Assembly (NCBI GenBank): GCA_040285825.1
Contig: JAUPSS010000012.1
Location: 1-64,000, forward strand
Direction: 5' to 3'
Source of the DNA: Eukaryota sp. TZLM1-RC
Lineage: Eukaryota; Protista; Metamonada: BaSk clade
Length of the DNA stretch: 64,000 bases
Shown one piece after another: positions 1 to 64,000 of this stretch; position 1 is the first letter of the stretch, and each line of letters starts with the position of its first letter. The notes under the pieces are model-generated. The model made no database searches, had not been told where the DNA came from, and saw only the letters and a program-made list of their open reading frames with translations. A program made the translations under genes and the position numbers.

Positions 1-3000
1 AAATGGCCATGCTGCGGACTGTAACACCACAGTGTTCATATTAGTGTCCCAAAATGGACTTTAAAGATTTGACCAATGATTATAAACTAAACACATTGGT
101 CAATACGAGCTAGGAACTCCATATGAGCCTCAGTAAATCGTATCAAACGATACTCTTACACTTGCAGCGATTGCTTTTATTGGTTTACAGCATTCAGTTT
201 ATTATGCTTTTGATTTTTACTACATTTAATGTTTTAAAATTAATACCTCAATTAATTCAAATATACAAAATCATTTGAAAATGTAATCATGAGTTTGTAC
301 TGATCAAGTAACACATAGCAACATTACTAACACACAATTTCACACAAAAGTTTGATCACAAGTTGATCACATCTAGTATAAAGACTACATGCAACTCATC
401 TAATCATACAATGACCATTCAACCAATCATACCAATGACTAATCAAATGACCATACGGACTTTAACACCACAATTGTTATATTAATTGTCCCAAAATGGA
501 CTTTAAAGATTTGACCAATGATTATACATATGAGCCTCAGTAAATCGTATCAAAACGATACTCTTACACTTACAGCAATTGTTTATTAGTTTACAACATT
601 CAATTGTATACTTTTGATTTTTACTACAATTTAATGTTTAAAAATTAATACACTCAATTAATTCAAATATATACAAAATCATTTGAAAATGTAATCATGA
701 GTTTGTACTGATCAAGTAACACATAGCCAACACAATTTCACACAAAGTTTGATCACAAGTTGATCACATCTAGTACATAAAGACTACATGCAACTCATCT
801 AATCATACCAATGACCATTCAACCAATCATACCAATGACTAATCAAATGACCATAGCACGGACTGTACACCACAATTGTTATATTAATTGTCCCAAAATG
901 GACTTTAAGATTTGACCAATGATTGTAATAAACAACCATTGGTCAATATACGAAACTAGGAACTTCATATGAGCCTCAGTAAATCGTATCAAAACGATAC
1001 TCTTACACTTACAGCAATTGTTTATTAGTTTACAACATTCAATTGTATACTTTTTGATTTTTACTTTTTACAATTTAATGTTTAAAAATTAATACACTCA
1101 ATTAATTCAAATATATACAAAATCATTTGAAAATGTAATCATGAGTTTGTACTGATCAAGTAACACATAGCCAACATTACTAACACAATTTCACAAAGTT
1201 TGATCACAAGTTGATCACATCTAGTACATAAAAGACTACATGCAACTCATCTAATCATACCAATGACCATTCAACCAATCATACCAATGACTAATCAAAT
1301 GACCATAGCACGGACTGTAACACCACAATTGTTATATTAATTGTCCCAAAATGGACTTTAAAGATTTGACCAATGATTGTAATAAACAACCATTGGTCAA
1401 TATACGAAACTAGGAACTTCATATGAGCCTCAGTAAATCGTATCAAAAACGATACTCTTACACTTACAGCAATTGTTTTATTAGTTTACAACATTCAATT
1501 GTATACTTTTTGATTTTTACTTTTTACAATTTAATGTTTAAAAATTAATACACTCAATTAATTCAAATATATACAAAATCATTTGAAAATGTAATCATGA
1601 GTTTGTACTGATCAAGTAACACATAGCCAACATTACTAACACACAATTTCACACAAAGTTTGATCACAAGTTGATCACATCTAGTACATAAAGACTACAT
1701 GCAACTCATCTAATCATACCAATGACCATTCAACCAATCATACCAATGACTAATCAAATGACCATAGCACGGACTGTAACACCACAATTGTTATATTAAT
1801 TGTCCCAAAATGGACTTTAAAGATTTGACCAATGATTGTAATAAACAACCATTGGTCAATATATGAAACTAGGAACTTCATATGAGCCTCAGTAAATCGT
1901 ATCAAAAACGATACTCTTACACTTACAGCAATTGTTTTATTAGTTTACAACATTCAATTGTATACTTTTGATTTTTACTTTTTACAATTTAATGTTTAAA
2001 AATTAATACACTCAATTAATTCAAATATATACAAAATCATTTGAAAATGTAATCATGAGTTTGTACTGATCAAGTAACACATAGCCAACATTACTAACAC
2101 ACAATTTCACACAAAGTTTGATCACAAGTTGATCACATCTAGTACATAAAGACTACATGCAACTCATCTAATCATACCAATGACCATTCAACCAATCATA
2201 CCAATGACTAATCAAATGACCATAGCACGGACTGTAACACCACAATTGTTATATTAATTGTCCCAAAATGGACTTTAAAGATTTGACCAATGATTGTAAT
2301 AAACAACCATTGGTCAATATACGAAACTAGGAACTTCATATGAGCCTCAGTAAATCGTATCAAAAACGATACTCTTACACTTACAGCAATTGTTTTATTA
2401 GTTTACAACATTCAATTGTATACTTTTGATTTTTACTTTTACAATTTAATGTTTAAAAATTAATACACTCAATTAATTCAAATATATACAAAATCATTTG
2501 AAAATGTAATCATGAGTTTGTACTGATCAAGTAACACATAGCCAACATTACTAACACACAATTTCACACAAAGTTTGATCACAAGTTGATCACATCTAGT
2601 ACATAAAGACTACATGCAACTCATCTAATCATACCAATGACCATTCAACCAATCATACCAATGACTACTCAAATGACCATAGCACGGACTTTAACACCAC
2701 AATTGTTATATTAATTGTCCCAAAATGGACTTTAAAGATTTGACCAATGATTGTAATAAACAACCATTGGTCAATATACGAAACTAGGAACTTCATATGA
2801 GCCTCAGTAAATCGTATCAAAACGATACTCTTACACTTACAGCAATGGTTATATTAGTTTGCAACATTCAATTGTATACTTTTTGATTTTTACTTTTTAC
2901 AATTTAATGTTTAAAAATTAATACACTCAATTAATTCAAATATATACAAAATCATTTGAAAATGTAATCATGAGTTTGTACTGATCAAGTAACACATAGC

Positions 3001-4005
3001 CAACATTACTAACACACAATTTCACACAAAGTTTGATCACAAGTTGATCACATCTAGTACATAAGGACTACATGCAACTCATCTAATCATACCAATGACC
3101 ATTCAACCAATCATACCAATGACTAATGACCATAGCAAGGACTTTAACACCAAAATTGTTATATTAATTGTCCCAAAATGGACTTTAAAGATTTGACCAA
3201 TGATTGTAATAAACAACCATTGGTCAATATACGAAACTAGGAACTTCATATGAGCCTCAGTAAATCGTATCAAAAACGATACTCTTACACTTACAGCAAT
3301 GGTTATATTAGTTTGCAACATTCAATTGTATACTTTTTGATTTTTTACTTTTTTTACAATTTAATGTTTAAAAATTAATACACTCAATTAATTCAAATAT
3401 ATACAAAATCATTTGAAAATGTAATCATGAGTTTGTACTGATCAAGTAACACATAGCCAACATTACTAACACACAATTTCACACAAAGTTTGATCACAAG
3501 TTGATCACATCTAGTACATAAAGACTACATGCAACTCATCTAATCATACCAATGACCATTCAACCAATCATACCAATGACTAATGACCATAGCAAGGACT
3601 TTAACACCACAATTGTTATATTAATTGTCCCAAAATGGACTTTAAAGATTTGACCAATGATTGTAATAAACAACCATTGGTCAATATACGAAACTAGGAA
3701 CTTCATATGAGCCTCAGTAAATCGTATCAAAAACGATACTCTTACACTTACAGCAATGGTTATATTAGTTTGCAACATTCAATTGTATACTTTTTGATTT
3801 TTTACTTTTTTTACAATTTAATGTTTAAAAATTAATACACTCAATTAATTCAAATATATACAAAATCATTTGAAAATGTAATCATGAGTTTGTACTGATC
3901 AAGTAACACATAGCCAACATTACTAACACACAATTTCACACAAAGTTTGATCACAAGTTGATCACATCTAGTACATAAAGACTACATGCAACTCATCTAA
4001 TCATA

Positions 4006-4901
4006 AGATTTGAATTTGATGAATTTTGTCACAAATTCCGACTTAGACCTCATCTATTCTACTTTAAATCCACAATTTGTAGGATATGAGTCTATTTGGG
4101 ATAAAGACATAATAATTTCTCAATCAAAATTAACAAAGGAATTTTATAAAAATGAAATGAATTCTCTTCAAAAAACAATGTCTGATATGGAAAAATTACA
4201 ATTAGAAGCTAATTGTTCTGAACTTTCAGGTAGTTTTTTGAATGCATTACCTTTTAATGCAAATTTCACTTTTTCTGATGAATTCATGTCTTATTTTCTG
4301 AATCTTCGATTAATTTTTAATAATTTTTATCATCAGTGTCCCAGATGTGGTTACACAAATCTCGGTTTAGACCATAGTTTTCAATGTAAAGGTGTTTCAC
4401 GATGCATTAAAAACAGACATGATGAAGTTAGAGATTATTTATTAAATATCTCCAAATATGAAAAGGAAAAGGAATTTGAAATTGGTTTAAAAAAATTTTA
4501 TTTAGATTTATTTGATCCCAAAACCAAAATTGCGTTTGATATTACAATAGTTGGTGGTTTTGGAAATAAATGGCAAGATGCTTACTCTCAAGCATTTGCT
4601 ACTAAAATAAGGAAATACAGTATTCTAAAAGAATACAATTTAATTTCAGAAATTGTTCCTTTAGTTTTTAATGTCCATGGGGGTTGGTACAAGAAAACTA
4701 AAGAAACATTTAAACGTTTTGGTTGGATTGAGCTTTGCAGTGAAATTAGTTGTATAATTCAGAAAAATAGTTTTAGATGTAATCAAGCATTTAATTCTAT
4801 TCTTCAAAGAATTCATGAAGCTCGTAGGTTTTGGTAGTTTATGTTTTTTTTATTTACTTTCATAGTTTTTTCGTTCTTTTTCTTTTAGAAATTCAATAAA
4901 G
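4006..4901 (+). mobile_element. 5'-truncated RLE-type (CRE-like) non-LTR retrotransposon, family B, inserted in the satellite
   Basis: ORF 4010-4837 has a CCHC knuckle (CPRC...HSFQC), RHDEVRD, LDL..FDITIV and KIRKY motifs of a restriction-like endonuclease. An 11-bp TSD ATCTAATCATA lies at 3995-4005 and 4902-4912. The element ends ...AAATTCAATAAAG. Confidence 0.9.
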
Positions 4902-7900
4902 ATCTAATCATACCAATGACCATTCAACCAATCATACCAATGACTAATGACCATAGCAAGGACTTTAACACCACAATTGTTATATTAATTGTCCCAAAAT
5001 GGACTTTAAAGATTTGACCAATGATTGTAATAAACAACCATTGGTCAATATACGAAACTAGGAACTTCATATGAGCCTCAGTAAATCGTATCAAAAACGA
5101 TACTCTTACACTTACAGCAATTGTTTTTATTAGTTTACAACATTCAATTGTATACTTTTGATTTTTACTTTTTTACAATTTAATGTTTAAAAATTAATAC
5201 ACTCAATTAATTCAAATATATACAAAATCATTTGAAAATGTAATCATGAGTTTGTACTGATCAAGTAACACATAGCCAACATTACTAACACACAATTTCA
5301 CACAAAGTTTGATCACAAGTTGATCACATCTAGTACATAAAGACTACATGCAACTCATCTAATCATACCAATGACCATTCAACCAATCATACCAATGACT
5401 AATGACCATAGCAAGGACTTTAACACCACAATTGTTATATTAATTGTCCCAAAATGGACTTTAAAGATTTGACCAATGATTGTAATAAACAACCATTGGT
5501 CAATATACGAAACTAGGAACTTCATATGAGCCTCAGTAAATCGTATCAAAAACGATACTCTTACACTTACAGCAATTGTTTTATTAGTTTACAACATTCA
5601 ATTGTATACTTTTTGATTTTTTACTTTTTTTACAATTTAATGTTTAAAAATTAATACACTCAATTAATTCAAATATATACAAAATCATTTGAAAATGTAA
5701 TCATGAGTTTGTACTGATCAAGTAACACATAGCCAACATTACTAACACACAATTTCACACAAAGTTTGATCACAAGTTGATCACATCTAGTACATAAAGA
5801 CTACATGCAACTCATCTAATCATACCAATGACCATTCAACCAATCATACCAATGACTAATGACCATAGCAAGGACTTTAACACCACAATTGTTATATTAA
5901 TTGTCCCAAAATGGACTTTAAAGATTTGACCAATGATTGTAATAAACAACCATTGGTCAATATACGAAACTAGGAACTTCATATGAGCCTCAGTAAATCG
6001 TATCAAAAACGATACTCTTACACTTACAGCAATGGTTATATTAGTTTGCAACATTCAATTGTATACTTTTTGATTTTTTACTTTTTTTACAATTTAATGT
6101 TTAAAAATTAATACACTCAATTAATTCAAATATATACAAAATCATTTGAAAATGTAATCATGAGTTTGTACTGATCAAGTAACACATAGCCAACATTACT
6201 AACACACAATTTCACACAAAGTTTGATCACAAGTTGATCACATCTAGTACATAAGGACTACATGCAACTCATCTAATCATACCAATGACCATTCAACCAA
6301 TCATACCAATGACTAATGACCATAGCAAGGACTTTAACACCACAATTGTTATATTAATTGTCCCAAAATGGACTTTAAAGATTTGACCAATGATTGTAAT
6401 AAACAACCATTGGTCAATATACGAAACTAGGAACTTCATATGAGCCTCAGTAAATCGTATCAAAAACGATACTCTTACACTTACAGCAATTGTTTTATTA
6501 GTTTACAACATTCAATTGTATACTTTTGATTTTTACTTTTTTACAATTTAATGTTTAAAAATTAATACACTCAATTAATTCAAATATATACAAAAATCAT
6601 TTGAAAATGTAATCATGAGTTTGTACTGATCAAGTAACACATAGCCAACATTACTAACACACAATTTCACACAAAGTTTGATCACAAGTTGATCACATCT
6701 AGTACATAAAGACTACATGCAACTCATCTAATCATACCAATGACCATTCAACCAATCATACCAATGACTAATGACCATAGCAAGGACTTTAACACCACAA
6801 TTGTTATATTAATTGTCCCAAAATGGACTTTAAAGATTTGACCAATGATTGTAATAAACAACCATTGGTCAATATACGAAACTAGGAACTTCATATGAGC
6901 CTCAGTAAATCGTATCAAAAACGATACTCTTACACTTACAGCAATTGTTTTATTAGTTTACAACATTCAATTGTATACTTTTTGATTTTTTTACTTTTTT
7001 TACAATTTAATGTTTAAAAATTAATACACTCAATTAATTCAAATATATACAAAATCATTTGAAAATGTAATCATGAGTTTGTACTGATCAAGTAACACAT
7101 AGCCAACATTACTAACACACAATTTCACACAAAGTTTGATCACAAGTTGATCACATCTAGTACATAAAGACTACATGCAACTCATCTAATCATACCAATG
7201 ACCATTCAACCAATCATACCAATGACTAATGACCATAGCAAGGACTTTAACACCACAATTGTTATATTAATTGTCCCAAAATGGACTTTAAGATTTGACC
7301 AATGATTGTAATAAACAACCATTGGTCAATATACGAAACTAGGAACTTCATATGAGCCTCAGTAAATTGTATCAAAAACGATACTCTTACACTTACAGCA
7401 ATGGTTATATTAGTTTGCAACATTCAATTGTATACTTTTTGATTTTTTACTTTTTTTACAATTTAATGTTTAAAAATTAATACACTCAATTAATTCAAAT
7501 ATATACAAAATCATTTGAAAATGTAATCATGAGTTTGTACTGATCAAGTAACACATAGCCAACATTACTAACACACAATTTCACACAAAGTTTGATCACA
7601 AGTTGATCACATCTAGTACATAAGGACTACATGCAACTCATCTAATCATACCAATGACCATTCAACCAATCATACCAATGACTAATGACCATAGCAAGGA
7701 CTTTAACACCACAATTGTTATATTAATTGTCCCAAAATGGACTTTTAAAGATTTGACCAATGATTGTAATAAACAACCATTGGTCAATATACGAAACTAG
7801 GAACTTCATATGAGCCTCAGTAAATCGTATCAAAAACGATACTCTTACACTTACAGCAATGGTTATATTAGTTTGCAACATTCAATTGTATACTTTTTGA

Positions 7901-8867
7901 TTTTTTACTTTTTTTACAATTTAATGTTTAAAAATTAATACACTCAATTAATTCAAATATATACAAAATCATTTGAAAATGTAATCATGAGTTTGTACTG
8001 ATCAAGTAACACATAGCCAACATTACTAACACACAATTTCACACAAAGTTTGATCACAAGTTGATCACATCTAGTACATAAAGACTACATGCAACTCACC
8101 AAATCATACCAATGACCATTCAACCAATCATACCAATGACTACTCAAATGACCATAGCAAGGACTTTAACACCACAATTGTTATATTAATTGTCCCAAAA
8201 TGGACTTTAAAGATTTGACCAATGATTGTAATAAACAACCATTGGTCAATATACGAAACTAGGAACTTCATATGAGCCTCAGTAAATCGTATCAAAAACG
8301 ATACTCTTACACTTACAGCAATGGTTTTTATTAGTTTGCAACGTTCAATTGTATACTTTTTGATTTTTTACTATTTTTACAATTTAATGTTTAAAAATTA
8401 ATACACTCAATTAATTCAAATATATACAAAATCATTTGAAAATGTAATCATGAGTTTGTACTGATCAAGTAACACATAGCCAACATTACTCACACACAAT
8501 TTCACACAAAGTTTGATCACAAGTTGATCACATCTAGTACATAAGGACTACATGCAACTCACCTAATCATACCAATGACCATTCAACCAATCATACCAAT
8601 GACTACTCAAATGACCATAGCACGGACTTTAACACCACAATTGTTATAATAATTGTCCCAAAATGGACTTTAAAGATTTGACCAATGATTGTAATAAACA
8701 ACCATTGGTCAATATACGAAACTAGGAACTTCATATGAGCCTCAGTAAATCGTATCAAAAACGATACTCTTACACTTACAGCAATGGTTTTATTAGTTTG
8801 CAACGTTCAATTGTATACTTTTTGATTTTTTACTATTTTTACAATTTAATGTTTAAAAATTAATAAA

Positions 8868-9694
8868 AATCTTTTTATCAGACATTCAGAACTGTACTAG
8901 TTTAATATCTCAGCAACCAAGGCCATTTGGTCTTCACTTAACAAATGACGCTTGGAAACAAAACATGCGGTTGAGATTAGGGATGTATCCAAGTGGTCTT
9001 TTGGACAATTCTTATTGTATTTGCAACAAAAAACCTACTGCCAATTTTCGTCATATTGTGAGCTGTAAGAAATTTCTCCAATATAGGTCAGTTCTTCATA
9101 ATGCCGTTCGTGATGTGACATATGAGATGTTCAAGTGTTACAATTTTAGTTGCAAAGTAGAACCCTTGTTGAAGCATTATAGTGATGATAATCTTTTTAA
9201 TTCACGTCGAGGTGATTTAATTGCTCCTTTTGTGGATTCCTCTCAAGTTGTTGTTGATTTCACTACAGTTGATCCCTTTGCTTTTGTTTATCGCGATGAT
9301 GTTTTACTTAGTGCTAATGGTCATTTGAACAAGGCTGAAGATCGTAAGAGAGATAAATATACTGAGATATTAAATGATTTAAATAAGAACCTTTATTCGA
9401 AGTTTTCGTTTGTTCCTTTTGCCTTTTCGATTTTTGGCAACATTGGACAATCCGCCTTGAATTTCATCAATGATTTTGGTAATTTATTTCGTTCAAGTGG
9501 TAAGAATTTTGCAGAGAATTTATGGAAAAATCGTATCATTTTCGCTTTGTACAGAAGTGTTCCCAAGTACTTGAGTTTAATGATGTCTAAACTTTATAAG
9601 GATTCATCAAGAGTTGGCGTGGAGAATTTGATTTCTTATGTGTTTTAGTTTGTTTTGTTTTTATTTGATTCTTTATATAAATAAATAAATAAAT
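8868..9694 (+). mobile_element. 5'-truncated CRE-like non-LTR retrotransposon, family C, inserted in the last satellite unit
   Basis: ORF 8965-9648 has CIC..HIVSC, LHNAVRD, RGDLI, VVDFT and KRDKY. A (TAAA)n tail lies at ~9678-9694. TSD AAAATTAATAAA at 8856-8867 and 9695-9706; the satellite resumes in register afterwards. Confidence 0.88.
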
Positions 9695-10209
9695 AAAATT
9701 AATAAACTCAATTAATTCAAATATATACAAAATCAATTGAAAATGTAATCATGAGTTTGTACTGATCAAGTAACACATAGCCAACATTACTAACACACAA
9801 TTTGATACAAAATTTGATCACAAGTTGATCGTGTATTTATGGGAATTTGTCAATAAAAATCATTAAAATTATTTCAAAATCGAACATACAATTCTATTTT
9901 GACAATTTTCAGGAGTGAGTATTCTTTCAATTCCTACCTTCACATCTGGAGTACACAGAAATCTTCAAGGAATGACAAGGCAGCCTTAACTAAAGAAAAC
10001 AAAAGAAAGTGCCATTATATCGAACCATTATGAAGAGGGTGTGCTTCTACACAAAGAAAGAACAGAGAAACAGATGGTTTTACAAGAAATTTAGATTAAA
10101 TGCAATAGAATACTTTTTATTATTGTCCACTTGTCCATTTTATTAATAAAAATAATTAAAAATAGAAATACAGTAATGGTTCATTAATCAAGATGAGTTC
10201 ATTGGGAAC

Positions 10210-10533
10210 CTATTGAAACATCAGTTCCTTCCTCCTAAGTACAGATGTCAGCCATTCCGGGTTGAAGCCATTGTTGGTATCTCTAAGATGTGACTCGTCT
10301 TCTATTTTGTACAGAATATCAAAACCGGAAAGCCTATCAACGTATATTGTGAAATTGACATAAACACGAAAGCTCGGAACAGGATGAGCAGCAGAACGGG
10401 AGAAAAAGCTAACGCTGAATTGAGTAGAATCGTCATTGTTGGTGTGGGATTCGATATCGAAGAAGAGGTCACTTTTCTGTGCCCAAGAAGAACAGATGTT
10501 AGACAGTGCTTCATGTGGTGTGGAAGGATTCAT
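10210..10533 (-). CDS. AKAP14/AKAP28-like axonemal protein (107 aa)
   Basis: The pattern 'HPVPSFRVYVNFTI...ILYKIEDESH...FNPEWLTSVLRRK' resembles the AKAP28 family as recalled; ATG start, intact ORF. Confidence 0.5.
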   Translation of the reverse strand: MNPSTPHEALSNICSSWAQKSDLFFDIESHTNNDDSTQFSVSFFSRSAAHPVPSFRVYVNFTIYVDRLSGFDILYKIEDESHLRDTNNGFNPEWLTSVLRRKELMFQ

Positions 10534-10589
10534 GAGTGAAAGACTACACTAATGGTAATATGGTTAGATGATAAGTCAGATTATAATAT

Positions 10590-11066
10590 ATAAGTAAGCT
10601 TATCTTCACAAGCAAAATACTGAAAGTTGGTTGTTAAAAAACCTTGTTCAAAAAATTGGCAATCCAAAAGGACACTTTGACTCTAATTGGTGTTAATGGT
10701 AAAAACGGTTCCAAGAATTTAAATCATCAACCTACTAGAGGAATTGGATGGATTCAGTTTCTGAAAAGAAATGGTTTTGAAGTATTGATGGTCAATGAAG
10801 CATTGACTTCAGCAAAATGTCCTGTTTGTTTTCAAACAGTTGGTGCGTTTTTAAGAGTCAACAATCCCAGATTTAATCAGAGCGAAAAAAATCCCGTCAC
10901 TACATGCCAAGGTCTATCAGCTTGCAATAATGATAATTGTAAATCCAGTGACAACGGTGGAAGAAAGCTATTTAATAGAAATAAGTTGGTATGTCTGAAT
11001 ATGTTTGCGATTGCTGAAGCGAGGATGAGAGGTAATGAAAGGCTATTTTATTTGAGTAGAAGTTAG
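10590..11066 (+). pseudogene. Fanzor1 (TnpB-like) C-terminal fragment
   Basis: Motifs PTRGIGW..FLKRNGFEVLMVNEALTS (RuvC-II), CPVC..C..C zinc ligands, LFNRNKLVCLNM (RuvC-III with D->N) and ERLFYLSR terminus. A frameshifted upstream segment AYLHKQNTESWLLKNL fits the bridge helix. Confidence 0.8.
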
Positions 11067-11755
11067 TTTTTGTAATTACTCCGCACGAAATTAGATCGTA
11101 TAAATATGAAAAATTTCCCACGCATTCAAATTCAATAAAACCAAAAAAATGAAATACAGACAAGTTTTTTCTTGTTCTTCTAATTTTTGTTCAGTAGTTG
11201 TACTTATGGTTTTGATTTGTAATTTTAATGAATAAATGACATTTAAATAGTAATATTATTATTTATTGGAAAACAAAGATACAAAAACAAATAGTAGAAA
11301 TTTTGAATAGACAATTCAAGATTATTAATACTAGCAAAATGAATAATGGACAAGTTTCCTCTACAAGCTTTCTCTACAGAACAATCAGTTTATCGTTTTG
11401 ATTTTTAACTAAATCATTGTTGTCAATTTTGAAGGTTTAGGGATAATAATTGAATATAGATTTGATTTAATTAGACTAAATAAATATTTTGTTTTTAATG
11501 AAATCAAGTTGAATACCAATTGGGATGGAGCGCTAGTGCACAGGCCCGTTCACATGGCTGTCAATGAAGCACTTTTTTTCAAAACAACAAATGCAAAGGC
11601 ATTAATGTATGAGAACAAGATCCAAAAAACTGATATTATAATTGTAACATTCAAATTCAAATCTATCTTCTCTGCAGCTATATTTTTGCTATATTTTTGA
11701 TATCCTTTCAACGTCAGCACAGTCAACACTCAGTTTTTGCTGATTCTAGTTGCAA

Positions 11756-13201
11756 ATGACTATCTCCCAACAGCCTACTTGTGATAAATCATCTATAGAG
11801 CTAGTTGATTCCAGCAAACCACCTCAATTAGACCCTTTACAAAAGGTTCATATGCAAGATTTTAAACAACTTCTATCTGTGTCATTTCCCTCTGTTTGCT
11901 ATATCTTTCTCACAATGTTGCTGAACTCTGTCGATGCCATCATGGTGGGAAGAGCTTATGGAAATCAACTTTCTGCTGTTACCATAGGCTCCAGTATCAC
12001 CTACCTCACTTTATTCATACCAGTATCATCCACTGTGGCTTTGGATGCTCTCAACACTCAGGCTATTGGAGCGGGATCTCCAAAGAAAGTTGGTATTTAC
12101 ACTCAAATAGGAACTTTAGTGGCTTTAATTCTTTCTATAATTCCAATATTTATTTGGTTTTTTTCCAAACATGTTCTCAGTCTCTTACGGTTCAGTGATT
12201 ATTTGGTTCAAAACAGTTCTGAGTATATGTCTATCCAAACCTTTAGCATATTGTTCTTTGTTTTATTTACACTTTTTGGACCGAAAACCCTTGAATGTCA
12301 AGGTATTATTCTGCCTCAAGTTGTTATTATGGTTATCACCAACATTTTCAATATTATTACTAATTATATATTTATCTTCAGGCTCGACATGGGCCTTCGA
12401 GGTGCAGGTCTTTCTACCGCCTTATCAAGAGTTTGGCCTTTCTGTTTTCTTTTAATTTACCACAAATATACTACTCATTTTAACAACATATGGACACCTT
12501 TTGATAAAAAGTACTTCAAGTGGAAAGAAATACGTATGTATTTGCAAATATCACTACCAGGCATGACATTTCAGGTGCTTGATAATGCAGCTTTCACACT
12601 TTGGGCGATATTTGCTGGTTATCTGGGAACCTTAGAAGCATCTGCACATAGTGTTTTGTTTTCTACCATTTCTCTCTCTTATTCCATATGTGTTGGACTC
12701 GGTATAGCATCCTCAATTCGTGTTGGAAGGTTGGTAGGTGCAGGGGAGGCGAAAAGGGCCAAAATGACAGGTTACATGTCTGTTGGTCTTTCTCTAGCGG
12801 TCATGTCGTTCTCGTCTGTAGTTCTCATTAGTTTCAGGCATTATGTGCCAACGTGGTTCACCAGTGATGAAGCCATCATTGAAGTGGCCATTCCGTTATT
12901 CTTTCCTGCTGCCTTCTTCCAGCTCTCTGATGGAGTACAAACAGTAAGTGCTGGTATTATTCGTGGTCTTGGTAAGAACAAAGCAGCTGCAGTCATTGTA
13001 CTCTTCACATACTATGGAATCTCAATGCCTTTGACTTATCTACTGGCATTCCGTTTAGAGATGTCTATATTCGGAATGTGGGTAGCGATTGCTATTGCGC
13101 TTTCTTGTGCTGCAATTTGCTTGTTCTGCTTGGTTTTGTTCACAAACTGGCAAAAAGAAGCAGATCGTTCAAGGGAGAGACTTTGTGAAGTAGAGGTTTA
13201 G
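11756..13201 (+). CDS. MATE family multidrug/toxin efflux transporter
   Basis: About 12 hydrophobic segments; motifs ALDALNTQAIGAG, ASSIRVGRLVGAG and FQLSDGVQTVSAGIIRGLGK. First ATG at 11756. Confidence 0.93.
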   Translation: MTISQQPTCDKSSIELVDSSKPPQLDPLQKVHMQDFKQLLSVSFPSVCYIFLTMLLNSVDAIMVGRAYGNQLSAVTIGSSITYLTLFIPVSSTVALDALNTQAIGAGSPKKVGIYTQIGTLVALILSIIPIFIWFFSKHVLSLLRFSDYLVQNSSEYMSIQTFSILFFVLFTLFGPKTLECQGIILPQVVIMVITNIFNIITNYIFIFRLDMGLRGAGLSTALSRVWPFCFLLIYHKYTTHFNNIWTPFDKKYFKWKEIRMYLQISLPGMTFQVLDNAAFTLWAIFAGYLGTLEASAHSVLFSTISLSYSICVGLGIASSIRVGRLVGAGEAKRAKMTGYMSVGLSLAVMSFSSVVLISFRHYVPTWFTSDEAIIEVAIPLFFPAAFFQLSDGVQTVSAGIIRGLGKNKAAAVIVLFTYYGISMPLTYLLAFRLEMSIFGMWVAIAIALSCAAICLFCLVLFTNWQKEADRSRERLCEVEV

Positions 13202-15370
13202 AATAGTGTTTTGGTCTCGTTTGTTTAATGTTTGAGAATATTTTTTTAGTTTTTAGTCTTTATAAAATTTATCAATTAGTAGAGTTATTGTTTGGTTCAC
13301 ATTTTTACGACACCTTATTTGTTGGAATAAGAACAAAATTGCCAATTTGAATAGGTGAAGTATATTTGATCACTATTTCAATAGTGAAGCACGAAGACCT
13401 GTTCATTCTATCTGTAGTTTTATTAATGTCAAAAACTAGTCATAGTTGGCACAATCTATTCCTGGTTTGTTTTTCCTTTCACAATTAGATTGATCATACT
13501 CATTTCTTTAACCTTGAATTTTGATGAAAAATGATTAGTGGTAAACTGACAAAGTGTCATTATTGATAATTTAGCATCTTTATTATCAATGGTAGCTTCG
13601 ACAACACAATACACACCAGTTCCTCTATATTTAAATCTCAGGGCAATCAATAATGTGATTCAAATTTTGTGGTGATCATCCATGTCAGTGTTTGGAAGTG
13701 TTTGTTCTCATCAAAACTGATTACAAAAATACAGAGTTTGCGGCTATTGAAGGTGATGTGTACAGAATTTAAATTTATGTTTTTGAACATGAAAGTCACA
13801 CTTTTTCCTTGCTTTGGTTCTGTTCGTAAAACAAATTCTCGAAATCCACATACAAACAGTAACATCAATCCGAATTTGAAAATTCTATAATTTCTAAGTT
13901 TTTCCCACATTTAATGAGAAAAATGGATGATTTTGTAACACATATAAAGCGGTGTATAGCGCTAATGAGTGTTTTTTCTGAACTCCCAATATTGCAGAAA
14001 TTTCAAATTGTGCACTACCTGTTCTACGGTTTTGTTTGAAAACACTGCAGAACCATTTTTGTAAATTGTAAAAAACTGACATTAAAGAGGAATGGTTGCC
14101 ATGGTCAAAACAGGAAATTTCTTTTTTGAAAATCCGTTGAAGGGCCCTTGTAATTTTTCTACTACTGGGTTAGATGAAAAATTTCTTCTATTTCTGCACT
14201 TTTCAAACAAACAATAAACAGCTTTTGAACAAGTAATTCTTTGCTTTCTGCAAATGATATTGTGAATTTCTGAATCGGTATCTTATTTTGGTCGATTTTC
14301 CGAATCGCATAATCAACTGTTTCGATTTTGGAGATTCAAGGTTACAGGAGGAAGATTTTTAGTTGACTATTGCACGTCTTTTTTCGTTGTTGAATAATAT
14401 GAATATTCATTTCCGAACACTGTGTGCAAAGGTAACATACCTTTGATTTACATTATTCAAAAAATGCGAAAACTTCATGTATTGAATGCAATTGCTGAGA
14501 AACACATTGTCATCAAACAAGTTTGGTTCTGATGATAGAAGTGATATTAACTGTGATGGGGTGAAAACTCTAAAGTTATTGTTTAATTTGCGTTTTGTAC
14601 TGTTGCAAATGACACTTAGGCTCAAAAGAAACTTAATCGTGAAAAAGTTCTGCTTTTAAAGCGAATGAAAAACATGGAAAATATGACGAAGTAATTGAAG
14701 AAATTAATACAGACATTCAGGTTTACTAAAATTGCTTAAAATTTGAGCTTAAGGTAAAATAAAGAACTTTGCCTTATTTTAACCATAAAGTAATTTTAAG
14801 AACGTTAAAGTTAGACTGCATATCATTTTATTTCTTCCATTTTTGCCCAAAACATTCATTCACCATTCACTCTCATGACGTCTCTTTCTTCGTCTGAATA
14901 GAAGTCTGTTTGGGAAATTGTTGAAATGTTGAGCAAGACCTGTGTCCGAAAACGTTGCAAACTTTGTAAGCACACGTTTCCAGACAACCGATGGGCCATA
15001 GAAGGACACTGAATTCCAAATCTCAGACCCAAACTACATGTGCAACTTTGTACGTGCTTATCTGTCTTTTAAAATAAAGACTTTGACGATTTAGCTTCTT
15101 GTGTGGCAACCCATCCAAAATCGCGGAAGCTTCGATCAACGACTCCACAATCATTACCCATTTTGCATCGCTATTTTTTGCCTGCCTTTTTCTCCGCTTC
15201 ACGACCTACTACTCTACATTTATGTTCTTTGATTTTAGATAACAATTTTGTTCTTCTTTCAGAAACTGACGCATTATCTCCAGTTGCTCACAACAATGAC
15301 AAGTAAACCGAATTTTTAACAATTTTCTTTATTGACTGCAAGTGAAAATTACTACCGAAGCCGACTAGAC

Positions 15371-16257
15371 AAACTGACGGCCATTTGTGGGCTTAATGAA
15401 GGCTCGCCACTTAATAAAATTTCCTTAACAACAGTTTTACAAGAGCTGATCAACAATGCCACTGAACAGAACAAACTGTATGATGCAGTGTACCAGCTTT
15501 TATCTTACACAAAGTTGTCGCACTCGGTAGCTCCAGCTGTCGTAAGGCAAATTAACAACGGCATTCAAAAAATTCAGAATGATGTCGTCAAAAACTGACG
15601 GCCATTTGTGGGCTTAATGAAGGCTTGCCACTTATTAAAATTTCCTTAACAACAGTTTTACAAGAGCTGATCAACAATGCCACTGAACAGAACAAACTGT
15701 ATGATGCAGTGTACCAGCTTTTATCTTACACAAAGTTGTCGCACTCGGTAGCTCCAGCTGTCGTAAGGCAAATTAACAACGGCATTCAAAAAATTCAAAA
15801 TGATGTCGTCAAAAACTGACGGCCATTTGTGGGCTTAATGAAGGCTTGCCACTTATTAAAATTTCCTTAACAACAGTTTTACAAGAGCTGATCAACAATG
15901 CCACTGAACAGAACAAACTGTATGATGCAGTGTACCAGCTTTTATCTTACACAAAGTTGTCGCACTCGGTAGCTCCAGCTGTCGTAAGGCAAATTAACAA
16001 CGGCATTCAAAAAATTCAGAATGATGTCGTCAAAAACTGACGGCCATTTGTGGGCTTAATGAAGGCTTGCCACTTATTAAAATTTCCTTAACAACAGTTT
16101 TACAAGAGCTGATCAACAATGCCACTGAACAGAACAAACTGTATGATGCAGTGTACCAGCTTTTATTTTACACAAAGTTGTCGCACTCGGTAGCTCCAGC
16201 TGTCGTAAGGCAAATTAACAACGGCATTTAAAAAATTCAGAATGATGTCGTCAAAAA
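15371..16257. repeat. Four near-identical 221-bp tandem copies
   Basis: Units begin AAACTGACGGCC at 15371, 15592, 15813 and 16034 and differ at only a few sites. Confidence 0.95.
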
Positions 16258-16378
16258 TAGTAGAACTTTGTGTTGTCACAAATGAGTGTTCACAATTTGC
16301 AAATCTTTGAGAAAACTCAAATATTGCATTTCTGCCTCCACCGATGAAATCACACGAAGTAAGAATTGAGGCCTTTGT
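16253..16378 (-). mobile_element. Short diverged internal fragment of CRE-like family A
   Basis: Aligns by eye to the reverse complement of ~24947-25073 (e.g. GCAAATCTTT, ATTGCATTTCTGC, CACACGAAGTAAGAAT). Confidence 0.7.
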
Positions 16379-18571
16379 AAAAGTTGTTTTGATGTTTAAT
16401 AGATTTGAAATTAACCAAAACTCAATAATTAATTTTTGTTTGGTTTCTGCAAATGTATCGTATTTAATGTATTAAAGTGAAAAATTATCCAATAGTGTTG
16501 CGGACGGACTCTAGGATCTGAACATTGGTGGTTTCACCAGACCAGAGCACAGTCTTTTGGAACATCGCGAATAGAGAATTAGCTCGCAGGAGTCAGCAGC
16601 TACTTATGCGTTCAAGATTTCCAGAGGCAAAAAGGACAAGCACGGCCTCACCAAATGAACGGCGGTCTTCAAAAAAAACCAGAAAAAGGGATTTGGACCA
16701 GGCGAGAGCTGGAAAATAGGATCTTGAAAACGTTATAGGGTTCTTCAGAATGAATATGAAACTTGTCTGGCATTTCACGCATGATAAAGACTCGCTCGTT
16801 ATTTTGAGGACAATAAAATATTAAACTGGGTCAACAGGCAGAAATACAGACGGATTGGCCAATTCCCATGTACAAAGTGGTTGATGTATCTATATCCATA
16901 GGGTTCAGTGAAGAGAGGGACAAAAGAATTGCAGGGTAAGCTTTTGAACGGTTTGAAAACAGAGTTGAAAAATTCAGTGGATGTGACGGCAGTCTTGATC
17001 ACAGGAGCAAGTTGTTTGCAGGATATACAAAATTAAACATGATTGGACAGATTGCTTGTTATTTGAGGCGAGCGAAAATCAGACTTGTGAAATGTTTTTC
17101 AACAGGAAGCAAAAGAAGAATGTACAGTTTCGATAGATTTATGGGCGAGTATGAAGGATCTCAGATTTAAACAATTTCAGACCGAGTTGAGGTTCGATGA
17201 AGCAAGCTTAATAGAGGGTGTCGTTATTGAAAAGCTTTTGCTACTCCTTGAATATCTTGTCAAGAACAACTGTAAATAGTTTGAATAAATAGTTCCATTT
17301 ATTAAAACAAACGGAAGGCATTACATGGTTCCAAAGCGGAGCAAAAAGAGAAGAATAAGTTTACATCAGGGGGATCAGTATCTTCGATGAGGTAGTCTTC
17401 GGGTAAAGCTTCTTAAACGAACTCAAAAATCGAGTTGACAGAGTTAGCTTCGGAATCGTCGATGGAGTGGATAACTCGGCTAACATTTTGTTGGGTGTAG
17501 TATCTCCTGAGGAAAAATGGCTGTGAACGGTCTTATAAACAGCCAATTTTTGTCTGGTTTCACAACCAGATTCGGAACAGTTTTTAATCATAAAGCCGGA
17601 CTTCTTACAATAGAAGCGTGTGAGAGGGGATTATGAAGGATCATGAAGGACGTAATGGTTTGGTCAACTGTCGCGGCGAAGAGGTTGAAACTAAGGGACT
17701 GGTATCGATGGTAAACGCTAACAGAGTGTTTGTACTGGAAAAATGGTGAAAGAATGGGTAAAAACAGCTTTGACGCTTCTGGGCTCTACCCCAGTGAACA
17801 TTTCGAAGGTTTAAGGGACTGCGAAAACAATTGTGAAAAGACGTACAATAACATGGTTTGATAGAGCTGATCTTCAGCGGGGCTCTGGTGGAGCTTGAAA
17901 GATTCTATACTAAAACGAGAGGATGGTTCATAAACAGAGGAAGTCATGAAAGAATGGAAGTGGAACAGTTTTCCTGTTGAACTCATGGGTGTCATTGTCA
18001 GAAGTGACTTCAGGAATATTTTCCTCAGAACAAACGATAATCTGTACCCAGGTCTTTAATCTCATTAGACAGAACAACAGTGGTCTCATTGTGAATCAGG
18101 GGTGCAAGACGGCTCTAAGTCGTCGTTGGGAAAGAAGAACCGAGAGTTAGAAAACGGAAAACATCTTGTCATGTCTGACATAAAATGAGCAGACACACGA
18201 GACGCATAAATATTTAAAGCATCTACAAAGCGGGAAACGGCTACTTGACCTGTATTATTCAAAATTGGAGCTACCAAGTTTGCGGGGTTCAGGACAGGGG
18301 ACAGTACCAATTCCTTACGGGTGCCAGTTATTGCTGTTTTTTCTTGTACACTACGCATAAACATAAAAACAAGAGTTTAAGAACAGAGATGCATCGATTA
18401 TTTCAAGCATGCATCGATTATTTCACCACAAAAGAAAAACAATTGAAAGGAAATTTGCAGTCAAACATAATTTGATCAAAACTAAGTAGATTCACTTAGT
18501 TTTTGTTTAATCCAGCGTTATTGAACATGAATTATGATTTTTATATCTCCTTCAATCTTCTACATTAATAT

Positions 18572-18632
18572 ATTTATTGAATTTGCACACTTAATTAAAT
18601 TAACTCAATACTAATGGGACGACTATCGTTAA
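18572..18632 (-). mobile_element. Stand-alone copy of the family A 3'UTR (stop codon to terminus)
   Basis: The reverse complement TTAACGATAGTCGTCCCATTAG...GTGTGCAAATTCAATAAAT matches 26076-26136. Confidence 0.9.
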
Positions 18633-19016
18633 CAGTAAAAAAGAACCAAAGGAATCTTCACCTGCGTCATTGGCCATCATGGATGGATCAAGGAAAATGG
18701 TTGATAATTGTTTTAATGTAAAGCTTAAAAACCAAAAAAAAACTAAAATCCATGTTTATTAAATACTGTGGTACTGAAATTGTTAATTGCAATCCATGAA
18801 ATAAGACACCAGGTATTGGTTCATAGTGGAAGGCATAAAAGAATAAATGAGAAGAACAGTTCGTTTAAACTGAATTCTTCAGGGCAATCATTATTCAGAT
18901 TTACTCCAGTTGCTGAACACTTGATAGCAACAAGGACTAACAATTGTCGAGGTCTTGAATGAATAAAACACAATAAAAAACAAATTTAAACACAGCTAAA
19001 CAACATCCTCAACAAC

Positions 19017-20948
19017 CTAAGGGATTCCATCCCGGATTTTATTGAAAAGGGGTTCATGATACGGAAGAACATCATCAACAAAAATGCTAATATCATCGTC
19101 ATCAAATTCAATTGTTGAGAGTGAAGGAGCAAAAACAATCCTCAAAATGAAAAAAGCTAAATTTCGCAACTGATGGAACTGTTGATCATTTTCCAATTTA
19201 GAGTATTCTTTTACTTGAGTCAAAACCTCATTAAAAATGTCCATCCAGTATGTGCCACAATTGCCGCAGAAATTGGCCGTGGAGGAGAGGAAAATGTAAG
19301 CATTTGTATTGCTCATGTTCACAACAGTGGAACATGCAGTTTTTCTAAACAATGCCAGACTCGTTGCACTCAACTCCAAAACAAAATTCAAGAGGCGCCA
19401 GCGGAAAAACGTGGAGTGATCGGAAACTGTGTGATCGTGTTTAGGTAAAGGAAAAAAAGTGGCTACAACAAAAAGGATAAAATCAATTTTACGTAAAACC
19501 GATTGAGCCCCCAACAGAACAGTTCTGGTATAGAGGAAGTATAGAGCAGCAACGTAGCCAATCAAACAAGGTTGAATAACAGTCACCTTATCAATCAGCT
19601 TGACAAACAAAGGATGTAACTGGCCTGTCTGGCACTGATCTTCGTGGCCAATGTAAGCACAATGTTGAAAAACAGAGAATAGTTCTACAGGAGATTGAAA
19701 GTGGCTTGCATTGAAATGACAAGGCAAAAAGAGCGACAAGTCCTCACCTCTGTCGGCAACAGGCAAGCTGAACACCAAGTTGTTCAATTCTGCATCTGCG
19801 GGAAGAACTTCTCTTTTGAAAACCAAATATAGGGCATCTACGGATTCCTCAATTCCTCCTCGGATATCAGCTCGAGTGAACCCATGCAATTCTGGTGAGG
19901 TGTAAACTCTTGGATAGGTTCGTGAAAGTACTTTGTACAAATGATCCTGAATAGCATAGTGTGCGAAAGCAACACGCCAATCAGGATAGCCTGTGCCAAC
20001 ACCATGACTTGAGATACAGTGGTCTAAAAAAGTGGCATTAAGTCTCCCATACCGTTGGTAATTACGATCGCAACTTTCAGCTAGATCTTGGTGGCTGTTG
20101 TAGTGTTGGTCCCAAATAAGTTCAAGGGAGTTAAAGTTACGAATAATATGGGACATCCGATCTGCGGATTTTGCCACATCCATTATATTCCATTGCAGTG
20201 TCTCGAAATACGGACGCGTCCTTTTCGTTCCAGCCATGGCAGCTAACTTGCCAAGGTCTGACTGAGACCATTGTCTGGGCAATATTTGATTAAAGCTCCG
20301 TCTCAGTGATTCGTGGGTGTAAACGCGGATTCTGACTGGTTCGTTTGATACAAGTCTATTACAAACTGTTTCCCAGAATGATAGGGAGCTGGGGCTCAAC
20401 AACTTCATGCCTTCTTGAAGCAAACATTCAGTGTAACAGAGAACGTAGTTATAGCGCTCCGACTGGAGGCCGTTACTGAGGACATGATCACAACGATCTA
20501 AAGTGCAGCGGATCATGTGTCCGTTTTTGATGGCTGAGGCTAAAATGATCTCCACGACAACACTCCAATGGGTTTTTCCTTTTTTTGTTTGAAGGCGAGC
20601 AATTTCTTCTGCAGTGACCTCTTCTTGGGTGAGTAACTCAGTTTGAGCTGGTCTAGCCTTAAATTTGCGGAGCATTCGCACAATCTCGAAAGTAATATTA
20701 CGCTTCTTAAACTCAGAAAACAGAATGTCACAACGTTCCATGAGATGTCGGGGCGAATGGCCGTGGCGTATATCCGGAACAAACGATTGAATGATAGTGT
20801 TAAGAAGGTATTTGAAACCAACACCAATGCATAGAGGGTGGGGACTACGTTGATTGATTGTAAAAATGTAATATCTTACACGTGGTCGTTGTCCATAAGC
20901 GGATTTAGTCGTACTACGTACGTACGAATGTAAACCAGAAATGCCCAT
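19017..20948 (-). CDS. 643-aa protein with XPG/FEN1/Asteroid-type (PIN-like) N-terminus, probably catalytically degenerate
   Basis: Starts MGISGLHSYV (compare MGIQGLTKVI of FEN1 in this window); an H3TH-like LAAMAGT is present. Intact and intronless. Confidence 0.55.
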   Translation of the reverse strand: MGISGLHSYVRSTTKSAYGQRPRVRYYIFTINQRSPHPLCIGVGFKYLLNTIIQSFVPDIRHGHSPRHLMERCDILFSEFKKRNITFEIVRMLRKFKARPAQTELLTQEEVTAEEIARLQTKKGKTHWSVVVEIILASAIKNGHMIRCTLDRCDHVLSNGLQSERYNYVLCYTECLLQEGMKLLSPSSLSFWETVCNRLVSNEPVRIRVYTHESLRRSFNQILPRQWSQSDLGKLAAMAGTKRTRPYFETLQWNIMDVAKSADRMSHIIRNFNSLELIWDQHYNSHQDLAESCDRNYQRYGRLNATFLDHCISSHGVGTGYPDWRVAFAHYAIQDHLYKVLSRTYPRVYTSPELHGFTRADIRGGIEESVDALYLVFKREVLPADAELNNLVFSLPVADRGEDLSLFLPCHFNASHFQSPVELFSVFQHCAYIGHEDQCQTGQLHPLFVKLIDKVTVIQPCLIGYVAALYFLYTRTVLLGAQSVLRKIDFILFVVATFFPLPKHDHTVSDHSTFFRWRLLNFVLELSATSLALFRKTACSTVVNMSNTNAYIFLSSTANFCGNCGTYWMDIFNEVLTQVKEYSKLENDQQFHQLRNLAFFILRIVFAPSLSTIEFDDDDISIFVDDVLPYHEPLFNKIRDGIP

Positions 20949-21009
20949 TTTCGGAACAACAGATTGTGGGAAAATATTACTGTGGTTGAATTTTAGGTAA
21001 AAAAATCGT

Positions 21010-22073
21010 ATTTACTGAATTTGCACACTTGATTAAATTAAATCATAACCAATGGGGCGACTATCATTGAACCAAGATTTCCTCTACAAAATCTTGATCT
21101 GCTTGCTGTCTAGCTAAAGCTTCTCTTATTCGATTGAAAAACCGCGGTAATCTATTAATAATGGCAAATTGAATCCGTGAACGCCATAAAAAATGTCAAA
21201 TCTTTTCATTGTTTTTTCTTGAACCATTTTTTGGAAGTCATTCAAAAATATTTCTGCTTCATCTGATAATCTTCCATTTATCGAAAATGGGAAAGCAATA
21301 AAAATTAGCTGTGTATTTCTATCAGCATTAGCTTCTTCGATGTCTTTTTCATATTTTCTATGTTTTTTTCTTTGCTTTAAAATCAAGAGCATTTACAGAA
21401 TTAAGTTTTCTTCTGTGAACCAAAGTATCATTTGCAACATTACATGAAACAAAGTCAACAACAGCTTCAGAGTTATCAATCCAATCACAGTATACATCAC
21501 CTCTATCATCAGAACCAAAATTATTCAATGACAGTGTTTCCTTCAGCAGAGGCTCTTTGATACACGATATCCTTGCAGTTTGTGCCATATTGAAAACAGT
21601 GTCTCTAACAGCATCATGTAATGAAGAACGATAAGTTATCAATTTAGAGCAATTCAGAGCATGGCGCAAAGTGAGTTGAGGTGAATTCGAACAAATACAT
21701 TTTTCTTTTGATAATAGCTGGTTAATGGGGATGTTCAAATATAATCTCATTTTTGTTACAAATGCTTCATTAGTGGCACACAATCCAAATCTTCGAGGTA
21801 CAATGGTTACAAAAAGTGAAGAATCTGACGACTTGTTTTTACAAACACCCTTTTCCAATAACAATGAGTGAAGATCTTGATTTAAAACAGCCGAGCTGCA
21901 TATATTATTATAAAGATCTTTTTCATACATTCCAGTCAATCGTTTCTGTAATGTTCGAAGAGTGTACTTCAAATTTAAAACATTTTTTTCTGGAATATTG
22001 CCATTGAATGATTGGGGAAAACATCGACCCCATTTTTCTACATCAATTCTTGAAATTTCTTCATTTAATGCAA
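21010..22073 (-). mobile_element. 5'-truncated copy of CRE-like family A (RLE domain + 3'UTR)
   Basis: ORFs 21358-22077 and 21126-21392 are nearly identical to 25174-26079. The terminal AATAAA reads AGTAAA in this copy. Confidence 0.93.
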
Positions 22074-22519
22074 TCAATCTTCTACATTACTAAACATTCT
22101 TCAGCAAGAAGAAACTCTGTCTTTGTCAGAAGAATTTAGTCAAAAAAAGACAAGATCCTGAAAAACAGTCAAAAAAACATTGATCTGGCGTTTTTTTCAG
22201 AAAATTCAAATGAAATTGAAGGATTTTTCATCCGGGCACAGGAATGAGTAGGATGAACTCATAAGTAGTTTTAGTGCAACCAAAATACTTTGTAGTTTAG
22301 TGTTAGTACGTTAACTTTTGCCCAACCCTGGCTAAAAGAATGGACTTAAAAATGAATAATTTTGATAATAAATGAACTTTTTAGTAATGAACACTTGGAA
22401 AACTATAATTATGGGGCCTTATTGGCAATAATTGTGAAACACAAAGTATGTTATGGCTATAATGGATGGGTATTGAATTCCAAAATGCCACAACTTCAAC
22501 ACCTGGGTGATTGCATACA

Positions 22520-22790
22520 AGATGAATGGTTCATTTGTTCCCACGGCTTTACGTTTTTTAGCAGATTTTGAAATGATTGTAAGAAGAAGAACTAACAGAA
22601 ATTTCAACAGACTGTTTTTGCAAAATAGAATTGTGTTTTCTATTCTTAAGGGTTTGTTGAAGATGCCTTCTGATGCTTTGATTTCTCTTGGATCTCACTA
22701 TGAGAGAGTTGCATCTAGTGGTTTTGTTTTGGGAGAGAAGTATTATTTAGATGATTTATAAGTTGTTTAATAAATAAATTGTATTTAAAA
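22520..22790 (+). mobile_element. 3' fragment of another CRE-like family
   Basis: GSFVPTALRFLADF...NRIVFSILK resembles the C-termini of ORFs 8965-9648 and 45294-45791; followed by TAATAAATAAA. Confidence 0.65.
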
Positions 22791-22798
22791 AACTGAAT

Positions 22799-25700
22799 TT
22801 TTTTTTCTTCCTCTACATATAACCGTTTAACTTAAAACCTGGCTGAACCGAGATCATTGCTTCTATTCTTTCTTGTTGATGTCTGAATCAGTTTCTGATT
22901 CTAATGGAGTCAAAAGAAAGAACGATAGTCAACAAGATGCTCAAGACGTCCTTTCCACCTCTCCTCCTCAACCTCTTCTCTCTTCATTTTTGGACAAAAA
23001 AAAATTCTGATCAAGAATTTTTAGACAATCACGATGAAAAAAAAGTTTGTTCAAAAACAAAGCCACGCTCCTACAGATGCTCAAAGTGTCGACAACAGGG
23101 ACATAATGCTCGAACATGCCCCAATGTTGGAAAAAAATGATGCGGCAAATTCTGAAACAAAATGTAAAAGAAAATTTATTAGAAGGAAAGAGTCTAAGGT
23201 AGAACCCATAAATAATGCTCCACAAGTTGTTGCAAAACCAGTTAGCAATCGATTGAAGCACAAAACTTGCAACACTTGTGGTATTTCTTTTAGAAAAAAT
23301 GCAAAAGGAAAAACTTCTGATCGCTGCTTGAAATGCCGCATAGTTGATAACTACCATCCTCCTATAAGAATACCTCAAGAAATTCATCCGACCAAATGCA
23401 ATGAATTTGCTTTCGTTTTTCAAAGATTTTTGGATCAATTATGTAAAGGAAAGTATGCTATCAATATTATTTGGGAATTTTTTGGTTCTTTTTGTCCTCC
23501 TTTTGAACAAAATTTCGTTAATATTTCCGAAGATTTAACTAATATAGCACCGAGAAATCAGTCATCCGAGAAATTAAGTAAAATTTTTGAAGACAAATGC
23601 TTTGACAACAAATGGTCCAAGGCTTTGTCAGCTTTAAGTCCCGGAGTCAAAGCACCGAACAATGAAAATACAGTAGATAAACTGAAAATACTTCATCCTT
23701 ATGAAGACCCTATTATGGATCAAAATTTTTACGGCACATACTGGGAAAATTATCCATTGATGCCATCAGAAGTTTTTTTCGGTTATCAAAAAGAGACCTC
23801 GTGGTAAGTCTGCCGGACTTTCTGTTATTACTATTGATCATGTAAAAGCCGCGATTATTTCTTCAGAAGATTGCCTTGGTTTATTGACCAAATTTTTCAA
23901 CCAAATATTATCTGGTCAACGCAAGTACCCAGAAGAATTAAGAAGTTCTCGTTTGACTGCACTTGTCAAAAATTCAAAAATGGATGTTCGTCCTATTGCA
24001 GTCTCTGAGAGCTTACATAATATTTTTTTCTGCGTGTTGCTTAAGCAGGTTCAATGAAAAAGCTAAAAGATTTTATTACCCTTTCAATATGGTATAAATA
24101 CTACAGATGGAGTCTCTTCAGCGATTTTTGCTACTGATGTCTTATTTCGTCAAAATGAATCCAATGTTTGCATGTCATTGGATTTTTAGTAATGCTTTCA
24201 ATTCGCTAAGTCGTCGCAGTATCCATGGTGCTCTATTGCAATATATGCCAGAATTAATACCATATTTTCAATCAACATATTGCACATATTCTAATTTACA
24301 TTTTGGTAACAACATTTTGATTTCATCAAGTGGCGTAAAGCAAGGAGATCCGTTAGGACCTCTTTTGTTTTGTTTGGCCATTCATCCTATTCTACTGCAA
24401 ATTCAAGAGATGTTTCCTTCACTAAAAATGATTGCATATATGGATGATGTTGTGCTTATTGGTGAATTAAATATTGTGAAAAAGCAACTGTATGTTTTAA
24501 AGAATTATTTACCAAAATTGGTCTCCGACTTAATTTACTAAAATGTGTTTTGTTATCGAATTCTCCAGTTTCCACAATAATTGATGATATTGAAATTCAA
24601 GCCAAATTATATTCAATTGATGCTATTCGTCATTTGGGTTCGTTTTTAGGAAATAATGATGAAATTACCAAAAAATTGTTTGAAAAGTTGAACTCAATTT
24701 CTGACAAAATTGACCGAATGATGAATTTAGATATAAAAAAACACATCAAATTTACCATTATAAGACTGTGTTTTAGTTCCAATTTTAATCATATATTTCG
24801 ATCTACAAATCCTCTCGTCACTAGACCTTTGGCTCAAAAGTTTAATGAGTTACGTGCAAAAAGTTCTGTCTCAATTACTGGGATGTAAAATGTTTCAAAT
24901 TCCAGATCATGCTTACCTTAGTCCACAATATGGTGGTTTAGGGTGGACGAAGGCTTCTATTCTTACCTCGTGTGCTTTTTGTTGGTGGATGCAGAAATGC
25001 AATCTTTGAGGTCTCCGAAAGATTTGCAGATTGGGAAGATTTATTGATGACAACGCAAAAGTTCCACTGTTTTTGCATTAAATGAAGAAATTTCAAGAAT
25101 TGATGTAGAAAAATGGGGTCGATGTTTTCCCCAATCATTCAATGGCAATATTCCAGAAAAAAATGTTTTAAATTTGAAGTACACTCTTCGAACATTACAG
25201 AAAAGATTGACTGGAATGTATGAAAAAGATCTTTATAATAATATTTGCAGCTCGGCTGTTTTAAATCAAGATCTTCACTCATTGTTATTGGAAAAGGGTG
25301 TTTGTGAAAACAAGGTGTCAGATTCTTCACTTTTTGTAACCATTGTACCACGAAGATTTGGATTGTGTGCTACTAATGAAGCATTTGTAACAAAAATGAG
25401 ATTATATTTGAACATCCCCATTAGCCAATTATTATCAAAAGAAAAATGTATTTGTTCGAATTCACCTCAACTCACTTTGCGCCATGCTCTAAATTGCTCT
25501 AAATTGATAACTTATCGTTCTTCATTACATGATGCTGTTAGAGACACTGTTTTCTATATGGCACAAACTGCAAGGATATCGTGTATCAAAGAGCCCCTGC
25601 TGAAAGAAACACTTTCCCTGAATAATTTTGGTTCTGATGATAGAGGTGATGTATACTGTGATTGGATTGATAATTCTGAAGCTATTGTTGACTTTGTCTC

Positions 25701-26137
25701 ATGTAATGTTGCAAACGATACTTTGGTTCACAGAAGAAAACTTAATCCTGTGGCTGCTCTGGATTTTAAAGCAAAAGAAAAACATAGAAAATATGATAAA
25801 GAAATTGAAGATGCAAATATCGATAGAAATACACAGCTGGTTTTTATTGCTTTCCCATTTTCGATAAATGGAAGATTATCAGTTGAAGCAGAAACTTTTT
25901 TGGATGACTTCCAAAAAATGGTGAAAGAAAAAACAATGAAAAGATTTGATATTTTTTTATGGCGTTCACGGATTCAATTTGCCATTATTAATAGATTACC
26001 GCGGTTTTTCAATCGAATTAGAGTTGCTTTAGCTAGACAGCAAGCAAATCAAGATTTTGTAGAGGAAATCTTGGTTTAATGATAGTCGTCCCATTAGTTA
26101 TGATTTAATTTAATCAAGTGTGCAAATTCAATAAATT
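22799..26137 (+). mobile_element. Near full-length CRE-like non-LTR retrotransposon, family A (single ORF ~22879-26079: Zn knuckle - RT - RLE)
   Basis: CCHC knuckle CSKCRQQGHNARTC; RT motifs (L)DFSNAFN, GVKQGDPLGPLLF and YMDD; RLE motifs CIC..HALNC, LHDAVRD, RGDV, VDF and KHRKY. TSD AAAAACTGAAT at 22788-22798 and 26138-26148. Confidence 0.93.
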
Positions 26138-26238
26138 AAAAACTGAATGAAATTCCGTTCATTTGCACGTTTTATACATTCAGCATCATTCTATTGTAGC
26201 AGCATATTGGTAAACTTTCCAATATATTGTTCACACAT

Positions 26239-27432
26239 ATGACAAATTCACCTGCCCCTTTGAATACCTTTATCAATGCCGAAGCTGAAAGGACGATATC
26301 TGTGCTCAAAGAGGCAGCTCAAAAAGCTGAAGCTCTTTCCCTCGTTGCTACCAACATCCAACCCCAACTTTCCACTCTAAAGTCCATAGATCCAGTCACC
26401 ACGGATCAGATACTCCACTTCTTTGACCTTCAACACCAATACACAGAACTCTTTTCTTCCATAGGCCATGGTTCAAGAGTTAGACTGGAAGCGTCCACTG
26501 AATATTCTGAACTCGTAAGTGACATTAGAAGCACTGTTCGGAACTTTTGTTCTCGGATCATCCGTCACCAAGACTACCTCGATGTTCTCTCAATGGGAAA
26601 AGAGGACGACCATTTGGCACAATTCAAGCACACGCTGTTAGAGCTAACTAGACTGACGTCAGCAAAGGTCAAAAGTATCAAGAAATCTGAAGATCAAGAT
26701 GCGCTTAAAGACGAAGAATTATCATCACTAATGATCAAGCAATCCAAAGTAACTGATGAAATCAACCGCTTAAAAACTGATCAATCAAGACAACGATCAG
26801 ATAACGTCATCATCCAGCAATCAAAAGCAGAATTGATTAGGAAACTTAAGGGTCAGATTGAAGAGTTGGATTCATCTAGTCAAAGCTCACTATCAGAAAT
26901 CTTTTCAGTCAACAAGATTCAACGGGAAACAGCTCAAAAAGAATTTGAAAATCAACGCCAATCACTAATCGAGGAACGTGATAGGTTGCTGAAACAGTGG
27001 ACCTCGGAGGTTGAATCTCACACGACTTCAGAGGCTGAAGCTCGAACGCTGAAAATGCAAAAATTGAAAATAGCACAAAAATGGATTGACGATTATGATA
27101 ATGTTATGTTTGAAAAGCAAGGTTCGTATGACGAATTGAAAGCAAAATATGATCAGGTCCATGAGAAACTAGGTGAGTTATCAGCCAAATGGAACGAGAT
27201 AGATCGACTTGAAGCTTTGGAAGAAGAAAAAAGGAAAAAAGAAGAAGAGAAACAGCAGCATTTGAAATATATTAAATCAGTAATTATAATTCAATCTTTA
27301 TGGCGAAGGCACCAGGTTCTAAAAGTGCACGGTCCAATGGTGAAAGCTGCAATTGATAAATTAAAACCAAAGAAAAAAGGTAAGAAAAAAGGCAAAAAAG
27401 GGAAGAAGGGAAAGAAAAAAGGGAAAAAATAA
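26239..27432 (+). CDS. DRC10: Dynein regulatory complex subunit 10 (IQCD-like)
   Basis: Long coiled coil, WIDDYDNVMFEKQ, C-terminal IQ motif IIIQSLWRRH and a KKKGKKKGKKGK tail. Confidence 0.75.
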   Translation: MTNSPAPLNTFINAEAERTISVLKEAAQKAEALSLVATNIQPQLSTLKSIDPVTTDQILHFFDLQHQYTELFSSIGHGSRVRLEASTEYSELVSDIRSTVRNFCSRIIRHQDYLDVLSMGKEDDHLAQFKHTLLELTRLTSAKVKSIKKSEDQDALKDEELSSLMIKQSKVTDEINRLKTDQSRQRSDNVIIQQSKAELIRKLKGQIEELDSSSQSSLSEIFSVNKIQRETAQKEFENQRQSLIEERDRLLKQWTSEVESHTTSEAEARTLKMQKLKIAQKWIDDYDNVMFEKQGSYDELKAKYDQVHEKLGELSAKWNEIDRLEALEEEKRKKEEEKQQHLKYIKSVIIIQSLWRRHQVLKVHGPMVKAAIDKLKPKKKGKKKGKKGKKGKKKGKK

Positions 27433-27523
27433 TTTTATTTCATTTGTATTTTTAGCTGGATTATTTCTTAAAAAAACTATAAATAATCATTATTATTTTT
27501 AATTTAATTATATTATGTACATT

Positions 27524-29573
27524 TTATTTCTCTTGTATACTTTCAACATATTCACTGTTCCAAATCGAAAATCTTTCCATCAAAATTGACTGTTGGTAAG
27601 TGAAGGAACAAGAATTTAATAACCATTGTAAAAATTCAAAAGAAAGTTGGGTTAATTCAAAATTATCAGTTCTAAAAGAATTTCTGATTAAAAAAAGAGG
27701 CAAAAGGTCTACATTGAACAATAAATTCAGAAACAGCATCAAATTTAATTAATTTGGATAAAATCATTAACCCTGCCTTGGAGAATTCAATTTTGTCAAT
27801 TTTATTAAACATTAACTCAACAATTCTTGCAGGTATTTTAAACTGTAATAAATAACCATATACACAATCAAATTGAAATATTCTTCCTAATAAAGTTAGG
27901 GCCATAAAAATTAGTGAATCAGAGTTCAATGAAAAACAATTAACTAAAAATTGAATAAAATCTCGAGATACTTTTTGAGAAATTATTGAAGTTATTTGAG
28001 GGTTACAAACTTCACTATAATCTAATACTTCAGTTAAACAATACAAAACAGTCAAAATGTCTCTTTTTTGACTTACATCACGTGGCCTGTCATCAATTAA
28101 AACGGAAACTGATGATCCGAAATAGGTTATAAACCTATCAATCATAACGTCATCAACTTGACGTGATTGCTCGCTGAAAAGATTAGAAACTAGGGCTAAA
28201 AGTAAAGGGTCTTTACTCTTTAGAGCAAGATCAAACACATCATCAAAAGTTTTTGACCGGTCAAAAAGTCTTTGGAATTCTGAATCTAACGATAATTGAT
28301 AAATAATTTTCGTTACGTAATTAAAATCACTTAATAATACCTTATTATCACCAGAATTAAACATTTTGTCAACAATAAAGGTCAACATTTTCACCAATAC
28401 AGGCACAATTCCTTCACTTAAAGCATTTTGTCTCAATTGATCATTGTGGAACAAATTAATTAAAACTTTAAAAACCGAATTTTTAAATTCTGACGGAATA
28501 TTTGGGTATTTGTCAAGAATAGTAACCAGAAAAGACAACAAATTGGAATTGAACAATAACTCAACCCAAAATTTAACCAATGAAAGCCTCTGAATAATTA
28601 ATAAACATAACCAGCTCAAAATAGGGTCCTGTATTTTTAAAATCAAAAATAATTTGGAGATAAACTTACTGGTATCAATATTTGAAAGGAAACTGTCAGA
28701 ACCATCAATCAAGTTGATAATCATCGCCAAATAAGCAGTCAGCAACCTCGTTTGATTGCGAACTTTAATGACGTCACGGTCAATGGAACTGCCCTCTTTT
28801 TTCTTTTCTTTAATATCATTTTGTAAAACTCTAAATCTTTTAACCTCAGTACTCAAATATTTTAAAATCATTGAATCAACATCATAATCAGACAAAAAAT
28901 GGATAAAATCTTCATAATATGAAAAAGACAAAAAAGATAACGAAATGTACAAAGAAAGAGACACACTTTTCTTGTAATCTTCAGATAAAGTTCTTGACAA
29001 AGCCGAGATGACAGCGTGGTTTGATGTAACTAATGGTATATTGGATGGTTTCAAAGCAAGACAAGCAATGTGAGCCGCTCCGTCCTCCTTGTCAGAAAGC
29101 TCGTTGTAGAAAAGAGAGAGATAAGAATCAAGTTGATTTGTGGTAGCCGGAAGCGAGAGAATGTTGAGGAAGGGAAAAGGGGTTGGTGAAGGGGTGTCGT
29201 TGGACTTTCGTGATGTAGCGGATGATGTAGTTCGTGAAGAGTGACGTGAGGTTGGGATCTGCAGAGGGGGTGGAGCGAAGAGAGATCGTTGTAATTGTTG
29301 AAGTAATTGTGTGACTAACGGAGTTTGTTTGGAAGAGACAATCTTGGAAAGCTTTTGGACGATTTCCACGGCGAGTTCAGAGGCATTGGTCTCAGCAGTG
29401 ATGAGATGCTCCAATTTCACTATCTTCTCCTTAGGTTGCGTAGAAGAACTTATCACTTGTGTGTTTGCATCAAGCTGATTAACCTCGAGGTCATATTTGA
29501 CTCGCAAACATTTCTGTTGTGTATCAAGCTCTATAGGACCTGGTATTACCCTTTTGGACTCATGGGTGGCCAT
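27524..29573 (-). CDS. KIFAP3: Kinesin-II associated protein KAP3 (ARM repeats); apparent frameshift near 27690
   Basis: N-terminal GPIELD..LRVKYDLEV..KIVKL, LDSYLSLFYNEL and ALSRTLSEDYKKSVSL. The KAP3-like C-terminus (RFSIWNSEYVESI) lies in the overlapping ORF 27524-27742 after an A-run. Confidence 0.85.
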
Positions 29574-30012
29574 TGCAAATGAGATTTCGCAATTTTTGAG
29601 ATTTGATCCTGGATAATTTTCAATCTCTAAACTTCACCATAATGTTAGTTTAAAACATTACAATAAATTCGCGTCGTTGCGGCGAGAGACGATCTGACGC
29701 AATGTGACACGCATCACTCTATTTTTTGAGTTTTTTATATCACATTGTCACACAGAATAATAAAAGTTAATATGAAGACAAATGTCACCATCAGAACTTG
29801 ATTTGAAACAGCTTTTTGATCTTTAGTTTCAAGACTGTCGTGTGATTTACAAAGACTTAACACATATTTTGTTTCATCTTGTTCAATTAATGTTATTAGG
29901 TTAAGCCTGTTCCTTTCACTGAACACTGTCCAACATGGGGGCATTATTTTCGTTACCCAATTGACAGCAGTGAATTCCCAATCAAATAGATTTTGATTGA
30001 AAACACAACACA

Positions 30013-32244
30013 ATGCATGACTTTCTTGCCAATCTCGAAAGTCATCAGCAGTACACTGCCTACTTCGACTACCTCAACACTCTCAATGAACCTCTGACAT
30101 CAGCTTTATATGATTCACTGTATAACTTTCTCAAATCACCAGATGGCGATCTCCTTTCCTCCAAGGAATGTGTTTCCAGTCTAGCGCACCTCTTTTCAAA
30201 TACCATCGTTATTACTGATGATGTAGTACATCCACTCACTCTTTTGCTTTTTCACAACTACCTTTCGTCCACTTCCTTCTCATCTCTTTCACAACCTTTG
30301 TCCTCTCTACTTCGAAGACACCCTGCACCTCCGCCCTTGATCATTTCATCGTGTACCTCAGCTCTTTCTTCTGTTCATACCCCATCAAAAAACATTGATT
30401 TTCTTCGTCTTGTTCCCTCCCTTTTAGCCAACTCTGCTACCCCTGAACGCTCCCGTCTCCTCACATTCACTCTCAACTGCACCACCTCTCCATCCTCCCA
30501 CGTACGTCTCCTGGTCTCTCAATCCCTTCCTTACCTAGCTTCCTTAGTGGTGGCGGACCCTTCAAAGCTTAAATCCCAAAGAGCGAAGCATCTCAATATT
30601 GAACTGGCCAATAAAATACTTGGTAGTGCTTCAGCTCTACTTTCAGATTCCACTTCTATCGTAAAGATTTCCACCTATAAGGCTTCTATTCTTGTTTTGG
30701 ATTCTCTTCCAATTACCCCTCTGAGTGGTTCATTAGCATCTAAGTTAACTGACCTTGTCGGTGTTTGGTCAAGGGAATTCAAAGGAAAATTTGATTGGTT
30801 GGTGATGGGAGGATTGACTGTGGTTATAGGAAATAAGTTTAGTGAATATTTTACCAAATTTTCGAATGGATTGATGCAACAACTGAAAGTATCAGAGTCG
30901 TCCCAAGTCAAGGATATGGTCTTTAAAAGTTTGAAATTTTTGTCGATTTCGTCATTGAAGAGCTCAACTAATGTGGTAAAATTTTTAACTTTTTGTGACG
31001 AAATTTTTATATCGTTTCGTGAATTATTGTACAATTTTAATAATAATTTTGAAATCAATGTGGATTCTAAGGTTGAATTTACTGTCGATTGTTCCGTCAT
31101 TTATTCAGTATTATTGCCTTTTTTTAAGATTTATTTTTCGGACAACAATTCCAAAATTTTGGTACTGTCAAATTTATTCGAACTTTTCTTGTTGATCTCT
31201 ACTGCCACATGTTTACAGTCTCCTCATTATCTTCCCAAAATTTTGTCCAAATTCTTACACATGATCTCTTCTAGTTTGACTGATGAGGATCAATCAGTTG
31301 TCAAGTTGTCAGTTGATCTCTTTTCCTTAATCTTATTAATTCTTTCTCGACCAGTCATTTCCAAAATATCATTCAATCGGAAACTGATTTCGGTATTTTT
31401 AACCGGGTCAAGTACATCACGTGCCTTGATTGGTCTTGCCCAACCTTTATTGGACGCACATTTCAAGCTTTCATATTCCTCTTGGCGCCAAAGATTGGTA
31501 TACTGTAGGTTCATTCAAACATTGATCTCTTTTATGGGTTCACGAGAAAATTTAGACTTTTTTTCAGGTCTAAGTTCATTATTGAATTCGAATTTTCAAA
31601 TTAAGGACCAAAGGGGTAATCAATTGCAACTTCCTTTTATATTGACTGAGCAAATTATGGAGAAAATTGCTCAAAAGTATCACGTGATCAAAGGTCAAAA
31701 AGCGATAAATTTAATTGATGAATTAATTCTTTCTTTTTCGTCACGTAATTCAACAGAGCAAGTCGTTTTTGTTACGTGTTGTGGAATCATTTCAGAAAAA
31801 TGTTCATTTAGTCTCTTCAAAACTAAATTTTTGGCTAAATTTTTGGAAGTTGTCAACGATCCCCAATTGATCTCTTCTGTATCGAATAGAGCTCAAATAG
31901 GACAAGCAATCTACAATGTCAAAATTTCCTTAGTCACTGGATCAAGACTAACTAATTCCAAATCTTTGTTTTCTTTTGTAGTTGATTTGGAATCTGTTTT
32001 TGACTCAATTCAGAATAGCTTGAACACACATCTCATTGAAAACTTTACCTCTCTCGGTATTTCAGAGTCACTTGTCTTGTGGGATCAAGAAGAAGAATCA
32101 AGAAGGATATCACGGGAGCAATCAAATCTGATTGCAATCAAGGGGGATGATTTGATTGGAAATGATTCGAGGTTACCAGTCAAAGGTTTATCACCTCAAA
32201 AAACTGCCCAAATCGATAAAAAAATACAATCCTTTGTTGTTTAA
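30013..32244 (+). CDS. HEAT/ARM-repeat protein (743 aa), possibly a phosphatase regulatory subunit
   Basis: Leu-rich helical repeats with HEAT-like segments SSHVRLLVSQSL, LLSDSTSIVK and SSWRQRLVY. Confidence 0.6.
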   Translation: MHDFLANLESHQQYTAYFDYLNTLNEPLTSALYDSLYNFLKSPDGDLLSSKECVSSLAHLFSNTIVITDDVVHPLTLLLFHNYLSSTSFSSLSQPLSSLLRRHPAPPPLIISSCTSALSSVHTPSKNIDFLRLVPSLLANSATPERSRLLTFTLNCTTSPSSHVRLLVSQSLPYLASLVVADPSKLKSQRAKHLNIELANKILGSASALLSDSTSIVKISTYKASILVLDSLPITPLSGSLASKLTDLVGVWSREFKGKFDWLVMGGLTVVIGNKFSEYFTKFSNGLMQQLKVSESSQVKDMVFKSLKFLSISSLKSSTNVVKFLTFCDEIFISFRELLYNFNNNFEINVDSKVEFTVDCSVIYSVLLPFFKIYFSDNNSKILVLSNLFELFLLISTATCLQSPHYLPKILSKFLHMISSSLTDEDQSVVKLSVDLFSLILLILSRPVISKISFNRKLISVFLTGSSTSRALIGLAQPLLDAHFKLSYSSWRQRLVYCRFIQTLISFMGSRENLDFFSGLSSLLNSNFQIKDQRGNQLQLPFILTEQIMEKIAQKYHVIKGQKAINLIDELILSFSSRNSTEQVVFVTCCGIISEKCSFSLFKTKFLAKFLEVVNDPQLISSVSNRAQIGQAIYNVKISLVTGSRLTNSKSLFSFVVDLESVFDSIQNSLNTHLIENFTSLGISESLVLWDQEEESRRISREQSNLIAIKGDDLIGNDSRLPVKGLSPQKTAQIDKKIQSFVV

Positions 32245-32524
32245 AATAATAATGTTCTTTTTTCAGGAAACAATTTTTCTTTATTACACAATTCTATTTT
32301 TATGTTTTTATTTAAAAAACTTTTAATTTGTTTAATTGTAATAATAGAGTGTATTTTACATCTTTGTCCATATTATTTCTTATTAGTAGATTTATTTTGA
32401 AATAAATGAATTTAATTGTATTTAATATTCTAAAAAATAACAAAAAATATATTCATCTTAATTAAATATTTTACAATTCAATCTCTCCTATATATCACCA
32501 TCAACATTACTATTTGGTACAAAT

Positions 32525-33031
32525 CTACTTATCATGATCAGGGTCGATGTCAAATTCACTATACAATGTTTTCACAGTCACCCCTCTGGCTGTAGCTATC
32601 TGTTGAAGTTGATTGTGAACAAAATCCCTCAAGTCATTGTAATCATGCAATAACCTGTGCTTTTCAGCTTCATATGGAGATTTGGTAGAGGGTTTCTTCT
32701 GTTGTGACAGTTGAAATAGCTTCATCTTGGCTTGCTTCAATTGGGAGGTTGCCTTCCTGACTTCATCCTTGAGTCTGTCTGTGCTACAACTGTCAAGCTG
32801 CTGCTGCACTTGATCATACTGTTGCAGTAGCTCGTTGTAGTTCTGATCTGGAAAACTGTGGCAAGGGAGGGCTATGCAGTCCTGTTCGAGTTCTGGTATG
32901 TGAAAACTAGTTAGGACTTTTGCTTCAAGGAGGGAGTCAATATCAGAAGGAGTAAAGCCACATGTGAGCATTTCGGATTTTGGTATAACACCACTGGTTG
33001 ATATGTTTGGCAGTAAGTGTAGTTTCTGCAT
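32525..33031 (-). CDS. SWI5: Swi5/Sae3 recombination mediator
   Basis: C-terminal LLHDYNDLRD...IATARGVTVKTLYSEFDI matches the Swi5 signature. Confidence 0.8.
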   Translation of the reverse strand: MQKLHLLPNISTSGVIPKSEMLTCGFTPSDIDSLLEAKVLTSFHIPELEQDCIALPCHSFPDQNYNELLQQYDQVQQQLDSCSTDRLKDEVRKATSQLKQAKMKLFQLSQQKKPSTKSPYEAEKHRLLHDYNDLRDFVHNQLQQIATARGVTVKTLYSEFDIDPDHDK

Positions 33032-33227
33032 GACTTGAATTGAAAGGAAGGCAAACTACATCAATCTGTGGTTTTGAAATGCATACTTTCGTCAAGCATC
33101 ATTCAAACTTATTCCAATAACTTTCATTCTTGGTGAGACCGTCCACAGATGTTCGAGAATCCTCGAATAATTGGCCACCAATCTCAGTGAGCCCATTTCT
33201 CCTCTAGAACAATACGTAACTTTGAAG

Positions 33228-34196
33228 CTAGTTTCTTTGTGGTCTCTGGAACGCTTCTGGTCTTGTTCCATAGTAGTGTTCAATAATTGCAATCTCTAGC
33301 TGATTTAGTGATGTAGAAATGTCTCTAGACCAAACTTGATTACATTCCGGACAACTCAAATAGGCGGTGTGAACTTTAACTTCGCCATCATCTTCTAGAT
33401 AGATCTTTAGGTGTAGCATCTTGCAGCAGTTCACCTTTACAGATACCATATATTCATCTCCGATCTTCACATTAGCAAATGAACATTGTAACAACTTGAG
33501 AAACGCCTTACGTGGTGTTTTCATATTTTGACGTGATGTACATCATCTCCATTGCCAAATCACACCTTTACTTCTCGACCATCTGCAAATTTTTTCACTT
33601 TGTGGATAAGTGAGCTGAATCTTCTCTGTTTTCTTATAAAGAAGTCAATTGTGTTTCTCCTCAATGCTTTTCGAGCACTCAGATATAATTGTTGCTTTAG
33701 CGATGATCGTTTTACGTTATTACCTTCATAGTCCTTATAGTCATCGATAGTTGATATTTCAAGCAGATAATGGTTCAATTTCTGCACGTCATAAACATCT
33801 ATTGATGCGTGGGTCAGTGAAGCGGAGTGATTGATTTTCGTTGCTTTGGAGCTAAAAAGATAATGGATACAGTCGGCCCTGAACGTGTTCCAATGTTGGC
33901 ACCACATAGATTTGAGTGGTTGGGGATGATGGCTCAGAATACCATTTCCGTTTCATCGTCAGGTGCCTGCCACTCAGTAGCTTTAGGTTTCAGGCGAGGT
34001 CTTGGCCGTTCAACCTTGGCTTGCAAGGTATGTTTTCTATTCCGAGTGGTTTCGCAGTAATCAAGTTCCCCAAAAAGTTTTTATGAGCCGAAGCTTCTCT
34101 AGACAATCTCACTCGTGCTGCTTTTGGGTGGGGTGAGAAAGTTATACGGACACTACCACCACTATCACTCACCTTTAGAAGACATGGTGTAGTCAT
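33228..34196 (-). pseudogene. Degenerate Fanzor1-like gene
   Basis: In order across frameshifts: SDSGGSVRITF, AIIPNHSNL (decayed RuvC-I), FFIRKQRRFSSL, V*FGNG, TPRKAFLKLL, GDEYMVS, CPEC, WSRDISTSLN, GTRPEAFQR. Confidence 0.72.
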
Positions 34197-34430
34197 TAGC
34201 TTTTGTTCTAAAAAATAAATAGGGGTTTTTCAAAGTTGTTTGTGATGTGTTTTTGTAGATAAAATGGTTGACAACCCATATGGAAAAAGGAACAGATGCA
34301 GGCTTCAAACTAGCGATGGGAGTGAGTCTCTGTCGTCTGAAGGTATGCGGTAATGCTTGAAATGGATTTGCATTACGTCATTCGAGTTTACAATACAGTA
34401 AATAAGAGAAATATTTTACACCTTACTACA

Positions 34431-35431
34431 TCCCCAATCATTCAATGGCAATATTCCAGAAAAAAATGTTTTAAATTTGAAGTACACTCTTCGAACATTA
34501 CAGAAAAGATTGACTGGAATGTATGAAAAAGATCTTTATAATAATATTTGCAGCTCGGCTGTTTTAAATCAAGATCTTCACTCATTGTTATTGGAAAAGG
34601 GTGTTTGTGAAAACAAGGCGTCAGATTCTTCACTTTTTGTAACCATTGTACCACGAAGATTTGGATTGTGTGCCACTAATGAAGCATTTGTAACAAAAAT
34701 GAGATTATATTTGAACATCCCCATTAACCAATTATTATCAAAAGAAAAATGTATTTGTTCGAATTCACCTCAACTCACTTTGCACCATGCTCTAAATTGA
34801 TAACTTATCGTTCTTCATTACATGATGCTGTTAGAGACACTGTTTTCAATATGGCACAAACTGCAAGGATATCGTGTATCAAAGAGCCCCTGCTGAAAGA
34901 AACACTTTCTCTGAATAATTTTGGTTCTGATGATAGAGGTGATGTATACTGTGATTGGATTGATAATTCTGAAGCTATTGTTGACTTTGTCTCATGTAAT
35001 GTTGCAAACGATACTTTGGTTCACAGAAGAAAACTTAATCCTGAGGCTGCTCTGGATTTTAAAGCAAAAGAAATACATAGAAAATATGATAAAGAAATTG
35101 AAGATGCAAATGTCGATAGAAATACACAGCTGGTTTTTATTGCTTTCCCATTTTCGATAAATGGAAGATTATCAGTTGAAGCAGAAACTTTTTTGGATGA
35201 CTTCCAAAAAATGGTGAAAGAAAAAACAATGAAAAGATTTGATATTTTTTTATGGCGTTCACGGATTCAATTTGCCATTTTTAATAGATTACCGCGGTTT
35301 TTCAATCGAATTAGAGAAGCTTTAGCTAGACAGCAAGCAAATCAAGATTTTGTAGAGGAAATCTTGGTTTAATGATAGTCGTCCCATTAGTTATGATTTA
35401 ATTTAATCAAGTGTGCAAATTCAATAAATTG
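34431..35431 (+). mobile_element. 5'-truncated family A CRE-like copy
   Basis: Near-identical to 25128-26136 with a small internal deletion near 34790. 11-bp TSD ACCTTACTACA at 34420-34430 and 35432-35442. Confidence 0.95.
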
Positions 35432-35902
35432 ACCTTACTACAATCAGGCAACAACTGCAGAAAAGAATCAATTTCATGATGATAACTGACCAAATTTCTA
35501 AAAGAATGAAAACTATTAAACAGATTTTCAAGATTATTAACTATTGAATATATTTTGGACAAATAACATCTTTAGAAAGCAAAATAAAAACCACATCATT
35601 GAAATCAATGAATTTTCTTTAACACAACTGTTCACAAAACCACTAATTCTCCAATGCTTGTACCAGTTGGCTTTCCCTTACTTCAACTACTTCTACTTGT
35701 TCGATGTGGAAGACGAACACAACATTGTCATAGAAACTAAATGGTGCTTTCGTTGCCCTGAAAAATTATTGTTTGAAAATACCAAAACTAAAAACCCTGA
35801 AAAATAAACATGAAAAGGACAAATACACCAACAAACCGTTAAAATAGAGTGCAAAGGTCTTGAAAAACACATATTCAATATTAAAACAAAAAACAAAAAT
35901 AT

Positions 35903-36917
35903 TTATTGGACATCTTTCAATTTTTCAATTTGTTGAATGGCTTCACCCAATTCTAGCTCTCCCTTATAATATTTCAACGCCACAACATGGTGTCTATAAC
36001 CAAATTGACTCAGTGGAAGACCAAGCTCTCGTGCAAAGAACTTGCGAACATTATCTCTAAATAGATAAGGATCTTCACGTTCGTGTTCTGTTGGTACATA
36101 GAGATAATAACGCAACTTGAGACTATTGTGGGGACTAGAAGCTAACTTGAAGATGTTGGCTATTCCACTCTTCGCCACCCAAGGGATGTTCCAGAAAGGG
36201 GACCAGTAACGAGTAAGAGCAATGACACATGGCTTACCTGGGTTGAAGGCCCCAATCTTGAAAGTGGGAATGCCTTTGTCATTGGCAATGGTACCTTCAG
36301 GGAACTATGGTTAGAAAGCAGAGAAAAGGACAAACGATTAACAGGGGGTGATCATAGTGATGGGCATTGTTGACTCTGTCAGCAATAGCTTCCATAGTTT
36401 TGGTACGGGAGTTTTCGTCATTGCGATCAACAAAGACACTCTGAACAACCTCGGCAATTACTCCAACAAATGGTATATTGGTGGTTTCCTTCCGAGCCAC
36501 AAATGAACAAAATGACAAATGTAAATGTAGAAAAACGTCAATGTAAGATAAATGGTTTGCTAATAATACATATGGGGTTGGTTCATTAAATCTTGGAAAC
36601 TCGTTCTTTGAAATCCAATTGAAACCGCAGCAATAAAGTAAAAGTCTATTACCCAAACGTACAGGATGTTTGATTAGGAAACGCCGCCATGATGCAATAC
36701 GTTTGGTCCTGCGAAAACCACTACCCAATGAACAGAGCATCACCCAAAATCCAGAAACAATTACAATGCCAACAAACAGTAGAATGCGAATAGGTGCAAG
36801 AGTGAATAGGAAAAAGTAACGTAGTATATTGACAAAGAAGTTAACCTGCTTTTCAGCAAAAGCAAAAGGCCCAAAGACTTCTTCCTCTATTTGGCGTAAT
36901 GAGTTTGCTCGGTCCAT
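35903..36917 (-). CDS. Lysophospholipid acyltransferase (PlsC/LPCAT type), one 31-nt intron at 36305-36335
   Basis: ANHLSYID (HxxxxD) motif. Removing GTTTGT...CTAACCATAG joins LLI to FPEGT and reads through to the stop at 35903. Confidence 0.9.
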
Positions 36918-37879
36918 AGTAGGGTTATGAAAGTGGGAAGGATATAAAGAAGGACGCTTGTCTGTTGAAAAGAGATAAATATCAAAGTTTAAATAACTTC
37001 AAAACTATACATTCTTTCTCAACTTTCGCATTCACTACACGTGATAATGCATTGAGGTTTGTTTGTTGAATCGGACTCAACAAGATGTTTTAATTTAAAA
37101 CATTTAAACTTTACCATGCTGCAGCGAAATCTTCAGATGTTTCATTTGCATCATCAATTTGTCGTCAACACCGTCAAAGTGATCCAAATTTAAATATCAT
37201 TAAAAAAATCAATTAAAAATCTATATCAATAACTGTGTTCGTGTTTATGTAGTGCTCAACAATCCTTTGATTATCCGCATTACAAACTACTTTTTGTCCA
37301 AATGAATTGAAATTTTTGACATCTCTATGCACAAATGGGTTTCAAAAACAGTTTTAAGCTTGGTTTAATAAATTCTGAGTAATACAGCTTCCGTGTTTCT
37401 TTAAAAAAAAGTTTCTTTATTTGCGAAACTGTTATTGCTAAATATTGACTTAGGTGGTTTGCCAACAGTCCTTTGGCACTCGTTTCAAAAGGACAAACAA
37501 TACCAATAAGACGATGACTTTTGATTCCTGGTGTTGCATTAGCCCGGTGCACACCAAGTCAAAGAAGACGAAACTTGTCAGTGGGATTCTCGGACGGAAT
37601 TATTCAAGGTTCACCAGGACTTTTGATTATTGGTGTTCAACAGCTCCCAATGTTTCTATTTTATCTGTTTCGATTTTTTGTCGGAGGCATGCCGCCCTGC
37701 TTTTCCTCTGCGGTTAGTAATTTGTTGACACTTGCACATGTGGCTCTTCCAGCAATGAGGTTTGAAAGAACACGATTAATTTCTGTGTTTTTAAATTTCT
37801 GTTGTTTTCACATCTAATGATGCTGTCTAATCGTCTTCGGTTTCGCTTTTTCACTCAACACTTTCTGCTTGTTCAGAAC

Positions 37880-39319
37880 TGTTGCCTAAAGTCTATTGTA
37901 GTAAAGAAAAGTCAATGAGGAAAAGTTGATTTATTTTCTAATCATATTATATAAGCCTTAGGGCGCCAACACTGCTTCTTCCCTTTTTCAAAATAAATCA
38001 GCTTATTTGAATATGAAACTAAAACTATGAACAAATAACTAAATAACTATAACTACTAAGAACTAAATACCAAATTCTGATGTTTTCTATTGTTTATTAT
38101 CTTTGCAGTGATTAGGATTCACACAAACACCGGTTTAATCTATTTAAGATCGACAATTGATGTACTATGACTTTCCTGCAATAATGTTAGTATAAAATAG
38201 TAAGCAATAACTGAAAAGGACCTCGTTCCAAGATCTGTGTGTTTGAATACTTTGTTGTGTATGTTTTAATCGCTACATAAAGCGCTCTGCTTCTTCTCTT
38301 TTTCGTAAACGAGTAACGTGGTAGTGTCGTTTAGTAAAGGTATTATGGAATCGAAGAATGGATTCGCTAATGATCATGCAGGGTCTATGTTGGATCAAAA
38401 CAACAGTAAACGAAGTAATAAACTTCAGAAACCTAAAGGCGGCGTCTTTTGTTAAAGTACTGGCTTTACGACTAAAAATATTAGAGGAGCAAAGACCGTA
38501 TCTTTGCATTTTTGTACAATAACAGTGGAGGTGGAGTTTCTACTCGTAACCTCGTTTTTGGTCGACTTTTCTTGTGTTTGGCTCCATAAGGAAGGGAGCT
38601 GCTCGAATGAATAATAGTCCATTGATTCGAGGGAAGGCTCTGTGTCCTTGTTAGGAGGATCCATCACTGGAGTCATCTTCCCCTTCTGTGGTATGTACTC
38701 TCCTGAAGGGTTAGATTATGTAAAGTGGGATTTCCATCCGTTTCTTTACTAGGTGCTACATTAGGGAGGGGAGAGGGAACTGGTCCGTTCTCGTGGCCTC
38801 CTCTAACTCTTCTAGGTTGTACTTCTTTTGTGAGGGTTCTCCGTTCTCGTAACCTCTTCCATTGCTTTGAGGGGAGAGGGAGCCGGGTCCGTTCTCGTAA
38901 CCTCATCTGTTTCTTTTTTTCTGAGGGGAGAGGGAGCCGGGTCCGTTCTCGTTACCTCTTCCATTGCTGAAGATGGAGGGACCTCGTCCACTCTTTCATC
39001 TTCTTCTACTTTTAGGGAGGGGGAGGTGGGATCCGGGTCCGTTGCCTCGTTACCCTCTATATTATGTATATGTGTCGCTGGTACCTGCTGCATGTTAGAT
39101 GGGGGATTAGGGTCAGAGATATCTGGCTGACAGATGTCTGACATGCTGTAAAAATTGCTGGGGGTGTTCACTGGTCAAATGCTGAAGTTATGGTATACCT
39201 TTTGACTTTAAAATGGCCAATAATTATTGTTGCCTAAAGTCTATTGTAGTAAAGAAAAGTCAATGAGGAAAAGTTGATTTATTTTCTAATCATATTATAT
39301 AAGCCTTAGGGCGCCAACA
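37880..39319 (-). mobile_element. Small non-autonomous LTR element (TRIM-like) with identical 92-bp LTRs
   Basis: LTRs 37880-37971 and 39228-39319 (TGTTG...CAACA). 4-bp TSD GAAC at 37876-37879 and 39320-39323. Purine tract GAAAAAGGGAAGAAGCAG abuts the left LTR on the minus strand. Confidence 0.9.
38840..38966. repeat. ~50-bp imperfect tandem repeats inside the LTR element (encode EVTRTDPAPSPL)
   Basis: CCGTTCTCGT(A/T)ACCTC occurs three times and GAGGGGAGAGGGAGCCGGGT twice. Confidence 0.8.
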
Positions 39320-39373
39320 GAACTGCTTATATTACACTTTGATAAGAGAAAAGCATTTCTAATTAAATGAACT

Positions 39374-39590
39374 TTTATTAAACCTATACACTTGACAAAA
39401 TAAAATCATAACCAATGGGACGAAATTCATTGAACCAAGATTTCCTCTACAAAATCTTGGTCAGCTTGATGCCTAGCTAAAGCTTCTCTTATTTGATTGA
39501 AAAACCGAATTAATCTATTAATAATGGAAAATTGAATTCGATAGCGTCATAAAAAGATGTCAAATCTTTTCATTGTTTTTTCTTGAACCA
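39374..39590 (-). mobile_element. Diverged 3' fragment of family A CRE-like element
   Basis: Matches the reverse complement of ~25920-26135 (GAACCAAGATTTCCTCTACAAAATCTTG etc.); no clear TSD. Confidence 0.85.
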
Positions 39591-40017
39591 ATGGCATTTA
39601 TCCAATCCACAGTACATTACATAGCTTGCCGTGGTTGTTAAAGTAACAGCAAAAGTCAGCACACATTAATGAATATAGTTGCAATTAGCTTTCTTTCACA
39701 GACGTGGTGGAATTAATTTATTCACACATCAAGGGCCATTCTCTTTTGTCCTGATGTCACGCCAACATTACTGGTTGCTCCCTTTTCGGATTGAATAACA
39801 GTGAGTGATGAAACCTGCCAACGTTAAATAATCTGTTCACAAGTGTCCTCTGATTTCATTGAAGAGCCCAACAAAATGGTTGGAAAATACATATGATAGT
39901 AATAGATAGATAGATATGATACTATTTGTTCAAATAGATCTGAATTCAAGCAAAACTTTTAGTGCATTGTTGATTATTATGAAAACAATTTATTAAATAT
40001 AATGTACTCAATCGTTA

Positions 40018-40164
40018 TCACTTTTTTGTTCCAGGGTTATTTGGATTGAGTTGGTTTGCCCTATTGTCAGCAGCATGTTTAAAGTCTGAAGCTAATGGGT
40101 TCTTCACTGCAGCTCTCTGTCCATGCTGTCCTGGTTGTCCACTAGACTTACCACCTCTTGGCAT
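40018..40164 (-). CDS. 48-aa small protein MPRGGKSSGQPGQHGQRAAVKNPLASDFKHAADNRANQLNPNNPGTKK
   Basis: Clean ATG-to-TGA ORF, richer in GC than its flanks and below the ORF-track size cutoff. Confidence 0.55.
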   Translation of the reverse strand: MPRGGKSSGQPGQHGQRAAVKNPLASDFKHAADNRANQLNPNNPGTKK

Positions 40165-40326
40165 TGAGAATTAATGAATGGATTGTGATTAATGCAAAGA
40201 ACCTTAACATTTGAAGACACAAATATGAAATCCTTGGTTCAAAAGATATCTTTAATATTAATTTGAATGGTTGGAAAATAGTTTTTTTGGAATACATTGT
40301 TATTTGATATTTACAAAAAAAATATT

Positions 40327-40974
40327 CTACAAACCAGCAAACGAAACAGACTCTACCTCCTCATACACATCACACAGCTGTGAATGGTCAAATCGTTCAT
40401 CTCTTGAACTCATCTTCGAGTGAGATGAAAATGATGATTTAAGGAGAGCTCCAGCATCAAACTCAACCACAAACTTTCTTCGTACACACCAATAAGAAAG
40501 GACTTCAGTATCTTTAATCAGAGCAGTAGCTACGTACTGGGTACATTTCTTGCCATTTTTTGGGTAGTTCTTTCGGCGAACTCTTTGAGCTCCATAAGGG
40601 ATCGAAACTGAGACCAGGAACTCGTCGAACTTAGCCTTGTCTGCACGGAGAGGACTGGATACGAGACATCGACCATTACTTATTTCATAGACTTTATCAC
40701 CATCGTACAGTACTTCATATTGAAGATCATCATCACTTTTGTAAAAGAAGAGAGTGTGAGAGTTCAAATTTGTATATATGGGGAAGTCAAAAGCGGGAGG
40801 GGTAACTACAAAGGCTGCATGTTGGATTGGAGCTAGATAATAAACAACAGTGAATATAAGCAGTAAGGCTATCACCAAAGATACAATTGAAACAATGAGT
40901 CGGGAACGTTTGCTAGTCTCTGGTGGTGTATCTATCATTGCAAACTGGCTGGCCTTAAGAGTAAAGAATTTCAA
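40327..40974 (-). CDS. Hypothetical single-pass membrane protein; start uncertain
   Basis: One hydrophobic segment (LIVSIVSLVIALLLIFTVVYYL) followed by a Cys-containing domain. Confidence 0.6.
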   Translation of the reverse strand: MKFFTLKASQFAMIDTPPETSKRSRLIVSIVSLVIALLLIFTVVYYLAPIQHAAFVVTPPAFDFPIYTNLNSHTLFFYKSDDDLQYEVLYDGDKVYEISNGRCLVSSPLRADKAKFDEFLVSVSIPYGAQRVRRKNYPKNGKKCTQYVATALIKDTEVLSYWCVRRKFVVEFDAGALLKSSFSSHSKMSSRDERFDHSQLCDVYEEVESVSFAGL

Positions 40975-41377
40975 GACCCAAACTGAGAGTCAACATTTTG
41001 CAGGTGTACCCTCAAGTTCCATTTATTTCAGTTACTATTGTGGCTTCTAATCTTTTTGTTGACTTAAAGGAACATTATAATATGACATGCGAAATGCGTT
41101 GCACTATGTTGTTGAGTTAGATTAAAAGATCTGGCTATTTTGTGATTCAGTATTGACAATAATTTTGGAAGCAACAAGATAGTTTATATTGGCTCACAAC
41201 TAAATTAATTGAAATTTATTGATAAAATACCAATGGTTAACATTTCCACAATTCCAACTTGGTTCAAACATTTAATTTAAAACCACAGAACAACGACTAA
41301 AATAACTAAAATTAATAAATTAAAATTAATAAATTAAAATTAATAAATTAAACAAAAAGATAAACCAACAATCTAAA

Positions 41378-42088
41378 TCAACCTCCAAAACAATACAAAA
41401 CAGAACTAAGTATCATTCCAATTACAACAAAAGTAACAACAACTTCACCTTTAACTCTAACAAAAGCATCTGGGAGTAACAATAAACTTGTCAGTGTCAT
41501 TATTCCTCCTAACCCGGCATTGAGTAATTCAAGGAGGAAAGTGGAAGGTGAAAGGAAAAGCAGTAAACATCCACCAATAGTTTCTGATAATCCTGAGAGA
41601 AATGCAAAGAGTAAAACTTTAAAAGTAGAAACTTTAGCAGATTTCAAAGGTATTGACATTACCAAACCTTCTATTACATTATGCAAAATGATAGCAGCCA
41701 TGGTTGTAGAAGAGCTATTAGGGAGACCCACAACCAGACCTTCTGGAAGGTTATGGAGAGATATGGAGAGGAAAACAACGAATCCCGAACGAAGCAGTTT
41801 AGGGTTGTTGGAGTTGGGTAGTGAAGGTGAGGGAACTATAAAAAGTATTAAAGAAAACAAGAGAATCCCAATAAAAAAAGCAAGATGAGAAGGTATTGGT
41901 CCAATGGAGAGGTAAGAGTTGAGGAAAAGGTCAAAGATGCCAATATGGAGCATTATACCGGATGTGACACTGAATGAAAAGGCCAGTGTCCTACTTGAGA
42001 GTTTGTGTCCAAATCTGCAAGCCAAAATACCACCAAGGAATGTAGAAAGACATCCAGAAATAAAGGTCCTGGATACAACTGGCAGCAT
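41378..42088 (-). CDS. ZIP family (ZupT-like) metal transporter
   Basis: ISLHNLPEGL and ILHNVIEGL metal-binding motifs; multiple transmembrane segments. Confidence 0.9.
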   Translation of the reverse strand: MLPVVSRTFISGCLSTFLGGILACRFGHKLSSRTLAFSFSVTSGIMLHIGIFDLFLNSYLSIGPIPSHLAFFIGILLFSLILFIVPSPSLPNSNNPKLLRSGFVVFLSISLHNLPEGLVVGLPNSSSTTMAAIILHNVIEGLVMSIPLKSAKVSTFKVLLFAFLSGLSETIGGCLLLFLSPSTFLLELLNAGLGGIMTLTSLLLLPDAFVRVKGEVVVTFVVIGMILSSVLYCFGG

Positions 42089-42421
42089 CGGTAGTTAATC
42101 TGCGATGATTATTGAAACAATTTTCAATTTAATTTGCCTAGAATCATCTCCACTGCTCGATCTTTTGCTTTTCAAAGATTGACTGATAATCTAACCACAA
42201 CAGATGGCGCTCTCTCATTATACTGTTATTATCAGCAAGTTTTGCTGATCATTTTATTGGACATAGACAACAGTCATTCTTTCATTGCAATCACAACAGA
42301 TTGTCCTTGGAGCAAAAACAAAGGGCCATAAATTTATTTTCGAACTTTTTATCAGTTGGCGAATTTACACATTTTTTTAAAATTTCAAATAAATTTATTC
42401 ACTAAAAAGCATTAATACAAA

Positions 42422-42843
42422 CTAATCAATCGTTAGTACATTAATCATGCCTCGAGGATCCATTTTAGTCCTATAGTTCAACCCCACAGCCTCACTTGCA
42501 TCTACTTTGAAGTGAAATAAGTGCTCCTTAGTATCAGGAGGAATCTTTAATGTTCTTATAAAAGTAGTACCAGACTCTCCTTGTTTTCGTTCCATATCGA
42601 CCCACTGCCACTTGGTAAACGTACCAGCTATTTCCACTTTTGAATAATCTCCAGGTTCATCATACACTATTGTGATGTGACGTTTCGGGGGAGGTGGTGA
42701 AGAATCCTCCCGAGATTCATTGGTACTGTTGGTATGTTGAATCACCTTTGGGTGACTTTTTTTGGAGTGTCCACAACTACATTTGCTGAAATAAGATTTA
42801 ATCTTTGTTATACCTTTTCAATAAACCAAATTTCTTGTCCCAT
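42422..42843 (-). CDS. AMPK-beta-type carbohydrate-binding (CBM48) domain protein; proposed 41-nt intron 42786-42826
   Basis: KVEIAGTFTKW, F.FKVD and GMINVL motifs. Splicing GTTTAT...TTTCAG gives the N-terminus MGQEICKCSCGH in frame. Confidence 0.65.
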
Positions 42844-43179
42844 TTTGTACAACTGCATTTTACACAATGACGGGTAGTGATTGGGGTTATTGTCTCTACA
42901 TTGGTTGTTTCTTCGTGGTTCTCAGCCGACATGGTTAGAATAGTGTGAATGTAATGATATCGGCTTTACAAAGAAGATATCTGACAATATCTTGTAATGA
43001 TATACTAGGTTTATTTTTTCACCGTGAAACAAATATATGAATGTTGAGAACGGGTGTAAACGTGATTAAAACGTGAGAGCAACCAAGTCAGAGCTTACAT
43101 CCGAGCTACATTTATAGCGAAGAAAGATAAAATTTTTGTCTTTGTGATCTTGTAGAAAAGTCAACAAGCAGAAATGAAC

Positions 43180-43843
43180 ATTATTGCAAAGTTGATGATA
43201 AGAATATCACTTTATATCATCATTCCTCTGAAAAAGAATTGCTAAGTTTGTTTAATCAATTATTAGAAACTTATAATCCTCGTATAATAAGTGGTTTTAA
43301 TATCCTCAAGTTTGACATTCCCACATATTATGAAACGTTCTGAAAATGAGGACTTTTTAAGGGTGAAATCGGTGCTAGTGAATCGGTTCAATTCTATAAC
43401 TCAAATTTAATAGAATTGAATCACAAACACTTGAACCCCTTAATTGCTAGTCGATTTGTTGTTGATACTTGTAGTATTTACACAAATTATTATCAACCAC
43501 GCAAACTAAACACAGTTCTAAAATTTTATTAGGGGAGAGCAAAATTGACATGGATCCTCAATATACTGCAAATTATTGGAAGGTTCAAGAAGATGATCCC
43601 TTCTAAGATTTTTCCTTATCCCAAAGAAAAACTGCAGTTGCAGTTCATTGTTTAAGGGATATTCATTTAACCATAAAATTATTTTTCTTAAACAATGACC
43701 AATTCATGGAAACTGTTGAACATAAAGCTTATGATGGTTATAAGGACAGTCCAAAAAATGTCATCAGAGATGCGAAAATGATTGACATGATCGATGAGGC
43801 AGTAATTAGGTGTCAGAAAATTTCTATTGTTGGTTTAGAATAA
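43180..43843 (+). pseudogene. Family B DNA polymerase 3'-5' exonuclease domain relic
   Basis: Manual translation across frameshifts: SEKELLSLFNQLLETYNPRIISGFNILKFDIP (ExoII), KLNTV..LLGESKID and HCLRDIHLTIKL (ExoIII). Confidence 0.75.
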
Positions 43844-43847
43844 AACT

Positions 43848-45023
43848 ATTTATTGAATTTGCACACTTAATTAAATTAACTCATAAGTAATGGGACGACT
43901 ATCATTGAACCAAGATTTCCTCTACAAAATCTTGATCTGCTTGCTGTCTAGCTAAAGCTTCTCTTATTCGATTGAAAAACCGAGGTAATCTATTAATAAT
44001 GGCAAATTGAATCCGTGAACGCCATCAAAAAATATCAAATCTTGTAATTGTTTTTTCTTGCACCATTTTTTGGAAGTCATTCAAAAAAGTTTTTGCTTCA
44101 TCTGATAATCTTCCATTTATCGAAAATGGGAAAGCAATAAAAACCAGCTGTGTATTTCTATCGGCAATAGCCTCTTCAATAACTTTATCATATTTTCTAT
44201 GTTGCTCTTTTGCTTTTAAATCCAGAGCAGCCACAGGATTAAGTTTTCTTCTGTGAACCAAAGTATCATTTGCAACATTACATGAGACAAAGTCAACAAT
44301 AGCTTCAGAATTATCAATCCAATCACAGTATACATCACTTCTATCATCAGAACCAAAAATATTTAGAGAATTTGTTTTCTTCAGCAGAGGCTCTTTGATA
44401 CACGATATTCTTGCAGTTTGTGCCATATTGAAAACAGTGTCTCTAACAGCATCATGTAATGAAGAACGATAAGTTATCAATTTCGAACAATTCATAGCAT
44501 GGCGCAAAGTGAGTTGAGGTGAATTCGAACAAATACATTTTTCTTTTGATAATAATTGATTAATGGGGATATTCAAATACAATCTTATTTTTGTTACAAA
44601 TGCTTCATTAGTGGCACACAATCCAAATCTTCGTGGTACAATGGTTACAAAAAGTGAAGAATCTGACGACTTGTTTTCACAAACACCCTTTTCCAATAAC
44701 AATGAGTGAAGATTTAGATTTAAAACAGCCGAGCTGCATATATTATTATAAAGATCTGTTTCATACATTCCAGTCAATCGTTTCTGTAATGTTCGAAGAG
44801 TGTACTTCAAATTTAAAACATTTTTTCTGGAATATTGCCATTGAATTATTGGGGAAAGGATCGACCAAATTTTTTTGCATCAATTTTTGAAATTTCTTCA
44901 TTTAATGCAAAAACAGTGGAACTTTGCGTTGCCATCAATAAATCTTCCCAATCTGCAAATCTTTCGGAAAACTCAAAGATTGCATTTCTGCATCCTCCAA
45001 CAAAAGCACACGAGGTAAGAATA
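43848..45023 (-). mobile_element. 5'-truncated family A CRE-like copy
   Basis: ORF 44025-44810 is near-identical to 25174-26079; 3'UTR present; no TSD found. Confidence 0.93.
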
Positions 45024-45049
45024 TAATAATGGATTAGAATTCATTTCTG

Positions 45050-45830
45050 GTTAATATTTGCATCTTTTTGACTTAAACCCAAATGTTGTTTTACCAAAAA
45101 TTGAAACCCAATTACTTCGTGACGCTTTTCTTGTGGTCACGTCCCAAAGTGAGGAGAACAGTTTCCTTAACGCAAAGACAAAAACAGCTTTGCAAAATCC
45201 TCGTTGTGCCCCGTTGTTGGAATTCTATCACCAACACTTTAGAGAAAAACTTGTTCCAAAAGTTTTATTTAAAAAGTTTCTCATTCTCCCCACTTGTCAC
45301 TTCATGCTGGAAAATTATTGGAAAAAAATTTAAATGAAATTTTTTCTAAACCACGCCGCAAATGTAGTAAAAGTCGAAAATCCGGACATAAGATTTCAAC
45401 TTGTCCGCTTATGCAAAATGGAAAACTTAATGCTCGTGCTGCTACTGCTGATTTAAGTTTTTCATTATCACACAATCCTGAAAATGAATTTTTAATTGAG
45501 ATTCCCGATAACATTTCTGACAAAGAAGATCAAAAAATGACATTTTCACTTTTTGGCAATATTGGACCTTCAGGGTTGCACTTTTTTGAAAATTTCAAAA
45601 AAGTGTTACTGAATAGGTCTGGTAACACAATGAATTCCACTTTCTGGTTAAATAGAATTGTTTTTTGCATTTTCAAGTCTATTCCAACAATGATTTCAAA
45701 GGCACTTTTAGCTATTGGTGTAGAATATGAACGTTATGCTGTGAGTAGGTTTAGTAATGGTGACGTTTGTTTGGAGGATATTGAATTCTAGGTAGATTTT
45801 TTTCTCCATAAATATTTCAGTTAAAAAAAT
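45050..45830 (+). mobile_element. Internally deleted CRE-like element (N-terminal knuckle joined to C-terminus)
   Basis: The degenerate knuckle CSKSRKSGHKISTC is followed closely by FSLFGNIG...WLNRIVFCIFKSIP (as in the 8965-9648 C-terminus) and an A-rich tail; no RT between them. Confidence 0.65.
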
Positions 45831-45840
45831 AAAAAAAGTT

Positions 45841-47635
45841 TTATCAAAAAAGGGAATCAGTAATGTTTTGTATTACACAATTGACAAACTTATTTTTACT
45901 TATTCAAAAATAACATCCAGGAGCACTACTTTGATTACTTGGATTGGTTTGTTGATGTTTTTTATGATGTTAAGGGAAACAATAACGTTCTGAAAAAGAA
46001 AGATTAAAGAAACTTCTCATCATTCATCAAAAAAGTCAAATGCCTCCTTCTAGAAGGATGTAAAGATATTGATGGCGAAACTTCTGCAATGAGAAACAAA
46101 GTCTTGTCAATTACTTCGCTTTTCATTAATGACCACATCCCTCTTTTACTTCCCAGTAATTCCAAAAAGGAAAAGTATTCAAAATTTGATTTTTCATCAA
46201 AATCAAATTTGTATTTGAGGGTAATGTTTTATATTAATAATTATTTAGAAGATGAGGAGAGCAAACTCTTTCACGCTCATCCTTCGAAGAATTCTTGTAT
46301 TCCATCCTTTGTCAGAATTGACAAGACAAGTTTATTAAACTTGTTCTTTGTCCAATTCAAGCACATTCTTGGTCAAAGGTCGTCTTACCAATGCAATAAT
46401 CAAGCTGCTGATTTGATTTTTGGAATACCTTTTTGAAAATGGATAAGATTACAAATACTAAACTTTATTCAGAAAATTCCAAGTACATCATGTCTAGTAT
46501 CAGAACAGATGGAATAGGAGTAAGTTTTATTCAATCTAGAATGGACTTGAAAAAGTACAAAGTAACTGCAAAAGAGTTAAAAGATAAAGAACAATATATT
46601 GATGACCCCAGCATCAATCCTTCTGAATTTCAAGATATGAACCTTGCTGCTGCTGATCCAGGGAAATCTGAGCTACTCTATTCTTGTGCAAATTTAGCTA
46701 CTGGAATGACTCGTTCAAATAAACCTGAGAGAGATAAATATGTTCATTTCAGGTACACTCAAAATCAACGAAGATTTGAGTCGAAAAGTTCCAAATTCAT
46801 AAGAATAAGAGACAGCATATGGAATGACACTCTTATCACAATAAGTGACTCCACTGGTAGAGTGATTGATCTATCCAATTATGAACCATCTGAAGAGCAG
46901 CAACAAAGAATGGATTTAAGCAGCAGTATAATTAATCAAATGACTGAAAGAACAATTAGTTTATTAAGAAAAAAAGTACCTCAAGAAATCAATATTCCCC
47001 ACGAAATTGATTACTCATTCAATTTGAGAAATAATGATCACACGACTAAATCTGTAGCAGAATGGGAAGCAACTTTATCCCAATTCAATTCCAAAAGCTG
47101 CAGGTTTGATAGATTTATGGCATATATTAAACAAAAAATTTTTGTGAATAGTATTGTTGGTGAAGTCTATCATCAAAAAATATTTAGGAAACTAAGATGG
47201 CGGGCTGAGATTAATCGCACAAGATATGAAGCAAAAATGATCCAGGAATTCAAATCAGTAATTGGTGATCCCAGCCAAGTAGTTATCGGAATTGGAGATT
47301 GGGAACAACGAAAACACATGAAATTCAAAGAACCTACCAAAGGAAAAGGTTTGAGAATTCTATTTAAAAAGGCTGGTTATAAGGTCTTTTTGATTGATGA
47401 GTTTCGAACCAGTTGCTGTTGTTTCAACTGTAAGAAAGCGGAGAAAACAGTTGAAACATTCCGATGGTGCAGAAATCCAAAGTCATGGAAGAGGCATGAG
47501 ATGTCTATTCGTCACGGGCTTACAATGTGTAAATCATGCGAAAGTTTGTGGAATAGAGATCGAAATGCTTCGCTGAATATGTTGGCAGTGATGGAAGCAC
47601 ATGTTAATGGTGGAGATAGACCGGAATACCTGTAG
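45841..47635 (+). pseudogene. Fanzor1 (eukaryotic TnpB-like RNA-guided nuclease), N-terminally truncated and frameshifted, RuvC triad intact
   Basis: Motifs NNIQEHYFDY, IPSFVRIDKTSL, IRTDGIGVS, RuvC-I AAADPG, FRKLRW, IGIGDW, EPTKGKG, RuvC-II IDEFRTS, CxxC..CxxC, RuvC-III WNRDRNASLNM and RPEYL. Confidence 0.92.
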
Positions 47636-47668
47636 AGAGTCAAGGTTGACAGACGTTGAAAGAAAAAG

Positions 47669-48308
47669 GAGTTAATTACAAAAATGCTCATGTTTGGACC
47701 CCCCTTCTTTCAAATCTGCTCACGTTTTTCCATTGTGTCTAATTTCCCCTTCCTTTCTCCAATCTGAACACTATGGCCGAGAACAAAGCCTAAGAAGAGC
47801 TGATGCGCCTTCATCATGAGTCTAACGATGCATTGAAACCTGGAACTGTGTTTGACTCTAAATTTCAAATGGTGGATCCTCCTAGTGTGCCCAAAGTGGG
47901 TGGACGACCACGCAAGAAGCGAATTGATGCCTTTTCTCAACAAAGAAAGAGACAAAGAGTTGCACTGGTACAAGATGATTGGTTGTCCTTGTTCCAACAA
48001 GACAATGTCTCAGAACTTATCGACGTGGACGATGTTCATCCAGACTCAGACATGGAAAATCATTTCGACTTGCTGAATGACGATGTAGCATAGACTAGTA
48101 TTAAAAATAAACACTTTGATGACAAATGGTCTTTATCAGCTCTAAAGTGATATAAACACTTCGTATAGGTGATGTTAATGTTAGTATAACCTCAACTGAA
48201 AGTAGCAGTGTCAGGAGAATGGCTGATGGAATATAAGCAAAGGTAGCCCGAAACGCGAGCATTTTTGAAATTGCAAAGTGAAAACGTGAGCATTTTTGAA
48301 AATCACCC
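47669..48308 (+). mobile_element. 640-bp MULE/Mutator-like deletion derivative
   Basis: Imperfect TIRs GAGTTAATTACAAAAATGCTCATGTTT and (reverse complement) GGGTGATTTTCAAAAATGCTCACGTTT, with a subterminal repeat of the same motif. 10-bp TSD AAAGAAAAAG at 47659-47668 and 48309-48318. The internal ORF carries PP..GGRPRKKR, typical of MULE transposase C-termini. Confidence 0.85.
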
Positions 48309-48420
48309 AAAGAAAAAGGTACATATTGAGAAGAAAATCTTCCATTTCTCAAAAACTCAGCCCCTCTCCACCGGTGTAAACAGGACACTTATTTCATTGT
48401 TATAGACATCATCTGTTTCA

Positions 48421-49365
48421 ATGACTCATTCGACTAATGTTCTTATCTTCGGCCCGGGTGCTATCGGACTGTTTTATGGCGCACAACTTTTGCGTTCCAA
48501 TACTTGCAATGTACATTTTCTAATCAGATCAGATTTTGATCAAGTGCAAGAAAATGGCATACAAATGGTATCAGACAAACTGGGTGATTTCCACTTCACC
48601 GATGTTAACCTCCACACCGATTCAAGCACACTTCCAATGATTGATTATGTACTTGTTTGCACCAAGACTCATGTGAACAGTGACATTGTCATCAAGGATC
48701 TCCCTAGTGTTGTAACCCCAAACTACACCACTATTGTAGTTGTTCAGAACGGTTTAGACAATGAACGTCTCTTTGACCACCACTTTCCCAATAATCCAAT
48801 CATTGGTGGTATCAGCTACGTATGTGCATCTAGACTTGAGCCAGGTGTTGTTCGCCACTTTGACAGAGGAAATCTTTGCGTTGGTGGGCATAGATGTGAC
48901 CAAGATCATGTAGCAAAGTTAGTTTCCCTCTTCAAATCTGATATTGGTATTGAAGTCACCAAAACTGCCAATTTGAGAACAACAAGATTTAAAAAATTAA
49001 TTTGGAATTTGGTTTATAACTCTTTATCTGTTGTTCTCTATGCTGATACTGTTCAATTAGTTGCTACTGATCGCCTCTTATCTCTTGCTAGGGATATTTC
49101 TCTTGAAGTCATTCGTGTTGCTAAGGCTGCTGGTTGTTCGATCGATCAGGCTTATGCAGACCAAGTCGTTGAAATTACACAAAAGATGTCAAAGTATAAG
49201 ACATCAATGTTGGTTGATTTCGATGCTAAAAGACCCTTGGAATTGGAGTGGTTACACTATTCCCTCATTAATGTTGCTAGAGAAGTTGAAGTTGAGGTGC
49301 CCTTGGTCAAGATGCTAGCTGCTCAACTTGAGTTCCTTGACCTCCGTAATAGAGGCCATATTTAG
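48421..49365 (+). CDS. panE: 2-dehydropantoate 2-reductase (ApbA/PanE family)
   Basis: GPGAIG Rossmann motif, VCTKT, QNGL, KKLIWN, KTSMLVD and PLELE. Confidence 0.88.
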   Translation: MTHSTNVLIFGPGAIGLFYGAQLLRSNTCNVHFLIRSDFDQVQENGIQMVSDKLGDFHFTDVNLHTDSSTLPMIDYVLVCTKTHVNSDIVIKDLPSVVTPNYTTIVVVQNGLDNERLFDHHFPNNPIIGGISYVCASRLEPGVVRHFDRGNLCVGGHRCDQDHVAKLVSLFKSDIGIEVTKTANLRTTRFKKLIWNLVYNSLSVVLYADTVQLVATDRLLSLARDISLEVIRVAKAAGCSIDQAYADQVVEITQKMSKYKTSMLVDFDAKRPLELEWLHYSLINVAREVEVEVPLVKMLAAQLEFLDLRNRGHI

Positions 49366-49663
49366 TTGTACATATTGTTCATAAATTTTTCTACTGTTTT
49401 AATTGATTTTGATTTCAGTAAATGCATTATGTTATCGTGGACTCCAAAGTTTTTTTGATTTAAATCACCGATTTGAAAATAAGTGCACTGTTTGTAAAAC
49501 CACCTTTGTTTAACCCGTTCTCAATTGTTGAGATGGCAAAGAGAGTGGGTAAACAGATGCAGTGCTGGGAATAACAAATATTCGAAATCAACTTCAAGAG
49601 TGGAGCTTCAAAATTACTTAAAGGTTCATCCTCACTGTTTCTTCTACAACATACTCTTACACA

Positions 49664-50309
49664 ATGTCTATCATGGAATATAATGGTGGTTGCGTCATCG
49701 CAATGGTCGGTAAGAACTGTGTTGCGATCGCTTCCGATACTCGCTTTGGTGTTCAGCAACAAACAATCGGCATGGACTTTGTCAAAGTACTACCCATCAA
49801 CTCTCGCGTCTTTGCAGGCTTCTCCGGTTTAGCAACCGATATCCAGACCCTGTTTGTTTTACTTTGTCTCTGCTTATCTCAGAGCCGAAATCCTCACATT
49901 TCAATGTAATCTGTACAAGTTACGCGAGGATCGGGACATCCAGCCAAAAGCTTTTGCACACATGCTCTCCTCTCTTCTGTACGAGAAGAGGTTTGCGCCA
50001 TACTTCAATGAACCTATCGTAGCTGGTCTCAAAGCGGATGGTTCTCCCTATGTTTGCACTATGGATCTTTTAGGAACAATTACTGAAACGAACGACTTTG
50101 TTGTTGCCGGAACTTGTACAGAAATGCTTCTAGGAACCTCAGAATCTCTTTGGCGACCAGATCTCAATGAAGATGAACTGTTAGATGTCATCTCACAATG
50201 TTTGATGGCATCTGTCAATAGAGATGCAGTATCTGGGTGGGGTGGACAAGTGAAGATAATTACCCCTGACAATATAAGGACTGTTGATCTTAAAAGTCGA
50301 CTAGATTAG
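49664..50309 (+). CDS. PSMB3: Proteasome subunit beta type-3; 31-nt intron at 49852-49882
   Basis: [25 protein letters not shown]; GLATDIQT|LAEILTF after splicing; [11 protein letters not shown]; RDAVSGWG. Confidence 0.96.
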
Positions 50310-51280
50310 TTCTGAATAAAGAATTTGGTTTTGATTTGGTTTTTGTTGTAGTTTTACCTTTCAAACCATAATAAAGGACAATTTAGTCACATTCAGTGGA
50401 ATAGTTCCTTACAATCTTTCTGTTGAGAGTGGAGGGAAAAAGTGGTTTAACAACAAGTTGAGGATGAGCTGTTATAAGTTCTGTTATTGAGGCTATTTCA
50501 TGTACATTATGTATGGGTGATATTATCTAGCTGCCTAGGCTATTCTTTGATCGTGGCGACTACCAAAAATGGGACAATGACGCACACAATTTAGCATGAA
50601 TTAAAAACAAGTTGATTCGCCCAATTTGCGATAAATTCGTGGGAAGTGGAATAGAATGAGATCTTGGTAATTTCTGGAATTAAAGGAATAAGGGAAAATA
50701 TTGAAATAATAATAAGCTTACAATTCCAAAAAGGTCAGTCTACTAGTCAAAACGCATATCATCAACAGATTTTGTAAAATGTGTTACCAGATATCCCACC
50801 ACAAGAATTCTTTCTTTAACCGTTTTCTACACTGTGATTGTACATTTGTCTTAATTATATTTCTTACATCATTTCATTATCCCAAATCCCAAAAGTGTAA
50901 AATATTGGTTTTTGTTCTGTTGCAAGTGGTGCAGACATTTTTCCGCTGTTGTTGATACCAGTTTTCCATCGCTTCAAGGCGTGAGATGGTATTTGACTCC
51001 GTGAAGCGTGATAATATATTTGAATCACTTTAAAGTTCATCTGTTGATTGTTGAAATTGTTCCTTAATCTGTATTTTAAACGTATTTTGAATTGTAGGGT
51101 CAATGATATTCTTAGTTCACGAACAGCATTGACTCTTGATATGATTCATGTTGTGGATCATTATCTTAAAGGAAATGAAAGAACTCAAGTTTAGAAAAGA
51201 TCAACTTGATTCATTTAATCTACATCCCCCACTAATCTCAACAAGTTATTAGTATTTGACATTAGTGTGCTATTAGCTCG

Positions 51281-53828
51281 ATGTCATCTTCAACTGATTC
51301 TGATCAAATTCTTGATGAGGCCACCCTCCATGTAAAGCAACTGTCTGCTGCCTTGCGCAGATATATTGTATGTCTGCCATCTTGCTCCTTGACCTCAGGA
51401 CGAACAAAACTTTCGTGAGATTGCTAAAACTGCTTCTACAATGATCTCTGAACTTCGAACCTCTCTTCTCTCTGCACAAAACTACTTTTCTCTTTACAGC
51501 GTTGTCATTGACGAACTCAGATGGGTTGAGTTTTATTTTGATGACGAAGCCAAACGTGGACGCTCTATGAACGAGTTTTACGTCTATGTCCAGCGTATAG
51601 GCAACATCATCCCTCGTCTCTACCTGCTCGTCACTGTCGGCTCTGTCTTTATGAAATCTGGTGAGGCACCTGTCAACCACATTCTCAAGGACCTTCTTGA
51701 GATGTGCCGTGGCGTCCAACATCCAATGAGAGGGCTCTTCCTTCGCTCCTACCTTTTACAAATGTCCAAAGACTTCCTTCCCAATTCCAACACCACCGAC
51801 CCTCGCCATGGTGATATCAACGACTCTATTCACTTCATCCTTTCAAACTTCACTGAGATGAACAAGCTATGGGTCCGTATGCAGCACCTTCCCCTGGACC
51901 TTCCTCCCCTCCCCAAGAACCAGAACGAACTTCCCCCTGCTGAACTTGCCAAGATCAAGGCTGGTGCCAAAGCCAAAGCTCTTGAGAAGAGAAAGCATGA
52001 GAGGTTGAACCTTCGAGTCTTGGTTGGTCATAACTTGGCTGTGCTGGCCAATCTTGAAGGTCTCAATCATCACTTGTTTGGAGAAGAAGTTCTCCCAGTG
52101 ATTTTCAAGCAGGTTATTAACTGTAAAGATCCAATCGCCCAACAATACGTGTTAGAGTCAATCACCCATGCTTTCCCTGATGAACTTCATTTGCGTACAA
52201 TTGAACAGTTCCTTTCAACATGTGCTGATCTCCATGACTCAGTTGATGTCAACTCTATTGTTTCTCAGTATGTGTCTAGGGTGGCCGAATTTGCCTCAAA
52301 GAACCCTGGTGAAGTACCTAAGCTTTACTTGGAAGATAATGAAACAGAAGAGGATTTGTTTGCTGTTTTTGCGTTTTATATTTCTAAAATTACTACTGAA
52401 AGAAAAGAAGTCATGGGTCCCAGCGATATAATTTGCCTTTCTGATGCTCTTTTGTCTGTGGTTTTGAAGTGTTTCCCCGACCGTCATGATTACATTGATC
52501 ACGTCATTAGCCAATTACCTTCCCATGCTAGTGATTCCAATAACCCTGAAGCTTTCAGAAGTAGCTCCACCATTAGTAGGCAAGCTTTGGCTCTGTTGAA
52601 GAGAGTGGTTGAGGAGTATGGTAACTTGTCAAAAATCGCAAGACTTTCTCATTACCACAAAGCCATGGCTCTTTTGCCTGCAATGTCTGCTAGGCAGTTG
52701 GCAAGAGTATTAGGTGAGTCATGTGTGGGGCAAAATCTGTTGAATTTACAAGACCAATCAGAAGAAGAGATCACTGACACGTGTCAATCTGTATTTAATC
52801 TGTTATTACCTCTTTATACTGACAATGATGTCGATGACGAAGATAGAGCTGATGATGCCATTCTTTTAGGAAAAGTCCTTTGTTCTTTTAAGGGAAAGGT
52901 CGAATCAAGTGTTCAGTTGAGTTATGTAACCACTGTACACAAACTTCTCGAGAAATCTGGTGATCTGAGGCTTCGTTTGATCTATCCTTCATTAGTTGAC
53001 TTGGCTCTTCATGCAGCATTCCTTGGTGGTAAGAAGGAAGAAAAAGAAAACAATGGGGAAGTAGAGGAGGCAGAGAAAGAGACAGAAGAAGGAAAGCATG
53101 AACAATCTGAAGAGGAAAAAGTTGTTGAAAATGAAGTTGAAAATGGTGAAGAAAATAGTAGAAATGCAATCAAATTAGCATTGGAATACTGCGAAATGTT
53201 GCGTGATCTCGATGCAAGGCTTTGTCTGTCTCTTTTGACTCAAGTGTCTCTTTGCGCATTCAAAATTGCAGAGTTTTCACTAGCTTATGATTCAATGGCC
53301 CAGGCCTTGTTGGTATTCGAAAGAGAACCTCTAGGTGACTCGAGCAAGCAATTAGATGCATTTATGCTTATCATATCCTCATTAAAATCTATGAACTTGC
53401 CAGATGGACTCCAAGATACCTTGGCTTCAAGAGCTACGAATCTACATTCCCAGTTGCTGTTACGTTCTGATCAGTGTTTTGCTCTTGTTCTTTGTTCACA
53501 TTTGTTTGAAAATACAGATGAAGATAGGGTTTTGGAAATTTTACGCCGCTCCCTCAAGATTGCTGATAAGTGCATGGAGACACAAGTTGATGTTGGACTT
53601 TTGGTTCACATTCTAGAGCGTTTCCTTTATCATTTTGACCGAACTTGTCTTGAAGGTAGCAAGATTGATGCAACCCATATCAATGGTATTTTGTCTCTTA
53701 TTGCCAGCAATCTTTCTGAAGATCCTTCAGGCCAAGCTGCTTTTGAAAATGTAATTAATCATGTGAATTTGAAGAAAGAGGAAGAGAAGTTCAGTGAGTA
53801 CTATGCTGAAGTATCTACATCTGTTTAA
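51281..53828 (+). CDS. VPS35: Retromer subunit VPS35; 31-nt intron at 51368-51398
   Basis: ELRTSLLS, GNIIPRLYLLVTVG, EMCRGVQHPMRGLFLRSYL and NFTEMNKLWVRMQH. An upstream 29-codon exon from the ATG at 51281 splices in frame. Confidence 0.96.
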
Positions 53829-54153
53829 TATTGTTTTTTAGAATAAATTATTGTTTATATAGATGGTTTATTGATGTTGCTTTAGACTGCTGATATACGA
53901 ACATCAATGAAGAACCCTTTTTATTTTGGATAAGTGTTTATCAGATAAATGGAACTTCATACAATGTATCCTTGAACCTCAATTGTCATGTTGCTCTTGA
54001 TCGTGGGTTTGCATAGTCATTGAGTGATATATCTATACTCTGACAAACCTCCATGCAAATTGAGAACCTGATTGATATCACTTACTGAATCTTTGACTCT
54101 ACTAATGCTCCACCTACGAACTTTACACCTTTCAGTTTCTCTCTGATCCATTG

Positions 54154-55082
54154 ATGCTCACCACTCCTGTGAAAACATACTTGCCATACTCTGTCTTTGT
54201 ATTGTACATTGTCTTTTCTCTATTTGTTGATCCCCTTCTTGCTCTTTCTGCTATCCTTGCACTTATTCCTTTTCTGTTAGTTTTTTTCAAACTACATTCT
54301 ACGATAAAGAATCATTGTGAAGAATTAATCTTTACACGTATTTTTTGGTCAATGTCTCCTTTTTTGACCATTGTAGCAGTCCAACAAATTGCTTTTAGCT
54401 GGATTTTTGACAAATTGATTCCAAATTCGAATAATACAATGTTATTCATAGTAATTTGTTTGTTTTTTGCTTTTGTTGTTGCTGCCTTGGTAGAAGAATC
54501 CTCCAAGCTCCTATGCATCTGTTTCTACTCCTCTTACATCAATGGAGCCATCAATGGAAGCCTTTATGTATGTTACTATTCAACCCATTTCATTGCAGGG
54601 AATTTCAGCTGGTTTGGCATTTGCATCCTTTGAGAATATAAGTCATGTCACTCTTGCTTACAAACTTGGAGGAGTTATCCCCATGATGATTGTAGCTACC
54701 ATACGATCTCTGACAGCTGTACCTTTGCACTGCATCTGTGGGGGATACATCGGCATTGGGATGGCTGAGAGGAAGCTAGCAAGTCATGTTTCGTTAGTTT
54801 GTTTTGTTTGTTTTGGTTATGACATTGCCAATATCATTGCACGGAGCTTACATCTTTTTTCTTTTATTGTTTCCGTTAGTCGAGCACTTGTTCCCTCTCT
54901 CAGTACAACTCGCTTATGTATGTATTGTTGGAGGTGGGTTTGTCATGGTTGTGTGGCATTATGGGTTGGGGTTGAAAAATAGAACGTTTCGAGTATATTC
55001 AATGTTAATTATGTTGTCAGACCAAAGCAATCAATCAACTCATAATCAATCAACAGAAGTCAGTCATTTACTCAGTTTGTAA
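54154..55082 (+). CDS. PrsW-family intramembrane protease; 31-nt intron at 54568-54598 and an apparent frameshift near 54800
   Basis: ALVEESSK; after splicing YGISAGLAFASFEN; AVPLH; LHGAY in the next frame. Confidence 0.78.
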
Positions 55083-55360
55083 TTTGATTGATTAATTACT
55101 TGTTGAAAACATATCATTTTATACAGATCATATCATATCAAATTATAATTCTTTTGAGAAGGAATGAAATAAACAATTGAATTTCTCAAAACTATTTAAA
55201 CTATTTACATGAGTTATAGTAAATTTCGACAACTCATTGTGAGTCAATAAAAATTGATTGAAATTAAATAAAATTAATTCAAGAGGACATCCTTGAATTA
55301 ATAAAAAAAATAAAAAAGGTTAATCAAAATAAATAAATAAAAAAATTAAAGACCCTATAA

Positions 55361-55804
55361 TTAACCACCAACCCCTTCTTCTTTCCCTTCTTTCCGTACG
55401 TCATACTCCTCATAAACATCTTCCCACTCTTCATCATCTTCACTTGGAAACTTGAACTCTGATAGGGGAGGAATATGGGCTTCAGCAGCAGTAGAAGTGA
55501 TCTTAGAATGTGAAAACTCATAAATAAAGAGAAATACAAAGCATAGAAGAAGAATAATGGCAAACGATGCTGTGAAAACAATACGATGTAGACGTAACGT
55601 TGAATTTGGAGGGGAGGGTGGAGGTTCAACGCCATCAGGAAGCCTGACTTCAGTTCTTGTCCATAGAAAGATTGTGATAATTACAGAGAGTATACAGAAT
55701 ACATATTTGAGGGAGGAGCCAGTGGATGAGAACACTGAAATGGCCGAGGTAAGGACTAGGAGTACAATGGTGATGAATAGACCAATACCAAGACCTAGTA
55801 TCAT
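55361..55804 (-). CDS. Hypothetical 3-TM protein with acidic tail
   Basis: Three hydrophobic segments; intact ORF. Confidence 0.55.
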   Translation of the reverse strand: MILGLGIGLFITIVLLVLTSAISVFSSTGSSLKYVFCILSVIITIFLWTRTEVRLPDGVEPPPSPPNSTLRLHRIVFTASFAIILLLCFVFLFIYEFSHSKITSTAAEAHIPPLSEFKFPSEDDEEWEDVYEEYDVRKEGKEEGVGG

Positions 55805-58508
55805 TGTTGTAGAGGCAGCTTATAGTGAAACAAGTAGCTGGTAAGAACGGTGCTTGGAAGAGATGCTATCCTTTTCTCAATAGGATGGTGCAATATTTTA
55901 TTTGATAAGAGGAGTTTGAAATACTTTTTCATTAGTTAACCTTTTTTTTTGATAAAAGCTTTGGGCAAGTAACAACTTGACCATACACTATACTATATGA
56001 TGATGGAAAACAAAAAATAAAGAAAAAACGTTATATTATTACAATATTTTGATTGATACCACGTTGAGTTCTTTGCTCTGGTTGAGAAGTTAAAAATTGG
56101 CTGATTTTATCTATTTTTATGACTGAATCGGTTAAACATTAGTGGAGGCACAGTTTTAAGTTTTGAAAATGTTAAAAACCTTGTTGTACTTGAGTTTTCA
56201 ATAAAAAACTTGGTAAATGATTACTTAACACCAATTATTAAAAAATGAAAGCCAATATATTTACAAGATTTTCATCAGTGACCATCAGTGGAGCTTTGCC
56301 AGCCAGCACCACCAATATCACTACTACCATAAATAACACCAAAATCCACAATTCTACCTTGTCCTATTTCATTCTTTGCAATTAAACCACTCCCATTAGA
56401 CACACTTGCCAACAAGGTTCCTTGACAAGTTGGGCATCTTTACGAGCATAAGGAACAGCAAAAGAGTTGACATTTGTGCATATTGGGTCATTTGACTTTT
56501 TTTAACAATGTTTTGTTGTGATCCAAGACCAGTCCAAATATCCCCACTAAAGCAACAGTAAATAAACCCTTGGATGCTTAGTGATGGAAGGAAGTTGAAC
56601 AAAATTACACCTTTACCAGCTTCTAACAGCTGGTTTAGGTTTTGATTTGCACATTTGACATCGCTGGGGTACAAAATCCAACATCAAGGGGTAAAAGTTT
56701 ATTGCAATTGTTGATGGTGCTACTACTTGAATTAATAACAACTTTTGAATCCTCCCAATATTCACTTAAACCTTAATTAATCTTGATGGTAAGGTCGTTT
56801 ATCGCACCTGAGTAAACCCAAATAAATGCTTTGATTATCAATTCCCTTCCTAACAAATTTTTGGAAATTTCTCCAATTTTGTCCCTTGAACAATTCTTTT
56901 TATTACATCCCCCTACCATTCTTCTGTTCTTTAATTTAAAGAGTTGGCTAAAGCAACATTTAATAGTAAATTAATTGGAATAGTTGGTAATTCTGGAACT
57001 AATTCAAATGAATAATTATCAATAACCTTGCTTAATAACAAAGAATTAGAATGTTGATTGTAAAATAAACAACATTAATAAATTCTTGATTGGACAACCT
57101 ACCAACCAGGTTAAATAGCCAAACAAAATCTGAAACATTGATTGGTTTTGAAATATTAACAGAATTGATTTGGAATTAATTCATCTATTTCATCTTTTGA
57201 AGGGACACAATCTTGACTAATTTGGGCAGCAAAGACAAGTTCTTGAGCTCTTTTTGAAAAATTCAACTTGTTGACATCAACCAATTCCTTATCAAGTAAT
57301 TTTCTTAATAAAAATGGCTCAAAACCAATAGTTTCAGATTCTAAATTATCAAGTAATGGTAATAAAGTAGTTTAAAACTCATCAACTACACTATGCATCT
57401 TTTGAATCTGTTCTTGAGCTCTTCCCTTGACATCTCCATCAAAAAAAGTGAGGAACAACAGCTTGATGGTGGAGTAAGTTGCCTTGAAGCAAGCCACGTG
57501 AATCACACAGAGCAACCTTACACTTGGTACAATAATGCTCGATTTCCTTACCATTATAGTGAGAGCATTTTGGAAGAGAGACAGTGGATTTTGCGGTGAG
57601 GGGGACGACGGTGTGGGATCGAAGGGTCTTGGATCTATGGATGAAAGAATAACATTCCTCTAGGAACTTTCAGCGTTCTAAAAGGAACGTTCACAATCAG
57701 CAAAAAACAGGGTAGTATGAGCTTGTTCGCATTCAAAACAAGATTCGGAGAGATGAGAGTTTTGGGAGGAAGCTTGGAAAAAATCCTGTAGAGGCATGTT
57801 GATACGAGTAATCACCCAAATACAGTCTACAAGATGTTAGGTGTTGTATTTGGGCCTGGCTTGTATTTGAACAATCTCAGTTGTAATTCCTCCTTTTGTA
57901 CAAGACGAGTTACTAACTGTGAATTGGCGAAATCAATAAATGTGTGGTTCAAACACAACACTAATGAAACAAACTTATGTGAATTCTTTACGATTTTTTC
58001 ATCTATGGTTAACTTCAATTGATATCAACATGCAGGTATACATGCAAAGTATTCACTTAACCTCAAATATCAACCAAAATAAAAATAATTTTCGAAAAAG
58101 GGTTCGGTAATCATTTCAGCCAGTTCAATTTTCTATTTTTAAGAATTACTTTCAGCAGAGCTCTATTTATCTTTTTAGACTCATCATCAATCGACTGAAT
58201 AATCCATTTTTTGAATTAATTCAACTGATTCTTTGCTGAGATTTTATCTATCTGTATTTATCCAAATTTAATTGAATTTTACTTGTTAAGCCAAATGATA
58301 TTTCACAAATCCATAATTTGTGAAAATAATAATAATTTAATTAATTTTTAATCGGTGAACAATAACCGTTCAGGTGCAACTAGAGAATTGTTTTCAATCT
58401 AAACCATTATGCGAGCTTTCATTATTATTTTTAGTAATCATTATACTAACTTTACGAATGTTATTACTTACCTTTATCAAAACTATGTCCACTTTTATTT
58501 GAGTTACA

Positions 58509-60323
58509 ATGGAAACCGATCTGGCTCACCTCAAACGAATAACTCTGTACCACAAAGCCCCTACCAGAATTGTTGGGGATATTATCAATAACGAGAGCAT
58601 AAGGAGATCTTATGCTACATTGAGAGATTTCTTAAAAGATAACAAGATTCAATACCAAGAAAGTGAACTACTGGAACTTCAATCATGTATCAGTCGAGCC
58701 ATCATGCATTATGTTGAAGCTGTTGCAGTTATGCAGTGGAGATACTGTCAGCTGAATGATTATTGGGGCCCTCATACAAAGTCCTTAATGGAAGATTCAC
58801 TAGCGAGAATATTGTTTGACATACCAACCGAACGTCCTCTCTATGATGATGAAAAGGCCATCTTACACGATAAACTCATAGATGAATGCGAACGGATAGA
58901 GGTACGAGGAGCCAGTCTCATATATCATAAGCGTCATGCTTTACAGAAGATGTTGTTGGAAGGAGTCGATGTCTTGTTTCTTGGTGAACCTCGTTCCATC
59001 CTAGATTGTGACTTCTTTGACGACGTGCTTAGGTTTCTGGGCTCCTCAATGTGTGTAGTAGGCTCAGCGACTCCAGATTTTCCTGGCTTTGACATCATTG
59101 TTGCTGGAATTGGAGAGCGTTACAGAATTGGAATTTGGAATGTAGTTCACATGGTACAAGAGTTCAAAAGGACCCCTTGTGCCACCCTCAATCTCTGTAC
59201 GTTTTCTACAGACAAACTTACTATTGTTCGGTCAGAAGTGCTCGAACGAGATTTCTACACAAGATGGAGACCACTGATCGAACATTCGTTGATCGCTCAA
59301 AGTCTCCAGCAGGAGGAATGGTTATCAGACATCATCCATTCACTTGCTCATGGAATTCTTTCAGTACTGAGTGATCGTTTTGACGGTAGTGTTGATTCTA
59401 TCTGTAGCTACTGGGTAGACATCATGTGTAGAGTTCACCTTCACCATGCATTGTCCAAAAGAACCCTTGTTGAAGGGCATGGACCTCTTGATTCTGAACT
59501 CTGGGTCATGGGTTTGGCTCTAGCAGACTTTTATGACCTACCAGTACTGAAAGCCTGTCTCAATTTAACAGCTGACGTTCTATCAGATGACGGAGTGAGT
59601 GGAGGAGGGCCTATCAGAAACTTGATCGACCTTGCTACATCGGACCCTACAACCTCTTTTGACTGTGGGGTAGGTCTGCTATCCTATATACGAGACATCT
59701 TCTCTTTGCAACATCCTGCATCGAGGTACACCTCTCTCTTATACTGCTCCCTCATTTTACGCAGTTTAAGAAATGGCCAAATTGATTGGACAGAACTGTG
59801 TCAAAACATACAAGTTGATGCCACCTACCTCTCTACATTTTCGTTTCCCTTCACGTATGACAGACCTGAATCATTAATGGAACGTATCCTCAATACAATT
59901 CTGATAGCTTTGAAACGATTTGAGGAAATACTCAGTAGTTTAACATATTATATTGAAGGACCCAAGAACTATTTAGAAGCCTTGGTAGCTATTCCTCACT
60001 ATTTTGAAATTCACAACGTAGAGTATAACTCAGAAAGGACTTATCGAGCTCTATTCTCTCTACCCAAAGCTGATGGTCAGCATATGAAGTGTTTGCAAGA
60101 ATTCATTCTTATTGAGGAAGATCTTGTTGAGGGATTGAAGCATGTCCTTCTTGATTTGCCACATACTCTACCACACCATGACCTAATTGATTGGTTGTCA
60201 GTTCAGAGTCCTGTGGGAGAGTTCACCTCCTTATCCGGAGTATATGACTCAAAGGGCGTTATCTCATGGTTGGAAAGTCTTTCTAATTTGGTATTGGGCC
60301 AAGGACCAAAAATGACGGATTAA
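58509..60323 (+). CDS. Hypothetical 604-aa protein, family not recognised
   Basis: Long intact intronless ATG ORF. Confidence 0.7.
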   Translation: METDLAHLKRITLYHKAPTRIVGDIINNESIRRSYATLRDFLKDNKIQYQESELLELQSCISRAIMHYVEAVAVMQWRYCQLNDYWGPHTKSLMEDSLARILFDIPTERPLYDDEKAILHDKLIDECERIEVRGASLIYHKRHALQKMLLEGVDVLFLGEPRSILDCDFFDDVLRFLGSSMCVVGSATPDFPGFDIIVAGIGERYRIGIWNVVHMVQEFKRTPCATLNLCTFSTDKLTIVRSEVLERDFYTRWRPLIEHSLIAQSLQQEEWLSDIIHSLAHGILSVLSDRFDGSVDSICSYWVDIMCRVHLHHALSKRTLVEGHGPLDSELWVMGLALADFYDLPVLKACLNLTADVLSDDGVSGGGPIRNLIDLATSDPTTSFDCGVGLLSYIRDIFSLQHPASRYTSLLYCSLILRSLRNGQIDWTELCQNIQVDATYLSTFSFPFTYDRPESLMERILNTILIALKRFEEILSSLTYYIEGPKNYLEALVAIPHYFEIHNVEYNSERTYRALFSLPKADGQHMKCLQEFILIEEDLVEGLKHVLLDLPHTLPHHDLIDWLSVQSPVGEFTSLSGVYDSKGVISWLESLSNLVLGQGPKMTD

Positions 60324-60954
60324 TTTTTGATTAATTTTTCGATTTTTAATTCGATTATCTGTATTAAAATAAAGGTTAATAATTTTGGTAGAATTTTGGG
60401 AGCAATGAAATTTGGTTTTTTGAAGAACAATTTCAAGTAGAAACCTGAATGGAACTAACAGTGGAAGACAAACGTTTTCATTTAACTCTTTTATTTTTAA
60501 ATTACAAATTTATTTTTTCGAATGAAATTTTCAAAAGCCCCCCAGTTTTCATTCCTTTTTTCAACTATAATTTTATTCCAGAAATTATAACCAAAGCACT
60601 TTTACAATCAGCAAGAGAGATTTGATGATATTGATGCGTGTATTGAGGATATTGAGTTCTAGTTTTTTGTTTAGTTGTTTTGTTTGCGTCTGAAAATAAA
60701 TTTTAGTAAAACTTAATTTATAATTTTTCATTACTTCTGTTTAATCGCCAATTTCTTTGATTTCATTGAATGGAGGTAGAATTAACAAAAGTGTTTCATC
60801 GTTGAGAAAGAAGAGAAAGGACTTAAAAAGACATTACAATGATATTTTAAAGAGTTTGTCGAAAAAAAAGAAAAAAAAGAAAAAGAAAAGGTTTAAGTTG
60901 TACACTTGATTGTTGTTGCGACATTTTTTAAAAGCAGGAATTGAATCATATGTT

Positions 60955-60979
60955 CCTAACCCTAACCCTAACCCTAACC
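60955..60979. repeat. Interstitial telomere-type repeat (CCCTAA) x ~4
   Basis: CCTAACCCTAACCCTAACCCTAACC. Confidence 0.75.
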
Positions 60980-61569
60980 TATGTAATTCAGAGTATGTTG
61001 ATTATTGTGCAGTGTGGTGTGCCATGAATAATCTAATCTAAACTTTAATTAAAGTTAATAAAAACAATCCACTGAGCATACAACCAATAATACAATTGTT
61101 TTTTTCTCCTCTTATTTTCTTTTCCAGATGAAGATGAATTTGGTTTTCAGAGTGCCCACATTTGCAAACAGAAGAGTAAAATTATTTCAGTCAAGAAAGT
61201 GGTAGAGAATTTGAGTTGAAGCTTTGGAGGAAGAGAAATTTTAATATATTTTTGATATTTCATGCTATTCCCCATTATATCAACTCTATTTCAAATAATA
61301 AAACTCAATTGATCAATACACAAAATAAGTTGAATTGGTATAGATTAGACATTAAAATTGAACATTTTTAAATTTTGGTGTATTCCTGGAATAACCTACT
61401 CTTATTCTATCGGCAATTAATTATTTCAATTTTGACAGTTAACCTATACCAGCCAAAAAAACAAAGGAAAGGAAAAACAAATAGTTTAATTCAGACAAAA
61501 AAAATTTCACATGAAAAACTACTTAGAAATACACACTTAAATTACAATCATTGAATCAATCAATCAAAA

Positions 61570-62703
61570 TCACTTTTTTGATTTCTTCTTCTTTGGAGTT
61601 GCCTTGGGACTAGTCGGGTTACTACTGCTCTTTCTGACCCTGGTAACTGGTCCAAAGAAAGCCTCCAACCTACCCTGTGAGCTTGACCCTCTGGCCTTCT
61701 TTAACCTATCAATAACCTTCTTAACTCTATCTTCCTGAAAACCCTTCTCCTCGACTAACCACTTAAGCATTCCTTCTTCATCTGGACCTTTCCATTTGAT
61801 CAAAGGTTTGGCTTCCTCAGCAGAAAGTACATCTGGATTTATAAATAATTCCTTTGCTCCCTCCCAATTGAAATCATCAGGAATTTCATATCTTTTGGAA
61901 TCTAACCCCTTTAAATGCTCAATAATTCCAGCCAAAGAACCATGCTCTTTCATTAAAGTCAAGGCACGGACCCTGCCTATATTTTTGATTGAAGTCGTAT
62001 AATCACACCCTAATAGAATACAAAGATCGATGAACTGGTCCATAGAGAAGTCTAAATCATGTAGCAAATCATCTAAATGAAACTCTCTTACGGGGATTTT
62101 CTTCTGATCTGCCTGGGGGAGAAATCTCAACAAAATAGGGGTTCCAAACGTTAGGGCATCCATATCTTCAGTAGCAGTGGCCCAAACTAACCCTTGTTTG
62201 GCAAGAGCAGCACATTCAGCTTCGGCTTCTGAAGGAGCAGTTATATGAGGAACCCCCATTAGGGTCAAAAGTTGCTTGACTTCTTCTGAATGCTGACGTG
62301 TAACTCTAACAGTTCTTCGTTCATATTTTTCAACGTCTTCAGTAGTACCAACTTCTTTAGCTTCTTCCTTCTTGGAAGTAGCGTCTTCGCGAGCCTCACG
62401 ACGACGAGAGAGTTCAGTGGATTTGAGCTCAGGAGGAGCTCCATCAAATACAAACAAGGGTTTCATTCCCAATTCTAAGAGTCTAGTTGTTCGGGAAAGG
62501 AAACCTTGAATATGGGAAGTATCTTCCCCAACAGCATTAGTGAGAACGCCTTGACCAGCTGTTCTAATGGCCACGAGGAATTGATAAAGATAGGTGCTTG
62601 CATCGATTGCTATTTTACGTCCAAAATATGATTTGACATCTTGTTCACGAACTGATCCAGGGGCATTGTCGTCAATAACCTTTGTGAGTCCTTGAATTCC
62701 CAT
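61570..62703 (-). CDS. FEN1: Flap endonuclease 1
   Basis: MGIQGL, KIAIDAS, FVFDG, APSEAEAECA, TEDMDALTFG, LLGCDY and PIP box QGRLEAFF. Confidence 0.98.
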   Translation of the reverse strand: MGIQGLTKVIDDNAPGSVREQDVKSYFGRKIAIDASTYLYQFLVAIRTAGQGVLTNAVGEDTSHIQGFLSRTTRLLELGMKPLFVFDGAPPELKSTELSRRREAREDATSKKEEAKEVGTTEDVEKYERRTVRVTRQHSEEVKQLLTLMGVPHITAPSEAEAECAALAKQGLVWATATEDMDALTFGTPILLRFLPQADQKKIPVREFHLDDLLHDLDFSMDQFIDLCILLGCDYTTSIKNIGRVRALTLMKEHGSLAGIIEHLKGLDSKRYEIPDDFNWEGAKELFINPDVLSAEEAKPLIKWKGPDEEGMLKWLVEEKGFQEDRVKKVIDRLKKARGSSSQGRLEAFFGPVTRVRKSSSNPTSPKATPKKKKSKK

Positions 62704-63299
62704 AGCTGATTGATGAAAGAAAAGGTGGAAGGGGTGGTATTATGCTTGACAACTTAAGATTCAATCATTCTTCACATCAGTGTTTGAAATTTGAACCACC
62801 AGGAACTTTGAGCCTGGGAGACATCCAATTGAGGATTCTTTACGTACATCTTCAATGTTGCTAGTGTAACAAATTCCTTCCATCACCATATCTTTATTGA
62901 ACCAATTATTTTGTTAAATATGTTGAACTATTATTCGTCAACACATATAGCCATTTGCGAGTTTCAGACTAAACAAGGGTTTATGGAGAAAGAGTTAAGA
63001 GATGGACGTGAATTTCATCTCTCTCTGCTACTTACTTACTTACCACGTTTGGGGTTTTTATCACACAAAGAAACCTTACCAGCAATATTTGTCGAGAAGG
63101 AGCGAATGCCTTCAAACGCAAACATGGTGAAAACCTCAAAATCTTGACATTTAGTGGATTCCCTTGTTTAATCAAAAATAATAATAGACTGTTCTTTCTG
63201 TAAGAACAAAATTGTACTAATTAATAAAGCAATTTGGAATAAATCAGAGTTAATTAAATCATCCGGTGTTAATTGAAAAAATGAATCAAAATTGGGCAA

Positions 63300-64000
63300 A
63301 AAAGTAGTCGATGGAGAGAAACAATATGTGTATCAGTCAATTCCACATAGGACCAGCTTCATATCATGTGACATCGCTGGGGTACAAAACCACAACATCA
63401 AGGGGTAAAACTTGATTGCAATTGTTGATGATGCTACTACTTTGATGCCGTTAGGCAGATGAACACACGAAGGAGAGAGAGAAATCTGTTGTTTATTAAT
63501 AAAACTGATTCATAAATGAGTATCACGTCATCAGTCGAAATACAAAGAAACCTACTAATTCAATTTGAGTTCAACAACAACACTACTTTTTCCCACTTTT
63601 CTGAGGACAAATACAGAACTGGCTCAATAGAGGGAAGATATGGGGTTTGTTAAACTCTTTGGTGCATCGTTTGTGTGACACAAATAATTTACCTCATGTT
63701 TGATTTTAGATGGACAATCGCGGGAGATGTGTCCAGGCTTGTGGCACTTGAAGCACGATTGATTTTTTAAATCCTGAGAGCGCCAAGAGGACCTCGTTTT
63801 AGTGCCAGCCGTACGTTCCACATCATTCACTGAGGTTTTGAAACCACGAGTCCATGAAGCAACCCTAGAGCAGTCCAACAGCTCATCAGTAGTGGTTTCG
63901 ACAAGAGAGTGAAGATCTGGGAATACATCATCTCGAATTCTCGCTAGTAGAGAACGTTGAAGACCTACGGGAAGAATTCCTCTGGCAAATCGATTCAGAA
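63300..64000 (-). mobile_element. Decayed LTR-retrotransposon gag-protease region (continues beyond the window)
   Basis: Gag CCHC knuckle CFKCHKPGHISRDC, followed by a stop-riddled retropepsin-like stretch (LYFD...SFI, LPNG, LCGID). Confidence 0.7.

Follow-up and report, generated by a model that had tools for sequence, protein, structure and literature searches.

How did a complete gene come to lie between two pieces of a retrotransposon, with a single target-site duplication around all three? The locus that raises this question is a composite of about 3.5 kb (18552-22089) in Eukaryota sp. TZLM1-RC, a Skoliomonas metamonad and free-living anaerobic flagellate, and it was analyzed within a 64-kb stretch of DNA (the window). 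Every part lies on the minus strand in the same orientation (Table 1), and the coordinates and order that an earlier note on this DNA had given for the element piece, ORF, trailer, tail, and 16-mers all held on re-examination. The surroundings of the composite are TE-rich and close to a contig end with satellite DNA.

Table 1. Parts of the composite and the family A copy used as reference (positions in the window)
Feature	Position	Strand	Remark
Target-site duplication, 3'-end side of composite	18552..18567	.	TCAATCTTCTACATTA, perfect 16-mer
Extra bases (3 or 4) between tail end (…AATAAAT[A]) and duplication	18568..18571	-	
Bare family A tail stub, 61 nt (stop-codon region + 3'UTR)	18572..18632	-	L003/L004-type subfamily
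Trailer, 384 nt, 3' of cargo stop codon	18633..19016	-	
Intact cargo ORF, 643 aa, ATG to stop	19017..20948	-	
Leader, 61 nt, from exact 3' end of element piece to cargo ATG	20949..21009	-	First 3 nt (CGA) may be extra
5'-truncated degenerate family A copy with complete 3' end (element piece)	21010..22073	-	= family A positions 2275-3338
Target-site duplication, truncated-5'-end side	22074..22089	.	Perfect 16-mer
Full-length family A reference copy, 3338 bp	22799..26136	+	11-bp duplication; outside composite

Both outer ends of the composite touch the one 16/16-bp duplication, and the homology of the element piece ends precisely where the 16-mer begins. The 16-mer occurs twice in the 64-kb window, at these two places, and a third copy was absent even with 2 mismatches permitted, which bears out the claim of a perfect 16-bp direct repeat bracketing the block. 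The duplication is exactly 16 bp, because the flanking bases outside the two copies differ, and the chance of an exact 16-mer at two set positions is roughly 1e-9. When a private target-site duplication was sought for each of the two element parts, the best shared words were just 6-7 nt and lay away from the junctions, in line with the view that neither has a local one. The family A copies at 22799 and 34431 have their own duplications of 11 bp each (AAAAACTGAAT and ACCTTACTACA), as had also been claimed. Exact duplications at four other family A copies measure 10-11 bp, versus 16 bp at the composite, and those at L003a and L004a are possibly longer if one indel is permitted. Elsewhere, family A 3' junctions read …AATAAAT followed by 1-8 variable extra bases, without poly(A), and then the duplication. 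The 3' junction of the composite fits this pattern, as its tail ends …AATAAATA and just 3-4 nt separate it from the duplication, again without poly(A). With one duplication bounding it and a family-typical 3' junction, the 3.5-kb block appears to be one insertion unit, as first proposed, with the anatomy of a single-event chimeric or transduced non-LTR retrocopy.

The element that supplies both ends, family A, is abundant (200 protein matches, clusters of up to 138 members) and probably active, and one of its ORFs, of >1000 aa, runs into locus L005. Its reverse transcriptase domain matches RVT_1 in Pfam (E 2.9e-9), and the closest solved structures are R2 proteins (E 3e-5). The N-terminal zinc knuckles are of the CCHC type. 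No match to the endonuclease domain was obtained in Pfam or the PDB, even with a profile. A C-terminal CCHC motif with invariant D314, D324, and K340 is kept between TZLM1-RC and a relative from TZLM3-RCL; read by eye, this CCHC plus D…D…K arrangement is a putative RLE motif by comparison with R2. Judged by its reverse transcriptase, family A is an R2-like element. Its insertion sites are varied, with five readable duplications of unrelated sequence, and it is not site-specific. The label “CRE-like” used in the earlier note is not borne out, given an R2-like reverse transcriptase, insertion at unrelated sites, and an endonuclease domain without a database match; no phylogeny or family model speaks for CRE.

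The two family A parts of the composite differ in age and subfamily. Aligned with positions 2275-3338 of the full-length copy, the element piece (22073-21010) is 94.9% identical. It carries 31 private substitutions (2.9% private divergence) and 2 private internal indels; its frame is broken, and the ORFs within it split at about 21360-21390. Counted as private substitutions plus frameshifts, this is 31 + 2 per 1064 nt versus 5-7 in young family A copies. No near-identical sibling of the piece was found among the sampled family A proteins, where the search covered part of a 94-member protein cluster and the nearest protein differed at 6 of 189 residues. The tail stub is 92-93% identical to the last 61 nt of family A (positions 3278-3338), its homology start being uncertain by about 5 nt, and from GATAGTCG onwards it is the same as the L003 and L004 tails. 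The duplication and tail stub show 0 changes in 87 nt. The stub had been described as a second bare copy of the element 3'UTR; a family A tail is indeed present at 18632-18572, but it is not a copy of the tail of the element piece. The two tails are 87% identical with subfamily-diagnostic differences, and a model in which they are duplicates of one another was therefore excluded. No conserved, stable, or covarying RNA fold was detected in the 61-nt tail, so that the proposal that the family A protein would recognize it as a tag is drawn by analogy from R2.

The middle piece (leader, ORF, and trailer) is not element sequence by similarity comparison. Its 1932-nt ORF is intact from ATG to stop and has no similarity to the element, which agrees with its description as an intact 643-aa non-retroelement ORF. 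Neither the window nor ~125 kb of other loci that were sampled contained repeats of the middle piece, and no terminal inverted repeats were found, so a DNA-transposon model for it was ruled out. In a clustering of about 15 billion proteins at 90%, the cargo protein stands alone in its cluster. A word-indexed search of 5.8 billion proteins and an exhaustive phmmer search for relatives of any length among 1.84 billion representatives each returned only the protein itself, the IMG/VR and JGI metagenome scans gave no viral or metagenomic relatives, and there was no match to Pfam or to PDB sequences. Likewise, neither the called proteins of the genome nor the roughly 190 kb of it that were sampled contained a second copy. 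A neighboring 743-aa ORF is equally orphan, and the orphan status of the cargo is thus uninformative on foreign origin. GC3 of the cargo is 0.40, and both GC3 and codon use lie within the host range.

As for what the cargo encodes, language-model features scored PIN-like_DDX60 at 0.91, with 176 shared features, and the named neighbors all belong to the XPG/PIN-like group (PIN-like_DDX60, XPG, Asteroid, FAM120). The protein begins with MGISGL and has no Asp or Glu before residue 59. Such features suggest a possible divergent PIN-like/XPG-type domain, probably non-catalytic, in the N-terminal half. A BLASTP comparison with the FEN1 of the window itself gave no match, and a single-sequence AF2 model was unusable (pLDDT 37.5). 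Cargo residues 584-633 matched the antisense strand of family A weakly in tblastn (E 0.3-2.6), which was judged to be chance. The trailer has no similarity elsewhere in the sequences compared, and a plus-strand open frame of 43 codons in it, considered as the end of a convergent gene at a parent locus, was not significant. Rfam and tRNA scans of the composite gave no match, and the regions upstream of host genes showed no promoter motif in common that might serve as a yardstick for the leader.

Four low-share DNA sequencing runs were examined for reads from the locus; for gene prediction, the genome paper reports that RNA-seq was employed (PMC11316075). In these runs, the element parts are multicopy and the single-copy flanks are patchy, at a depth of about 2.5 (X2) versus hundreds for family A. 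Cargo coverage is zero over 2.3 kb, at most a hint that the sample may lack the cargo, since coverage holes do not prove absence, and there were no short-read contigs on the cargo or across either junction. A read joint from 18622 to 21086, considered as a deletion allele, proved to come from a normal copy of the element that aligns to either tail. In a long-range screen for a second composite, words shared between the flanks of 14 other family A copies yielded 2 matches, both rejected, one because it was an element segment that is repeated and the other because its 13-mer lay off the junction. The unbridged junctions and the TE-rich position near a contig end with satellite DNA are what might be expected of a misjoin at family A repeats. 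Such a misjoin could not put identical 16-mers precisely against the two outer element ends, the tail stub is just 61 nt, and the 16-mer is too improbable by chance, and too isolated in the window at 2 mismatches, to be a ready coincidence; we regard an assembly artifact or a coincidental 16-mer as scarcely credible.

The best explanation of the composite, which we put forward tentatively and at somewhat short of even chances, is one event of target-primed reverse transcription by the family A machinery, acting in trans on a single read-through RNA. The endonuclease would nick the target with a 16-bp stagger, and reverse transcription would start at the end of the 61-nt family A tail. Synthesis would then continue through the trailer, the complete 643-aa gene, and the leader, enter a dead family A copy, and halt within its 3' kilobase, leaving the 5' truncation. 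Such a template would most likely be one RNA read from a parent locus where an old family A copy preceded the gene, 58-61 nt before the ATG, and a short tail-only insertion followed it, 384 nt after the stop codon. A gene with a tail stub downstream is plausible, because tail-only family A fragments of 61, 69, and 87 nt occur elsewhere. Any transcript ending in the family A tail would be a substrate for the reverse transcriptase of the element, and the event would in effect be a 5' transduction of upstream sequence by the tail stub. The cargo would be a copy of a gene sitting now or formerly elsewhere; that this was a host gene we only infer, because no source copy was found among the called proteins or in the searched collections.

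Several observations count for such a co-transcript. The trailer extends about 125 nt beyond its only AATAAA and meets the tail stub without poly(A). The element piece is complete to its very last 3' base, which resembles a genomic insertion junction. At the divergence of the element piece, the probability that the ORF would have stayed intact is 0.002 and that the duplication and tail would be unchanged is 0.07, values which suggest that a family A copy within the template was dead beforehand. Against the single read-through RNA stands that no parent was found in the collections searched, although a young copy should have a near-identical one in the same proteome, and the degenerate element piece has no sibling among the sampled family A proteins. 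The composite is also a single example, with none other of the cargo type in the window plus about 125 kb; its 16-bp duplication exceeds the exact matches at other copies, and the putative role of the tail in recognition leans on R2.

Much the same anatomy could arise if the reverse transcriptase had changed templates serially in one event, from tail RNA to an unrelated gene RNA, by a first switch near the stop codon, and then, on reaching the 5' end of that RNA, end-to-end onto the 3' terminus of a further family A RNA before it stopped. A hybrid would have a tail-tagged gene transcript and one jump, and either a host mRNA or a foreign RNA, e.g., viral, might have supplied the middle. R2-type reverse transcriptases switch templates in vitro and in vivo, reaching U12 snRNA and tRNAs (PMC3414825), and a tripartite LINE chimera with 14-bp flanking repeats, WEIRD/Mg-SINE/MGL, is on record from Magnaporthe (PMC2104539). 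The element piece and the tail stub belong to separate subfamilies, the leader of 58-61 nt could be an entire 5'UTR, and the element piece, at its exact 3' end, is followed by 3 extra bases (CGA) before the leader, like a jump junction. A foreign or rare middle RNA would also account more readily for a missing genomic parent. Yet a jump to the 3' end of an mRNA should bring poly(A), which the junction of trailer and tail lacks, and the first switch would be internal, near the stop codon, where no RNA 5' end is known. A further demand is that the element RNA that served as acceptor should physically terminate, at its 3' end, precisely at …AATAAATA. The element piece is also dead and frameshifted, not RNA of an active subfamily. 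No viral or metagenomic relative speaks for a foreign middle RNA, and its GC3 and codon use are host-like. The poly(A)-free junctions and the old, frameshifted element piece slightly favor the co-transcript, and we consider serial jumps a serious possibility of about one chance to two against.

The contrast in age between the element piece, with its private divergence and 2 frameshifts, and the pristine tail stub could also mean that an old truncated family A copy with a 16-bp duplication was already in place when a gene-plus-tail insertion joined its 3' end later, free of a duplication. The bottom-strand nick site is regenerated after insertion, and re-cutting is possible in principle. It would, however, leave a third 16-mer between the parts, where there is none, and the insertion would have to be exact to one base and without duplication, whereas readable family A junctions show duplications of 10-16 bp. 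We find two events improbable, and they would still require a retrotransposed gene-plus-tail unit, so that the main claim remains. Such a unit, with leader, ORF, trailer, and family A tail, has the layout expected of a non-autonomous element that parasitizes family A through the shared tail, in the manner of a SINE or SIDE, and that was fused here to the element piece; R2, R1, and their SIDEs show stringent tail recognition (PMC3414825). Against this, the cargo exists in a single copy, alone in its cluster and with no homologue among the 1.84 billion representatives, it has zero coverage in runs where family A reaches hundreds, and about 190 kb of sampled genome holds no match to it. The cargo composite is not a multicopy mobile family, and a non-autonomous element of this kind is very unlikely. 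Finally, family A may natively write any RNA that ends in the 61-nt tail, and the locus may be a working gene that exists only as the delivered copy, its parent lost or its RNA foreign (e.g., viral), which would make the insertion a route of gene gain in a metamonad; this combination seems unlikely to us, if less so than two events.

For L1-type elements, chimeric and transduced retrocopies are a familiar product, and those that arise from LINE template switching include mammalian U6-L1. Like U6-L1 and the Magnaporthe chimera, the composite fuses unrelated RNA-derived parts in one orientation, with the LINE tail 3'-most and one short direct repeat bounding all (14 bp in Magnaporthe, 16 bp here). 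Those chimeras were made by APE-type LINEs, and their other parts are short non-coding RNAs or pseudogenes, whereas the composite involves an R2-like element (RLE-type by motif), a LINE tail of just 61 nt, a middle part that is an intact 643-codon gene without another copy, and a second LINE piece at the 5' end. With 3' and 5' transduction of the L1 type, where transcripts that read through or begin upstream take flanking DNA along, it shares non-element and element sequence within one duplication, junctions that resemble genomic insertion junctions, and no poly(A) between the parts. L1 differs in using poly(A), so that any downstream polyadenylated read-through works; the composite would need a second copy of the element tail at the RNA 3' end, and no source locus for it was found.

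Among R2-like elements, which select by their own 3'UTR, we know of natural chimeras only as small RNAs fused at the 5' ends. R2 reverse transcriptases are the most similar to that of family A among solved structures, and both elements leave insertion junctions without poly(A). R2 proteins select their template by their own 3'UTR, and tail recognition in family A is putative by comparison. R2 is specific to a site in 28S rDNA, while family A sites are varied, and family A has CCHC-type N-terminal knuckles, unlike R2. The natural R2 jumps described concern small RNAs, not genes, and the composite carries a gene. CRE, SLACS, and CZAR resemble family A in being single-ORF-type protist non-LTR elements with no poly(A) tail and, in a by-eye reading, in the CCHC and D…D…K motif at the C terminus; spliced-leader genes are the insertion sites of the CRE clade, whereas family A enters varied sites. 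The layout of the composite matches that of PRINT, the engineered insertion of transgene RNA with an R2 3'UTR at its 3' end (PMC11371274).

The composite looks like a natural case of a retrotransposon-tail-tagged RNA written into a genome, with the source of the gene not found. If a complete gene was delivered behind a 61-nt tail, a very short tail would suffice for trans-mobilization in vivo, and the locus would be a natural precedent for, or counterpart of, the R2 3'UTR-tagged transgene insertion of PRINT. Such delivery would also point to a means by which TE-rich genomes in a little-studied eukaryotic lineage move or gain genes. Were the cargo truly parentless, it would represent gene relocation or acquisition via a retrotransposon.

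The 16-mer TCAATCTTCTACATTA brackets the composite, a 3.5-kb block of minus-strand parts (see table), and the repeat is exactly 16 bp long because the bases outside both copies differ. No third copy occurs in the 64-kb window, even with two mismatches allowed. The order described in the earlier note of truncated element, intact ORF, trailer and bare tail between perfect repeats holds at every coordinate. In minus-strand reading, family A (an R2-like non-LTR retrotransposon) begins directly after the right-hand 16-mer, and the element piece terminates at the exact family A 3′ end; three or four extra bases separate the tail stub from the left-hand 16-mer. A private target-site duplication was sought at each element piece, and neither has one, in agreement with the first reading. 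The reported second bare 3′UTR copy is indeed a family A tail, but it is not a duplicate of the other tail, as the two are 87% identical with different subfamily-diagnostic bases. This rules out invasion of a pre-existing element with duplication of its own tail.

Parts of the composite and other features of the window and of an additional locus (L004)
Feature	Position	Strand	Description
16-bp duplication	18552-18567 and 22074-22089		TCAATCTTCTACATTA
Element piece	22073-21010	minus	Family A positions 2275-3338 of the 3338-bp copy 22799-26136, 94.9%
Leader		minus	61 nt between element piece and cargo ATG
Cargo ORF	20948-19017	minus	643 codons, ATG to TAG
Trailer		minus	384 nt after cargo ORF
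Tail stub	18632-18572	minus	61 nt, family A stop-codon region and 3′UTR
Satellite	1-9970		Fills contig end; 457-bp unit, ~16-18 units; one ~900 bp interruption near 4100-4880; diverged unit ~9627-9970; recurring sub-repeat CAATGACCATTCAACCAATCATACC
Tandem repeat	15371-16333		221 bp, four copies, 82-99% alike; amid decayed retroelement remnants, those at 14493-14701 and 16252-16378 being A-like
Unannotated repeat	22527-22753		Between composite and full-length family A copy
Orphan ORF	30013-32244	plus	743 aa, adjoins KAP
Related 3′ fragment	39374-39590	minus	217 nt, from a separate family akin to family A (84%); tail ends …AATAAAAG, same tail variant at L004:17124-18061
TnpB/Fanzor-like gene	46433-47635	plus	400-aa ORF, Cas12f1-like TNB zinc-ribbon (PF07282, E 1.1e-6); ~1.4 kb from family A copy 43848-45026
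Family A copy, full length	L004:7729-10822		Within one duplication (ACACCAATGA); A positions 1679-2360 inverted at 9309-9988

Six additional loci from the same genome (~125 kb in total) were examined. Readable family A insertions (four copies) have 10-11-bp duplications by exact match, those of L003a and L004a being possibly longer with one indel allowed. The duplications are mutually unrelated in sequence, so family A is not site-specific and the label “CRE-like” used earlier is unsupported. At the 3′ end, family A insertions finish in …AATAAAT followed by 1-8 variable bases, without poly(A); the composite 3′ junction matches this pattern, and its 16-bp duplication exceeds those at the four other copies.

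Family A encodes a reverse transcriptase domain (RVT_1, E 2.9e-9) and an N-terminal CCHC knuckle, and R2 proteins are its closest solved relatives. The C-terminal domain combines a CCHC motif with conserved Asp/Asp/Lys positions; it matched nothing in Pfam or PDB, profile included, and is a putative restriction-like endonuclease on a motif read by eye. Family A is abundant in the TZLM1-RC proteome: one C-terminal ORF matched 200 proteins there, and the largest of their clusters has 138 members. An uninterrupted family A ORF of >1000 aa extends into the additional locus L005. The reference copy at 22799-26136 has 7 private substitutions in its last kilobase and a coding region broken into six or more ORFs that differ in frame, reflecting either several frameshifts or the use of frameshifting by family A. 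The inverted segment in the L004 copy may represent a twin-priming-like inversion at insertion. The unannotated repeat has a family A-like sequencing-run depth (~190-360), with ~10% divergence from the window copy.

The simplest account of one duplication around three colinear parts is a single reverse transcription event, primed on the family A tail, that would have produced the whole composite. Its template may have been one RNA, read through from a parent locus with an old family A copy, the gene and a tail-only stub. We lean towards this route at somewhat below even confidence; it accounts for the missing poly(A) at the trailer-tail junction, and the trailer extending ~125 nt past its only AATAAA. 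It would also explain why the element piece is dead and why, at the inner junction, that piece stops precisely at the family 3′ end. Tail-only family A fragments of 61-87 nt are present at other sites. Serial template jumps are a slightly less likely route, with which the membership of the two element parts in different subfamilies and the three bases added at the inner junction agree. R2 template jumps are documented in vivo (PMC3414825), and template jumping is also documented for a tripartite LINE chimera with 14-bp repeats at its ends (PMC2104539). Either route presupposes a source for the cargo; the called proteins contain none, which is the chief weakness of both. The ~190 kb sampled contained no second composite. 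Insertion in two steps appears improbable.

A non-autonomous mobile family is very unlikely, and an artefact is the least credible reading. The middle piece (leader, cargo ORF and trailer) has no DNA- or protein-level similarity to the rest of the window or the sampled loci, no terminal inverted repeats and no match in Rfam or tRNA scans. In sequencing runs the family A parts reach depths in the hundreds and the cargo has no contig at all; among ~15 billion proteins, the cargo forms a 90% cluster by itself. The middle piece is not multicopy.

The element piece (1064 nt) has a broken frame, 2 private internal indels and 31 private substitutions, against 5-7 such substitutions in young family A copies whose duplications are clean. 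In contrast, the duplication pair and tail stub show 0 changes in 87 nt, and the 1932-nt cargo ORF is intact. At the element-piece divergence, 87 nt would stay unchanged with probability 0.07, and simulation left the ORF intact in 0.2% of trials. Thus, either the insertion is young and its template held an already dead family A copy, or it dates further back and purifying selection acts on the cargo.

The cargo has no match in Pfam, PDB or the 5.8-billion, 1.84-billion, IMG/VR and JGI collections. Its GC3 (0.40) and codon use lie within the host range, unlike those of family A (GC3 0.24-0.29). Its neighbours by language-model features are the PIN-like_DDX60, XPG, MKT1, Asteroid, FAM120 and poxvirus G5 clusters, and the first 330 residues (0.91, 176 shared features) place more strongly there than the whole protein. 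This PIN-like/XPG-type affinity is a lead rather than proof. The N-terminus reads MGISGL, and since no acidic residue precedes position 59, the domain, if PIN-like, probably lacks the usual active site. A single-sequence AF2 model was unusable.

The window (GC ~35%; assembly GCA_040285825.1, contig JAUPSS010000012.1, positions 1 to 64,000, NCBI organism name Eukaryota sp. TZLM1-RC) carries predominantly single-ORF genes, among them Vps35, KAP, FEN1 and MatE. Skoliomonas is reportedly a free-living anaerobic metamonad of soda lakes, and the paper describing it (PMC11603281) names TZLM1-RC 22 times. No Pfam domain was found in the 743-aa ORF, and the 5.8-billion collection contains no homologue of it; being as orphan as the cargo, it indicates a poorly sampled lineage, in which long orphan genes seem common.

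The composite belongs with chimeric or transduced non-LTR retrocopies, a known class, but differs from known members in that the element is R2-like, non-site-specific and in a metamonad, the tail tag is only 61 nt, and the middle part is a whole gene, intact and otherwise unique. The family A tail showed no conserved fold. By analogy with R2, the 61-nt tail would be recognised by the family A protein, and the layout of the composite mirrors that of PRINT, the engineered insertion of R2 3′UTR-tagged transgenes (PMC11371274).
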